The notes beneath the pieces are model-generated. The model ran no database searches, had not been told where the DNA came from, and saw only the letters and a program-made list of their open reading frames with translations. Positions 1 through 53,446 of a stretch of 53,446 bases of DNA are shown here, piece after piece. Numbering within the stretch: position 1 is the first letter of the stretch; the number at the start of each line of letters is the position of its first letter. Origin of the DNA: Promethearchaeota archaeon Loki_b32 (lineage in GTDB: Archaea; Asgardarchaeota; Lokiarchaeia; Sigyniarchaeales; SOKP01); the NCBI GenBank assembly GCA_005223125.1, contig NJBH01000027.1, positions 1 to 53,446 of the forward strand, read 5' to 3'. The position numbers and the translations under genes were made by a program.

Positions 1-94
1 AGAGACTCAAAACTGAAGATTTATAAAATATTTATGTGAAAAATAAAAAAATAAAAAAAAATTAAAAAGTTTGTTTTTAGCCCAAAGAACTTCT

Positions 95-313
95 TTATTT
101 GTACTTAATGGACAGAAGTAAATCGTTCTTGGTAATTTTCTTCCTATTCGCATGCATTGTAAAGGTTCTTGCTTGCTCAGTCAAAGCGGTTGCAGTTTTT
201 TCTAAATGATCAATTAATAAATCAACTGCGTTTCGGGCGACAATTGAAGCTCCTTGTTGTTTCATTAATCGGCGAATTGGGCTCCATGCGAAAGAATGTT
301 TCTTTTTTGCCAT
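95..313 (-). CDS. Archaeal histone (HMf-like fold) with short Lys-rich N-terminus
   Basis: 72 aa; PIRRLMK..GA..V and HANRKKITKND match the HMf HAGRKTI..ED pattern; GGAGG SD upstream of ATG. Confidence 0.92.
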   Translation of the reverse strand: MAKKKHSFAWSPIRRLMKQQGASIVARNAVDLLIDHLEKTATALTEQARTFTMHANRKKITKNDLLLSIKYK

Positions 314-516
314 TTTTTTATTCCTCCAATTTTTTAACTAAAATTTTTAAAAATTTAAGTTTTTAATTTTTTTTGATGTTATAATTAAAGTGTCTTAGAT
401 AATATAATATCTGAAGAGTTATTTAAATGTTATGGAGAATCAGAAGAATCTCAAGAGTTAAATGAAAAAAAAATCACGACAAAAAATTTTTGAAGTCAAA
501 AATTACTCATCATCTA

Positions 517-940
517 TGATCATTGGATGGTTGATCATATTGAAGATATGAAATGTTTTTGTTAGTATCACCATTATTCAAATTTTAAATTTGATAAATT
601 TACTTTTTATCTTAGTTTGGCTATGATTTAGTGGCGAATTAAGAAAAATATAATTGATAAAAGTGATCCGCAACAAATGTTAATATCATCAATTATGTGA
701 TCATATAATGGTCAACCATTCAAAAAAAATGAATTAATTTTTGTAGAATTAAAATTATTCAAATATCAAGACTGATTAAATCTTCTTTATTTTAGGTTTT
801 ATTGAGATTTATTGACGAATTAAAAAATTTTTAATTGAAAAAAATAATCCCCATTGAATTTTATATGATAAATTATCTGATCATGTCAATTAAGATATGA
901 TCAAATTAAGAAGTAAAAATTAATTTCAATCTGGAGATCA
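517..940. repeat. Cluster of TGATCA/GATC motifs in the histone-psmB divergent intergenic region
   Basis: TGATCA at 517, 532, 698, 878, 898; TGATCC at 664; AGATCA at 935; AATTATnTGATCAT at 691-704 and 871-884; 11/12 inverted pair at 527-538 / 708-719. Confidence 0.6.
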
Positions 941-1107
941 TAGGGTTAATCGAAATATTAAAAATGATATGGATTGAATGAGAATAAAAATTGCGTATTT
1001 TTAGAGGAAAATGATAAATTTTTATAAATTAAAAGAAAAATTTTAATTAAATCTGATTATTTACTATATCAAAAATACAAAATAATTCAATAATTTAGAT
1101 TTTAAAA

Positions 1108-1725
1108 ATGTCTCAACAGATAATGGTACCAGGAGCATGCGGTGTTGCTATAAAATGTAAAAACGGTGTTGTATTAGGCAACGACAGACGCGCGACTTGG
1201 GGATATACTGTCACAAATAAGTCAACTCAGAAAGTCTTCAAAATTACTGAATATATAGGCTTAGCTGCTTATGGGTTGATTGGTGATTTTCAGATATTAG
1301 TAAGGATCCTTCGAGCGCAAGCGAATCTGTACGAACTTGAAACTGGAGAACGCATCTCTACTAAAAGTATGGGTAAATTAGTTAGTAATTACCTCTACTC
1401 ACGTAAAATGGCTCCATTGTATACAAATTTAGTGGTTGCTGGATTGGATCAAGATGGTCCAAAACTCTACACATTGGACGCTCTTGGAAGTCTTATGCCT
1501 GATGACTATGGTACTGCTGGCACAGGAATGTTATTATCAATTGGTATTTTAGAAGCAGAATACAAACCTAATATGACCATAACGGCGGGTGAAAAATTAG
1601 TGGAAAAAGCAATCAGAAATGCAATTAAGCGAGATGCAATGACGGGGAACGGAATAGATATATTAATAATAACCAAAGATGGTGCAAAAGAAAAATTTAT
1701 AGAGATCAAAGAATTGGGAGAATAA
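1108..1725 (+). CDS. psmB: Proteasome beta subunit, probably non-catalytic
   Basis: GVVLGNDRRAT, KVFKI, GLIGDFQ, LDALGS, GTG, RDAMTGNGID motifs; N-terminal PG-A-CG in place of G-TTT. Confidence 0.93.
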   Translation: MSQQIMVPGACGVAIKCKNGVVLGNDRRATWGYTVTNKSTQKVFKITEYIGLAAYGLIGDFQILVRILRAQANLYELETGERISTKSMGKLVSNYLYSRKMAPLYTNLVVAGLDQDGPKLYTLDALGSLMPDDYGTAGTGMLLSIGILEAEYKPNMTITAGEKLVEKAIRNAIKRDAMTGNGIDILIITKDGAKEKFIEIKELGE

Positions 1726-1807
1726 TTTCTCAAACACTTTGATTTTAGATTCTAAATATTCTACTTTCTTATCATTAAGAATTTATTCTATGAAAGCTTA
1801 TTAATTA

Positions 1808-3895
1808 TTGAATACTTATATGCTAATCACGGGTAGATTCAAGTTGAATTTTTCCAACAATACATTTAACGGAGCGAGGGAAATTCATGGTTTTACAAAA
1901 GATGAGATTTTAGAAATTAAAAAAATGCTTGGTAAGTTTAAGTCTGAAGAAACTGATGCTACTGAGATAGATGAGTATTTAAGATCGAAATTATACCTTT
2001 CTTCTGAAAGGCTTGATCAATATTCGAGCTATTTAGAGAGCCTAAAAGAGTTCATAAATACCTATGTATTATCTGCTGAGAGTTCAAATTATTTTTTTTT
2101 GAAAAACGGTGTAATGGCCGAATTAAGAGTTATTACAAATAATTTACAGAATCTCAGCTCAAATATAAGGAATATTAAAAGAATTACAAAAAATAGTATT
2201 GGAATAAATGATTCTTTGTTAATGATAGAAGAACTCCTAAGAGAAATGACTCATTTTGGTTCTAAAATACAGGATTCTATTGAAGAGAAAAAATCTACTC
2301 ATGAGGATACCACATATTTATGGTTTGAAATAAATAAAATTAAGAATTTGAAATTTAAATTAAATGAGATTCCAAAGAATTTAGAAAATTGGGATGACAT
2401 AGAAGAACTAATTACCTTTATTAAAAGTCTAAATGAATTATTTTTAAGTAAAAGAAAGAAAGATAAAAAAGAGAAGATCTTAACATTTCAATTTGATGAG
2501 ATTTATCAATTTTTTCAATCTAAGAATGAAAACAAAATTAAATTTTATGCTGATTTAATTTATCTTCTATATTTAAACAAACATTTTGAAGAATATCATG
2601 GAGAAGAATTCATTAATATACTTGAACGAAAAGAAGTTATAGAAAATCTAACAAATTTCATCCAACCCCTACTTAAACAATTAATTGAAGAAAAAACAAA
2701 AGATGTTCTAGTTGAGATCGAGGAATTTGATTTAAAGGAAAAAGATTTAGAGATTAATTTAAAAAATCTTAAAGAACAAAAAATTAGTGTATTTTTACCT
2801 AAGATCGTTGATTATTATATTGTTGGTTTGGAAAAGAGATTCCAAGAGAAAATTCATAATGTAATTGAAGCTGAGAAGTTTGAAGAAATTGCAAATTTTT
2901 ATTACCAAAAAATTGATAACTTTTCGAATGTCTTCACTGATATTGAGGATTGGGTATTAAGTTTTGAAAATTTACTCAAGCCTTATGAAAATATCACGAG
3001 TGGGTTACGTAAAATATTCACAAATTTATCATCTGAAATCTTTCGTAGAAAGAACGAATATCTAACTTTTATTAAAACGGTTAAGGATGAAGAATTAAGG
3101 GTTGGAGTGAGGAAATTTATATCTGATAAAATCTCAGAAGTTAATGATTTAATCAGAACCTATGAGGATGAAGCCTCATTAATAATTAAAGAAGAATTTC
3201 CACAATTAAAAAGGGTTAAAGAAATTTTAAATGAATTTAATCTAAAAATCAATAATATAAAAGATAAGGTTTTCAAGAAATTAGATTCTACAAAATCAAA
3301 TGATATTGATGTTTATCAAGTTATTAAATATTGGGAAGACAGTTTAAATCGTAAGAAGCAACAATTAACTTTTCTTATATCGCTTCTTTTAAACAAGTTA
3401 TTTAAAAGCTTTAAAGATTTAACGGATAAAGAAGGAATCTTATTTGCAACTATCACTGAAATTACTGAGCAAACAGAAAGTTTCGAGGGTTTACCTCTTA
3501 ATTTTGCGTTATCTTCTTTTTTGGCTGAGAAACTGAGCGAAGAAGAATTAAAGGAAAGGATTTCTGAGATAAATTCTAAAATTAATCAGTTAAATAACTC
3601 ATTGGGTCTCTATCAAGTAGAAGTAGCAAAATTAGAAACAATTCTTGCAAATAGGGTTAAAATAAGAAAAGGAATATCTCGATCTGATGTTCAGTGTACA
3701 GTTTGTCATAATTATATCAATTTTGCTAAAGATAGAGTCATTACTTGCCCTTTTTGTGCAAGTACATATCACTATTTATGTGTTGCATTTTGGCTCTCAA
3801 AATATAATTCATGTCCAATGTGTCAAAATAATTTTCTTGAACCCCATTCTGAATTATTTGAGAGTCAGGAAGATCAAGAATTAGGACGATTGTGA
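1808..3895 (+). CDS. Long helical/coiled-coil protein with C-terminal RING-variant (C4HC3) finger; putative E3 ligase
   Basis: CTVC...CPFC-x4-H-x2-C-x3-W-x6-CPMC at the C-terminus; exact start uncertain. Confidence 0.75.
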   Translation: MNTYMLITGRFKLNFSNNTFNGAREIHGFTKDEILEIKKMLGKFKSEETDATEIDEYLRSKLYLSSERLDQYSSYLESLKEFINTYVLSAESSNYFFLKNGVMAELRVITNNLQNLSSNIRNIKRITKNSIGINDSLLMIEELLREMTHFGSKIQDSIEEKKSTHEDTTYLWFEINKIKNLKFKLNEIPKNLENWDDIEELITFIKSLNELFLSKRKKDKKEKILTFQFDEIYQFFQSKNENKIKFYADLIYLLYLNKHFEEYHGEEFINILERKEVIENLTNFIQPLLKQLIEEKTKDVLVEIEEFDLKEKDLEINLKNLKEQKISVFLPKIVDYYIVGLEKRFQEKIHNVIEAEKFEEIANFYYQKIDNFSNVFTDIEDWVLSFENLLKPYENITSGLRKIFTNLSSEIFRRKNEYLTFIKTVKDEELRVGVRKFISDKISEVNDLIRTYEDEASLIIKEEFPQLKRVKEILNEFNLKINNIKDKVFKKLDSTKSNDIDVYQVIKYWEDSLNRKKQQLTFLISLLLNKLFKSFKDLTDKEGILFATITEITEQTESFEGLPLNFALSSFLAEKLSEEELKERISEINSKINQLNNSLGLYQVEVAKLETILANRVKIRKGISRSDVQCTVCHNYINFAKDRVITCPFCASTYHYLCVAFWLSKYNSCPMCQNNFLEPHSELFESQEDQELGRL

Positions 3896-3965
3896 ACACT
3901 CAAACCAGAAGAATCGTTCTAAAATAAGTTTAAAATCTCATTACTTCTCGTATAAAGATCAACTC

Positions 3966-4625
3966 CTATATTATAGGGGGAAATATGAGGATGTTTAAAG
4001 TGAGATAAACGCCAAATATAATCATAAATGCTCCAGAGCCAATTAACACGTATTTGTATATTTTTTGGTTAAGAGATCTACCGCCAAAAAATACGAATAA
4101 AGATATTGGTACATACCATACGAAATCACCCAATTCATGACCAAGAAAAAAAAGCAAAATCCCTAACGGATTGTGGAATCCTATATTAAAGTTAATCATC
4201 ATTCCGAGTCCGATAACAGCCCACCAAAAAGTCCAGTAAGGATTAGTAATTGAATAAAAAATTCCTCCCAGAAAACTATTCCCTTTAAAATTCTTCATAT
4301 TTTGGTTGTCTATATCAAAATTAACCATATATTGTTTTTTAATCACGTTTTTTATTGTGAGAGAGCCAAACGTTATTAAACAACCTCCTCCAACGATCCC
4401 CATTATAATTAGAAAAATTAAATTTTGAAATAATAGAGAAGCTCCAAGCAATAAGATGATAATTAAATTAAATTCTAACACAGCATGACCTAATATAATT
4501 AATAATCCTGCTAAATATCCCTTTTTACTTTCAAGAGATTTATAAATAGTAAATGTTAATACAGGTCCTGGAGATAAAGCGCCAGTTAGAGCGACTAGGA
4601 AAGAGATGGTAAGAATTTCAATCAT
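3966..4625 (-). CDS. LysE-family translocator
   Basis: GALSPGP, GH..LE, TNPYW.FWW motifs; multiple TM helices. Confidence 0.88.
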   Translation of the reverse strand: MIEILTISFLVALTGALSPGPVLTFTIYKSLESKKGYLAGLLIILGHAVLEFNLIIILLLGASLLFQNLIFLIIMGIVGGGCLITFGSLTIKNVIKKQYMVNFDIDNQNMKNFKGNSFLGGIFYSITNPYWTFWWAVIGLGMMINFNIGFHNPLGILLFFLGHELGDFVWYVPISLFVFFGGRSLNQKIYKYVLIGSGAFMIIFGVYLTLNILIFPPII

Positions 4626-4675
4626 AAATTGATAAAACTTGAATGATAAAATAATGAAAAATGATATTTACAAAA

Positions 4676-5146
4676 TCATGGTAAAACCCAATTTACCAAT
4701 GCCGCTATTATAAGGATTATGATAACAATCGGTAGAATCAATAATAATGCCCAGAAATAAGCTTTAAAGAATCCTCTTCTAATAATTTTAAAACCATCAT
4801 TCCAATCTTGTCGAGTCTTTTCTTGCCAATTGTTAATTTCTTGTTTAACCTTTTTTGTGTGAACATCCCATTGTTCTTTTGTTTCTAATCTCCCTTTTTC
4901 CATTTCCGCATTTAATTCTTTAAGTTTATTTTCCCAATCTTTTTTAGTATCCTTAAAGAACTTATTAGCTTTTTCTTTATTTTCTTCCCAAAAATCCTTA
5001 TTTTTTTTTGATTGCTCTTCTAAAGATTGCTGAAAGTTTTCAAATCCACCCTTTATTCCATCAACGAAGCTTTTCCATCCTTTTTGAAAAGGTTTTTCTT
5101 GTTTTTCTTCTTTGACTGGTTCTTTTAAATTATTTTCATCGCTCAT
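4676..5146 (-). CDS. Hypothetical tail-anchored protein with amphipathic helical repeats
   Basis: Charged helical body with periodic W/F; single very hydrophobic C-terminal segment. Confidence 0.7.
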   Translation of the reverse strand: MSDENNLKEPVKEEKQEKPFQKGWKSFVDGIKGGFENFQQSLEEQSKKNKDFWEENKEKANKFFKDTKKDWENKLKELNAEMEKGRLETKEQWDVHTKKVKQEINNWQEKTRQDWNDGFKIIRRGFFKAYFWALLLILPIVIIILIIAALVNWVLP

Positions 5147-5263
5147 AATTGTTCTTAAATCTTTTTTAATATTTAAATTCAGTAAGTAAATTTCATTTTA
5201 CATATTTAATTACATATTGATAATAAGATTTTAGTAAATATTAAGAATAAACTCTAATAAATC

Positions 5264-6640
5264 ATGAAGTTTAATTATATCCAAAATACACCCTTATACA
5301 GTGCGTTATCAGAGATAGGAAAAAGAATCTTTCTTCCAGATGGTATCTTTTATTGGTCTGGAAGAGCTAAAAATGAAGCTGAATTAATTGGAACACTTGG
5401 AGCCGCATACGGATATGAGAAGGATTTCATTGAGGGAGGGAATTCCGATTGGTTACCTTGTTATCTCAAAGAGATTACAGATTTCTCAAAACTTTCTGTG
5501 AAAGAAATTATTCCATATACATCCATTGGTGGCTTACTAGAAACAAGAAAGATTTGGAAAGAATGGATAATTAAGAAATCACAATATAACCAAAAAGATG
5601 ATTCATTGTTACATAGATTAGAAAAATATATAACAACTCCAATAATAACGGGAGGAGTTACTAATGGAATTTTTCAAGCCTGTTCAATGTTTTTAGATGC
5701 AAGTGATTATATTATCGTACCAAATAAGAGATGGGGGAATTATGATAATATAATTTACAAATTTATCGGTGCAAAAACTCAATCATTTGAATTTTTTAAA
5801 GACAGTGAGATGAACATTAAGGGTTTGAAAACAGCTATAGAAAAAATTGCTAAAATTCAGGAAAAAGTTGTACTTCTTTTGAATTTTCCAAATAACCCGA
5901 CAGGATATGTTCCTACCAAAGAAGAGGCATCGAATCTAGTTGAGATGTTAAAAGAAAGCCAAATAACTCACAAAAAACCTATAATCGTGTTGGTTGATGA
6001 CGCATATGAGCCATATGTTTATAAAGACAATGTTTTAAACAGGTCCATATTTTATGATCTACACCAATTAGATGAAAATGTAATTCCAATTAAATTAGAT
6101 GGAATTACTAAAGAACTCTTAATTTATGGAGGGCGAGTAGGGTTTATCACTATTGGATTAAAACCATCTTGGATAATAGATGATACAGAACTACAAAACT
6201 TAAAGGAAGAGATACATAATAAATTAGAAGGGTTTATCCGTGCAACAATATCTAACTGTAATAGTTTTTACCAAGTTCTCGTTCATAAATTGTTTGAAGA
6301 GAATGGATTTGAGCAAATCATCAAATCAAGGGAGGAGGTATATAGATTACTTAAAATTAGGTATGAAACTATTAATTCAGAGCTAAGAAAAATAAATAAC
6401 CCGAATATATCAATTGATCCTAATTCTGGTGGATTTTTTGTTTTCATAAATTTAAATTCTACCAAAATTAAAGCAAGAGAATTCGCAGATCACCTATTGA
6501 AAGAATATAGGGTTGGAATTATACCAATTGAAAAATTAGATGAGAATATTAACGGTGTAAGGATTGCTTATTGCTCAATAGATCTTAGTAAAATACCAGA
6601 ACTAGTAAAAAGAATTGATTTAGCCCTTAAAGATTTTTGA
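5264..6640 (+). CDS. Class I/II PLP-dependent aminotransferase
   Basis: NFPNNPTG, DDAY, DGITKE (PLP lysine), GGRVG, RIAY motifs. Confidence 0.9.
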   Translation: MKFNYIQNTPLYSALSEIGKRIFLPDGIFYWSGRAKNEAELIGTLGAAYGYEKDFIEGGNSDWLPCYLKEITDFSKLSVKEIIPYTSIGGLLETRKIWKEWIIKKSQYNQKDDSLLHRLEKYITTPIITGGVTNGIFQACSMFLDASDYIIVPNKRWGNYDNIIYKFIGAKTQSFEFFKDSEMNIKGLKTAIEKIAKIQEKVVLLLNFPNNPTGYVPTKEEASNLVEMLKESQITHKKPIIVLVDDAYEPYVYKDNVLNRSIFYDLHQLDENVIPIKLDGITKELLIYGGRVGFITIGLKPSWIIDDTELQNLKEEIHNKLEGFIRATISNCNSFYQVLVHKLFEENGFEQIIKSREEVYRLLKIRYETINSELRKINNPNISIDPNSGGFFVFINLNSTKIKAREFADHLLKEYRVGIIPIEKLDENINGVRIAYCSIDLSKIPELVKRIDLALKDF

Positions 6641-6770
6641 TATTGAATTTGGATTAGTCCAAGAAATTATAAAAATCAAATAATTTTAATAATCTTGAAT
6701 TTTATAATGTTGTTAAGATATTTTTAAAAAAACTATATTGCAATATTAAAAAAAAAATAGGTGGATTTAA

Positions 6771-7778
6771 TTGAAACTATACCTAGTTGATCAAGGAAAT
6801 TTAAAGGAAATCAAAAAACTTATCTTTTCAAGTGGAGATGTTTATCTCCTAGATGATGAAAAAACAATCTACGTGTGGATTGGTAACAAATGTTCTGTAG
6901 ATGAAAAAACCGCTGGTGCTGCGCAAGCAAGAACGCTTGACCAGCAAAGAGGTGGTGCCGCAAAAATAATTACAGTTGATCAAGGACAAGAATCGAGAGA
7001 ATTTATGAAAGCGATAAATCCATTAGGAGCTATGAAGATTGTGGAGAAAAACTATGCTAAAACATTACTTATAGATGTAACAACAGGAGATTTTGCGGGT
7101 TTTACAGAGTGGAAGAATATTTTATACCGAGTTTCTTCGGAAGAATTCGAAGATATCAACGCTATGAAAATGATACAAGTTCCATTTAAAAAAGAATCAT
7201 TAGATTCAGAAGATTGTTTTGTTGCTGATTTAGGAACTAAAGTCTATATTTGGCAAGGAAAAACCAGTTCAGTTAAAGAACGTGTTAAAGCAGGTCAATG
7301 GGCACGAGCTATAGATGTAGATAGAGCTGGATTACAACAGGAAACTATCTTTGAAGAAGGTGATGATGTAGAGTTTATGGTCGCTTTAGGAAAAGGAGAG
7401 GATTATAAAGAATCTGATGCTGTACAATTGAAAGCAGAATCTATTTTAGAAGGTGAAGATGAAGATGATAGAATCGCGAAAGCAATCCAACCTGAATTGA
7501 AATCAGAAGTTAGAGATGTTTCTCCAGAAGAAGTAAAAGCCGATATTTCAGAAGTAAAAGCCTCAGGAGCAGCCCCGGGAATACCTGGTAGAACAGATAG
7601 TTCAATTTTAACAGTGGAACATATCGAAGGGCGTAGAAAATGTCCTGAGTGCGGAATGGATAAACCTCTTATGATTCATGAGAGTGTTGATAAGTCCAAT
7701 ATTATCCTAGACTACCCAAGAATCTATGGTAAAAAATATTTATGTGGACAGTGTGGAATTCAATGGCGTGAAAAATAA
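6771..7778 (+). CDS. Two-domain gelsolin-like actin regulator with acidic linker and C-terminal zinc ribbon
   Basis: Two gelsolin signatures (SGDVYLLD..IYVWIG..CS.DEK; LDSEDCFVAD..VYIWQG..SS..ER); CPEC...CGQC tail; TTG start after GGTGG SD. Confidence 0.88.
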   Translation: MKLYLVDQGNLKEIKKLIFSSGDVYLLDDEKTIYVWIGNKCSVDEKTAGAAQARTLDQQRGGAAKIITVDQGQESREFMKAINPLGAMKIVEKNYAKTLLIDVTTGDFAGFTEWKNILYRVSSEEFEDINAMKMIQVPFKKESLDSEDCFVADLGTKVYIWQGKTSSVKERVKAGQWARAIDVDRAGLQQETIFEEGDDVEFMVALGKGEDYKESDAVQLKAESILEGEDEDDRIAKAIQPELKSEVRDVSPEEVKADISEVKASGAAPGIPGRTDSSILTVEHIEGRRKCPECGMDKPLMIHESVDKSNIILDYPRIYGKKYLCGQCGIQWREK

Positions 7779-7853
7779 AGAAATACTTTTATATTTTATT
7801 TTTTCTCTTTTTTTAATGATTTTAAATAAATAACAAGGTAAGACCATTTTGAA

Positions 7854-8954
7854 TTAAGTTTTTTGAAGATCTCTGCGCATTAATTTGATTTTCTTTTTTA
7901 GTTCAATTATTTCTTTATTTTTTTCTTCGAGATCTAATTCTAACTTTAACTTTTCATCTTTTAATTGTTGAAGGTCGCTTAAAAACTTCTCTTCTTTTTG
8001 TTTTGTATAACCTGTTTTGCTCTGTAATTCATTCAAATTTTCTCTAAGGCTTTTAATCTCCTGTCCTCTGTCATCAAGCATACTTCGCATATTAGCTAAT
8101 TCTAATTCAAATTTACCAGTGAGATTTCCAGATTTTCTATGTGCTTCCTCTAATTTTACTTCAAGATGCTCTATTAATTCTTGGTTTGTGATATTTTTTT
8201 GTTTCAATTCTTCAATTTCTACAACTAAAGCTTTATTACGTTCGGTTTTTTTCTCAAGATCTTTTTTTACCAAATTGAATGTCTCAAATTGTTGTTGAAG
8301 ATCATGAATTTTTTGATTAGCATTTTTCAAATCATTCTCAATGCTAAAAATGACTTTCTCTTTTTCAGTTATAATCTCATCTTTCTTTTCTAAAAGGACT
8401 TCAACTTTTTCAAACTTAGATTTTTGGATTGAATCACTTTCAAGGTAGTTTAATTGTTCTTTTAAGTCTTTAATCACAAGCTCTTTTTCATTTAACTTAT
8501 TAGCTAAATTTTGATTTTCAGTTTGATCAGATTGAACTTGTTCAATTTTGGTTGTTAAGCTTTTAATTTTTTCAATTTGATCATTGATTATTTTGTTTAA
8601 TTTTGTAGTTTCCTCAGTAAAACGAGAATTTAAATCTTCAAGATCATCATTTTTATTCTCAATAGTTTCATATAATTTTTGAACTGCTTGGTTCTGGACT
8701 TCTTTGTCTTTTACTTTTTGAGAAAATTTTTGGATTTGTTCTTCTAAGTTTTGAATTTTTTCGCTTTTTTCATGCATCTCTCCTATTAATCGTTTATTCT
8801 CCTCCTTAAAGAACTCTAATTGCTCTTTAATATTATCTTCTGTATCTATTCTTTCTTCTTCTTCGTTAGATTCCTCCACCCAGCCGAGTTGACCCAAAGC
8901 CTCAATGATCGATTTATCTCTATCTTCCTCTTGACCTTCACGTTCGTTAGACAT
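7854..8954 (-). CDS. Long coiled-coil protein, function unknown
   Basis: E/K/Q/L-rich heptad pattern over ~320 aa, no prolines. Confidence 0.75.
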   Translation of the reverse strand: MSNEREGQEEDRDKSIIEALGQLGWVEESNEEEERIDTEDNIKEQLEFFKEENKRLIGEMHEKSEKIQNLEEQIQKFSQKVKDKEVQNQAVQKLYETIENKNDDLEDLNSRFTEETTKLNKIINDQIEKIKSLTTKIEQVQSDQTENQNLANKLNEKELVIKDLKEQLNYLESDSIQKSKFEKVEVLLEKKDEIITEKEKVIFSIENDLKNANQKIHDLQQQFETFNLVKKDLEKKTERNKALVVEIEELKQKNITNQELIEHLEVKLEEAHRKSGNLTGKFELELANMRSMLDDRGQEIKSLRENLNELQSKTGYTKQKEEKFLSDLQQLKDEKLKLELDLEEKNKEIIELKKKIKLMRRDLQKT

Positions 8955-8989
8955 ATGTTTTAAATCACTATTTTATTTATTAAATTTTT

Positions 8990-9484
8990 TTATTTTTCAA
9001 TTTTTTCTTCGTTAATATTAAATACATATCGCTTATCCAAGAAAAATTTTGTCAGATATCCGATAGATAGTGCAATAATAAAGCTTATTTCGAGTGGCGT
9101 ATTGAGAAAATTTGTTAGTAAAAATTGAATTCCGATATTTTCTATAGTTGTAAGTATCGCAAACCCAAAGTATTTTATAAATTCAATTGAAGTTTCTTTT
9201 AATTCAGTGCTGGTTTTTTTAAAAACTATAAACTTATCTAAGAAAAACTTAATGATATATGTGATACCAACAGCAAATATAGAACCAATTAATTCTCGCA
9301 TATCAAATGGTTCAGTTGAACAATAAAATACATGAAAGAATTCAATTGTACCAAAATTTTGACAGATGAATGGAGCAACAACTATTTGGTTTAATTTTTG
9401 AATCAAATAATTTAGTCCGATCATAGCAGCAGCAAATACAAAATAGAGGGTCATCTGTCTTTTCATATCATTCTCATTAACCAT
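8990..9484 (-). CDS. GtrA-family membrane protein
   Basis: Duplicated KFFLDK(F/R).VF motif, KYFGFAI, four TM helices. Confidence 0.8.
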   Translation of the reverse strand: MVNENDMKRQMTLYFVFAAAMIGLNYLIQKLNQIVVAPFICQNFGTIEFFHVFYCSTEPFDMRELIGSIFAVGITYIIKFFLDKFIVFKKTSTELKETSIEFIKYFGFAILTTIENIGIQFLLTNFLNTPLEISFIIALSIGYLTKFFLDKRYVFNINEEKIEK

Positions 9485-9497
9485 AACTTATCACATC

Positions 9498-9791
9498 TTA
9501 TATATTATTTAATTTTTCTCCACAATGATAGCAAAATTTCGCAATTGATTTCGTTATTTCTCCCCCACAACTAGAACAATATATAACTTCTGAACCTTTA
9601 AAGTTCTGAAAAGATGAATTTTCAGTTGTTCCCTTTTCAATATTAATTTTATTTCGATATCGTGTTCTAAATGAAAAAGGTAAAAAACAGATAATCGGAA
9701 TAAAAAAAAAGAAATCAATCATAAAAGACAAGATTAAAGAAACTAAAAATATTGTTATAAAAATTATGTTCAATAGAATATTTCGCTTCAT
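9498..9791 (-). CDS. Small membrane protein with C-terminal zinc ribbon
   Basis: N-terminal hydrophobic hairpin; CSSCG...FCYHCG. Confidence 0.78.
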   Translation of the reverse strand: MKRNILLNIIFITIFLVSLILSFMIDFFFFIPIICFLPFSFRTRYRNKINIEKGTTENSSFQNFKGSEVIYCSSCGGEITKSIAKFCYHCGEKLNNI

Positions 9792-9839
9792 TGTTATTTG
9801 AATTAAAAAATATTCAACAAATTAAGTAAATTAATTATG

Positions 9840-10478
9840 TTATTCTTCTATGCGATCTTTCCAGGAATTTTTTCTTGGTGATAAATCTTCATTTGTTCTT
9901 CCAACATTAACATCCCTATAATCATTCATATGATTCTGTGTGTTGGAAGAAATCTGAAAAGGAAGTTCGTTGCTTTGTTGAGGAGAAGAAATTATTCCCA
10001 TGATTTCTTTTAAATAACTCTGTGTTTTTGTCCCTTTCCCCGTAATTTTTCTATATAGTCTTTTTACTCCATATATTATCAAAGAAATACTAATTGAGAA
10101 GATAATGTAAATTGCGACCCAACCACTACCAAAAATGAGAAGCGGGAAAGGTAAAAGTCCAGATTTATAATCCGAATAAATAATTCCAAGAACTGCAAAA
10201 ATACTTATAAAAATCACACATCTTAAACATAATGGAATAAATTGTTTTTTCATCATCAGTTTCATAAACTGTAATGATTCCTGTTGTGTTTGTGCCATTA
10301 ATTGATAATCACCTAAAAGTTGAGCGTTTTTAATACGTTCTTGAAGATTTTTTGCTTTTTTCCTCATTTCTCTTAAAGCTTCTTTTCTTAATCCTAAAAT
10401 ATAATTAAGACCCATTCCTAAAACAATCATGCCAAGAGTTACAAACAGAATTTGAATAATTATTACTACATTTGACAT
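9840..10478 (-). CDS. DUF106 / EMC3-TMCO1-Get1-like (Oxa1 superfamily) membrane protein
   Basis: TM1, basic coiled coil (MRKKAKNLQERIKNAQ), Met-rich MKLMMKKQFIP, TM2, LPFP..GW..IY, TM3. Confidence 0.75.
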   Translation of the reverse strand: MSNVVIIIQILFVTLGMIVLGMGLNYILGLRKEALREMRKKAKNLQERIKNAQLLGDYQLMAQTQQESLQFMKLMMKKQFIPLCLRCVIFISIFAVLGIIYSDYKSGLLPFPLLIFGSGWVAIYIIFSISISLIIYGVKRLYRKITGKGTKTQSYLKEIMGIISSPQQSNELPFQISSNTQNHMNDYRDVNVGRTNEDLSPRKNSWKDRIEE

Positions 10479-10593
10479 TATACCATCACTATATTAGGAA
10501 AAACATGTTTAAAATTAAATTTTTTGAATTATATTTTATTTTTAATTAAAGATTTATACCATTGGAAAAAACTAAGTCTATGTAAGACTTTTT

Positions 10594-11616
10594 TTATCTT
10601 AACCCACCATCTATAAAGCCTTTAATATATTTAGCATAAACTGTTTTCCATCGAGTCGGTATTGATGATGCTATGGCACAACCTAAACGGCAATTATCAC
10701 AGAAAGGATAATTATCATGCATTTTCATTATTTCTTTTACTTCATGAGAATTATAAATCGTTGATACAGGATATTTTAAAGCGTTAAATCTCTTTATTGG
10801 GTGAATTTTGCATGGATAACTAATAAATCCATCATGACTTATGAATAAATAAGCTTCAGCTACATGACAACGTAAAGTTTTTTGACTATATTGCGGATAT
10901 CCTCCGAAACCTTTCTCGACTACCTCGATACTGGTAGGATCTGTTAAAATGTTGCGATATTTTTTTCTTAAAATTCGAATTTGATTAGCCCAAATAGAGA
11001 TATCAGGGATCATTTCTTGAATATCTGGGATCTGATAACTTTTATTTTGAAAATCTCTTATTATATCTTCACAAGGATATATTTCAATTGAACACCCTAA
11101 TTTTTCTGCTAATTGGCAAATATCATCTAAGAGATGGATATTATTTTTCATAACCACTGTACTAATAATAACTTTAACATCTTGTTTATTTGCTAACTTA
11201 ATGGATTCAATAATTCTGTCAAATGTTTTAAGTCCTCGCATTTTATCATGAAGTTCTGCGGTGGGATAATCCAGTGATATTAAAACATAATCTAATCCTT
11301 CAATTTTATGCTCTTTAAATAATTTTGGTAATAAGTATCCATTAGTAGCCATTCCATTCATCAAACCATGTTCTATTCCGGTATAATATATAAGTTCTGG
11401 AAGATCTTTTCTTAATGTTGGCTCACCCCCTGTAAAAGAAAGAGCTAGTACACCTAAGTCCGTAATCTGGTCAATAAGAAATTTTATTTGTTCTGTAGTC
11501 ATATCCGCGCCTAAAATAGATTCAGGTAAAGAATGAATTGAGCAGAATGAACATTTACCATTACAATGTAATGTCAATTCTATCTGAGCAGAATAAGGAA
11601 TCTTGTGATCAGTCAA
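10594..11616 (-). CDS. Radical SAM enzyme with SPASM/twitch-like C-terminal cysteines
   Basis: CNGKCSFC, FTGGEP, TNG, ISLD; C-terminal CH..YPC..CDNCRLGC; frame stays open upstream to 11676. Confidence 0.88.
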   Translation of the reverse strand: MTDHKIPYSAQIELTLHCNGKCSFCSIHSLPESILGADMTTEQIKFLIDQITDLGVLALSFTGGEPTLRKDLPELIYYTGIEHGLMNGMATNGYLLPKLFKEHKIEGLDYVLISLDYPTAELHDKMRGLKTFDRIIESIKLANKQDVKVIISTVVMKNNIHLLDDICQLAEKLGCSIEIYPCEDIIRDFQNKSYQIPDIQEMIPDISIWANQIRILRKKYRNILTDPTSIEVVEKGFGGYPQYSQKTLRCHVAEAYLFISHDGFISYPCKIHPIKRFNALKYPVSTIYNSHEVKEIMKMHDNYPFCDNCRLGCAIASSIPTRWKTVYAKYIKGFIDGGLR

Positions 11617-11880
11617 ATTGTTTAAAATGAAATTTCTAATATATTGGATATATTTTTTAATTCTCCTTTGAGGAATTTAGTAGGACACCATTATCTTTGA
11701 TTTGAGGTTTTATTAAAGATTTTAAGCATATTTAAGTTAAAAAATATTATTGAATTGACATATAAAAAGATAATTTAAATAAATAAATATTTGAATTTGA
11801 TTTGATATTAAAAAATTGAAATAAAAAAAAAGATTAAACAAATTTAATATGCTAATTTATTGATTTGGCAGAGAAAAGCA

Positions 11881-12228
11881 TTACTTTTCATATCCACATT
11901 TACGACATACATATTTTTTAGCGTAGATCTTAACTCCACCCATCTGATGTAAAACTTGGCTTTTATCTTCATGTGTGGCAAAAGAGGTTCCTCCACACTC
12001 AGGACAAATCCTTCTACCCTCAACAGGAGGTTTTTCTTCTAACCGTGCTTCTTCCTCTTGTTTATCTACAACTGCTGAAGGTTTAACTGTAGTAGCTGCG
12101 GGGAAAGGTGCGGCTGAGGTTGATGGTACAGGACTAGCTGTAGCAGCTGGTTCGGTTTTTAATAATTTGTCTAGTTTACTATTAATATCTTCAAGTAGCT
12201 TTAATACATTTTGTTCAAATTCTGACAA
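11881..12228 (-). CDS. Short coiled coil + Pro/Ala/Thr linker + zinc ribbon related to the gelsolin tail
   Basis: EGRRICPECG...DKS...KIYAKKYVCRKCG; TTG start after GGAGG SD. Confidence 0.82.
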   Translation of the reverse strand: MSEFEQNVLKLLEDINSKLDKLLKTEPAATASPVPSTSAAPFPAATTVKPSAVVDKQEEEARLEEKPPVEGRRICPECGGTSFATHEDKSQVLHQMGGVKIYAKKYVCRKCGYEK

Positions 12229-12437
12229 TAAAAATCTCCTCCAAAATAGGTTTTTTAAAATTTGATGAAGTAATTTTTAACAATCTAATCTAAGTCTGAA
12301 TTTAAATATTTTAGTAAAATGAAAATATCAATAAGATCAATTTAGGATAAATTTAGGTAAACCTTCAATTGTCAATTGAAAAAATCGTAAAATTATAAAA
12401 AAGATACTATAAAATAGTTTAAAGAGTAAAAGTTTTA

Positions 12438-12833
12438 TTACATTTCAATTAAATCCCTACTTGCAATTATATTAATATCAAGTCCAAATACATTTTCAAG
12501 TAGAGTATCACCCATTTTTATTGGAGCTGTAGTTTGAGCTTTTGCGATTAATTTTAAAGTTTCTTCTAATCTATCTTTTGGAATCGGTTTATCAGATCTA
12601 ACAGGGATTAATGGTAAAAACCCTTTTTCTACTCGCATTGTAGTAGTAAGAATTCTTTTTGGTGCGACGAATTCCTCTCTTGCATATTCTTCCCCTCTCT
12701 TACATGAATGACCTTCAATTATCAGTTCTCCATTAATATTTTCAACATGTACAAGGCAGCCTGTAGGGCAAATAATGCATCTTATATCCTTAAAACCTTC
12801 AGGAAGTTCACTTTCATTAGTTTTTGTTGACAT
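12438..12833 (-). CDS. DUF1667-family small Cys protein (third gene of glpA-like operon)
   Basis: CIICPTGC, GHSCKRG..YA..E, PKRILTTT motifs; operon context. Confidence 0.88.
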   Translation of the reverse strand: MSTKTNESELPEGFKDIRCIICPTGCLVHVENINGELIIEGHSCKRGEEYAREEFVAPKRILTTTMRVEKGFLPLIPVRSDKPIPKDRLEETLKLIAKAQTTAPIKMGDTLLENVFGLDINIIASRDLIEM

Positions 12834-12855
12834 TTCTTATTACCTCTTTCTGAAA

Positions 12856-14154
12856 TTAATCTTCCTCAATTAATACCTCTGGTCGGGGGATTACTTCAAC
12901 TTCCAAACTTTTACAATCAGGATCAATTTGTTGTTCTCTTAAATTTAACTTTAATTCAATCATTTCGCTTGGAATAACATATATTTTCTTTCTTTTATAA
13001 ACTATTTTGTTTTTATCATCTTTAAATTGAATTAAGAGTCTACGATCTGGTCGTTTAACTCTAAAAGTAAAAATAATATCTCTTTCTAAGTCAGCATTAT
13101 TAATTAAATCAGGCTTTATGTAATTAACATTTTCTCCTGCAGTGCATTTAATTTGTGTTTTTTTTCCAATCTCTTTACCATATTTTTCTTTAACATATTC
13201 TATGGCATTCAATCCAGCTCGTTTTGCTTCAGCAGTCACGAGGTCAACTAGATCATGGACTTGTAATACATTTCCGCATGCGAATACACCATCAATTGTA
13301 GTTTCTAAATTGTTATCCACCACAGGACCTCCCATTACCGAAATTTTAGCACCTGCTTCTCGTGTTAACTCGTTTTCAGGGATTAAACCTACAGATAATA
13401 ATAAGGTATCACATTCGATAAATTTTTCAGAGCCTATTACCCGATCGAAGTTGCGATCTACTTTACTTACTGTTACGCCTTGAACCCTCTCCTTTCCATG
13501 AATCTTTGTTACTGTATAACTTGTAATTAATGGTATTCCATAATCTTCTAAACATTGTACTTCATTCCTAATTAGGCCACTTACATAAGGTTGAATTTCT
13601 ACGACTGCTTTAACTTGACAACCTTCCCATGTTAGACGACGTGCCATAATCATTCCAATATCTCCACTTCCCAAAATAACATAAGTTCTACCAGGTAAAT
13701 ATCCTTCAATATTAACAAATCTTTGAGCTTGCCCTGCAGTAAGTATTCCAGCAGGGCGAAAACCAGGTATATTAATTGCTCCCCGTGTTTTTTCACGGCA
13801 TCCCATAGCAAGGATTATGGCTTTAGCTTTAATCTCAATAAGTCCTTCCTTATTATTTACAGCATAAATTGTTTTATCTGGGGTAAATTCAATCACCATT
13901 GTATCTAATTTATAAGGAATGTTAAGATCTTTAGCTTGATTTATAAATCTCTGAACATATTCAGGTCCTGTTAATTCTTCTTCAAATTCATGAAGTCCAA
14001 AGCCATTGTGAATGCACTGGAGAGTTATTCCTCCTATTTCTTTATCTCTTTCCAAGATTAAAACATCCAATTCCGCCTTTTTAACAACTATAGCAGCAGC
14101 AATCCCCGCAGATCCACCACCTATTACGGCAACATCCACTTCGTATTTTTTCAT
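12856..14154 (-). CDS. NAD(P)/FAD-dependent oxidoreductase (second gene of glpA-like operon)
   Basis: GGGSAG, QCIHNGFG, AMGCRE, GSGDIG, CGNVLQVHDLVD motifs. Confidence 0.9.
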   Translation of the reverse strand: MKKYEVDVAVIGGGSAGIAAAIVVKKAELDVLILERDKEIGGITLQCIHNGFGLHEFEEELTGPEYVQRFINQAKDLNIPYKLDTMVIEFTPDKTIYAVNNKEGLIEIKAKAIILAMGCREKTRGAINIPGFRPAGILTAGQAQRFVNIEGYLPGRTYVILGSGDIGMIMARRLTWEGCQVKAVVEIQPYVSGLIRNEVQCLEDYGIPLITSYTVTKIHGKERVQGVTVSKVDRNFDRVIGSEKFIECDTLLLSVGLIPENELTREAGAKISVMGGPVVDNNLETTIDGVFACGNVLQVHDLVDLVTAEAKRAGLNAIEYVKEKYGKEIGKKTQIKCTAGENVNYIKPDLINNADLERDIIFTFRVKRPDRRLLIQFKDDKNKIVYKRKKIYVIPSEMIELKLNLREQQIDPDCKSLEVEVIPRPEVLIEED

Positions 14155-15624
14155 TTATTTCCTAGCACCTCCTCTTTCTCTCTTTAATAGGAAATCTTTT
14201 GTTTTCCCCATCAAAATATTAGTATCTTCTCCACTCTTCGTAATTTCTTCGTATTTCTTGTTCAATTCTCTTGATAGGATTTCAATAACTCGAGGACGAC
14301 AGAATCCTCCTTGACATCTACCCATACCGGGTCGACAACGGAATTTGACTCCATCTACAGTATTAGCACCAACTGGAGCGTGGATTGCGTTTATTATCTC
14401 TTTTTCAGGTATCGTTTCACAGCGACAAATGATTCGACCCCATGCTGGGTCTTCTTTTATTTTTATATCAAGCTCTTCTTTTGTGAAATCTTTAAATCTT
14501 TCAGGTTTGGGGCGAATAGGGTTATAATCCTCCTTAACTTTTAATTCTACACCTAATAATTCGAGAAATTCAACTACTTTTTCTGCGATTGCGAATGTTG
14601 CGGTTAGTCCTGGTGATAATATTCCTGCCACGTTAATAAACCCATATACATCAGTATTGTCAATAATAAAATCATAAGTGTCTGGAACAGCTCTTAATCC
14701 TGCAAAGTTTCTAATCGAACTTCTTGCGGGGATATTTGGTACTAATTTCATCCCACCTTCCAAAATTTCTTTTAAACCGGCAGTAGTAGTTGAAATATTT
14801 TCCCGATCAGTAATATTTTGAGCATTAGGACCAACAAATGTGTTACCATGTAAAGTAGGACAGACCAAAATTCCTTTTGATACTTTAGTAGGAATAGGGA
14901 ATAAGATTTTATTTAATTGAATAGCATTACGATCAAAGAGAATATATTCACCTTTTCTTGGCATTATGCTAAAATAATCTAAACCTAACATTCTAGAAAT
15001 TCTCGCAGCATACAATCCAGAAGCATTAATAAGATTTCTTCCTTGGAATTCACCTGCGAATGTTCGTACGGTGAAAACGTAATCTTGATGTTTGATTTTA
15101 ACAACTTCATGATTTCTGAAAAATTTCGCGCCATTCATCACAGCATTTTCAGCTAATGCAAAAGTTAATTCATATGGGCTAGCAAGTCCGGCTGAAGGTG
15201 CATGTAATACACCAACAACCTCATCAGTTAAATTTGGTTCCATTTGTTTAATTTTCTTTTTATCTAAAATTACCTCTAGTCCAGGTACACCATCCTCAGT
15301 TCCTTTTTTTCTTTCCTCTTCCAATTGTTTTATCTGATTATCTTCTAAAGCTACAACAAAAGAACCAATTCGTTTGAAAGGGAAATTCAATTCCTCTGCT
15401 GCTTGGGTATACATTTTATTTCCCCCAATACATAAGTGTCGTTTAATATAATCTCTAGGAGAAGCATATCCAGCGTGTATTACTCCTGAATTAGCCTTAG
15501 TAGTCCCAACAGCAATCTCTGCCTCCTTTTCTAATAAACAAATATCTAAATTATATTTTGAAAGCGTGCGAGCTATAGAACAACCGGTAACACCGCCTCC
15601 AATAATAATAACATCGTAAATCAA
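14155..15624 (-). CDS. glpA: FAD-dependent glycerol-3-phosphate dehydrogenase-like protein with BFD-type [2Fe-2S] domain
   Basis: GGGVTG, TTKANSG.IHAG, SPGLT, CRCE...GRCQGGFC; substrate inferred from family only. Confidence 0.8.
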   Translation of the reverse strand: MIYDVIIIGGGVTGCSIARTLSKYNLDICLLEKEAEIAVGTTKANSGVIHAGYASPRDYIKRHLCIGGNKMYTQAAEELNFPFKRIGSFVVALEDNQIKQLEEERKKGTEDGVPGLEVILDKKKIKQMEPNLTDEVVGVLHAPSAGLASPYELTFALAENAVMNGAKFFRNHEVVKIKHQDYVFTVRTFAGEFQGRNLINASGLYAARISRMLGLDYFSIMPRKGEYILFDRNAIQLNKILFPIPTKVSKGILVCPTLHGNTFVGPNAQNITDRENISTTTAGLKEILEGGMKLVPNIPARSSIRNFAGLRAVPDTYDFIIDNTDVYGFINVAGILSPGLTATFAIAEKVVEFLELLGVELKVKEDYNPIRPKPERFKDFTKEELDIKIKEDPAWGRIICRCETIPEKEIINAIHAPVGANTVDGVKFRCRPGMGRCQGGFCRPRVIEILSRELNKKYEEITKSGEDTNILMGKTKDFLLKRERGGARK

Positions 15625-15819
15625 TTATACACTAACCTTTCATGTAATATTTTTATTAAAAATACTAGTAATGGATATTAAATGTAATAGATATTAAATT
15701 CTAGTCTTAAAAAATATAAATACCTTTTAAATTTATTAAAGAGAAAGTAAATTTAATTACCCAGTATAAAATCAATTTACACGTACTTCTGACTTTTCTA
15801 TTAACTTCATGTTTTACAT

Positions 15820-16161
15820 CTATAAAACATAAATGAATAAGAGCCAGAAAAGATTAAAAATGATGGCTAGAGTTACTAAAATCTTTGTTACTGGATTAAA
15901 AAGTGTGTTTTTTAATGATCTAGTCATCTTTAATTTTAGTTCGCTTTCTATAAGATTACCAACTAAGTTAGAATTAGGAGATGATTCTTTTTTCATATGA
16001 ATAGATCCCAAAAATCGTGGTTTTGATAAGTTTTTAATAATATTATTTAAATTATTCGAAGTAAGTAAGTGATTATTATTAATCAATGGAAGATCTTCGA
16101 TATTATCATTATTAGCTGATTCTTTCTTATCAGTTGGGTTCATTCTTTTTTCCTTTAACAA
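15820..16161 (-). CDS. Hypothetical tail-anchored protein
   Basis: Asn-rich body, C-terminal TM helix. Confidence 0.6.
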   Translation of the reverse strand: MLKEKRMNPTDKKESANNDNIEDLPLINNNHLLTSNNLNNIIKNLSKPRFLGSIHMKKESSPNSNLVGNLIESELKLKMTRSLKNTLFNPVTKILVTLAIIFNLFWLLFIYVL

Positions 16162-16289
16162 TTTACTTATTTTATTTTTTTCATGATTAAAGAATCAAAT
16201 TAGTCTTAAAATTTTTACGTTTATAAAAATAAATTGATAAGATTTGAAACCATTTCAGAAAATTTATTATTTAAAGATATTTGAAATTT

Positions 16290-16679
16290 TTAGATAATTT
16301 CTTCTAATGAATCACTTATATGATTTGTAAAATCAGCAAAAACTCGAATATTTTTATAATAATTCTTAATAGTCTCTTCAGGGTACACTATAAAAAAATT
16401 TTTTGAAATGTTTTTAAGTTCATTCAAGATTTTTTTACTTTTAATTTCATTTGATGAATTCGCAACAAAAAGGAAATTGTTGTTTTTAACGATTGTGAAA
16501 CGAACACTGCTTAATTCAAAATGTGACATTCCCCCCTCACTAAGCGTCTCTGCAAATGTATTTAAAGCACTCATCAATCCTCCAAAAACTTGTGGTCCTA
16601 CTGTTGGATCAATTGTTCGATTGAATAAGGTCACTCCACTTTCAGCTAAAATCCATAAATTTCTTATAACTTTTCCCAA
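16290..16679 (-). CDS. Stand-alone longin-like domain protein (eukaryotic signature type)
   Basis: I.NLWIL..SG..LF, FGGLMSAL..FA, then beta strands RFTIV/FLFVA and a terminal helix. Confidence 0.72.
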   Translation of the reverse strand: MGKVIRNLWILAESGVTLFNRTIDPTVGPQVFGGLMSALNTFAETLSEGGMSHFELSSVRFTIVKNNNFLFVANSSNEIKSKKILNELKNISKNFFIVYPEETIKNYYKNIRVFADFTNHISDSLEEII

Positions 16680-16838
16680 ATAATTTCACATGTATAAAAT
16701 AATTCCCTACTCTTAACAAAATAATTAATCATTATTAAATTACGATCTTTTTGAAATGATATTCATTTTTAAAAGAATAAAATATATCTAAAATCGTTTA
16801 ACTAAATAATATAAGGCTTTAACCTAAATATTTGTAAT

Positions 16839-18584
16839 ATGGAACCTCGATATAATAAAATCTCTGAACAGTTATCAAATAAATTTAAGAAAATTGTTGG
16901 AGAAAGGTTTTTTTCTAATAAATTTGAAGTTAGATGGACTTATGCTTTTGGAGGTTCAATTTTTAATAAAGATTGGGTTCCAGACTTGATATTAATTCCA
17001 CAAAATTCTAAGCAAATTTCTGAAATATTAAAATTATCAAATAAGAATAATATCCCAGTAACTCCTCGAGGAAGCGGTACAAGTTTATCCTCTGGTTCAT
17101 TAAGTCCCTACGGGGGAATCATTTTAGATTTGAGTCAGATGAAAGAAATACTTACAATAAATATTGAAAATAACTTTGTAGAAGTTGAGCCTGGAGTAAT
17201 ATGTGATGAGTTAAATGAAATTTTGAAACCCTACGGATACTTTTTTCCCCCGGATCCAGGATCAAGTTCTGTTGCTACTATAGGGGGAATGGTCGCGAGT
17301 AATGCTGGAGGTATACAAGCATTTAAATACGGGGTTACTAAAAATTATGTAATGTATTTAGAAGTTGTATTACCAGATGGACAGATTTTGAACTTAGGTT
17401 CAAAAGTCTTAAAATCTGTATCTTCATATAATATTAAAGACCTACTTATCGGTTCTGAAGGCACATTAGGGGTTATTACGAAAATTGGTTTAAGAATCAG
17501 ACCTTTACCAAAAACAAGAAAATTAGGTTTGTTTATTTTTAAAAATGTTGATGATTTGAAAGATGCAGTTATAGAATTAAGACGCAAGGGGATTGTACCC
17601 AATTTGCTAGAATTCATGGATAAACTGATCTTAAAAGCAGTTACAGAATATTTAGGTGGTGAATTTATAGATTTTCCAAATGGATATGTATTATTAGCTG
17701 AAGTAGATGGAAATTCTACACGAGAAGTTGATGAAGAATTCGCTATTATGTTTGATATCATTATCCAAAAAGACCCCATATTTCATAAAGTAGCTATGAA
17801 CGAAGAGGAAAGAGAAAGATTAATCCTAGCAAGGAAGGCTAATCTTCCAGCGCTCTCAAGAGTTAGGCCAAATACATGTGTAGAAGATTGTACAATTCAA
17901 ATATCACAATTTTCTGATGTTATTAAAAAAATTGAAGATATTCCCAATAAAATAAATGCTAAAAATTTATTAGTTGCAATTATTTGTCATATGGAGGGAA
18001 ATTTGCATCCTACATTTTTGTTTAATGAAAATGATGAACAAGATGTAAAAGATTTTGAAAAGGCAATAGATTACTTATATAGAGAAATAATAATTCCCGC
18101 AGGGGGGACCTTAACGGGTGAACATGGAATTGGTAAAACAAAAACACCATATTTAGAACTCGAACATGACTCAAATGTAATAAATTTGATGGCAAAAATT
18201 AAAAAACTCTTTGATCCGAATATGATCTTAAATCCTGGGATTGGAAAAGGGGACAATCGAGCCATAATTACTAAAAATGAAAAACGTACCTTAAGAACAC
18301 AGACTGATAAAATATTAGAATTAAAATGTATGAGATGTGGGTTTTGTATTTCATGTCCATCTAGAATTAATCATTTCTTAGAGACTTATAGTCCAAGAGG
18401 ACGATTAAGTCTTTTAAATGGATTGGTTCATGGTGATTTGGAATTAAATGATTTAATCATTGACGTATTACATACTTGCACTTTATGTGGGCTTTGTCAA
18501 ATTAAATGTCCTGCTGGTGTTAATACAATAGAAATATTTGAAAAAGCCAGAGAAATTATTCATAAAAGAAGCGAAAAATCATGA
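16839..18584 (+). CDS. GlcD-like FAD-linked 2-hydroxyacid (D-lactate) dehydrogenase fused to a 2x[4Fe-4S] domain
   Basis: PRGSGT, PPDPGS, TIGG, GSEGTLG, GNLHP, GEHGIG, LNPG; CMRCGFCISCP and CTLCGLCQIKCP. Confidence 0.88.
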   Translation: MEPRYNKISEQLSNKFKKIVGERFFSNKFEVRWTYAFGGSIFNKDWVPDLILIPQNSKQISEILKLSNKNNIPVTPRGSGTSLSSGSLSPYGGIILDLSQMKEILTINIENNFVEVEPGVICDELNEILKPYGYFFPPDPGSSSVATIGGMVASNAGGIQAFKYGVTKNYVMYLEVVLPDGQILNLGSKVLKSVSSYNIKDLLIGSEGTLGVITKIGLRIRPLPKTRKLGLFIFKNVDDLKDAVIELRRKGIVPNLLEFMDKLILKAVTEYLGGEFIDFPNGYVLLAEVDGNSTREVDEEFAIMFDIIIQKDPIFHKVAMNEEERERLILARKANLPALSRVRPNTCVEDCTIQISQFSDVIKKIEDIPNKINAKNLLVAIICHMEGNLHPTFLFNENDEQDVKDFEKAIDYLYREIIIPAGGTLTGEHGIGKTKTPYLELEHDSNVINLMAKIKKLFDPNMILNPGIGKGDNRAIITKNEKRTLRTQTDKILELKCMRCGFCISCPSRINHFLETYSPRGRLSLLNGLVHGDLELNDLIIDVLHTCTLCGLCQIKCPAGVNTIEIFEKAREIIHKRSEKS

Positions 18585-19864
18585 AACTAGATTATGGAAA
18601 AACGGGTATTGAAATAAATCTTGATCCAGAATGGAATGTAACCATCTTTCACCCTCTAAAAAAGAACCCTATTGAGAACCCTATTGAAAGAATTAAAGAA
18701 TCAATTAATAATCCAGTAGATAGTCCATCTCTTAAAGAGATAGTAAAAAATAAAGGTGATATAAAGTCAGTGTGTATTGTAGCAAGTGATGCAACGCGAC
18801 CAGTTCCCTCACATCTAATTCTTGAAGCATTAATAGCGGAACTAAATATTTATGGAATTGAAGATGAAAAAATAATGATTCTAATTTCCACAGGATTACA
18901 TCGTAATTCTCGTGAAGAGGAATTGGAACGAATATTAGGAGAGAATCTAAAAAAGAGAATTAAAGTAATTGATCATATAGCAACTGATGAAAATTCATTG
19001 ATCAGGGTAGGAATAACAGCCGATAATCATCCAATTTTAATAAACAAACATTATATTGAAGCAGATTTAAAAATCCTAACGGGTTATGTCGAACCACACT
19101 TCTTCTTTGGATTTGCGGGAGGAAGAAAATCTTTATTTCCAGGAATAGGTGGGGCAAAAATAATTCAAAATAATCATTCTGCTGAAAATATTGCATCTCC
19201 ATTCGCTCGATTTGGAACTTATAAAGAAAATCCACTACATAAAAATTCAATTGAAATATCCAAAAAAGTTGGAATAGATTTCATTGTAAATGTATGTATT
19301 AATGAACAACATGACATAATTCAAGTAGCTTCTGGAGATTTTGAGAAAGCTCATGAAATCCTTGTAAGTTATCAGTTAAAACATGTATTTAGAGAAATTA
19401 GTAAACCATACGATATTGTAATATGTGGAAACGGAGGTTATCCCTTAGATCTTAATTTATACCAAGCTGTAAAGAGTATGGCTATTGGAGAAATGGCGGT
19501 TAAAGAAGGAGGAACGATTATTTCTGTAAATGAGTGTACTGATGGTGTAGGGTTTGGACAAGATAAGTTTAAGGAATTAATTTTTTCGGGTATGAAACCT
19601 AAGGAAATCTATAATAAAATTCTAAATAAGGAAATTATTGTCTCAGATCAATGGGAAATTCAGATTTTAACTCGAATTCTTATGAAGGCTGATATATATG
19701 TGATATCAAAATTAAATGAAGATGAGATTGGTAATATTGGATTGAAACATGCGAAAACTGTTGAGGACGCTATTAGAAACTGTTTAAAGAAACATCAGTC
19801 AGATTCTTCTATTCTAATTTTACCTAATGGCCCCCAAGTACTCCCTTTATTGAAGGAATCATAG
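18581..19864 (+). CDS. larA: Nickel-pincer lactate racemase family protein
   Basis: DATRP, TGLHR, EPHFF.GF.GGRKS, GGYPLD.NLYQAVK, DQWE.Q; ATGA overlap with upstream gene. Confidence 0.9.
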   Translation: MKLDYGKTGIEINLDPEWNVTIFHPLKKNPIENPIERIKESINNPVDSPSLKEIVKNKGDIKSVCIVASDATRPVPSHLILEALIAELNIYGIEDEKIMILISTGLHRNSREEELERILGENLKKRIKVIDHIATDENSLIRVGITADNHPILINKHYIEADLKILTGYVEPHFFFGFAGGRKSLFPGIGGAKIIQNNHSAENIASPFARFGTYKENPLHKNSIEISKKVGIDFIVNVCINEQHDIIQVASGDFEKAHEILVSYQLKHVFREISKPYDIVICGNGGYPLDLNLYQAVKSMAIGEMAVKEGGTIISVNECTDGVGFGQDKFKELIFSGMKPKEIYNKILNKEIIVSDQWEIQILTRILMKADIYVISKLNEDEIGNIGLKHAKTVEDAIRNCLKKHQSDSSILILPNGPQVLPLLKES

Positions 19865-20057
19865 TCAAATACATACACATACAGGATATTATTACCAAAT
19901 ATTTTTATACTATATGGAACGCTTTCTATATCTTCATCAGTAGTACTTTTTTTTCGACTGTAGACTACAAAAAACGCAACATTCATTTACTTATAATTTA
20001 TAATTCCCACTAAATACCCATATTTCGTCCGTTCGTGGACATATCACAAATTTGTAT

Positions 20058-20074
20058 GGAAAAGCTTTTATATA
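20058..20074 (+). promoter_or_regulatory. Putative BRE + TATA box for tfb
   Basis: GGAAAAGC followed by TTTATATA (20067-20074), about 200 nt upstream of the ATG. Confidence 0.5.
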
Positions 20075-20273
20075 GTGGAATAACAATTAGTGACATAACT
20101 CATAAATAGACATATTATATTTTAAAAAATATAATATTTATAATTTAGAACAAATAATAATTTATGCTAAACTGATCATTTGCATCACAGTACAAAAATG
20201 CGTTGATCAATATCCCATATTGGTTATTATTAATGCTGAAGATGAGTAATAATATAGTAAAAAGTGAACAGAA

Positions 20274-21203
20274 ATGAGCTATAAAGATAGATTACGTTCA
20301 ACCAAAACCGAGTCGGAAGAACTTAGCAGTAGTTCAGATGCTCAATGTTGCAGTAATCCTAGTATTGAATCAAGAGATGGCGATAATGTATGCTTGAATT
20401 GTGGTATGAGTTATGGACGCAATTTAGTTGGAAACGAGCGTAGAGCGTACACAATAGAAGAAGTGAATAAGAGGAGGCGCACTGAACCTCGTTGGAGGGA
20501 ATTTGGGCCACGGACAATGTTGCCTAATTCAAAAATCGATTCTAAAGGTCGACTTATAAATGCACGTGGTAAAACATTATTTTCAAGATTATCCAAAATT
20601 CAAAATTCATTAATTTCAAGTATAGAAAGAAATTTCTGGGAAGCAAAACCAAAACTCAAAATGCTAACCAGTAAAATGAATATACCTGAATACATTAAAG
20701 AAACAGCATGGAAGATTTATTCAGTAGTAGCAAAGAAGAAATTGACGATGGGGAGATCTATCGATGGTTTCATTGCTGCCGCGTTATATGCTGCAATTCG
20801 AGTCCATGAATTCCCAAGGTTACTTGAAGAAGTTTGTGAAGCCTCTATGACCCCAAGAAGAACTGTACATCGTTCATTAGGCATGATCGTTAAGGAAGTA
20901 TTGTCCGAACTTGGACTTAAGTATCGGCCTATCACGGCAGAGCAATTGGTATTTCGGTTCGGGAACGACCTCGGTTTACCAATGGAAACACAGAAACATG
21001 CAATTAATATGCTTGTTGAAGCTTCCAGAAACGGATTATTACGAACTGGTAAAGATCCTAAAGGTTTAGCCGCAAGTGTAATTTATATGGCAGCAAAAGC
21101 AGGAAATTGCCGAAAGACTCAAGCAGAAGTATCAGAAGTGGCAAAAGTCACAGAAGTGACATTGCGAAGTCGGTCTAAGCAAATAAGAAACAAATTATCA
21201 TAA
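20274..21203 (+). CDS. tfb: Transcription initiation factor IIB (TFB)
   Basis: Zinc ribbon CC..CLNCG, E.RAY B-reader, two cyclin repeats (GRSI..AALY; GKDP.GLAA..IY; TQAEV..VA.VTEVTLR). Confidence 0.95.
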   Translation: MSYKDRLRSTKTESEELSSSSDAQCCSNPSIESRDGDNVCLNCGMSYGRNLVGNERRAYTIEEVNKRRRTEPRWREFGPRTMLPNSKIDSKGRLINARGKTLFSRLSKIQNSLISSIERNFWEAKPKLKMLTSKMNIPEYIKETAWKIYSVVAKKKLTMGRSIDGFIAAALYAAIRVHEFPRLLEEVCEASMTPRRTVHRSLGMIVKEVLSELGLKYRPITAEQLVFRFGNDLGLPMETQKHAINMLVEASRNGLLRTGKDPKGLAASVIYMAAKAGNCRKTQAEVSEVAKVTEVTLRSRSKQIRNKLS

Positions 21204-21371
21204 AAAGCAAGTTGCAGTAAAGAGATAACCCAATTTCGAACGATTAGATTAATTTTTTTATTTTTTTCTTTTTCTTAATATTTTATTTTGATGTTCATGA
21301 ATTAACCTTATTAGTGGAATTTGATATTATTTTTATAGTAGGAACCTTAAAAAAGATAGATATGATAAGAA

Positions 21372-21851
21372 ATGAGTTGGCGAAATATATATGAAAAATT
21401 TGATGAAATGATCGCAAGATATAATATGGATGAGATTGATGATAGAAATTTCATTAATTTCTTGACAACTTTAAGTCGAATGTGTGAAAGTTTCTTAAAT
21501 GATGGAAAAGTAAACTATTATGAACTAATATTGACACCTGTATTGAATGGCTTAGAAAGTGATAATTGGGTTTTTAAAAATCAATCTAAAACAATCGTGA
21601 GAAGGGTAGGAACATATTTAGAACGGAGTGATTTTATGTTTTATCCTTTTGCTTTACATTTCTTAGAGAATGTCTATAATCATGGGGGAGAGACGTATAT
21701 GACTGACTATTTTAAAGTAATATCTAAGAAATTAAAAGTCAAATATGGGAAAAAGATAACAGAAGAATATCGTTTTTTAAGCGGTTCCGATAAATATTAT
21801 AAGAAGAATAAAATTAATTATAAGGATGAGTACATTTTTCGGGAATTTTAA
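21372..21851 (+). CDS. Hypothetical protein
   Basis: 159-aa ORF with genome-typical composition; no motif recognised. Confidence 0.6.
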   Translation: MSWRNIYEKFDEMIARYNMDEIDDRNFINFLTTLSRMCESFLNDGKVNYYELILTPVLNGLESDNWVFKNQSKTIVRRVGTYLERSDFMFYPFALHFLENVYNHGGETYMTDYFKVISKKLKVKYGKKITEEYRFLSGSDKYYKKNKINYKDEYIFREF

Positions 21852-21943
21852 TAATTGGTTATTTATTAGGAGGAATTTTGTCCGCGTTTCTTTAGGAGAA
21901 AAATAACATTATATAGGAGTATTTTTATCTTTTTTTTAGACGA

Positions 21944-22684
21944 ATGAGCTATATAGAAAAAAAATATCGGCTTAAGATCAATGAAATTTTCGAAGATTTA
22001 CCAATTTTAGAAAATTATTTAATTGAACTGTTGAACAGAAATTCTATCAAAGTTATTAATGAGATAGCTAGCGTTTGCGCTAAATTTAATAAGAGTATTA
22101 ATCTAATTCTTAAAAAGTATTATCCTGAAATAAAAGAAATGAAAGATAAACTAGAAATAAAATCATTCTTAAAATTCTATTATGAATTGATTGCTAAGTT
22201 GACAGATTTAGTTAGAAACATAATAAACTTTCAAAAAATTGATCCAGAATACTATGATAAGTTAATTGAGTTCATAGATAATAAGGAAACGTTAATTAAT
22301 GGAAAATATAAAACCATATGTACTAAAGAATTAACTGCTTTTTATGATCCAACCTCACGTGCAAATTTAGAGAAAATAATATCAGAAAAATTCTTGATGA
22401 AAAGTAAGCAATATTTTACAATTGGTTCATTAGAGGAAGAAATAAAGAAAATTGCTAAAATTGCTGGTGCCAATCAAGTATTAATATTACCCGTTGAGGA
22501 ATCATATAGAAAGGAATTGGAATCAGCAGAGTCTATAATTAGTTACACAGTTTTGGATGATAAAGATAAAAAGATTCTCCATAAAATTGGAACAGAACTT
22601 AAGCAATATTTAGAGTCAAAAAATTATAATGTAGTAGTTAAACCAAGTTTTATAATTACTAATGCAAAACTATTTTCTGATTAA
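21944..22684 (+). CDS. Hypothetical protein
   Basis: 246-aa ORF upstream of proS; no motif recognised. Confidence 0.65.
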   Translation: MSYIEKKYRLKINEIFEDLPILENYLIELLNRNSIKVINEIASVCAKFNKSINLILKKYYPEIKEMKDKLEIKSFLKFYYELIAKLTDLVRNIINFQKIDPEYYDKLIEFIDNKETLINGKYKTICTKELTAFYDPTSRANLEKIISEKFLMKSKQYFTIGSLEEEIKKIAKIAGANQVLILPVEESYRKELESAESIISYTVLDDKDKKILHKIGTELKQYLESKNYNVVVKPSFIITNAKLFSD

Positions 22685-22773
22685 AATTAATAAGATGTCT
22701 TGAATAAGTCTTAAAATAAGAAGTATTCTCATAAAGTATATAATTTTTGAATTATTATATTTGATGATTTTCT

Positions 22774-24249
22774 ATGGCAAAAAAGAAAAAGGAAGCACCT
22801 ATAACGGGAATAACAGTTTCAAAAGAAGAAGATTTTTCAGCTTGGTATACTGAATTAATTAATAAAGCAGAGTTAGCGGATATAAGGTATAATGTAAAAG
22901 GTTTTGTTGTTTATAGAGAATGGGCTACAATTACAATAAAGAAAATGTATGCAAAGTATGAAGAATTATTAGAAAAGAATGGTCATTTGCCGCTTATTAT
23001 GCCATCTCTTATACCTGAATCAAATTTTCTTTTAGAATCGCAACACGTGGAGGGTTTTGCTCCTGAAGTATTTTGGGTTACTGAAGCAGGTAGCTCCGGT
23101 GAATTAACTGAGAGACTAGCTTTACGTCCCACAAGTGAAACTGCTTTATATAAAATGTATCCATTATGGATTCGAAGTTATAAAGATCTGCCATTTAAAA
23201 GGTACCTATCGTGTCAAGTTTGGCGATATGAAACAAAAATGACAAGACCTTTTTTTAGAGGAAGAGAATTTCATTGGATTGAGTCTCATAATGTTTTCTC
23301 TACAATGGAAGGCGCAATGGATCAAGTTAAAGAAGATATGGAAATGACGTATCAAATGCTTCAAGATGAATTTGGAATACCAATAATCTTTTTTGAAAGA
23401 CCACAGTGGGATAAATTTGCTGGAGCAGTCTCTACATACGCAGCAGATGCCCTAATGGGTTCAGGAAAAGTGCTTCAGCAACCTTCAACACATCTTCTTG
23501 GCCAAAACTTTTCAAAACCTTTTAATATAAAGTTTATTGATAAAGATGGCAAAGAAAAGTATGGTTATCAAACTTGCTATGGCCCTGCAATAAGTAGAAT
23601 CTATGGCGCAATGATTGCATATCTAGGTGATGATAAAGGATTAATTCTCCCTTTCGATATAGCACCTGTTCAAATAGCTATTATTCCAATTCTCTATAAG
23701 GGAAAAGAAGAACAAGTCTTAGAAAAAAGTCGTGAAGTATTTGAAAAATTAAAGAAAAAATATATTGTTAAGATCGATGGTTCTGATGAATCAGTTGGAA
23801 GTAAATTTTATTATTGGGAATTGAAAGGGGTTCCATTAAGAATTGAGATCGGACCAAAAGACGTAGAAAATCAGCAATTAGTTATCGTCAAGAGACATGA
23901 TGGAAAGAAGTTTACCATCAAAGAAGATGATTTAATAAATAAAGTTGATGAACTTGCTCAAAACTATACCAAAGAGATAAAAGAGAAATCTTTGGTTGAT
24001 TTCGAAGCTCAAATCGAGATTACTTATGAAAAAGATGCCGCAATTGAAGCAATTAACAATGGTAAAATTGTTTGTTGTGGTTTTTGCTCAATTGACATGG
24101 ATGCTTACCAATGTGCAGAAGTGGTTGAAAAAGAAACCGGAGGAGAAGTTCGTGGAAAACGAGTTGATGAAGAAAAACATGAATTCACCACTTGTCTGAT
24201 ATGTGGAAAGCCTGCTGGATGTACTGTTTATATCGCTAAAAGTTATTAA
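22774..24249 (+). CDS. proS: Prolyl-tRNA synthetase, archaeal/eukaryotic type
   Basis: DFSAWY, HVEGFAPE, RPTSET, RGREF.W.E, HLLGQNFS, KGVPLRIEIGP, C-terminal AKSY. Confidence 0.97.
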   Translation: MAKKKKEAPITGITVSKEEDFSAWYTELINKAELADIRYNVKGFVVYREWATITIKKMYAKYEELLEKNGHLPLIMPSLIPESNFLLESQHVEGFAPEVFWVTEAGSSGELTERLALRPTSETALYKMYPLWIRSYKDLPFKRYLSCQVWRYETKMTRPFFRGREFHWIESHNVFSTMEGAMDQVKEDMEMTYQMLQDEFGIPIIFFERPQWDKFAGAVSTYAADALMGSGKVLQQPSTHLLGQNFSKPFNIKFIDKDGKEKYGYQTCYGPAISRIYGAMIAYLGDDKGLILPFDIAPVQIAIIPILYKGKEEQVLEKSREVFEKLKKKYIVKIDGSDESVGSKFYYWELKGVPLRIEIGPKDVENQQLVIVKRHDGKKFTIKEDDLINKVDELAQNYTKEIKEKSLVDFEAQIEITYEKDAAIEAINNGKIVCCGFCSIDMDAYQCAEVVEKETGGEVRGKRVDEEKHEFTTCLICGKPAGCTVYIAKSY

Positions 24250-24377
24250 TGAAAATTAATCATCAATACCTATTTGTAACAAACTAATTATACAGTAATC
24301 AATAATAATTAGTTTTGTATTTTAGCTTTCTAATTACTAAAGCTAGTATTAAATTCTATCAAAGACTAGAAAATAAT

Positions 24378-24554
24378 ATGGCAACTAAAGATAAAGTTTT
24401 AAACGTTTTTAAAAATACTGATAAGCCTTTACGCCCTGGTGAAATTGCTGAACAAACAGGTATTGAATCAAAGGAAGTATCTAAAATCATAAAAGAATTA
24501 CGTGAAGAAGGAACAGTTTTTTCTCCTAAACGATGCTATTATGCATTAAAATAA
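24378..24554 (+). CDS. Small winged-HTH protein
   Basis: PLRPGEIAEQTG...EVSKII..L..EG.V.SPKRCYY; ATG at 24378 preferred over the track's upstream TTG. Confidence 0.8.
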   Translation: MATKDKVLNVFKNTDKPLRPGEIAEQTGIESKEVSKIIKELREEGTVFSPKRCYYALK

Positions 24555-24670
24555 AGGTTTATTATCATTTCACTTTATTTTTAATTTAATCCTTTTTATA
24601 ACATTATAATAGTGAGTTTATCTTTTGTAGTATCATATTTTATATTAAAAAAAAGAAAAATATTGGGGCT

Positions 24671-24835
24671 TCAATGAGAATAATGAAGTGGCGTAAATTT
24701 TTCTTCATGTTCTTTAATAAATTTAGTTTCTGTATTAATGTAACCGCAATTCTCACATTTTACAGTTTTTGGCGGGAAATAGTTCAAGACTTTAGGTAGT
24801 TTCATTGAAGCACAATTAGGACAATAATAATACAT
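24671..24835 (-). CDS. 54-aa zinc-ribbon microprotein (absent from ORF track)
   Basis: Manual translation MYYYCPNCASMKLPKVLNYFPPKTVKCENCGYINTETKFIKEHEEKFTPLHYSH; CPxC + CxxCG. Confidence 0.75.
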   Translation of the reverse strand: MYYYCPNCASMKLPKVLNYFPPKTVKCENCGYINTETKFIKEHEEKFTPLHYSH

Positions 24836-25040
24836 TTTTTATAACCCTTTGATTCAAACTATTATTATCTTAACTTAATGTTTTTAAATACCATTAAAAA
24901 GTCCTATAATTTAATAATGAAGGAAATCTCAGCAAGGTCTTATTTTGCACATGTAGTTTTAATTGAAGTATATAATAATCCGAAAATTTAATTGATAAAA
25001 ATTCTTTTACTTTTTAAAATTGCTGAATGATTGATTTTTA

Positions 25041-25943
25041 ATGGAAGAATTTGTTCAACATATTTCTGAAGAGTTTAAGAATATCTTTTTTATAAAAGGA
25101 GCAAATAATGGAAGATATCCCTTTTCCCACTCTTTGCTTATTGATGATTTTTTGATTGATACAGGGATTTCAAGCAGACTTTTGAGAAAATTAAAGCGAA
25201 ATTTTCAATTAAAAAATATATTACTGAGTCATTGGCACGAAGATCATATATCTGGAAATAGATTGCTCCCATCAGCAAAATTCTATATTCATACTAATGA
25301 TAAAATGCTGGTTCAAAACGTTGATAGATTTGATGAGTTTTATGGTGTTTCAAATACTCCAGCTGCTAATGAGTTTGAATGGCTAATGGATAGCTTAAAA
25401 CTGATTAATACGAAAATAGAAAGAGTTTATAAAGATAAAGAAACTGTGTCTGTTGGAGATGATTATCAAATAGAAATTATACATACACCAGGACATACAG
25501 CAGGACATTGCGCGTTTATAGAACTTAATTCTAAAATTGCATTTTTAGCTGATATTGATCTAACTAAATTTGTATTCTATGCGGGAAATGATTCAAATCT
25601 TATTCAGTTCGAAGAATCTATCGAAAAATTAAAGCAAATTGACATGGAAATAGCGGTTACTGGACATCGAGGAGTAATTAGAGGAGAAAAGAACATAAAA
25701 AAAGAATTAGATGACTATAAATCAATTATACATAAGAGAGATGAAAGAGTTCTATCATATCTCTCCAATTCTAAACCTATCTTTTTAGATGATTTAAAGG
25801 GGAAAAATCTAATATATAAGTACTATAGTGAATTCAAGCAGTATGAGATTATCGCTGAATTGATAATGATTCAAAAACATTTCGATAAATTTCTTGAAAA
25901 AAAACTAGTTATAACAAAAAATAATGGCTTTATCTTGAATTAA
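25041..25943 (+). CDS. Metallo-beta-lactamase-fold hydrolase
   Basis: IDTG, SHWHEDH, TPGHT.GH, LAD, TGH motifs. Confidence 0.9.
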   Translation: MEEFVQHISEEFKNIFFIKGANNGRYPFSHSLLIDDFLIDTGISSRLLRKLKRNFQLKNILLSHWHEDHISGNRLLPSAKFYIHTNDKMLVQNVDRFDEFYGVSNTPAANEFEWLMDSLKLINTKIERVYKDKETVSVGDDYQIEIIHTPGHTAGHCAFIELNSKIAFLADIDLTKFVFYAGNDSNLIQFEESIEKLKQIDMEIAVTGHRGVIRGEKNIKKELDDYKSIIHKRDERVLSYLSNSKPIFLDDLKGKNLIYKYYSEFKQYEIIAELIMIQKHFDKFLEKKLVITKNNGFILN

Positions 25944-26032
25944 TAATAATAAAAAAATAGTTTTTATTCGAATATAGAATAATTGGATAAGAGATCTAAT
26001 AACTTTTTTTTATATATATTATTTATAAAACT

Positions 26033-27328
26033 ATGGAATTAGGGAAACCGGTATTATTTTATTTCTATCCTAATTTGGAGAAAAAAATTCCATGGATTCC
26101 ATTGCTAATGGGCTTACCAACTAATTTAGATAGGCTTACAGAATTAGAAAACGAATTTGATTTAAAAGGTGGAGAAATTTATATCAAACGTGATGACAAA
26201 ATTCATCATATCTATGGGGGAAATAAACTAAGAAAATTTGAATTTATTTTTGGAAAAGTTAAAAAAAAAAAGAAAAAAGGAGTTTTAACAACGGGAGGTA
26301 TTGGAACCAATCACGGGTTAGCTTGTGCTATTATTTGTCACGAATTAAGTCCAACTTTAAAATGCCAGCTTTATCTTTTTCATCAACCGTTAACTTGGCA
26401 TGTTCAACGTTCATTATTGTTATTTAATTATTTTGGAGCGAAGATTCATCTTGGTAAGGGAGATGTTGGTACTTTTATTAAAAGTTTATTTTTCAAAGTA
26501 CTACATCCAAGATATTTTTGGATGTTTCCAGGAGGATCACCATTATTCGGGATTGGGTCTTCTCTTGGGACTTTTGGATTTGTGAACGCTGCATTTGAGT
26601 TAAAAAAACAAATTGATCAGAAATTTGTTCCTGAACCTGATGCCATTTTTATAGCTGGAGGATCAGTGGGAACTGCAGCGGGACTTATTGCAGGTTGTAA
26701 GTTATTAGGTTTAAAATCAAAAGTTCATGTTGTAGCGGTTTATACTAGTTTAACATCAAATCCATCAGCAGTTATGAAGAATGCTAATAAAGCAATTAAA
26801 TTCTTAAGAAAAAGGGATAAATCAATTCCTAATATAAAAGTTAACGAAGATGACTTTGTTTTTATTACTGGTTATTTAGGATCTGGTTATGGTATTAAAA
26901 CATCAAGGGGTCAAAATGCTGTTGATAGAGTATTTGAATTAGAAGGACATAAAAAAGGTTTTAAACTTGAAACCACATATACAGGAAAAGCAATGGCTGC
27001 ATTATTCGATTATTTAAAACAAGAAGAGAATAAAAATAAGACAATCCTATTTTGGAATACTTATAATTCTAATGATTTGGATAAATATCTTAAGGAAACT
27101 GATTTTCAATATAAAAAGCTACCAAAAAAATTTCATAAATTCTACGAGGAAAGTAAATTTCAATGCTGGCAAATCACAAATTGCCCACAAGATATAAAAA
27201 AAAGTTGTCCTGCGTATTTAAACCATGAATATAGGTTTTGGAAATTTACAGATTGTATGCTTGATGAACAAAAACAAAGGAAAGCTTTGGAAGAATTAAA
27301 AAACGTAATAAAATTAGAAGATGCTTAA
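26033..27328 (+). CDS. D-cysteine desulfhydrase/ACC deaminase-family PLP enzyme with Cys-rich tail
   Basis: IKRDD, GGNKLRK, TNHG, GS.GTAAG, LETTYTGK, FWNT; tail CWQITNC...CPAY. Confidence 0.87.
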   Translation: MELGKPVLFYFYPNLEKKIPWIPLLMGLPTNLDRLTELENEFDLKGGEIYIKRDDKIHHIYGGNKLRKFEFIFGKVKKKKKKGVLTTGGIGTNHGLACAIICHELSPTLKCQLYLFHQPLTWHVQRSLLLFNYFGAKIHLGKGDVGTFIKSLFFKVLHPRYFWMFPGGSPLFGIGSSLGTFGFVNAAFELKKQIDQKFVPEPDAIFIAGGSVGTAAGLIAGCKLLGLKSKVHVVAVYTSLTSNPSAVMKNANKAIKFLRKRDKSIPNIKVNEDDFVFITGYLGSGYGIKTSRGQNAVDRVFELEGHKKGFKLETTYTGKAMAALFDYLKQEENKNKTILFWNTYNSNDLDKYLKETDFQYKKLPKKFHKFYEESKFQCWQITNCPQDIKKSCPAYLNHEYRFWKFTDCMLDEQKQRKALEELKNVIKLEDA

Positions 27329-27415
27329 TATTAATTTTTTTTCGAGACTGGGACATTTGGTTAATAATGCGTTATTTTAAATAATATTTCATCATTACAA
27401 ATTATTAAGCTAAAA

Positions 27416-27967
27416 ATGTCTTTAATCCCTAAGAAAATCTTTTTTGTAAAAGGAAAAGGTTTTTCCTCAAATTCAAAATTACGTTCATTTGAAGAAGCGT
27501 TAAGAGACGCGGGTATTGAAAAATTTAACCTTGTAAAGGTTTCATCAATTATACCCCCACATTGCAAGGAAGTGATGAAATCGAAGGGATTAAAACACCT
27601 TGAAACAGGTCAAGTTGTGTATTCTGTTTTAAGTAAAATTAGTTCTAATAATAGAGATGACCTAATCTGCGCTTCAATAGGAGTAGCCAAGCCTGCCAAC
27701 GAAGAGTTTTATGGTTATTTAAGTGAACATCACTCTATTGATATTAAACCGGAAAAATTAGGGGAAATCTCAGAAGGATTGGCTGCTGAAATGCTTGCAA
27801 CAACACTCGGAATCCCTTTTAATTCTGAATCTGATTATGCTAAGAAGAAAGAAATATTGAGCATTGATGGGAAAATAATTGAAACAAAAAATATTACAGA
27901 ATCTACAACAGTTAAAAAAGATGATGAATGGGCAACTGTTTTAGCAGCCGCAATATTTATTTTATAA
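27416..27967 (+). CDS. pdaD: Pyruvoyl-dependent arginine decarboxylase
   Basis: SFE.ALRDAGI..FNLV.VS-SIIPP cleavage motif; YGYLSEHH; MLATTLG. Confidence 0.92.
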   Translation: MSLIPKKIFFVKGKGFSSNSKLRSFEEALRDAGIEKFNLVKVSSIIPPHCKEVMKSKGLKHLETGQVVYSVLSKISSNNRDDLICASIGVAKPANEEFYGYLSEHHSIDIKPEKLGEISEGLAAEMLATTLGIPFNSESDYAKKKEILSIDGKIIETKNITESTTVKKDDEWATVLAAAIFIL

Positions 27968-27975
27968 AAAAAGAT

Positions 27976-29568
27976 TCAATTAATTTTCTTAAAATATTTA
28001 ATGTTAATATTTTGAAAGCAGGAATCAATTGATTCAATTTCTTCTAAAGTTTCTAAGGTTATTCTCTTATTATCATTAAAATCTTTAGCTGCCCAAATTA
28101 ATTTGTTAAATCGCTGATGGTGATGATGAAATCTTTGGTTTGCATACTCTTTTGCCTGTTTTGTGTATAGAAGAAAGGGCCAATCACTACCTTCCATCAA
28201 TAAGAGTTCACGTGCAATTTGCTTAAGAATCCTTACTTCCCAATTATTGGGATGTGGATTAATTTCTAATACATTTTCAAATTCTTTTACTGAACCATTA
28301 ATATAAGACCAAATCCAACCATGTTCTGGATTTTTCCATACTTGAAAATGACCTCCTTCTCCCCAACTACTTTCTCCCATTTTGATTATAGAAAAATCAT
28401 CCTTAACTTTCGAAATATAGTCAGAAATAGCGATCATTTCAATATCACTATGGTTATGGATCAATTCGAAGATTTTCTTTAACCATAATATCCCCTCCAT
28501 CCACCAATGACCATAAAGCTCAAAATCGTAAGGAGAAACAATAATCCCATTTATTTTGAATTTTTCTGAAAATTGTTTTAATTCTTCATTAACTAAGGAA
28601 ACAAAGTGATTTGCATGAGAATTAACAATTGCTCCTGCCTTTTCAATGTCATAAAATTGCTTTTCACTTTTTCCTAGATCTTTATTAGTGATTCTCCAAT
28701 AGTGTAATCCTGATTCATGATCTTTTCTATGAAATTCCCTATAATATTCATTTCCAGGATATCCTATTTTTGAATCCCACACTTGTCTACTTGTCTTTTT
28801 ATTTCTACCAAATACAGAAAGTTTCGTTTCTAGTGTATATCCAAAATTAGTATTCAATCCAATATCGTTTTTCTGCTCTAAGATTTCAGCATTTAAAATT
28901 CCATGAGAATCAACAAAAAAGTATTTAATTCCAGAATTATTTAACCAATAATCAATACTTTCTCGTAGTTTGCTATTTTTAAATTCTTTAGGTCGGTAAG
29001 CACATTCGGGAAGCCAGATACCTTTTGGTTCTTTTTGGAAGTGCTCCTTATGAGTTTCTACAGCTACTTGAATTTGTGAAAAAATTCCAGAATCACTCTC
29101 AAAAAGGGGTAAAAATCCATGTGTTGCGCCACATGTTATTAATTCAATCATCCCTTCATCTTGGAGCCATTTAAATGAACCTAATAAATCTCTATAATAA
29201 TTATGATAATATGAATCTAATACATGCTCAAGATTCTTTAAATAAAATTCTGCTATGTTCTTTCTGACTTGATGGTTTTCAAATCTCTTAACATCATTTT
29301 TAGTTCTTATTATTAGACTTTCCATATATTCCGTAAATCTCTGTTTCATGTAGTCATCTGCTAATTGTTCAGCTAATATTGGTGTTATATTAATAGTAAT
29401 TGCGGTTTTGATTTTCTTCTCTTTTAATTCTCTTAATACATTTAATAATGGAATATATGTTTCATTCATTGCTTCCATGAGCCATTCTTCCCCTGCAGGC
29501 CAAGTTCCCGACTTTTTACACCACGGAATATGCCCATGTAGAACTAAACCAAAATATCCAATAGTCAT
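27976..29568 (-). CDS. GH57 1,4-alpha-glucan branching enzyme
   Basis: LHGHIPW, ETYIP, THGFLP, WLPECAY, PYDFELYGHWW.EG, SDWPF. Confidence 0.92.
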   Translation of the reverse strand: MTIGYFGLVLHGHIPWCKKSGTWPAGEEWLMEAMNETYIPLLNVLRELKEKKIKTAITINITPILAEQLADDYMKQRFTEYMESLIIRTKNDVKRFENHQVRKNIAEFYLKNLEHVLDSYYHNYYRDLLGSFKWLQDEGMIELITCGATHGFLPLFESDSGIFSQIQVAVETHKEHFQKEPKGIWLPECAYRPKEFKNSKLRESIDYWLNNSGIKYFFVDSHGILNAEILEQKNDIGLNTNFGYTLETKLSVFGRNKKTSRQVWDSKIGYPGNEYYREFHRKDHESGLHYWRITNKDLGKSEKQFYDIEKAGAIVNSHANHFVSLVNEELKQFSEKFKINGIIVSPYDFELYGHWWMEGILWLKKIFELIHNHSDIEMIAISDYISKVKDDFSIIKMGESSWGEGGHFQVWKNPEHGWIWSYINGSVKEFENVLEINPHPNNWEVRILKQIARELLLMEGSDWPFLLYTKQAKEYANQRFHHHHQRFNKLIWAAKDFNDNKRITLETLEEIESIDSCFQNINIKYFKKIN

Positions 29569-29736
29569 TTTCAGAAAAATTAAATATTTTATTTATAACA
29601 ATGTCTTTTATGACATTTATATTCCAATGGATTAATGATAAGGATTAATGTAATAAAACTTTAGGTTATGCTAAATCTATTTTTAATAACTAATATTATT
29701 TGATTATAACACAAACTTAAATTTTGTTATAGAACA

Positions 29737-30903
29737 ATGAGTCTAAAACTAAAATCTATTACGTCTCCACCTAGTAGTGAAGAGTTGTCTAATCGTTTAA
29801 AAAATATCAGAAGGTTAATGAAAGAACAGAACTTGGATTATTATATTTCATTTAATCCAGTAAATATCTATTATTTAACCAACTTTGCTTTCTATGTTCA
29901 TGAAAGGCCTTTTATTTTAATAATAGAAAATGAAGGATTACCTAAAATGGTAATTCCAAGATTAGAAAAAGGTCATTTTGAATCTAGAGCCCTATGTGAA
30001 CTTGAATTTGTAGTATATTATGAATTTCCCGCCCAGAAAGGTGAAAATTGGAATGATTATTATCAAGAACAAATCAGAGGAGATGCTACTGTGGGAATAG
30101 AGTCTGAGTTACCGATAGGGATCGCTAATAAGACTCCAGGAAAAAAGATTGTCAGCGATATCATTGATGAAACCAGAATAATTAAAACGGATTATGAAAT
30201 TGGGCGCATTTATCATGCGTGCCGAGTTGTAAATAAGGGTCATAGAGTATTGCTTAAAAAATGTCGACCAAAGGTTCTTGAGTTTGCTTTATACAAAGAA
30301 GTTACTGATTCTATGACTTCTAAGATTGTACAAGATATACCTCATGCTAACTTTAGAGCCACACAGACAACAGGAGCTGTTTGGCCACCATCTATTTCAC
30401 ATGACCCTCACTTAATACCACATATCTTTAAAGAGATGGAAGAAGGAGGTCCTCATGTTTCAATAGTATCTGCTCAGGTAGATGGTTATGGTGTTGAGAT
30501 TGAAAGAACCTTTTTCTTAGGACATGTACCCGAGGAGACTATAAAACCTTTTGAAGTGATGTTTGAGGCAAGAGCTCTAGCATATAGTATGCTCAAACCA
30601 GGTACAATTATGAGTGAAGTGGATAAAAAAGTAAGGAAATTAATTACAGAAAAAGGTTACGGTGATTATATCATACACCGTACTGGACATGGTCTTGGTA
30701 TTACAGGGCATGAAGCGCCATTTCTAGCTGAGGGTTATGATAAACCTTTAGAAAAAAATATGGTAATAAGTGTCGAACCTGGTATATATATTCCAGGAAT
30801 AGGCGGATTTCGTCATTCTGACACTGTTTTGATAACAGAAGAAGGATATCAAAAATTAACTAAAGCCCCAGAGACTCTTGAAGAAGTAACAATTTCACTA
30901 TAA
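29737..30903 (+). CDS. M24-family (Xaa-Pro peptidase/creatinase-like) hydrolase
   Basis: NIYYLT, R.IKT..EI, HRTGHGLG..GHEAP, SVEPGIY, GGFRHSD. Confidence 0.88.
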   Translation: MSLKLKSITSPPSSEELSNRLKNIRRLMKEQNLDYYISFNPVNIYYLTNFAFYVHERPFILIIENEGLPKMVIPRLEKGHFESRALCELEFVVYYEFPAQKGENWNDYYQEQIRGDATVGIESELPIGIANKTPGKKIVSDIIDETRIIKTDYEIGRIYHACRVVNKGHRVLLKKCRPKVLEFALYKEVTDSMTSKIVQDIPHANFRATQTTGAVWPPSISHDPHLIPHIFKEMEEGGPHVSIVSAQVDGYGVEIERTFFLGHVPEETIKPFEVMFEARALAYSMLKPGTIMSEVDKKVRKLITEKGYGDYIIHRTGHGLGITGHEAPFLAEGYDKPLEKNMVISVEPGIYIPGIGGFRHSDTVLITEEGYQKLTKAPETLEEVTISL

Positions 30904-30917
30904 TTGTTCTGAGAAAA

Positions 30918-31421
30918 TTATACATTTTTTACTATTTTATTTAGAGGTTTCCTAGGTTTAGGATCAGGAATATCTCCTTTAATATAACCAAAAGGTAAAA
31001 CTGTAAGAAGGTAATCATTTTCGTCTAATCCTAGTAATTCTTTTACTTTCTCTCTATTCATTGCTCCAATCCAGCATGTTCCGATACCTAGAACCCATGC
31101 CATCAACATCATATTCATTGATACTAGAGAAGTGTCAATCACATGCCACTTAGGACTAATATTTAGTTTACCGACAATAACAATTGCTACAGGTGCTTCT
31201 TTAATAAATTTACCATAATAAGCATTTTTAGAAATTTTCTCTAAAAGCTCTTTATGTTCTATAACAATAAACTCCCATGGTTGCCTATGTGAGGCACTTG
31301 GAGTCCATCTTCCCGCTTCTAAAATCATTTCGATTTCTTTTTCTGATATGGGATCAGCTTGAAATGATCTAATACTTCTTCTCCCCTTAAGAAATTTAAG
31401 AAATAGTTCAGGTTCTATCAT
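30918..31421 (-). CDS. Nitroreductase-family protein
   Basis: RRSIRSF, TPSA...QPWEF, LGIGTCWIG, GY, PRK. Confidence 0.92.
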   Translation of the reverse strand: MIEPELFLKFLKGRRSIRSFQADPISEKEIEMILEAGRWTPSASHRQPWEFIVIEHKELLEKISKNAYYGKFIKEAPVAIVIVGKLNISPKWHVIDTSLVSMNMMLMAWVLGIGTCWIGAMNREKVKELLGLDENDYLLTVLPFGYIKGDIPDPKPRKPLNKIVKNV

Positions 31422-31538
31422 TTTTGAATTTTTTTAATTTTTTAATGATTATTAATCATATAATTATTAAAAATCCTTTTTCAATATCTTATAACCTTTT
31501 CTAAATTAAGAAGCTTTTAATTTTAAGAGTTAATTTAA

Positions 31539-32792
31539 TCATTCTTGATTAAAATAATCAGATTCAAGATTAGGATAAATTTTCTTTTTTCTTCCATCTT
31601 TTTTAAATCTTATAAGTCCTAAATCAATTAATTTATTTAAGTGGTATTGAATTGTTTTATGATCTACCTTAAATTCTTTAGTGATTAAGTTATTCCACAT
31701 CCCCGGTTTTTTCTCAATCATTTGTAAAATCTCTAAAGTTAATTTACTCTTTTGTAACTTTAAATCTACATTAGAGATAGGATTTTTCTGATAATATGGG
31801 AAATATGCTATAAAATATCCTATACGTTTTTTTCCAATAACCTTATAAGTAAGTAACATATCAAGATGCCAAACCAAGTTCCCTGCAGCTAACCCTGTTC
31901 TGCGTAGTAATTCATTAAAATGAATTCCGGGTTCATTTAAGATTAAATCTATTATTTTGTTCCGATTTTGATTCTCTAAAACCTCATCTAAAGATAATCG
32001 GTGGGCTCCTTTCTCAATTGGAATTGTTCTTGTTCTTAAGTATTGGAAATAATCTTTTTTTGAGATTAAAACTACTAAAGCAACAATTCCAATCCCTATT
32101 ACGGAAATTGTTACTATTAGCCAAGTCCAATCCTTTTGGATCACCTCTACTTCAAATAGTGTAATGTAATAATCAGTATCTTGTTGAAGAGATGTAATAG
32201 AACCTTCTATATATTTTTCAGAGGTAGTTTCATTGGCATTCTCTATAGTATCAACTAATTCCCATGATTCTTTGTTAGTTTCAAATATAGCCAATGAATA
32301 TGTAGAATCAGGATTAATGCCATATAATTGAACCTTTCTGTATCTAATGGTTATGTTATCTATTGATGTATTCGATCTTATCCTAAAGATACAATTATAG
32401 CCAAATCGAAATCTTGAATTGCTTCTTTGTGGCTGTTGTGGCGATTGCATTATACCAAAACTCTGTAATTCCGATTTAATTGAGATATTTAGTGAAATTG
32501 GAATACTGTTATTTATTATAAAATAGGTTTGGCGAAACATAATATTGTTTTCGTACTCAATATAAAGATCAATATAAGTATCTGTTGAGATTTCGAATGT
32601 GTTATTATTCATGAAATCATACAAAACTCTTTCTTTTGGTTTAATAGAGTCTTGAGTAGAAAAACCATTAATTTTTTCTTTTCTTGCACTGGCATTAGCA
32701 ATTAATAAATTAGATTCAAGGAAAAATATAAATAGAAATAGTATAACGACATACAAGTACTTTTTCCTTTTTCCTAACTCAAATATCGCCAA
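31539..32792 (-). CDS. Membrane-anchored transcriptional regulator: signal/TM, beta-rich ectodomain, TM, two wHTH domains
   Basis: Two hydrophobic segments; VLEN.NR..I...I...PGIHFNEL..WHL and KPG.....I......TIQYHL.KL...GLI. Confidence 0.85.
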   Translation of the reverse strand: MAIFELGKRKKYLYVVILFLFIFFLESNLLIANASARKEKINGFSTQDSIKPKERVLYDFMNNNTFEISTDTYIDLYIEYENNIMFRQTYFIINNSIPISLNISIKSELQSFGIMQSPQQPQRSNSRFRFGYNCIFRIRSNTSIDNITIRYRKVQLYGINPDSTYSLAIFETNKESWELVDTIENANETTSEKYIEGSITSLQQDTDYYITLFEVEVIQKDWTWLIVTISVIGIGIVALVVLISKKDYFQYLRTRTIPIEKGAHRLSLDEVLENQNRNKIIDLILNEPGIHFNELLRRTGLAAGNLVWHLDMLLTYKVIGKKRIGYFIAYFPYYQKNPISNVDLKLQKSKLTLEILQMIEKKPGMWNNLITKEFKVDHKTIQYHLNKLIDLGLIRFKKDGRKKKIYPNLESDYFNQE

Positions 32793-32859
32793 TTAATTTC
32801 CTTCAATTATATTTAATTAATATATAAAATCTTAAAAAAAAAAATATTTTTGAATATAT

Positions 32860-33537
32860 TTACTTTCGTTTTTTTAGATATATTACTAAAACCACAGCAA
32901 TAACTGCTACTCCAATAACCGCAGCTCCAACACTGATATAAATCCAAAGAGTATTATCCGCTTCAGGTATGAGTATTGTCCAATAAGAGAAGTGGTCAGT
33001 TTCAGCAACTAAATTTCCATCTTCAATGGTAGTTGGAACTGTAACCCATTCTCCTTCATAGTAGTATGCCCATTCTCCATTTCGATTTTCATTGGTTGCC
33101 TTTATTTTAAGCTTAGCATCACAAGTACCATTACATTGTATTTGAAGACAGAATCCTTCTTCATACCGATAACGGTGTCGCTCTTTTATCCTAAAAGTAG
33201 AACCTTTTTGTAAACCAAGTTGAATTTGTTCTTCTCTGCAAGTCATGGTCATTTCTAAGTCTCCATCTGCATCTATTTCAATTTCAAAATCTTTTTCTCC
33301 AATCCTAAAGGAGTCACAATCAAGGTTTAAATCAATATTAACGTTTGAGGTAAAGTTCAATCTAGTTTGGTACTCAAATTGGAACATTGTTCTATTGTTT
33401 GCCTGTACTTGGCTTGTAATCGTATTACCAACAACTGGAATTGAAGCATCCGCGCCTAAAACTGTAGTAACGTTGAATAATGAAATTAAAATTGCGAAAG
33501 TAAAAATTCCGATAAGTATTTTATTAAATTTTTTCAT
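32860..33537 (-). CDS. Secreted single-pass membrane protein with juxtamembrane HFS motif
   Basis: Signal peptide, beta-rich domain ending AETDHFSYWTIL, C-terminal TM + KKRK. Confidence 0.8.
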   Translation of the reverse strand: MKKFNKILIGIFTFAILISLFNVTTVLGADASIPVVGNTITSQVQANNRTMFQFEYQTRLNFTSNVNIDLNLDCDSFRIGEKDFEIEIDADGDLEMTMTCREEQIQLGLQKGSTFRIKERHRYRYEEGFCLQIQCNGTCDAKLKIKATNENRNGEWAYYYEGEWVTVPTTIEDGNLVAETDHFSYWTILIPEADNTLWIYISVGAAVIGVAVIAVVLVIYLKKRK

Positions 33538-33861
33538 TCTTTTTTTAACACCTAAATTGGTCTAAGTTAATTAACGTGTGTCATATAAAAAGTATTGAGG
33601 AATAATCTTTCCCAATTAAATTAAAATTATTTAACACATCTCGTTTAAGATTGTATACTATTATGTAATATGAATCTAAAGCTACTTTAGAGTTCTATTA
33701 CTTTTATTCAAATAAACACCCTTGAAGCTTAAATTTTAATATTAGAATTTTGAAAATATTAATAAGAATTTTCAGATTAAACTATTAATAAGGAATTCAT
33801 CTTAAATTTATTTTAATTTGAATTTTACAAAAATATTTATTATTACGATGGAGAAAAATTT

Positions 33862-36117
33862 ATGTCGTTAAAGGATTTCACTAAAGAAGTCTTTACTCGT
33901 TATGGCTTTACCGAAGATCATATTAATATCTATCTTGTGTTTTTAAGGGTTCCCAGAGCAACCACATCTGAAGTATACATGACTCTAACTGAGAAACATG
34001 AAGATTTGACTTATGAAACTGTATTAGAAATTACTAATTGGCTAGTTGAGAAAGGATTTCTTAAAAGAATTGAAGGAATTATTGAGAGATATATTCCTCT
34101 TCAGCCATTTTTTGAACTATTCACCAATGAATCAGAGAATTTTAGAAATGAAATTGCGAAGATTAAAGATACGATTTTATCTGATCAATCAGATCGTTTT
34201 GAAAAACTCGAAGCGATTCAAGATAAAAGTATTGGTGAAGTAGAAAATGCTGTTGATAAACAAGTCACCGCATTTTTTGAAGATTCTGATTCAAAAAATA
34301 ACACTAAAAAAAATCGCATTGACAGTGCTACTAATCGGTTTACTGAAACTTCCAAAACATTAGAAAGTAATATCCATGGGATAATGGACACATTAAATTC
34401 GAATTTAAAAAATATTTCAGAAACAAATGTTAGTAAAAATGAAGCGGAAGTTACTAAAACAAAAGACGATCTTACATCATTGATTTCGAAATTATTACTT
34501 GATTTTTCAACTAGAGTTGAGACCCTAGAAAAAGAATTGAAGATGGAGCTGGATGAACACGTTGAGAGACATAAAAATACAGCAAATCAACTTAAACCTA
34601 AAATGGAACAAATTTTAGAGAAATATTTAGAACGTATGGATAAAGTTATCGCGGATTTAAAAGTAAAAATCTCGAATTTATTAAAAGAACACTCGAATCA
34701 TGTAAAAAATACTACAGATACTTTACAAACAAACTTAAAAGCGACCGTTGATGAAAGACATAGAATATTAACAGACCAGACTAATGATTTTAAAAGTATG
34801 ACTTTGACCTTAATCGATAATTTACTTGAACATGCAAATAGATTTTCTGATTTTACTGAAGATATAGGAAAAAAAGGATTTTTATGGATGGGTAAAAAGA
34901 AAAAATATAAAGCTAGACATAAAACAACTATTGAAAATATATTGACTTACACTGAACCAATGAAACCAGATTTTATTAAATCATGCGATGATTATATAGC
35001 AGATACACGAGGAACCACCGATCAAATTAAAACTGATACAACAGATATTATGGCAAAAGAAAATGAAGGGCTAGCTGCAGAAACTAATGACCTTGACTAT
35101 AGGGCTCAAGAAACTGTTGATGCACAATTGGAGACCCTAGCTACTGATCTAGTAGGAGAAGTTGATGATACTTTACAAAGTGGTGTAAAAGATTGTTCTG
35201 ATACTAATTTAAAACTTAAAGATTCCTTAGAAAATTCATTGAAAACACATCATAGACAATATGATGATGCAATAAACAATCATAAGGAAAATTCATTAAA
35301 AAATTATACCGATTTTGACATTGAAATTAAGAGAATAAGTGCGGATTGGACCAGAGATATAGATATGAATTTTGCTGATGGTAAAAGAGATTGCTCCGAA
35401 AAAATTGATGGTGAAATTAGATTATGGGATGCTGAAGCTAAAGGTATGAACACTAACTTAAGTGATATGCTTGTGGATCACAAATCCAAATATGAACAAA
35501 ACGCAAAAACACTTCAAAATAGTTTGTCAAATACCACAAGAGATACTATTCAAAATGTTAAGGACGCAATCGCAGATTTCACTCTACAATTCATGAATTC
35601 TATTGATGATTCCACTGAATTAGGCGAAAATAATGAGAGTAAATTAACTGATATTCATAATGCTTCTAGTTCGATTCCAGAAATTGCTAAAGTAACAACT
35701 TGGCCTGTAATCGGAAAAGATGCTATGGTTTCTGCGATAAAAGATGCAATTTATCGTGTAAAATCTTCAATTATTATTGTTACTCCATATGTCGTCCCTG
35801 AAATACTACAAGTCGTCTCTGAATACGCTTTCCAGAAAAAGGCAGTGCGATTCATGCTGACAAGCAGGTGGGAAATGGATAGATATTCAGGAATTATAAC
35901 AAAGATGAAGCAACTTGGAAACATACAGTTCCGCCAATTACAGACAGCCGGCGAGTTCTTCGCAGTTACCCGAGATGCTGAGGAAGTAATTCTTGCTCCT
36001 GCCACAAAAAAAGAAACTGAAATGATCGCGATCGTCTCAAACCAAGAGGGATATGCTAAACTTTATTCTCAATTCATCGGGCCAATTTTTCAAGCAAATA
36101 GCCGGCCGATAAAGTAA
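33862..36117 (+). CDS. TrmB-like protein (N-terminal wHTH, C-terminal effector/PLD-like fold) with ~520-aa helical insert
   Basis: YGFTE..IY..L...AT.SEV..WLVEKGF..Y.PL.P; W.VIGK.A....I...I.R.KSSI.IVTP..RD.EEV.LA; no HKD motif. Confidence 0.72.
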   Translation: MSLKDFTKEVFTRYGFTEDHINIYLVFLRVPRATTSEVYMTLTEKHEDLTYETVLEITNWLVEKGFLKRIEGIIERYIPLQPFFELFTNESENFRNEIAKIKDTILSDQSDRFEKLEAIQDKSIGEVENAVDKQVTAFFEDSDSKNNTKKNRIDSATNRFTETSKTLESNIHGIMDTLNSNLKNISETNVSKNEAEVTKTKDDLTSLISKLLLDFSTRVETLEKELKMELDEHVERHKNTANQLKPKMEQILEKYLERMDKVIADLKVKISNLLKEHSNHVKNTTDTLQTNLKATVDERHRILTDQTNDFKSMTLTLIDNLLEHANRFSDFTEDIGKKGFLWMGKKKKYKARHKTTIENILTYTEPMKPDFIKSCDDYIADTRGTTDQIKTDTTDIMAKENEGLAAETNDLDYRAQETVDAQLETLATDLVGEVDDTLQSGVKDCSDTNLKLKDSLENSLKTHHRQYDDAINNHKENSLKNYTDFDIEIKRISADWTRDIDMNFADGKRDCSEKIDGEIRLWDAEAKGMNTNLSDMLVDHKSKYEQNAKTLQNSLSNTTRDTIQNVKDAIADFTLQFMNSIDDSTELGENNESKLTDIHNASSSIPEIAKVTTWPVIGKDAMVSAIKDAIYRVKSSIIIVTPYVVPEILQVVSEYAFQKKAVRFMLTSRWEMDRYSGIITKMKQLGNIQFRQLQTAGEFFAVTRDAEEVILAPATKKETEMIAIVSNQEGYAKLYSQFIGPIFQANSRPIK

Positions 36118-36194
36118 ATTCTGTTTTTTTCCTCTATTTTTTATTTATTTTGGATTAATAGCTTAACGAAAAATGAAATTATCACAAGTTTAAA

Positions 36195-36290
36195 TTATAA
36201 AAGAAAATCTTTAAGATCTTTACTCATATCTGACTTGATTTTTCTTTCAAGTTCCTCTGATTTTATTCTTGAAGAAATATAGAAATTCAA
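36195..36290 (-). pseudogene. 3' remnant (or 31-aa micro-ORF) paralogous to the end of the 39830-40540 gene
   Basis: 36195-36260 matches 39830-39895 at 55/66 nt, ungapped; SEELERKIKSDMSKDLKDFLL* vs SEKLEKEIKADISKDLKDFLI*. Confidence 0.8.
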
Positions 36291-36309
36291 TTAAATAGAC
36301 AAAAAAAGG

Positions 36310-37161
36310 TTATAACAAGTCCAGAATATTATTAAATTTAAGATTTGTTTGATCCTTTAGATTATTCTTAAGAAATAATTCAAAATAATCAATATTCTTT
36401 AGTAAAGAAGCCAGTTCTAATAGTGCTTTTTTATAAACATAGATATCAGATGTGCTTTTAATAAGATCCTCAAAAAAATAGTTAATTTTAGACACTATAT
36501 TTATTAATTCTAAATCTTTAAACCTGCCACACTTTTCCATTAAATAATCCCATCGATTAAAGACATGATAATAAACAGAGGGATAAAGAAATTTGTAGTA
36601 AAATAGAAGTATTAAATCATTTAACGATATTGTAGAATTTGGAAACTTGAGAAATTTTATAAGTGTAAAAACTTCTTCTATGTTTTGAAATACTTGATCA
36701 AGATAGAAATTTGGAATATTGGATCCGGTCATTTTTGCCTGCCAATCAGCAAAAAATTCTCTAAAAATGAAAATTATAGTCTTTAGAATAATATTTCTTT
36801 TAGATTTGGTTGTAATTACTCTTTTATTTAATACATTAAAAGATTTTTTAGTGGATTCATTAAGTAAAGAATGTCCATATTCATGATGAGCTAAATATTT
36901 AAATATATCCTCAAGAGTTTCATCAGTGATATTAGGCACATTTAGATACTCTTTATTGATTTTAAGTGGATTATAATATACTTCAATTATATTTTGATTA
37001 TATTGGCATAAAAAACAAAAATCTTCTTTTTCGAATGTTGAATTTGTCAGGAAACTACGACTCCCAATTTTTTTTAATTCAAACTTACGGTTATCTTTTC
37101 TCAGTTTTATTTCTTCAATTTCCTTTGAAAATATATTCAAATATTTGGTTAATTGGCTCAT
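36310..37161 (-). CDS. Putative zinc metallopeptidase (HExxH...ExxAD)
   Basis: LAHHEYGHS, with REFFAD about 30 aa downstream. Confidence 0.68.
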   Translation of the reverse strand: MSQLTKYLNIFSKEIEEIKLRKDNRKFELKKIGSRSFLTNSTFEKEDFCFLCQYNQNIIEVYYNPLKINKEYLNVPNITDETLEDIFKYLAHHEYGHSLLNESTKKSFNVLNKRVITTKSKRNIILKTIIFIFREFFADWQAKMTGSNIPNFYLDQVFQNIEEVFTLIKFLKFPNSTISLNDLILLFYYKFLYPSVYYHVFNRWDYLMEKCGRFKDLELINIVSKINYFFEDLIKSTSDIYVYKKALLELASLLKNIDYFELFLKNNLKDQTNLKFNNILDLL

Positions 37162-37418
37162 ATAGTAGATAAAGCTAACCTATTATTAAGTTTTAATTAG
37201 TTTTGAAATATCTATAAACAAATTATAATCATTATTGAAGTAGATAATTATTTCATAACTGAGATGTTCTTAAATGATATCATTGATTCTTTTTATGTCT
37301 TATGAATATTACTTAGTTTGAATAATTACCAACTATATTTTTAATTAAGTGATAAAATTGATTTTAAGAAATTTTTTATAGATTTTTTATTTATAAAAGT
37401 AGAATAGAGGATATATTA

Positions 37419-38195
37419 ATGTTAAGTAGATCAAGAAAAATAACTTTAGGAACCAAAGAATGGGCAGATAGTAATGTTAATTGCTATTTCGGATGCTCCA
37501 ATAATTGTCGTTATTGTTATGCTAAGAAGATGGCTATCCGATTTAAAAGAAAAACAGAAAAAACATGGAAGATTATGGAACCTAATCTTAAAGCAATTAA
37601 AAAAGGATACTTAAAGCGAAAAGGAAGAATAATGTTTCCGACATCTCATGATATAACAATGGAAAGCCTAAGCAGTTGTCTTATAGTTTTAAAGAAAATC
37701 ATCGATGCTGGAAATGAGATTTTAATTACTACTAAACCTAGATTGAGTTGTATCAAATTAATATGCAATGATTTTTATAAAAAAAAGAATTCAATTCAAT
37801 TTCGGTTTACTATTACTTCGAAAAATAATGAATTATTAAAATTTTGGGAACCGTATGCGCCATTATTTAAAGAAAGAATCGAAGCATTGAAATTTGCATA
37901 TCATAAAGGTTATAAAACAAGTGTTTCAATTGAACCATTTCTAGATGAAGACCCCTATACTTTAGTTGATATATTATATCCTTATATAACTGAATCCATA
38001 TGGATTGGAAAAATGAATTATGTTTTCTCCAAAAATAAAACGCCAAAATTAATCAATTTTTATAATTACATAGATAAAATTAACTCTAAAGAAAATTTGT
38101 TAAGAATCTTTGATATGGCTAAAAATTATGATAATTCTATTGTTAGAATCAAAGATAGTATTTACAATTTTTTAAATAAAGTTAATTTAAAATAA
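37419..38195 (+). CDS. Radical SAM protein of the gp37/gp68 (DUF5131)/spore-photoproduct-lyase-like group
   Basis: KEWADSNVN, GCSNNCRYCYA, TSHD, ITTKP, FTITS, WEP.AP...ER, SIEP, WIGKMN. Confidence 0.8.
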   Translation: MLSRSRKITLGTKEWADSNVNCYFGCSNNCRYCYAKKMAIRFKRKTEKTWKIMEPNLKAIKKGYLKRKGRIMFPTSHDITMESLSSCLIVLKKIIDAGNEILITTKPRLSCIKLICNDFYKKKNSIQFRFTITSKNNELLKFWEPYAPLFKERIEALKFAYHKGYKTSVSIEPFLDEDPYTLVDILYPYITESIWIGKMNYVFSKNKTPKLINFYNYIDKINSKENLLRIFDMAKNYDNSIVRIKDSIYNFLNKVNLK

Positions 38196-38305
38196 TTAAA
38201 TTTAAATTTAAAATTCTGTATCAAAAATCATTAAACTTATACTCATTTGAAAAATATAATAGTTATTTTGATCGTAATTTTTAGATAAAACGAATCAGTA
38301 ATTTG

Positions 38306-38324
38306 TGTCGGTTTTTGTCGGTTT
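38306..38324. repeat. TGTCGGTTT x2 direct repeat, 10-bp period, upstream of tcmP-like gene
   Basis: Copies at 38306-38314 and 38316-38324 in an otherwise very AT-rich spacer. Confidence 0.55.
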
Positions 38325-38393
38325 GAATAAAGAACAACTAATAATTACCAAATAATTTAATTTATAAAGGCGTTCCTTATTATTATTAATGAA

Positions 38394-39398
38394 ATGGCTA
38401 ATACTAAGAAGATAACCAATTTTGAATTTCATCTACAAAATATAAAGAAGTTAGATGATGAATGGAGATTTTTAAAAAAAATTCCAACGTTTCCTTTTGG
38501 AGATCCTAGATATTATTACTCGAGAGATGACAACAGTGGATGGTGGATGGCAATCAAACAAACTGCATTCAGAGGATATATTAGTGCATACCTCTCAATT
38601 TTAGGAAAAGAAAAAGATCGGAAGCTCTATTTTATTGATCCATTAAGTAGTTATGGTATGGTAAGGGTTACGAAAAATTATGGGAAAGATAAGTTTACAT
38701 TCCCAGGTACTTCAATTAATGCAGCATTAATATCCAATCAGAAAAAAAAGGGATTTGATGGCTTCTATATTAATGATTTAGACCTATTTACAAGAAATAT
38801 ATTAAGCGAGAGAATATTATCTATTAAAACTCATTATAACAATAAGGCTGAAATTAATATTGACATAAGTAACAATAAGATTGATTCTAATAACTGGCTT
38901 ATTAATATTATGAGATGTATTAACGAAGAAAATAGTTTCTATCATTGTTTAATTATTATTGATAACCAAGCTATGAATATATATTATGATACTATTCAAA
39001 AAATTAGAGAAATCAGTGAATATTGTGATGTTATCATTACTTTCCAAGATGCTAATATTGCTCGTGCAATACCATCAGGATCACCAAAAATTGAAAGGTT
39101 TTTTGGATGTGAAATTCCACCTAACACTAAAAATCTCAGAAATGTGTTGTGTGACAAATATTGTGACCAATTAAGTAAAGTTAATTTGCCTAAAATTGAA
39201 AGAATGAAAGTCGCATCTGAAACGGGATATTTTTATACTTTACTTTTTTGCTGTCGACAGAAAGCAAGTGGGGAATGGTTTAAAATAATTAGGTATTACA
39301 ATGATGAGAGATTTAAGAACTTCACAGATAGAGAGCAAAAACGAATGTGGGATATTAGGAAAGGCAAGCAGCTAAGTCTTACTCATGATTGGAATTAA
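38394..39398 (+). CDS. Three-Cys-motif partner protein (TcmP)-like methyltransferase-fold protein
   Basis: W...K......YI.AY..IL, LYFIDP.S.YG, GTS..A, DSN, IID, YTLLF; adjacent to DUF5131-like radical SAM. Confidence 0.72.
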   Translation: MANTKKITNFEFHLQNIKKLDDEWRFLKKIPTFPFGDPRYYYSRDDNSGWWMAIKQTAFRGYISAYLSILGKEKDRKLYFIDPLSSYGMVRVTKNYGKDKFTFPGTSINAALISNQKKKGFDGFYINDLDLFTRNILSERILSIKTHYNNKAEINIDISNNKIDSNNWLINIMRCINEENSFYHCLIIIDNQAMNIYYDTIQKIREISEYCDVIITFQDANIARAIPSGSPKIERFFGCEIPPNTKNLRNVLCDKYCDQLSKVNLPKIERMKVASETGYFYTLLFCCRQKASGEWFKIIRYYNDERFKNFTDREQKRMWDIRKGKQLSLTHDWN

Positions 39399-39521
39399 AC
39401 TTTAATACCATTTCTTCTTATTATTTCTTTTTTACTAAGCCATAAGATTTTTTGGCAATGTCATTTGAATATCTTTTTTAAAGCCTTAAGATTAATTTAA
39501 AAATCCAATTTGAAGTAATAC

Positions 39522-39785
39522 TTATGTATAAGCATTCCAAGTATCAACAGCTTTAAAATATTTAGAAGCAAGATCTCTTGAACCAATATATTGAACCCAT
39601 TTTATGAAAGCCTCATCTTTCGATCCAATATTAGGAATATAAGCATCATATGTTATTTCAATAAATTTATCTATATTTGTTTTAAACTTATCGAAGTTTG
39701 GGATAATTTGAGGCTTTGATATTTTTATGAATATATGGTAAATTTCCATATATTCTTTTTCGGTAAATTCTACTTTTTTCTTCAT
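39522..39785 (-). CDS. Hypothetical protein
   Basis: 87-aa ORF, ATG with purine-rich leader, downstream of the Cys-repeat gene. Confidence 0.55.
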   Translation of the reverse strand: MKKKVEFTEKEYMEIYHIFIKISKPQIIPNFDKFKTNIDKFIEITYDAYIPNIGSKDEAFIKWVQYIGSRDLASKYFKAVDTWNAYT

Positions 39786-39829
39786 GTCTTTTCTTCCCTA
39801 AATTGTATCCTCAAGATACTATGTTAAAA

Positions 39830-40540
39830 TTATATAAGAAAATCTTTAAGATCCTTGCTTATGTCTGCCTTTATTTCTTTTTCAAGCTTCTCTGATGCAT
39901 ATTCTGCTTTATAGAAAACAGGACAATCAAATCCAAAAAGTTTACAAGTAAACTCATTATATACATTTCTCTTTTTAGAAACTAAACTGATCACACCATA
40001 AGGGCAATATTTAAGAAGTATACAAGGTTTTTCAAATTCTGGTCTAAAATATTTCTTTAAATGTTTAAATCTGATTCGTTTTGCTTCATTTCTTAATTCT
40101 TCATTAAATTTTGGTCTATTTAATGATTTTTCTATAACTTTTTCAGAAATATAAAAAACAGGACAGTCATGACCAAAAACTTGGCAGGTATATCTCGATA
40201 TCTCTCTGCGGATTCTAAAAGCTTCAACAAGCCCACCATAAGGGCACCACTTAAGTATATAACAAGGTTTTTCTGCGTTCTCATCAACCATGATACTCTC
40301 ATTGAACCATCTTTTAGGATCAGTGGTTTCCTGTATATCATTATAGCATTCTTCGCAAAACCATCCCTCATATTGAGCAATATAGACCATATTTTTCATA
40401 GTATCATCCCCCTTACACCTACAACATAAAATTGAGTGATGAAATGCGGTTAAAAGTTCGTTATATTCTCTATTTAGTTGCCCTCTCCTTTTCTCATCCA
40501 ACTTAGTATACTCATTGATAAGTCGGTTTTTCCAAGCCAA
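39830..40540 (-). CDS. Cys-rich protein: zinc finger plus two KPC..LK.CPYG...C..FG.DCPVFY repeats
   Basis: CCRC...WFCEEC; two ~45-aa four-Cys repeats visible in the translation. Confidence 0.8.
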   Translation of the reverse strand: MAWKNRLINEYTKLDEKRRGQLNREYNELLTAFHHSILCCRCKGDDTMKNMVYIAQYEGWFCEECYNDIQETTDPKRWFNESIMVDENAEKPCYILKWCPYGGLVEAFRIRREISRYTCQVFGHDCPVFYISEKVIEKSLNRPKFNEELRNEAKRIRFKHLKKYFRPEFEKPCILLKYCPYGVISLVSKKRNVYNEFTCKLFGFDCPVFYKAEYASEKLEKEIKADISKDLKDFLI

Positions 40541-40626
40541 ATTTTTTAATTTTCTTAAAGTTCTAAGTCTCTCCTCGACAACCTTTTTAAAAATAATCCT
40601 AAAATTATAAAATAAGGTGATTAAAA

Positions 40627-40845
40627 ATTACATTAAAATTTCCAAGTTCTATAATTTGTCCTAGCTGCAACAAGGAAATTAGGATCGAAAGCGGTGTAAA
40701 GGGTATGCTAAAGACTGATGAACTTCTCACAATGCGAATAAGGACCCCACTTTATACAGTTCCCGGAAAAATAACAGATGCCCGTTTAGATATAAGTATA
40801 TGTTCTCAATGTAGAACGATAGTTGGACTCGGTAGAAAAATGTAA
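40627..40845 (+). CDS. Zinc-ribbon microprotein lacking a canonical start (absent from ORF track)
   Basis: Manual translation ...IICPSCNKEIRIESG...ISICSQCRTIVGLGRKM*; AAGGTGA lies 6 nt upstream of an in-frame ATT at 40627. Confidence 0.55.
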   Translation: MTLKFPSSIICPSCNKEIRIESGVKGMLKTDELLTMRIRTPLYTVPGKITDARLDISICSQCRTIVGLGRKM

Positions 40846-40886
40846 ATTCTGCTTAAATTTTATATAGCTATAATCTAATTTACTAA

Positions 40887-41021
40887 TTAAAGCTGTACTT
40901 TAAAGTTTTCCATCCATTTTTTGATCTTTTCAATGAGGTCGGCATAATCCACCACTTCGACACCCTTTGGTAAATTATTCGCATCGATGGAATGAGAATC
41001 GAATACCTTTTGATTATACAA
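40887..41021 (-). pseudogene. Possible short ORF or gene fragment
   Basis: TTG-started 44-aa frame ...NNLPKGVEVVDYADLIEKIKKWMENFKVQL*; looks protein-like but is short. Confidence 0.3.
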
Positions 41022-41109
41022 CCATTCGAAGTAAAAAACTAAAGAAATCTTTAATTCTTTTTTTTAAAAAAGTAATAAAAGATAAAATTAAGAAAAAAAT
41101 GAAATTTAA

Positions 41110-41907
41110 TTATTTAATTTTTTTAGCTTCTTCAATCCAATCTTCAATTTCTTCTAATCGAGGAGGCTTTCTAAACACATCTGGTTTTTCTTTATCTAAT
41201 GCTGTTATCCGATCCAGAGTATTCTTAGGGTTTCGTTGGGCTAATTCTTTAACGCTATCAATTCCAATCTGATTAAGAACATCTGAATATTCAGGGCCTA
41301 CACCACCTATTCTCATTAAATCTGCATGTTCTGCCCATTTATCTATTAGTTTCTCCGAAATTTTTGTAGATGCTGCTAGATTTTTAATTTTAACTGAATC
41401 AAACGATATCAAATTTTCAACATTGGATATTCCCGCTTTTTCTAATGTTTTGGAATATTTGCTACCAATTCCCTCAATTTCAATAATTGGAGTCGTTTTT
41501 GGACTTGTTTTGGCTTTTTTATCTTCATACATTCCTTTTGCTTCACTTATCCAGCCCCCTATTTCTTCAACTTTAGGTATTTTTCTGATTACGTCAGGTT
41601 GTTTTTTATCCAAAATAACTATTTTATCCAATGTTTTTTGAGGATTCCTGTAAGAGAGTTCTTTAATAGAATCAATTCCGACTATATTTAAAACTTCAGA
41701 ATATTCAGGACCAATACCCTTGAGTTCCATTAGCTCTGCTTGATCTTGCCATTTTTCAAGTAATTTTACTGAGATCTTTGTTTTTTCTGCTAATTCTTTT
41801 AGTTCCCGCCATGTTAAGGGTATTAGATTTTCTACTTCAGCAATACCTTCTTTCTCTAATATTTTAGCATATTTCTCGCCAATACCCTCAATTTCAATAA
41901 TTTTCAT
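41110..41907 (-). CDS. Tandem DUF4332 (helix-hairpin-helix) protein
   Basis: Two copies of IIEIEGIG.KY...LEK.GI...KW...A.LM...G.GPEYS.VL...GIDS.KEL..RNP. Confidence 0.88.
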   Translation of the reverse strand: MKIIEIEGIGEKYAKILEKEGIAEVENLIPLTWRELKELAEKTKISVKLLEKWQDQAELMELKGIGPEYSEVLNIVGIDSIKELSYRNPQKTLDKIVILDKKQPDVIRKIPKVEEIGGWISEAKGMYEDKKAKTSPKTTPIIEIEGIGSKYSKTLEKAGISNVENLISFDSVKIKNLAASTKISEKLIDKWAEHADLMRIGGVGPEYSDVLNQIGIDSVKELAQRNPKNTLDRITALDKEKPDVFRKPPRLEEIEDWIEEAKKIK

Positions 41908-42080
41908 AATATTCGCCTTATTATATTTTAAAACTAATTTTATTGTTGGTAAGATAAATATGGGGTGTTCTTTTTTAATATTTTACTCAATCAAAAATAA
42001 GTTTAAAAAATGATTGGAATCAGAATTTTAAACAATGTGAAACTATTTTCATTTAGTTAAATCTGGAATCAAATAATTGG

Positions 42081-42449
42081 ATGAAGAAAAATACAATGAT
42101 GGATACTTCTAAAAAAAGAGTTGAATTAATGGCTCCGCTGAAAAACTATAAATCCCTAAACGCTGTGTTAGGTAAAGCTGATGCTGTGTATTTTGGTGTT
42201 GAATCGTTTAACATGCGAATGTATAGTGACAATTTTAAACTAGAAGAACTAAATGATATTGTAAAAATTTGCCATAATCATAATATTAACGCTTACCTAA
42301 CAACAAATGTAGTAATTTATGAAAATGAATTTTCTCTTTTAGATCAAATATTAGATAAAGCAGTAGAGGCCGAAATTGATGCTGTAATCATTCATGACAT
42401 TGGTGCTATTCAATTAGCAAAGGAAAAAGGATTACATTTCCATATTTCT
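42081..42449 (+). CDS. U32 peptidase-family protein, truncated at the chimeric junction
   Basis: ELMAP, ADAVYFG, FNMR, YLTTN, DAVI.HD.G, HIS; the expected HISTQ motif and remainder are missing. Confidence 0.85.
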
Positions 42450-42461
42450 GACCTCAATTAA
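42442..42461. other. Junction between archaeal (Asgard-like) and Acinetobacter-like DNA
   Basis: U32 gene breaks mid-motif; gene content switches to Gammaproteobacterial; GC visibly higher to the right. Confidence 0.88.
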
Positions 42462-42581
42462 CTGCAAAGGTTTTTAATGGACCGTTTTAAAACAGATTTG
42501 ATTTCATCCCCAATAACTTCAAGTGATAACTAACAAAGAATAAAAACCTTTGATGGTTTGTTATCTTGTTAAGAGAAAGCT

Positions 42582-42610
42582 ATCTTTGCCTCGAACATGC
42601 AATATGTCAA
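42582..42610 (-). promoter_or_regulatory. Putative sigma70 promoter for the gene normally downstream of pilQ (aroK)
   Basis: Minus-strand TTGACA-N17-AAAGAT; pilQ-aroK order is well known in Gammaproteobacteria. Confidence 0.4.
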
Positions 42611-42648
42611 ATCAGAGGTTGAGTTCATTTGCAATTATTGAAAATATA

Positions 42649-44826
42649 TTAATGATTTCTTGTCAAAGTGTCATTAACAATTCTCGGTGTCACAAAAATT
42701 AGCAGTTCACGCTTATTATCCGTTTTAAGATCACGACGGAATAATCGACCAATGTAAGGAATATCGCCTAAGAAAGGTACTTTTGTTTGAGAGCTAATAT
42801 TTTCCTGCTCAAAAATCCCACCTAAAACAACGGTTTCGCCATTATCCACTAATACATTGGTATCAATAGAGTTTTTGCTAATCGTTAATTGACCAGTAGG
42901 TGTTGGCGTACTAGGTGCATCCTTAGTGATATTCAACTTCATCATTACTTTACCATCAGGTGTAATGCTAGGAGTTACATCCAAACTTAAGGTTGCGTCA
43001 ATAAATTCAGTTTTAGGAACTGCATTTGCTCCGCCGCCAGACGAAGAGGTATATGGGATTTTTGTACCTGACTCAATTTTTGCCGCTTGTTTATCAGCAG
43101 TCATCACTTTCGGTGTAGAAATTACCTCACCATAACCATCAGCCTGTACTGCTGAAAGCTCTAAATCCAACATAAAGTCAGATAAACTGATTAGACCAAA
43201 GGCAATTCTACTGGCACCTGGTGTAACAGCCCCCAAATCAACATTCAGATTATCTGGCCGTTCAATTTCATACGTCCAACCACCAGTATCTGAATTCTTT
43301 GTTGGTTCTCGCAAATTCCATAAAGTTGTATCACTACCACCAACCAATAAATCATTATTACTCGTAATGCCTTGTGATAAAATACCCCACTTCACACCCA
43401 TCTCTTTTGTGAAATCGGTACTTGCTCGTACAATGCGCGCTTCAATCATCACTTGCTTAACCGAAACATCCAGTAAATCAATCATTTTACGTATTTTATC
43501 AATATTAACTGCCGTATCATTGACAATTAAAGTATTCGTTCGTGTATCAGCTACAACACTCCCCCTTGAACTCAACAAACTTTCTAAAGCAAGAGAATCA
43601 GAATTCGCTGTACGATTTGCAACAGCGCCCTTCCCATCTCTTGAGTCTTCTATTAACTTTAAAATATCTGCAGCTTTTGCATAACTTAATTTAATATATT
43701 CAGACTGAATAGGCGCTAATTTAATGCTTTGAGCAATCGCTTTCGCCTCATCTTCCTCAGATTTAATCAACTCAGGAATAGGCGCAATCCAAATCACATT
43801 ACCATTGCGACGCTTATCTAAATTTTTAGTTTTCAGTACAATATCTAGCGCCTGATCCCATGGAACATCCTTTAAACGCAAAGTAATGTTTCCTTGCACC
43901 GTATCCGCAGCAACCATATTGATTCCAGTAAAGTCTGCCAACAGCTGTAATACTCGACGGACCTCAATATCTTGGAAGTCCAAAGAAATTTTATTACCCG
44001 TATAGGTCTGAGCTTTGGCTTTTTGCGGTGTGTTATCTTGAGGGCGCTTAAGACTAATCGTCAGCTTATTTTCTGCTTGATATGCCATATACTCATAGCT
44101 ACCTGCAGACTGGATATTAATAATTCCATTACCTTTATCATTATATGCGTCAATACTGGCAACTGGTGTCGCAAAATCATTGGTATTTAAGCGGCGCGCT
44201 AAATGAGTCGGGATTTTACTTCCCATTGTCCGAACAACGATCTTACTTCCTTGTTGTTGAACATCAACTGGCGTATTACTTCCCAGCAGATCAATAACAA
44301 CTAAACCTTCACCATCTTTACCACGCTGAAAACCAATATTTGATACACCTTGCTGTACCTGATTCACTGAAGATTTCATTACAGCACTAGTCTGAGGTTG
44401 TACAGAATTAATTTTCAGTACAAAAGTATTACCTTCAACACGAGTCGTAAATGCACCAGCATCTTTTAGATTTACAATTACACGAGAACGCTGATCATCA
44501 GAAGCTACATCAATCGAATTTGCTTCATTCGTAGACACTGGAATAGACGTTCTTTTCAATGTTTGTTGAGCTTTATCGAAATCTAGAATTAATCGACCTG
44601 GCTGCTCAAGTTGATATGCTTGTGGCTGAGGTGGTAAACCATTAAACATGATTCGAATCTCAGTACCTTGCTCAGCCAAACTCATCGGTACAATGTTCGT
44701 CATCGCTACCTGAGCTGAAGCAGCCTGCATTACCGCTATAGTAATAGCAGCCATAGAAAATTGTCGGAATGCACGATTCATGGTCTTCGCTTCCCCAAAT
44801 AAAGAATCTTTAAACTGTTTTTTCAT
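42649..44826 (-). CDS. pilQ: Type IV pilus secretin PilQ (ComQ)
   Basis: AMIN-like domains, ISLDFQDI, VPWDQALD, QVMIEARIV, KVPFLGDIP, ELLIFVTPRI. Confidence 0.97.
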   Translation of the reverse strand: MKKQFKDSLFGEAKTMNRAFRQFSMAAITIAVMQAASAQVAMTNIVPMSLAEQGTEIRIMFNGLPPQPQAYQLEQPGRLILDFDKAQQTLKRTSIPVSTNEANSIDVASDDQRSRVIVNLKDAGAFTTRVEGNTFVLKINSVQPQTSAVMKSSVNQVQQGVSNIGFQRGKDGEGLVVIDLLGSNTPVDVQQQGSKIVVRTMGSKIPTHLARRLNTNDFATPVASIDAYNDKGNGIINIQSAGSYEYMAYQAENKLTISLKRPQDNTPQKAKAQTYTGNKISLDFQDIEVRRVLQLLADFTGINMVAADTVQGNITLRLKDVPWDQALDIVLKTKNLDKRRNGNVIWIAPIPELIKSEEDEAKAIAQSIKLAPIQSEYIKLSYAKAADILKLIEDSRDGKGAVANRTANSDSLALESLLSSRGSVVADTRTNTLIVNDTAVNIDKIRKMIDLLDVSVKQVMIEARIVRASTDFTKEMGVKWGILSQGITSNNDLLVGGSDTTLWNLREPTKNSDTGGWTYEIERPDNLNVDLGAVTPGASRIAFGLISLSDFMLDLELSAVQADGYGEVISTPKVMTADKQAAKIESGTKIPYTSSSGGGANAVPKTEFIDATLSLDVTPSITPDGKVMMKLNITKDAPSTPTPTGQLTISKNSIDTNVLVDNGETVVLGGIFEQENISSQTKVPFLGDIPYIGRLFRRDLKTDNKRELLIFVTPRIVNDTLTRNH

Positions 44827-44842
44827 TTTTATTCCCTTAATC

Positions 44843-45370
44843 TTACGGTGCTAGCCCAATTAAAACGAGAGTTCTAGGTCTTTCAACATACCCTTCTCGC
44901 CCATCAGGTACAATTTCCACCAAATCAATCTGTGTCGGGCTGATTTTAACAATTCGTCCTTGATTTACACCCAAGTAACTTCCAACTTGCACACGCTCTA
45001 CCTGCCCATCTGGTGTTTGAATCAAAGCAATCGTCTCATTACTTTTCCCACGCATACTACCTTTCATATTCAGAGACTCTAGTGCATAGCTCTCTAAAGG
45101 TTGTGGTTGACGATTAAAGTTTGGATAAACACGTTTACCCGCCATGATTCTTAATTCCGCAGCCAAAGAACTTGGCATAAATGGACTTTTTAATTGGTGT
45201 GCTGAATAATTAAATAAAGGTACTGGTGTAAAAATAGGTGCTGGTTCAATCGGTAGTGGAGCTTCATTACGAATAGCAGCCATCTGTTGATTTACAGCGT
45301 CAATACGAGAATCACAACCAGACAAACCAAGCAGCGATAATACGCCGAGTAATAATGTTGTTTTATTCAT
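44843..45370 (-). CDS. pilP: Type IV pilus lipoprotein PilP
   Basis: Lipobox LSGC, SPF, PLESY.LE.L, G.YLG.N.G.I. Confidence 0.95.
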   Translation of the reverse strand: MNKTTLLLGVLSLLGLSGCDSRIDAVNQQMAAIRNEAPLPIEPAPIFTPVPLFNYSAHQLKSPFMPSSLAAELRIMAGKRVYPNFNRQPQPLESYALESLNMKGSMRGKSNETIALIQTPDGQVERVQVGSYLGVNQGRIVKISPTQIDLVEIVPDGREGYVERPRTLVLIGLAP

Positions 45371-45372
45371 TA

Positions 45373-46107
45373 TTACTTCCCTCCTTGAGCATTAGCAGCT
45401 GGTTGAGTTGCTGGAGAAACCGTGTCCGTACCAGCTTGATCATCTGCCCCAATATAACGATATGTTTTTGCTTTAACTGAGTAATTAATCACAGGAATAT
45501 CTGATTTCTTTTGTGTATCAGGTTTAGCTTCTACAACAAAATCATGTAGCGTTACGATTCGAGGTAACGCAGCAATCCCCGTAACGAACGCGCCAAATGC
45601 ATGATAATCACCCGTTGCCTCAATGCTTATTGGTTGCTCAATAAAGAATTCTTGCTTAACTTCACTCTCTAAACGGATATTTTTAAATTTCAGACCAGAA
45701 TTCACGCCTGTTAAGTTAATATCTTCAACCAAACTTGGAATTTCTGTTTCTTTTGGAAGCTGTTCAAGCTGTTGATTAAAATTCGCTTCCATTTCTTGTA
45801 ATTGTGCTTGGTATTGCTGCAAGTTTCTTAACTTCGAGTCCTTCTCTCTAAACTCGTTTAATAAGCTTTGCTCTTTAGCTTGCGCATTTGCAATCGATTC
45901 AAGCTGAGATTTAATGACGACGAAATAACCAAGCGCCACCACCGCCAAGAAAACAAAAATCCAGCATGTAATTTTAACTGACAGAGGCCAACTGCCGTAG
46001 TTGTTCATATCCAACGTGTTAAATTGTTGGAAGAACTGCTCTACTGTCATTTTCTTTTTCTTGACTACAACATCTTGATTGAGGTCATTTAGTTCTTCTT
46101 GACTCAT
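45373..46107 (-). CDS. pilO: Type IV pilus assembly protein PilO
   Basis: GSWP, QLP.ETEIP.L, FFIEQPI, GDYH.FG.F, LPRIVTL, AKTYRY. Confidence 0.95.
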   Translation of the reverse strand: MSQEELNDLNQDVVVKKKKMTVEQFFQQFNTLDMNNYGSWPLSVKITCWIFVFLAVVALGYFVVIKSQLESIANAQAKEQSLLNEFREKDSKLRNLQQYQAQLQEMEANFNQQLEQLPKETEIPSLVEDINLTGVNSGLKFKNIRLESEVKQEFFIEQPISIEATGDYHAFGAFVTGIAALPRIVTLHDFVVEAKPDTQKKSDIPVINYSVKAKTYRYIGADDQAGTDTVSPATQPAANAQGGK

Positions 46108-46748
46108 TGTGCACCTCCAGCCGTTGCAGAAGCAGCTGTTTCCGCTGATGGGTCAACTTCAGTCACCGCCCCAATCTCCCCTAAATCAACTGTTACAACA
46201 AAGCTTCCATAGTTTTCCTCGACTCGAGGAACTAAAGAACTAGCAGCTTTATCTTTTTTCTCTTCGGCCGCTAAGAACGAATTCATAAATGCATTTCGAT
46301 ACCAAGGGGATGCTTCCAAATTACGCAGCAATTCAGCAACTGTATTTGGACTTTCCGCTTTTCCTTCAATCGTGAATTTATCACCCGTTCTTGTGAACTT
46401 GGTTAAATACATCGTAGGTGGCGTAACCCGAACCAGTTCATCTACCAATCGCACAGTTACAGGACGCTGACCTTGCAATCCTTGAATCAGCTTCATACGT
46501 TCAATAATTGCATTACGTCGTTCTTGCAAACCTTCTAATGATTTTAACTGAGTATCTAGATTTTGATTGGTACTTACAATTAATTGATTCGCTTGCTCTT
46601 GATCATCCAGTTTTTGATCAAAGTAAACCCAACCTGAAAATATTGATGCCACACCTAAAGCAGCAACACCAACACACAAAGCGACAAACTGTTTCTTTCT
46701 TTGTTCTCTTAGCTCATCACGCCAAGGGAGTAAGTTAATCTTTGCCAT
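46104..46748 (-). CDS. pilN: Type IV pilus assembly protein PilN
   Basis: N-terminal INLLPWR motif, TM, coiled coil. Confidence 0.95.
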   Translation of the reverse strand: MAKINLLPWRDELREQRKKQFVALCVGVAALGVASIFSGWVYFDQKLDDQEQANQLIVSTNQNLDTQLKSLEGLQERRNAIIERMKLIQGLQGQRPVTVRLVDELVRVTPPTMYLTKFTRTGDKFTIEGKAESPNTVAELLRNLEASPWYRNAFMNSFLAAEEKKDKAASSLVPRVEENYGSFVVTVDLGEIGAVTEVDPSAETAASATAGGAQ

Positions 46749-47806
46749 TAATCAAAACTCCTCAATGCTAGACCACATGCCACCATCAAAGAGGAAGCAT
46801 CATTTTCTATTTTTTTAATGTCAATTTGGGGAGAAAAGCCCATTTGTAGGAATGGGTTAGCAATCGTAACGCGATAACCTAGTTTTTGTTGCAATAGCTT
46901 CGCTAAGCCAGGAATATTGGCATTACCGCCAGCCAATAAAATATGATCAATTTCATTAAATTGCGATGATGAGAAGAAAAATTGCAGTGAGCGTGCAGCT
47001 TGCTGCACAACCGCATCAAGGAAAGGTTCCAAAACTTCAGTGTCATAATCATCTGGGAGCGATCTTTCTTTTTTTGCCCGACCTGCTTCTTCAAATGATA
47101 AACCGTAGCGGTTTTGCACATCTTGGGTAAGCTGGCGACCACCAAATACTTGCTCACGCGTATAAATGATTTTACCTTTTTGCATCACAGATAAAGTTGT
47201 CATGGTATGACCAATATCTAGAATGCCGACAGTATTCGCGCCCATTGGAAGCGTATCAGAAAACACACTAAAAGCTCGTTCCATTGCATAACTTTCAACT
47301 TCAGCAATTTTTGCTGTTAAGTTCGCAAGTTCAAGAACTTCGACACGCGTGTCAACATTTTCTGTTCGGGTAGCAACTAATAGGACGTTAACGCGATTGG
47401 GATTTGGCAATTTATCAGGCAGAACCTCAAAATCAAGGCTCACCTCATCTAATGGAAACGGAATGTACTGTTCAGCATCCATACGAATTTGCACTTCACG
47501 CTCTTCATCTGACATATCAGCATCCATCTCAATGATCTTATTAATCACCATTGATGTTGGAACTGCGATTGCCACATTGGTAGTGTGAGGGTTCGCTAAA
47601 TTGACAACACGCTCAAGGGCATCACCAACTGCTTCAGGATTAAGAATGCTTTTTTCGACGACACTGTTTTCTGGCAGCGGCATCAACGCATAACTTTCAA
47701 CCCAATATCTACCGTTCTTTACAGAGAGCTCCAATAACTTAACAGTTGTCGAACTAATATCGACCCCTACTAACCCCTTATTTGGTTTACGATATAACCT
47801 GAGCAC
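46748..47806 (-). CDS. pilM: Type IV pilus assembly protein PilM
   Basis: GVDISS, QYIPFPLDEV, LDIG, LAGG, ANPF, ACGLALR. Confidence 0.96.
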   Translation of the reverse strand: MLRLYRKPNKGLVGVDISSTTVKLLELSVKNGRYWVESYALMPLPENSVVEKSILNPEAVGDALERVVNLANPHTTNVAIAVPTSMVINKIIEMDADMSDEEREVQIRMDAEQYIPFPLDEVSLDFEVLPDKLPNPNRVNVLLVATRTENVDTRVEVLELANLTAKIAEVESYAMERAFSVFSDTLPMGANTVGILDIGHTMTTLSVMQKGKIIYTREQVFGGRQLTQDVQNRYGLSFEEAGRAKKERSLPDDYDTEVLEPFLDAVVQQAARSLQFFFSSSQFNEIDHILLAGGNANIPGLAKLLQQKLGYRVTIANPFLQMGFSPQIDIKKIENDASSLMVACGLALRSFD

Positions 47807-47968
47807 AGTACTTTCCTATTTATTTTTTTATCCCCAAAAATACAACATACTAATTTGTTTTGGTCTTTAATTTATACGGATACAATAACTCATCTAACAA
47901 TCCGCATGTCTAAAGGATATACTGACCACAATTAGTTTGCCATTCGCTCTTATTAAAACTTACTTATT

Positions 47969-50557
47969 ATGAAAAAGCTATCCAGTTCTGGCATTGTTCG
48001 CCCATTTTTTTTGATGCTTATTATTATCTTAGTCTCACTTCCAATGGGATTTTATGGCATGTATCTCTATCTTGCACCATCTTTGCCAGATATGAGTTCT
48101 CTAAAAAAAGCGCCATTACTAAAACCATTGCAAGTCTATACAGCTGATAATAAGTTAATCGCGGAATATGGTGGCAAACTATCAATACCAGTAAAGTATG
48201 AGCAAATTCCCCCAACATTTATCCATGCATTTCTAGCAGCGGAAGACTCTTCCTTTTTTGAGCATAATGGCATTAGCTTCAAAGGTCTTGGTCGCGCAGT
48301 CACTGAATCAATTACTGGATCCGATGTCCAAACTGGTGGCTCAACGATCACCATGCAAGTTGCGAAGAACTATTATTTAAGCCCAGACCGTACATTAAGA
48401 CGCAAACTAACAGAGGTTTTCCTTGCACGAAAAATTGAACAAAACCTAACAAAACAAGAAATTCTAACAGCTTATGTCAATAAAATTTTCTTAGGAAAAA
48501 ATGCTTACGGTATCGCAGCAGCAGCTCGAATCTACTACAACAAAAATATAAATGAACTAACAACAGCACAAATGGCAATGATCGCTGGATTGCCTAAAGC
48601 ACCATCAAAGTATAATCCTGTTGTAAATCCTGAACGAGCACTTGAACGTCGTAATTGGATTTTAGGTCGTATGTTGCAGCTTGGTTATATTAATCAAACC
48701 CAATATCAAAAAGCAGTTGCTGAACCAATTAGTTTAAACATGGTGGATCGTTCAGTCAGTAACGTATTTCCCTATGTAGGTGAAATGGTTCGTGCTGAGC
48801 TTGTTGAACATTTTGGCGCTCAAGCAATCGACTCTGGCTATAAGGTTTATACTACGATTGATAGCAAACGTCAGCGCTATGCAGAACAATCAATTCAAGA
48901 TGGCCTTGAAGCTTATGATCGTCGTCATGGCTGGCGTGGTCCTGAAGCTCATGATAAACCACTTAATCAGTTCATGGCATATGCCAACACCTACCCCGCA
49001 CAAGTTGTAAAAGTAAAGAGCAACTCTTTTGATGCTTTGATGCAAGATGGTTCAACAGTCACCGTGAATTGGTCAGGCATGTCATGGGTGCGTCCTTATC
49101 GTAATGCCAATAGCGTTGGCGGCGCTCCATCCAATGCTTCTCAAATTGTTAAGGTTAAAGATATTATTCGCTTACGACCAAATGAAGATAAAACCGTTTG
49201 GTCTTTAGTTCAAGTTCCAAAAGTCCAAGGACAATTGATTGCATTAAATCCAAATGATGGTTCAATTGAAGCAATCGTAGGTGGATATAATTTCTATCAA
49301 ACAAAATTTAATCGTGCTTTACAAGGCTGGAGACAGCCTGGTTCAACCATTAAACCATTTGTCTATGCATTAGCATTAGAGCGCGGCATGACACCATTTA
49401 GCATGGTGAATGACAGTCCCATTACGATTGGCAAATGGTCTCCTCGAAACTCTGATGGTCGCTATCTCGGTATGATTCCGCTACGTCGTGCATTGTATTT
49501 ATCTCGAAATACAGTCTCTGTGCGCTTATTACAGAATGTAGGAATCGAAAGAGCTCGCCAATTATTTATGGATTTTGGCTTACAGGATGATCAAATTCCA
49601 CGCAACTACACGATTGCGCTCGGCACACCTCAAGTTCTTCCAGTGCAAATGGCAACAGGTTATGCAACCTTTGCAAATGGCGGTTATCGTATTCAGCCTC
49701 ATTTCATCAAAAGAATTGAGGACAATAATGGCAATATCATTTATGAAGCTAAGCCTGAATATGCATGTATTCCATGCATCAGCGACTCAAATGCTTATAA
49801 CCAAGCACAAGACACCAACCAAGATGATGAAACACAAGAGATCACCAATGAAAGCTTAGAGAACGCTCTAGCATCATCAGAAACTCAAGCGACAGATGCA
49901 AATCCTGATCGATTACTCAAGACCAATAGCAATTACAAACAAGCTCAACGAATTTTAAAATCCAGTTCAGCTTATGATATGGCAAATATCCTACATGACG
50001 TAATTCAGCGTGGTACAGGTCGTGCTGCACTCAAAATTGGACGAGATGACTTAGGTGGTAAAACAGGAACAACCAATGATGCGAAAGATGCTTGGTTCGC
50101 AGGCTTTAATGGCAAGCTCGTCGCGATTGCTTGGGTTGGATTTGATCAACCTCGCACATTAGGTCGTCGTGAATATGGTGGTGTTGCTGCACTACCTATT
50201 TGGTCGAACTTTATGGCGAAGTCACTTGCAGGCACACCGTCTACATGGGTTCGTTTTGATAAAGATGCAAGTGCACCAATCTCTCGTGATGAACTACAAG
50301 TTCAACAAAGCGAAGATCAAAAAGTTTATCGTGCATCTCCACCATTAGCGCGTCCTCTCTATCGCCCAGCACCAGTTGTTCCAACACGTTCAATAGATAA
50401 CGATTTCTCAGACTTACCTGGCACAGCACCTTCAGCTGATGAACAAATTATTGTTCCCTCAAAAAAACAACCACCTGCTTTAGGTACGGAGACTCAAAGT
50501 CCGTCACCGAAGAAAGAAAGAGATAATATAGAAAACCTCATTAACCAAATCCAATAA
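47969..50557 (+). CDS. ponA: Penicillin-binding protein 1A
   Basis: AAED..F..H.G, GGSTITMQ, RK..E; transpeptidase STIK, SRN, KTGT; divergent from pilM. Confidence 0.96.
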   Translation: MKKLSSSGIVRPFFLMLIIILVSLPMGFYGMYLYLAPSLPDMSSLKKAPLLKPLQVYTADNKLIAEYGGKLSIPVKYEQIPPTFIHAFLAAEDSSFFEHNGISFKGLGRAVTESITGSDVQTGGSTITMQVAKNYYLSPDRTLRRKLTEVFLARKIEQNLTKQEILTAYVNKIFLGKNAYGIAAAARIYYNKNINELTTAQMAMIAGLPKAPSKYNPVVNPERALERRNWILGRMLQLGYINQTQYQKAVAEPISLNMVDRSVSNVFPYVGEMVRAELVEHFGAQAIDSGYKVYTTIDSKRQRYAEQSIQDGLEAYDRRHGWRGPEAHDKPLNQFMAYANTYPAQVVKVKSNSFDALMQDGSTVTVNWSGMSWVRPYRNANSVGGAPSNASQIVKVKDIIRLRPNEDKTVWSLVQVPKVQGQLIALNPNDGSIEAIVGGYNFYQTKFNRALQGWRQPGSTIKPFVYALALERGMTPFSMVNDSPITIGKWSPRNSDGRYLGMIPLRRALYLSRNTVSVRLLQNVGIERARQLFMDFGLQDDQIPRNYTIALGTPQVLPVQMATGYATFANGGYRIQPHFIKRIEDNNGNIIYEAKPEYACIPCISDSNAYNQAQDTNQDDETQEITNESLENALASSETQATDANPDRLLKTNSNYKQAQRILKSSSAYDMANILHDVIQRGTGRAALKIGRDDLGGKTGTTNDAKDAWFAGFNGKLVAIAWVGFDQPRTLGRREYGGVAALPIWSNFMAKSLAGTPSTWVRFDKDASAPISRDELQVQQSEDQKVYRASPPLARPLYRPAPVVPTRSIDNDFSDLPGTAPSADEQIIVPSKKQPPALGTETQSPSPKKERDNIENLINQIQ

Positions 50558-50560
50558 GCT

Positions 50561-50588
50561 AAAAAGCCATCAAATTGATGGCTTTTTT
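50561..50588. terminator. Bidirectional intrinsic terminator
   Basis: AAAAAGCCATCAA...TTGATGGCTTTTTT hairpin between convergent genes. Confidence 0.85.
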
Positions 50589-51388
50589 CTTTTTTGAAAT
50601 AAATAAATCTGAAAAGCGGCACTTACCGTGAATACTGGATTCTGCTCTAACAACATCCGTCGTTCGGGATTGGCTTTATAAGCATAAGGCGTCATTGCGA
50701 TTAAGTTCTTTAAGGCCATTTGATCCAAACTTAACGGCGCTTCAATCACTTGCTCTTGTATCAACTCAAACTCAGCTTCAAGTTGCTCAACAAACTTATG
50801 AGGCTCATGTAAATTTACCTGTTCAAATAAAGCAGCTCTTAAATCATATAAATGCTTAGGTGCAGGCGTTACAACAATTAAATGTCCGCCATGATTTAAA
50901 ACTCGAGCAATTTCTGCTTGAGGAATTGGACTAAATAAACTCGTACAAACATCAACACAATGATTTTGAACGGGCAATGTTGCACCTGTTCCAACAATCC
51001 ATGTTACTTTGGAATTTAGTTTTGCTGCACGTTGTACCGCTGTTTTAGCAATATCAACACCAATACAATCGTTAGCAACCGTTTGCATCGCATCGGTATA
51101 ATAACCCTCACCACAGCCAATATCTAAAATTGCTTTTGGTTTAAGCAGCTGAAGTATCTCAACAACCGCTTGCTGTAATGGCTGGTAATAACCTGCTTGT
51201 AAAAATTCACGGCGTGCTAATACAGATTCAGCAGTATCACCCGGTGTCTTACTATGTTTGTGTTGAACCACATGAAGATTTACATAACCTTGTTTGGCCA
51301 CATCATAGCTATGTCCTTGTTCACATCGCCATTTATTCTCCGCCAAATTCAACGATTGGCGACAAACAGGACACATCAACAAACTCAT
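50570..51388 (-). CDS. rlmA: RlmA-like 23S rRNA m1G methyltransferase
   Basis: CPVC...C...H zinc finger, GYVNL, ARR.FL, LDIGCGEGYY, MTPY. Confidence 0.85.
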   Translation of the reverse strand: MSLLMCPVCRQSLNLAENKWRCEQGHSYDVAKQGYVNLHVVQHKHSKTPGDTAESVLARREFLQAGYYQPLQQAVVEILQLLKPKAILDIGCGEGYYTDAMQTVANDCIGVDIAKTAVQRAAKLNSKVTWIVGTGATLPVQNHCVDVCTSLFSPIPQAEIARVLNHGGHLIVVTPAPKHLYDLRAALFEQVNLHEPHKFVEQLEAEFELIQEQVIEAPLSLDQMALKNLIAMTPYAYKANPERRMLLEQNPVFTVSAAFQIYLFQKRKKPSI

Positions 51389-51405
51389 CTATTTTCTCCA
51401 AACAT

Positions 51406-51430
51406 AAAAAAAAGCTGGTCATCACCAGCT
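51406..51430 (-). terminator. Intrinsic terminator after mraY
   Basis: AGCTGGT-catc-ACCAGCT stem followed by a T-run on the minus strand. Confidence 0.75.
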
Positions 51431-51448
51431 CTTTTCTCGAATCTTGGC

Positions 51449-52567
51449 TTAACGTAATTTTAACGTCATCAACCCTAACACAACGAGGAAAATGGTAATA
51501 ATCCAAAAGCGGATTACGACTTGTGTTTCTTTCCAACCTTGCTTTTCATAATGATGATGTAATGGCGCCATTAAGAATACACGTTTATTTCGCATACGTA
51601 ATGAACCGATTTGCAAGAATACAGAAACAGCCTCCATGACAAATACACCGCCCATAATTGCAAAGACAATTTCTTGACGAACCATCACCGCAATCGTACC
51701 AAGCATCGCGCCAAGCGCTAAAGCTCCGACATCACCCATAAAGACTTGGGCAGGATGCGCATTGTACCAAAGGAAAGCAAGACCCGCTCCGATCATTGCA
51801 GAGCAAATCACTACGAGCTCAGAGGTATATTTAACGTATGGAATATGCAAATAATTCGCAAAACGAATGTCACCAGATAAATAAGCAAAAACGCCCAAGC
51901 CTGCTGCAACCATAACGATTGGCATAATCGCCAAACCATCTAGACCATCCGTCAAGTTAACCGCATTTGATGCACCATTAATCACAAGATAAGTGAAAAC
52001 AATAAATGCTAAACCCAGCGGCACAACAGATAGAGGAATCGACAAATTCTTAAAGAAAGGAATCAGCAAATCCAGCATATTCGCTGTATGTACGGCACTA
52101 TCCTGCTGTTTCGCAATCACATATAAGGCAATACCCGCTCCCAGAGATGCCACCGAAGTCCAAAAAAACTTCTTACGTGCGGGCAAGCCGGCATTATCTT
52201 TATAACGAACTTTAATCCAGTCATCGGCCCAGCCTACCGCACCAAACACCACCATCACACCAAGTACGATCCAGACATATGGATTGGATAAATCAGCCCA
52301 TAATAGCGTGCTGATCCCGATAGAGAGCAAAATGAGAATCCCGCCCATCGTTGGGGTGCCCATTTTTTTGGCATGGTTTTCTGGCGCAAAAGAGCTCACA
52401 GCCTGACCATATTTTAATGCCTGTAATTTACGAATCATGACTGGACCTAAAACTAGTCCGATCGTCAGAGCAGTCAGCAAGCTCAACAAAGAGCGCAACG
52501 TTAAATAACGAACAACCTGAAACGAACTGTTATAGTCCGCCAATTGCTCAAATAACCATAACAACAT
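51449..52567 (-). CDS. mraY: Phospho-N-acetylmuramoyl-pentapeptide transferase
   Basis: [37 protein letters not shown]. Confidence 0.97.
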
Positions 52568-53071
52568 TTAAATTTTCTCCATCAAGTCAGCCATCAACGT
52601 TTCCATATGGGTATAACGAGACCCTTTAAACAGGAAACTCATGGACTGGGGTTGATGTGTTTGGACTAAATTAATTAAGAATGGTAACGCATCTGCTTGA
52701 GATGCAAAGGCATGCAGTTTTGCAGAATCTGTCGCACCTTGTTGTGCAGCTGTAGCAAACTCACCAACAACAACCAAATGATCTAATGGCTGACCCACTA
52801 AATCTCGACCAAGATCATGATGTTCTTGCCAGCTACTCTCACCGAGTTCACCGATATCCCCCATCACCATGACTTTTAGGCCTTGTTGTTGTAGCAAAAC
52901 CTGTGCTGCTGCACGCATTGATGTTGGGTTCGCATTATAAGTATCATCAATGAAAAGATGATTTTGATGTTGGATAAAGTTTAAACGACCTTTAGCACCC
53001 TGCGCTTGCTCTAAGCCTTCTACAATCTGATCAAGCTCAACACCAATCGCAAGTGCAAATGCTGCGGCAGC
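52568..53071 (-). CDS. murF: MurF C-terminal part (5' end lost at second junction)
   Basis: AAFALA.G, KGRL, IDDTYNANP.SM, GDIGELG, KGSR; immediately upstream of mraY. Confidence 0.9.
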   Translation of the reverse strand, partial: AAAAFALAIGVELDQIVEGLEQAQGAKGRLNFIQHQNHLFIDDTYNANPTSMRAAAQVLLQQQGLKVMVMGDIGELGESSWQEHHDLGRDLVGQPLDHLVVVGEFATAAQQGATDSAKLHAFASQADALPFLINLVQTHQPQSMSFLFKGSRYTHMETLMADLMEKI

Positions 53072-53152
53072 ATATACCGGAATGACTCCGATAACCTTTC
53101 TGCGTTTGATTTCCTGCCAGAAACTCATGGGATTTTCTGGTTTTTCAGGCAT
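53056..53152 (-). CDS. N-terminus of an unrelated bacterial membrane protein (FWQE.KRRKV family) from a third genome
   Basis: MPEKPENPMSFWQEIKRRKVIGVIPVYAAAAF resembles the F..ELKRR.V..V...Y N-terminus of TolB-like/TPR membrane proteins; not MurF-like. Confidence 0.6.
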
Positions 53153-53446
53153 AGAAATGGGGTGAGTGATTTTGTTAATATAAATGTACGATACTTGAGC
53201 ACCAATGTCAAGACTGGGTTTTCTTAATTTCAAATTGCATGCCACACCATGTGTGGTCGGTTTGTGGAGGGTTTTGGTGGAATTTCAAAGAGGAAATATG
53301 CCTTGAGCTTTGGGAACAGGAAAAAGAGGATTTATGTGGGAAAATGGAAACTCATTTTTCTCTCCCATCACTATGCGAAAAACAATAAAATATCGAGGTT
53401 TGTTTTTGTTTATGAGTTCTATATGATGTATGGTACGGTTAGGGGT

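Follow-up and report, generated by a model that had tools for sequence, protein, structure and literature searches.

A TrmB-derived Asgard archaeal protein predicted to carry a long antiparallel hendecad rod between the two halves of its head

Introduction

Chemoreceptors occur in length classes made by symmetric insertions and deletions, and TrmBL2, a chromatin protein of the Thermococcales, tetramerizes through its PLD-fold domain. TrmBL2 forms stiff nucleoprotein filaments (PMC11840125) and, like the protein family described here, is without the sugar-binding second subdomain of the regulator TrmB (PMC4158304). In TrmB itself, the pairing helix is antiparallel between subunits and domain-swapped (PMC4158304).

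How does a much longer Asgard relative compare with these proteins? We analyzed a window of 53,446 nucleotides, positions 1-53,446 of contig NJBH01000027.1 from Promethearchaeota archaeon Loki_b32 (assembly GCA_005223125.1), which encodes a protein of 751 aa. This protein seems to be a structural spacer of an undescribed kind and not a gene regulator. Our literature search found no paper describing the rod family, and an ESCRT survey makes no mention of TrmB. The features discussed below are as follows.

33862-36117 (+): whole gene, 751 aa; two TrmB-derived head halves with a hendecad antiparallel rod between them
33886-34107 (+): TrmB/TrmBL2-type winged helix domain, aa 9-82 (Pfam, family profile, AF2)
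34009-34047 (+): recognition helix, aa 50-62, net charge -2, without R-x-Y-D (comparison with TrmB and TrmBL2)
34108-34866 (+): arm 1, aa 83-335, 23 nearly in-phase hendecads, ~38 nm, with conserved Pro246 (periodicity, AF2)
34342-34392 (+): arm-1 length-change site, aa ~161-177 (orthologue indels)
34867-34911 (+): basic/aromatic central break, aa 336-350, predicted hairpin tip and candidate membrane-docking patch (sequence, AF2, orthologues)
34912-35667 (+): arm 2, aa 351-602, hendecad helix predicted to lie antiparallel to arm 1, i+j ~680-686 (AF2, covariation, two-copy model)
35362-35424 (+): arm-2 length-change site, aa ~501-521, mirroring the arm-1 site (orthologue indels)
35506-35616 (+): head-proximal neck, aa 549-585, with the highest conservation among the segments measured (identity 0.92)
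35695-36114 (+): PLD-fold domain, aa 612-751, like TrmB effector subdomain 1 and TrmBL2 (model, Foldseek, Pfam in members)

Results

The open reading frame is intact, with an ATG start and no internal stops, and its close homologues in the Promethearchaeota (Lokiarchaeia; 72-93% identity) are nearly all exactly 751 aa long and go by the database names 'hypothetical' or 'TrmB regulator'. The AF2 monomer (mean pLDDT 72, pTM 0.35) lays out a winged helix, a helix at 82-335, a loop at 336-345, a second helix at 346-602, and an alpha/beta domain. An initial annotation, made from the sequence alone, had described a helical insert of ~520 residues between TrmB-like ends, with arms of up to ~38 nm each and a break at the center. 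The two modeled helices bear out the insert, their lengths (254 and 257 aa) support the arm dimension, and the break (aa 336-350) spans the midpoint of aa 83-611, residue 347. A PDB sequence search with all 751 aa gave no useful match; matches to NCBIfam ZorA and to Pfam Exonuc_VII_L, Baculo_PEP_C, and Apolipoprotein were compositional, far under cut-off, and set aside.

Terminal domains

Are the two ends those of a TrmB regulator? PF01978 (TrmB) scores 22.4 bits on aa 13-82 of the 751-aa protein alone, under its 25.6 cut-off, and is matched by 32 of 39 family members; the N-terminal family profile has TrmBL2 (1.7e-13) and TrmB (1e-10) as its top PDB relatives, so the TrmB-like N-terminus first proposed is upheld. 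In the recognition helix, the positions of R-x-Y-D, a motif that the ordinary 226-aa TrmB of the Loki_b32 genome retains, read T-x-L-E. Across the 39 members, the Tyr is kept in one, the Arg in two, and the Asp in one, and no conserved substitute was found at these positions, where residues are variable and often acidic. The helix is neutral or acidic in 36/39 (mean charge -1.1). Because the recognition helix has lost this motif, DNA binding by the head appears doubtful. Conservation of the R-Y motif in the wing leaves room for a weak DNA contact, and the winged helix is retained in every long member examined.

At the other end, the model of aa 612-748 superposes on the TrmB effector domain (2f5t) with Z 16.8 and rmsd 2.1 over 128 residues, in agreement with the effector-like C-terminus (~aa 612-751) of the initial annotation. 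The aligned part of TrmB comprises residues 110-239 only, and the 751-aa protein stops after it. The top Foldseek matches are TrmBL2, followed by the PLD superfamily, and PF11495 is matched by 13 of 37 members and gives no Pfam match for the 751-aa protein itself. Since the C-terminal profile by itself finds TrmBL2 at no better than E 0.14, the assignment rests on structure together with Pfam. The second effector subdomain of TrmB, which carries the sugar-binding G320/E326, is absent from the 751-aa protein, and a role as a sugar sensor is therefore unlikely. D705 and E708 are invariant. At the HKD positions (HxKxxxxD), the Asp is the invariant D705, the Lys position is aromatic in 32/37 members and never Lys, and no His occurs at the positions preceding it in the 37 members compared; lacking this catalytic motif, the domain is ruled out as an active PLD enzyme or nuclease.

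Rod

What arrangement do the two arms adopt? Hydrophobic residues recur with a period of 3.66 in arm 1 and 3.68 in arm 2—the 11/3 of a hendecad, not a heptad—with a broad hydrophobic face, and the rod is net acidic. The 203 orthologues make up 11 length classes with equal gains in both arms (r = 0.999): arm 1 is longer by 0, 11, 40, 44, 51, 62, 73, 84, 95, 106, or 150 residues, arm 2 by the same amount, and departures from equality amount to a tip variant of 0, +1, or +4. The arm symmetry that the initial annotation had proposed checking in Asgard orthologues is thus borne out, and most of the steps equal 11n or 11n+7. A quick tree of the head-proximal columns requires ~19 parsimony changes of class (minimum possible, 10), which points to a repeated history of arm-length matching rather than one event.

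The sites of these length changes are mirror images about the tip (sums 663-686, excluding one poorly aligned subgroup): the arm-2 site is observed near aa 510, whereas parallel pairing would predict it near aa 430. In covariation, the 12 strongest antidiagonals lie without exception at i+j = 675-689 (z up to 6.9; best parallel diagonal, 2.5). This signal was carried by the full-covariance test, which used a wider sequence set and shares one alignment with the structure models; charge-only covariation was weak in the 125 closest Lokiarchaeia sequences. Parallel pairing is excluded by the mirror-image indel sites and the covariation on antidiagonals, and the arms, as judged from these sequence comparisons, pair antiparallel in a fixed register.

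Structure prediction gave a hairpin monomer, whose AF2 rod aligns with the chemoreceptor structure 2ch7 over 308/309 residues (Z 11.9, rmsd 10.9); spurious bends in long and hendecad coils are a known fault of AlphaFold (PMC11676326). Two copies of aa 200-485 were modeled as a four-helix bundle with a score of 0.43 (best control, 0.00), barely above the 0.42 mark reached by 20/30 solved pairs and 1/23 single chains, and the result may echo solved chemoreceptor bundles. Contact agreement between runs was at least 87% and pLDDT at least 66; arm 1 meets arm 1' and arm 2 meets arm 2' in register, and arm 1 meets arm 2' at sums 682/686. An atlas search with the rod alone returned no usable match. 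Symmetric indels, covariation, and monomer and two-copy models all favor the antiparallel pairing of equal arms, ~255 aa each, that had been suggested at the outset, and we are highly confident of an antiparallel four-helix rod.

Central break

The break at aa 336-350 reads GKKGFLWMGKKKKYK. The tip carries a net charge of +7, whereas comparable stretches along the remainder of the rod average -1.1 and peak at +4, and its identity among 129 close homologues is 0.89, compared with 0.70-0.86 for arm segments. The insert also contains P246, P366, and P369, which AF2 leaves within helices. Three versions of the tip exist in Lokiarchaeia—GFFWMGKKKKY-like, GLFFTKGKKRKY-like, and RGSAWKALFLG-like—and in each of the 203 orthologues the tip is basic (charge of +2 or higher) and contains two or more aromatics; their hydrophobic moments are modest (0.25-0.40). 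Of the conserved FLWM tip first proposed, the basic/aromatic character therefore stands within Lokiarchaeia, while FLWM itself is one version among three. Beyond this group, members of ~750 aa in Jordarchaeales, Gerdarchaeota, and others are likewise interrupted at the midpoint by a short basic or hydrophobic segment, Pro-rich linkers occur in some longer family members, and many other Asgard clades, such as those with Thor- and Odin-type members, are without a basic/aromatic tip. W-x-G occurs only in tip type 0 (140/203 orthologues); kinship with WXG100 was rejected, the hairpin being 520 aa as against ~100 aa, with no Pfam match and W-x-G confined to one tip type.

Does the chain turn back here? 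In the clade of the 751-aa protein, the center combines a phase jump, Gly residues, and length variants of 0/+1/+4, as in a free loop. Because of these features, a fold-back at aa 336-350 is favored, and we consider it probable for this clade.

Distribution and gene neighborhood

How widespread is the family? All named relatives are Asgard or Asgard-like MAGs. Among 121 Asgard genomes with a completeness of 90% or more, a C-terminal profile matched 119, and each of the 21 families sampled was represented. The profile derives from family proteins, and the count is one of domain matches, weak ones included, rather than of confirmed rods. The best matches lie in ORFs of ~450-1900 aa, often in several copies per genome, and a single-sequence search for the domain found it in 216/301 genomes. 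In Loki_b32 the 751-aa gene is the sole close copy. Three further long-insert paralogues (G000:C50:40320-42503, C36:185409-187421, and C19:15269-17200; 727, 670, and 643 aa) have a winged helix, a helical insert of 255-300 aa, a PLD-fold domain, a Pro-rich linker, and a common C-terminal helical domain ending W-K/R; all are without R-x-Y-D, and the C50 paralogue has an additional N-terminal Cys/His domain. Elsewhere in this genome, the product of G000:C21:207572-208519 (315 aa) joins a coiled coil to the same PLD-fold domain and has no winged helix, and directly upstream of the C19 paralogue lies a 375-aa gene (G000:C19:17210-18337) with, by eye, a longin-like N-terminus and no Pfam match. A 1162-aa member with a Pro-rich center (L093; G023:C1:2105000-2121000) adjoins a small-GTPase-like gene, with a second one nearby.

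Two orthologues come from cultured models: QEE17539.1 of P. syntrophicum (963 aa, +106/+106) and NEF87_001274 of L. ossiferum (1050 aa, +150/+150), whose predicted arms differ by 44 residues (~6.5 nm). The former is very probably DSAG12_03376, as inferred from accession offsets: QEE17319 is DSAG12_03152, which places QEE17539 at tag ~03372 plus the RNA genes in between. In NR it is named 'TrmB family transcriptional regulator', and beyond 2.3 Mb of the chromosome no other TrmB match exceeds the cut-off. In the P. syntrophicum proteome, DSAG12_03376 ranks tenth by identification score with an NSAF of 0.15, compared with 0.24-0.84 for central enzymes (PMC11284389). Given the DSAG12_03376 match, the orthologue is very probably made; its abundance is moderate rather than extreme, because the identification score favors long proteins. 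NEF87_001274 has no entry in the portions of the published supplements that were searched, and a published table of summed 'TrmBL' abundance was set aside, as it does not name the members.

We found no operon or gene neighborhood conserved across classes, and a promoter scan revealed nothing beyond chance. Upstream of the rod gene, a divergent pair (31539-33537, minus strand) belongs to a cluster present in 62/74 close loci. One product has 225 aa and hydrophobic stretches at its N- and C-termini; the other, of 417 aa, combines a related extracellular-like domain with a transmembrane helix and a double winged helix (PF24266). The cluster may be a one-component membrane sensor. In L088, L090, and L138 (Promethearchaeum, Harpocratesius group), the orthologue is divergent from an IF-2-like gene. 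Downstream in the window, a low-GC island (37419-40540) with a radical-SAM/DUF5131-like gene, a 334-aa gene without a Pfam match, and a Cys-rich repeat protein looks mobile or defense-related. From ~42460 to 53446, the GC content rises from ~29% to ~40% and bacterial type IV pilus genes appear (PilQ secretin at 42649-44826, PilP, and PilO), which we take to be Acinetobacter-like; the archaeal U32 peptidase ORF at 42081-42461 is truncated to 126 aa, compared with 419 aa in relatives. The contig is probably chimeric, with a junction near 42460.

Discussion

What might such a rod do? We propose that a TrmBL2-like chromatin protein gave rise to a structural spacer, docked on the membrane and controlled in length—a mechanism that, taken whole, we hold tentatively. 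On the comparative data, arms 1 and 2 pair antiparallel in fixed register. In the models, each chain folds back at aa 336-350, and two chains make up a straight four-helix hendecad rod that would measure ~38 nm here and as much as 60 nm in other Lokiarchaeia; one end bears a two-fold TrmBL2-like head and the other both tips. These tips, Lys-rich and aromatic, would dock on anionic lipid of the inner membrane face, as their chemistry suggests; such a Lys-rich tip could instead bind nucleic acid or protein. The head, with its degenerate recognition helix and dead PLD fold, would mainly bind other heads or a partner protein and not an operator, and the rod would fix the distance between this partner and the membrane or link into a sub-membrane scaffold.

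Might the partner be DNA? The initial annotation had raised a DNA-membrane tether, which in its present form would use the same rod to keep chromatin 38-60 nm from the membrane through a head that binds DNA non-specifically, like TrmBL2. Consistent with this, the closest solved relative of both ends is that filament-forming chromatin protein, the winged helix is retained, with a conserved wing motif, in the long members examined, and the basic/aromatic center is present in Lokiarchaeia. The DNA end of such a tether is doubtful: the recognition helix, neutral or acidic in nearly all members, has lost the residues with which TrmB reads DNA and has gained no conserved substitute, and the tip itself is absent from several clades. 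We regard the tether as rather unlikely.

A second alternative concerns the path of the chain. Instead of folding back, two parallel dimers could pair antiparallel into an extended bipolar tetramer with a head at each end of a ~77-nm rod (~128 nm in Thorarchaeia) and the basic/aromatic segment as a mid-rod bulge, which would cross-link two partners or polymerize head to head. The same indel symmetry, covariation, and four-helix contacts are predicted, and the domain-swapped pairing helix of TrmB provides a precedent. Thorarchaeia-type inserts (752-866 aa), Odin-type inserts (799 aa), and several others run in a single unbroken 11/3 phase across a midpoint without Pro or conserved Gly; length changes in these members fall at the center (-22, -29, -114), and AF2 places a turn there only at pLDDT 41-47. 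Thor charge covariation peaks at sums 858, 862, and 865 around a center of 865, with 0/100 shuffles as high, in a small sample of 10 sequences and a window chosen post hoc. An extended tetramer explains the same contacts because these relatives pair antiparallel about a turn-less center, and at least some family members may be extended and two-headed. Of the hairpin in the initial annotation, the antiparallel arms consequently hold and the fold-back is not proven by them, given that a domain-swapped tetramer yields identical contacts. Against the tetramer in the 751-aa protein stand the loop-like center of its clade, the hairpin of the AF2 monomer, and the bundle contacts of the two-copy model; for this protein we consider it unlikely.

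The long-range sensor-regulator also envisaged at the outset would pass a signal from the tip or the PLD-fold domain along the bundle and so switch operator binding. The bundle is chemoreceptor-like and the gene is divergent from the membrane-anchored winged-helix cluster in most close loci; that synteny, however, is not seen outside the close family, the protein has neither the sugar-binding subdomain, the recognition motif, nor an MCP signaling domain, and the proteome rank of the probable P. syntrophicum orthologue is high for a specific regulator, all of which makes this role improbable. Finally, lipid-coating 11-mer helices of the apolipoprotein/perilipin kind, lying on membranes with no bundle, are very unlikely: the 11/3 periodicity and the weak PF01442 matches invite the comparison, but those matches (24.7 bits against a 90-bit cut-off for Apolipoprotein A1/A4/E) arise because the 11-residue repeat has a broad hydrophobic face, the rod is acidic, and arm-length matching with inter-arm covariation demands a protein-protein register.

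More speculatively, and with considerable doubt, we suggest a near-universal, ancestral Asgard class of length-controlled four-helix hendecad struts, 40-230 nm long and evolved from a chromatin regulator. Some lineages would have them as hairpins with membrane tips, others as extended rods with two heads, and a scaffold assembled through the heads would space chromatin or other machinery from the membrane. The Asgard head domain has so far been labeled only 'hypothetical' or 'TrmB regulator' and usually occurs in long ORFs. The 44-residue arm difference between the two cultured models is a measurable cryo-ET signature, which makes the spacer idea directly testable. The family also clearly exemplifies the growth of a short dimerization helix, taken from a regulator, into a length-matched rod.

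How, then, does the protein compare with known systems? With TrmBL2 (5bpd, 5box, 5bpi, 5bqt) it shares a winged helix, a pairing helix, and one PLD-fold domain without HKD or sugar-binding subdomain (Z ~15); TrmBL2 has a mere pairing helix where this protein has a 520-aa two-armed hendecad rod with a basic/aromatic center, and keeps the R-x-Y-D that the 751-aa family has lost. The two terminal folds are likewise those of TrmB of Pyrococcus/Thermococcus (3qph, 2f5t; PF01978 and PF11495), but the 751-aa protein is without the sugar-binding G320/E326 part and without Y50/D51 (PMC4158304), and in place of the short pairing helix that links the domains of TrmB and TrmBL2 is a 520-aa linker of two ~255-aa helices. 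It thus descends from TrmBL2/TrmB and fails three defining features of those regulators. Long continuous 11/3 coils, poorly detected by heptad predictors, are shared with hendecad fiber families such as MACH (Martinez-Goikoetxea and Lupas 2023), as far as the account in PMC11676326, which cites that work, describes them. Of the two likenesses drawn by the initial annotation, SMC/Rad50 fits less well: there too the head halves are split by a long antiparallel coil, but the 751-aa protein has no ATPase halves, hinge, zinc hook, or central Cys pair, and its predicted four-helix hendecad bundle differs from two-stranded heptad arms; with a winged helix and a PLD fold as termini, an SMC reading is ruled out. 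The cytoplasmic domain of chemoreceptors (T. maritima, 2ch7) fits the architecture better, being a dimer of long antiparallel hairpins in a four-helix bundle, an arrangement to which the sequence comparisons and the models point here, whether the chains are hairpins or swapped. No sequence homology to it and no MCP domain (PF00015, E up to 0.1) was detected in the protein, which has an 11-residue instead of a heptad repeat, no transmembrane or HAMP part, and a head of TrmB origin. Architecturally, it works like a chemoreceptor rod without being one.
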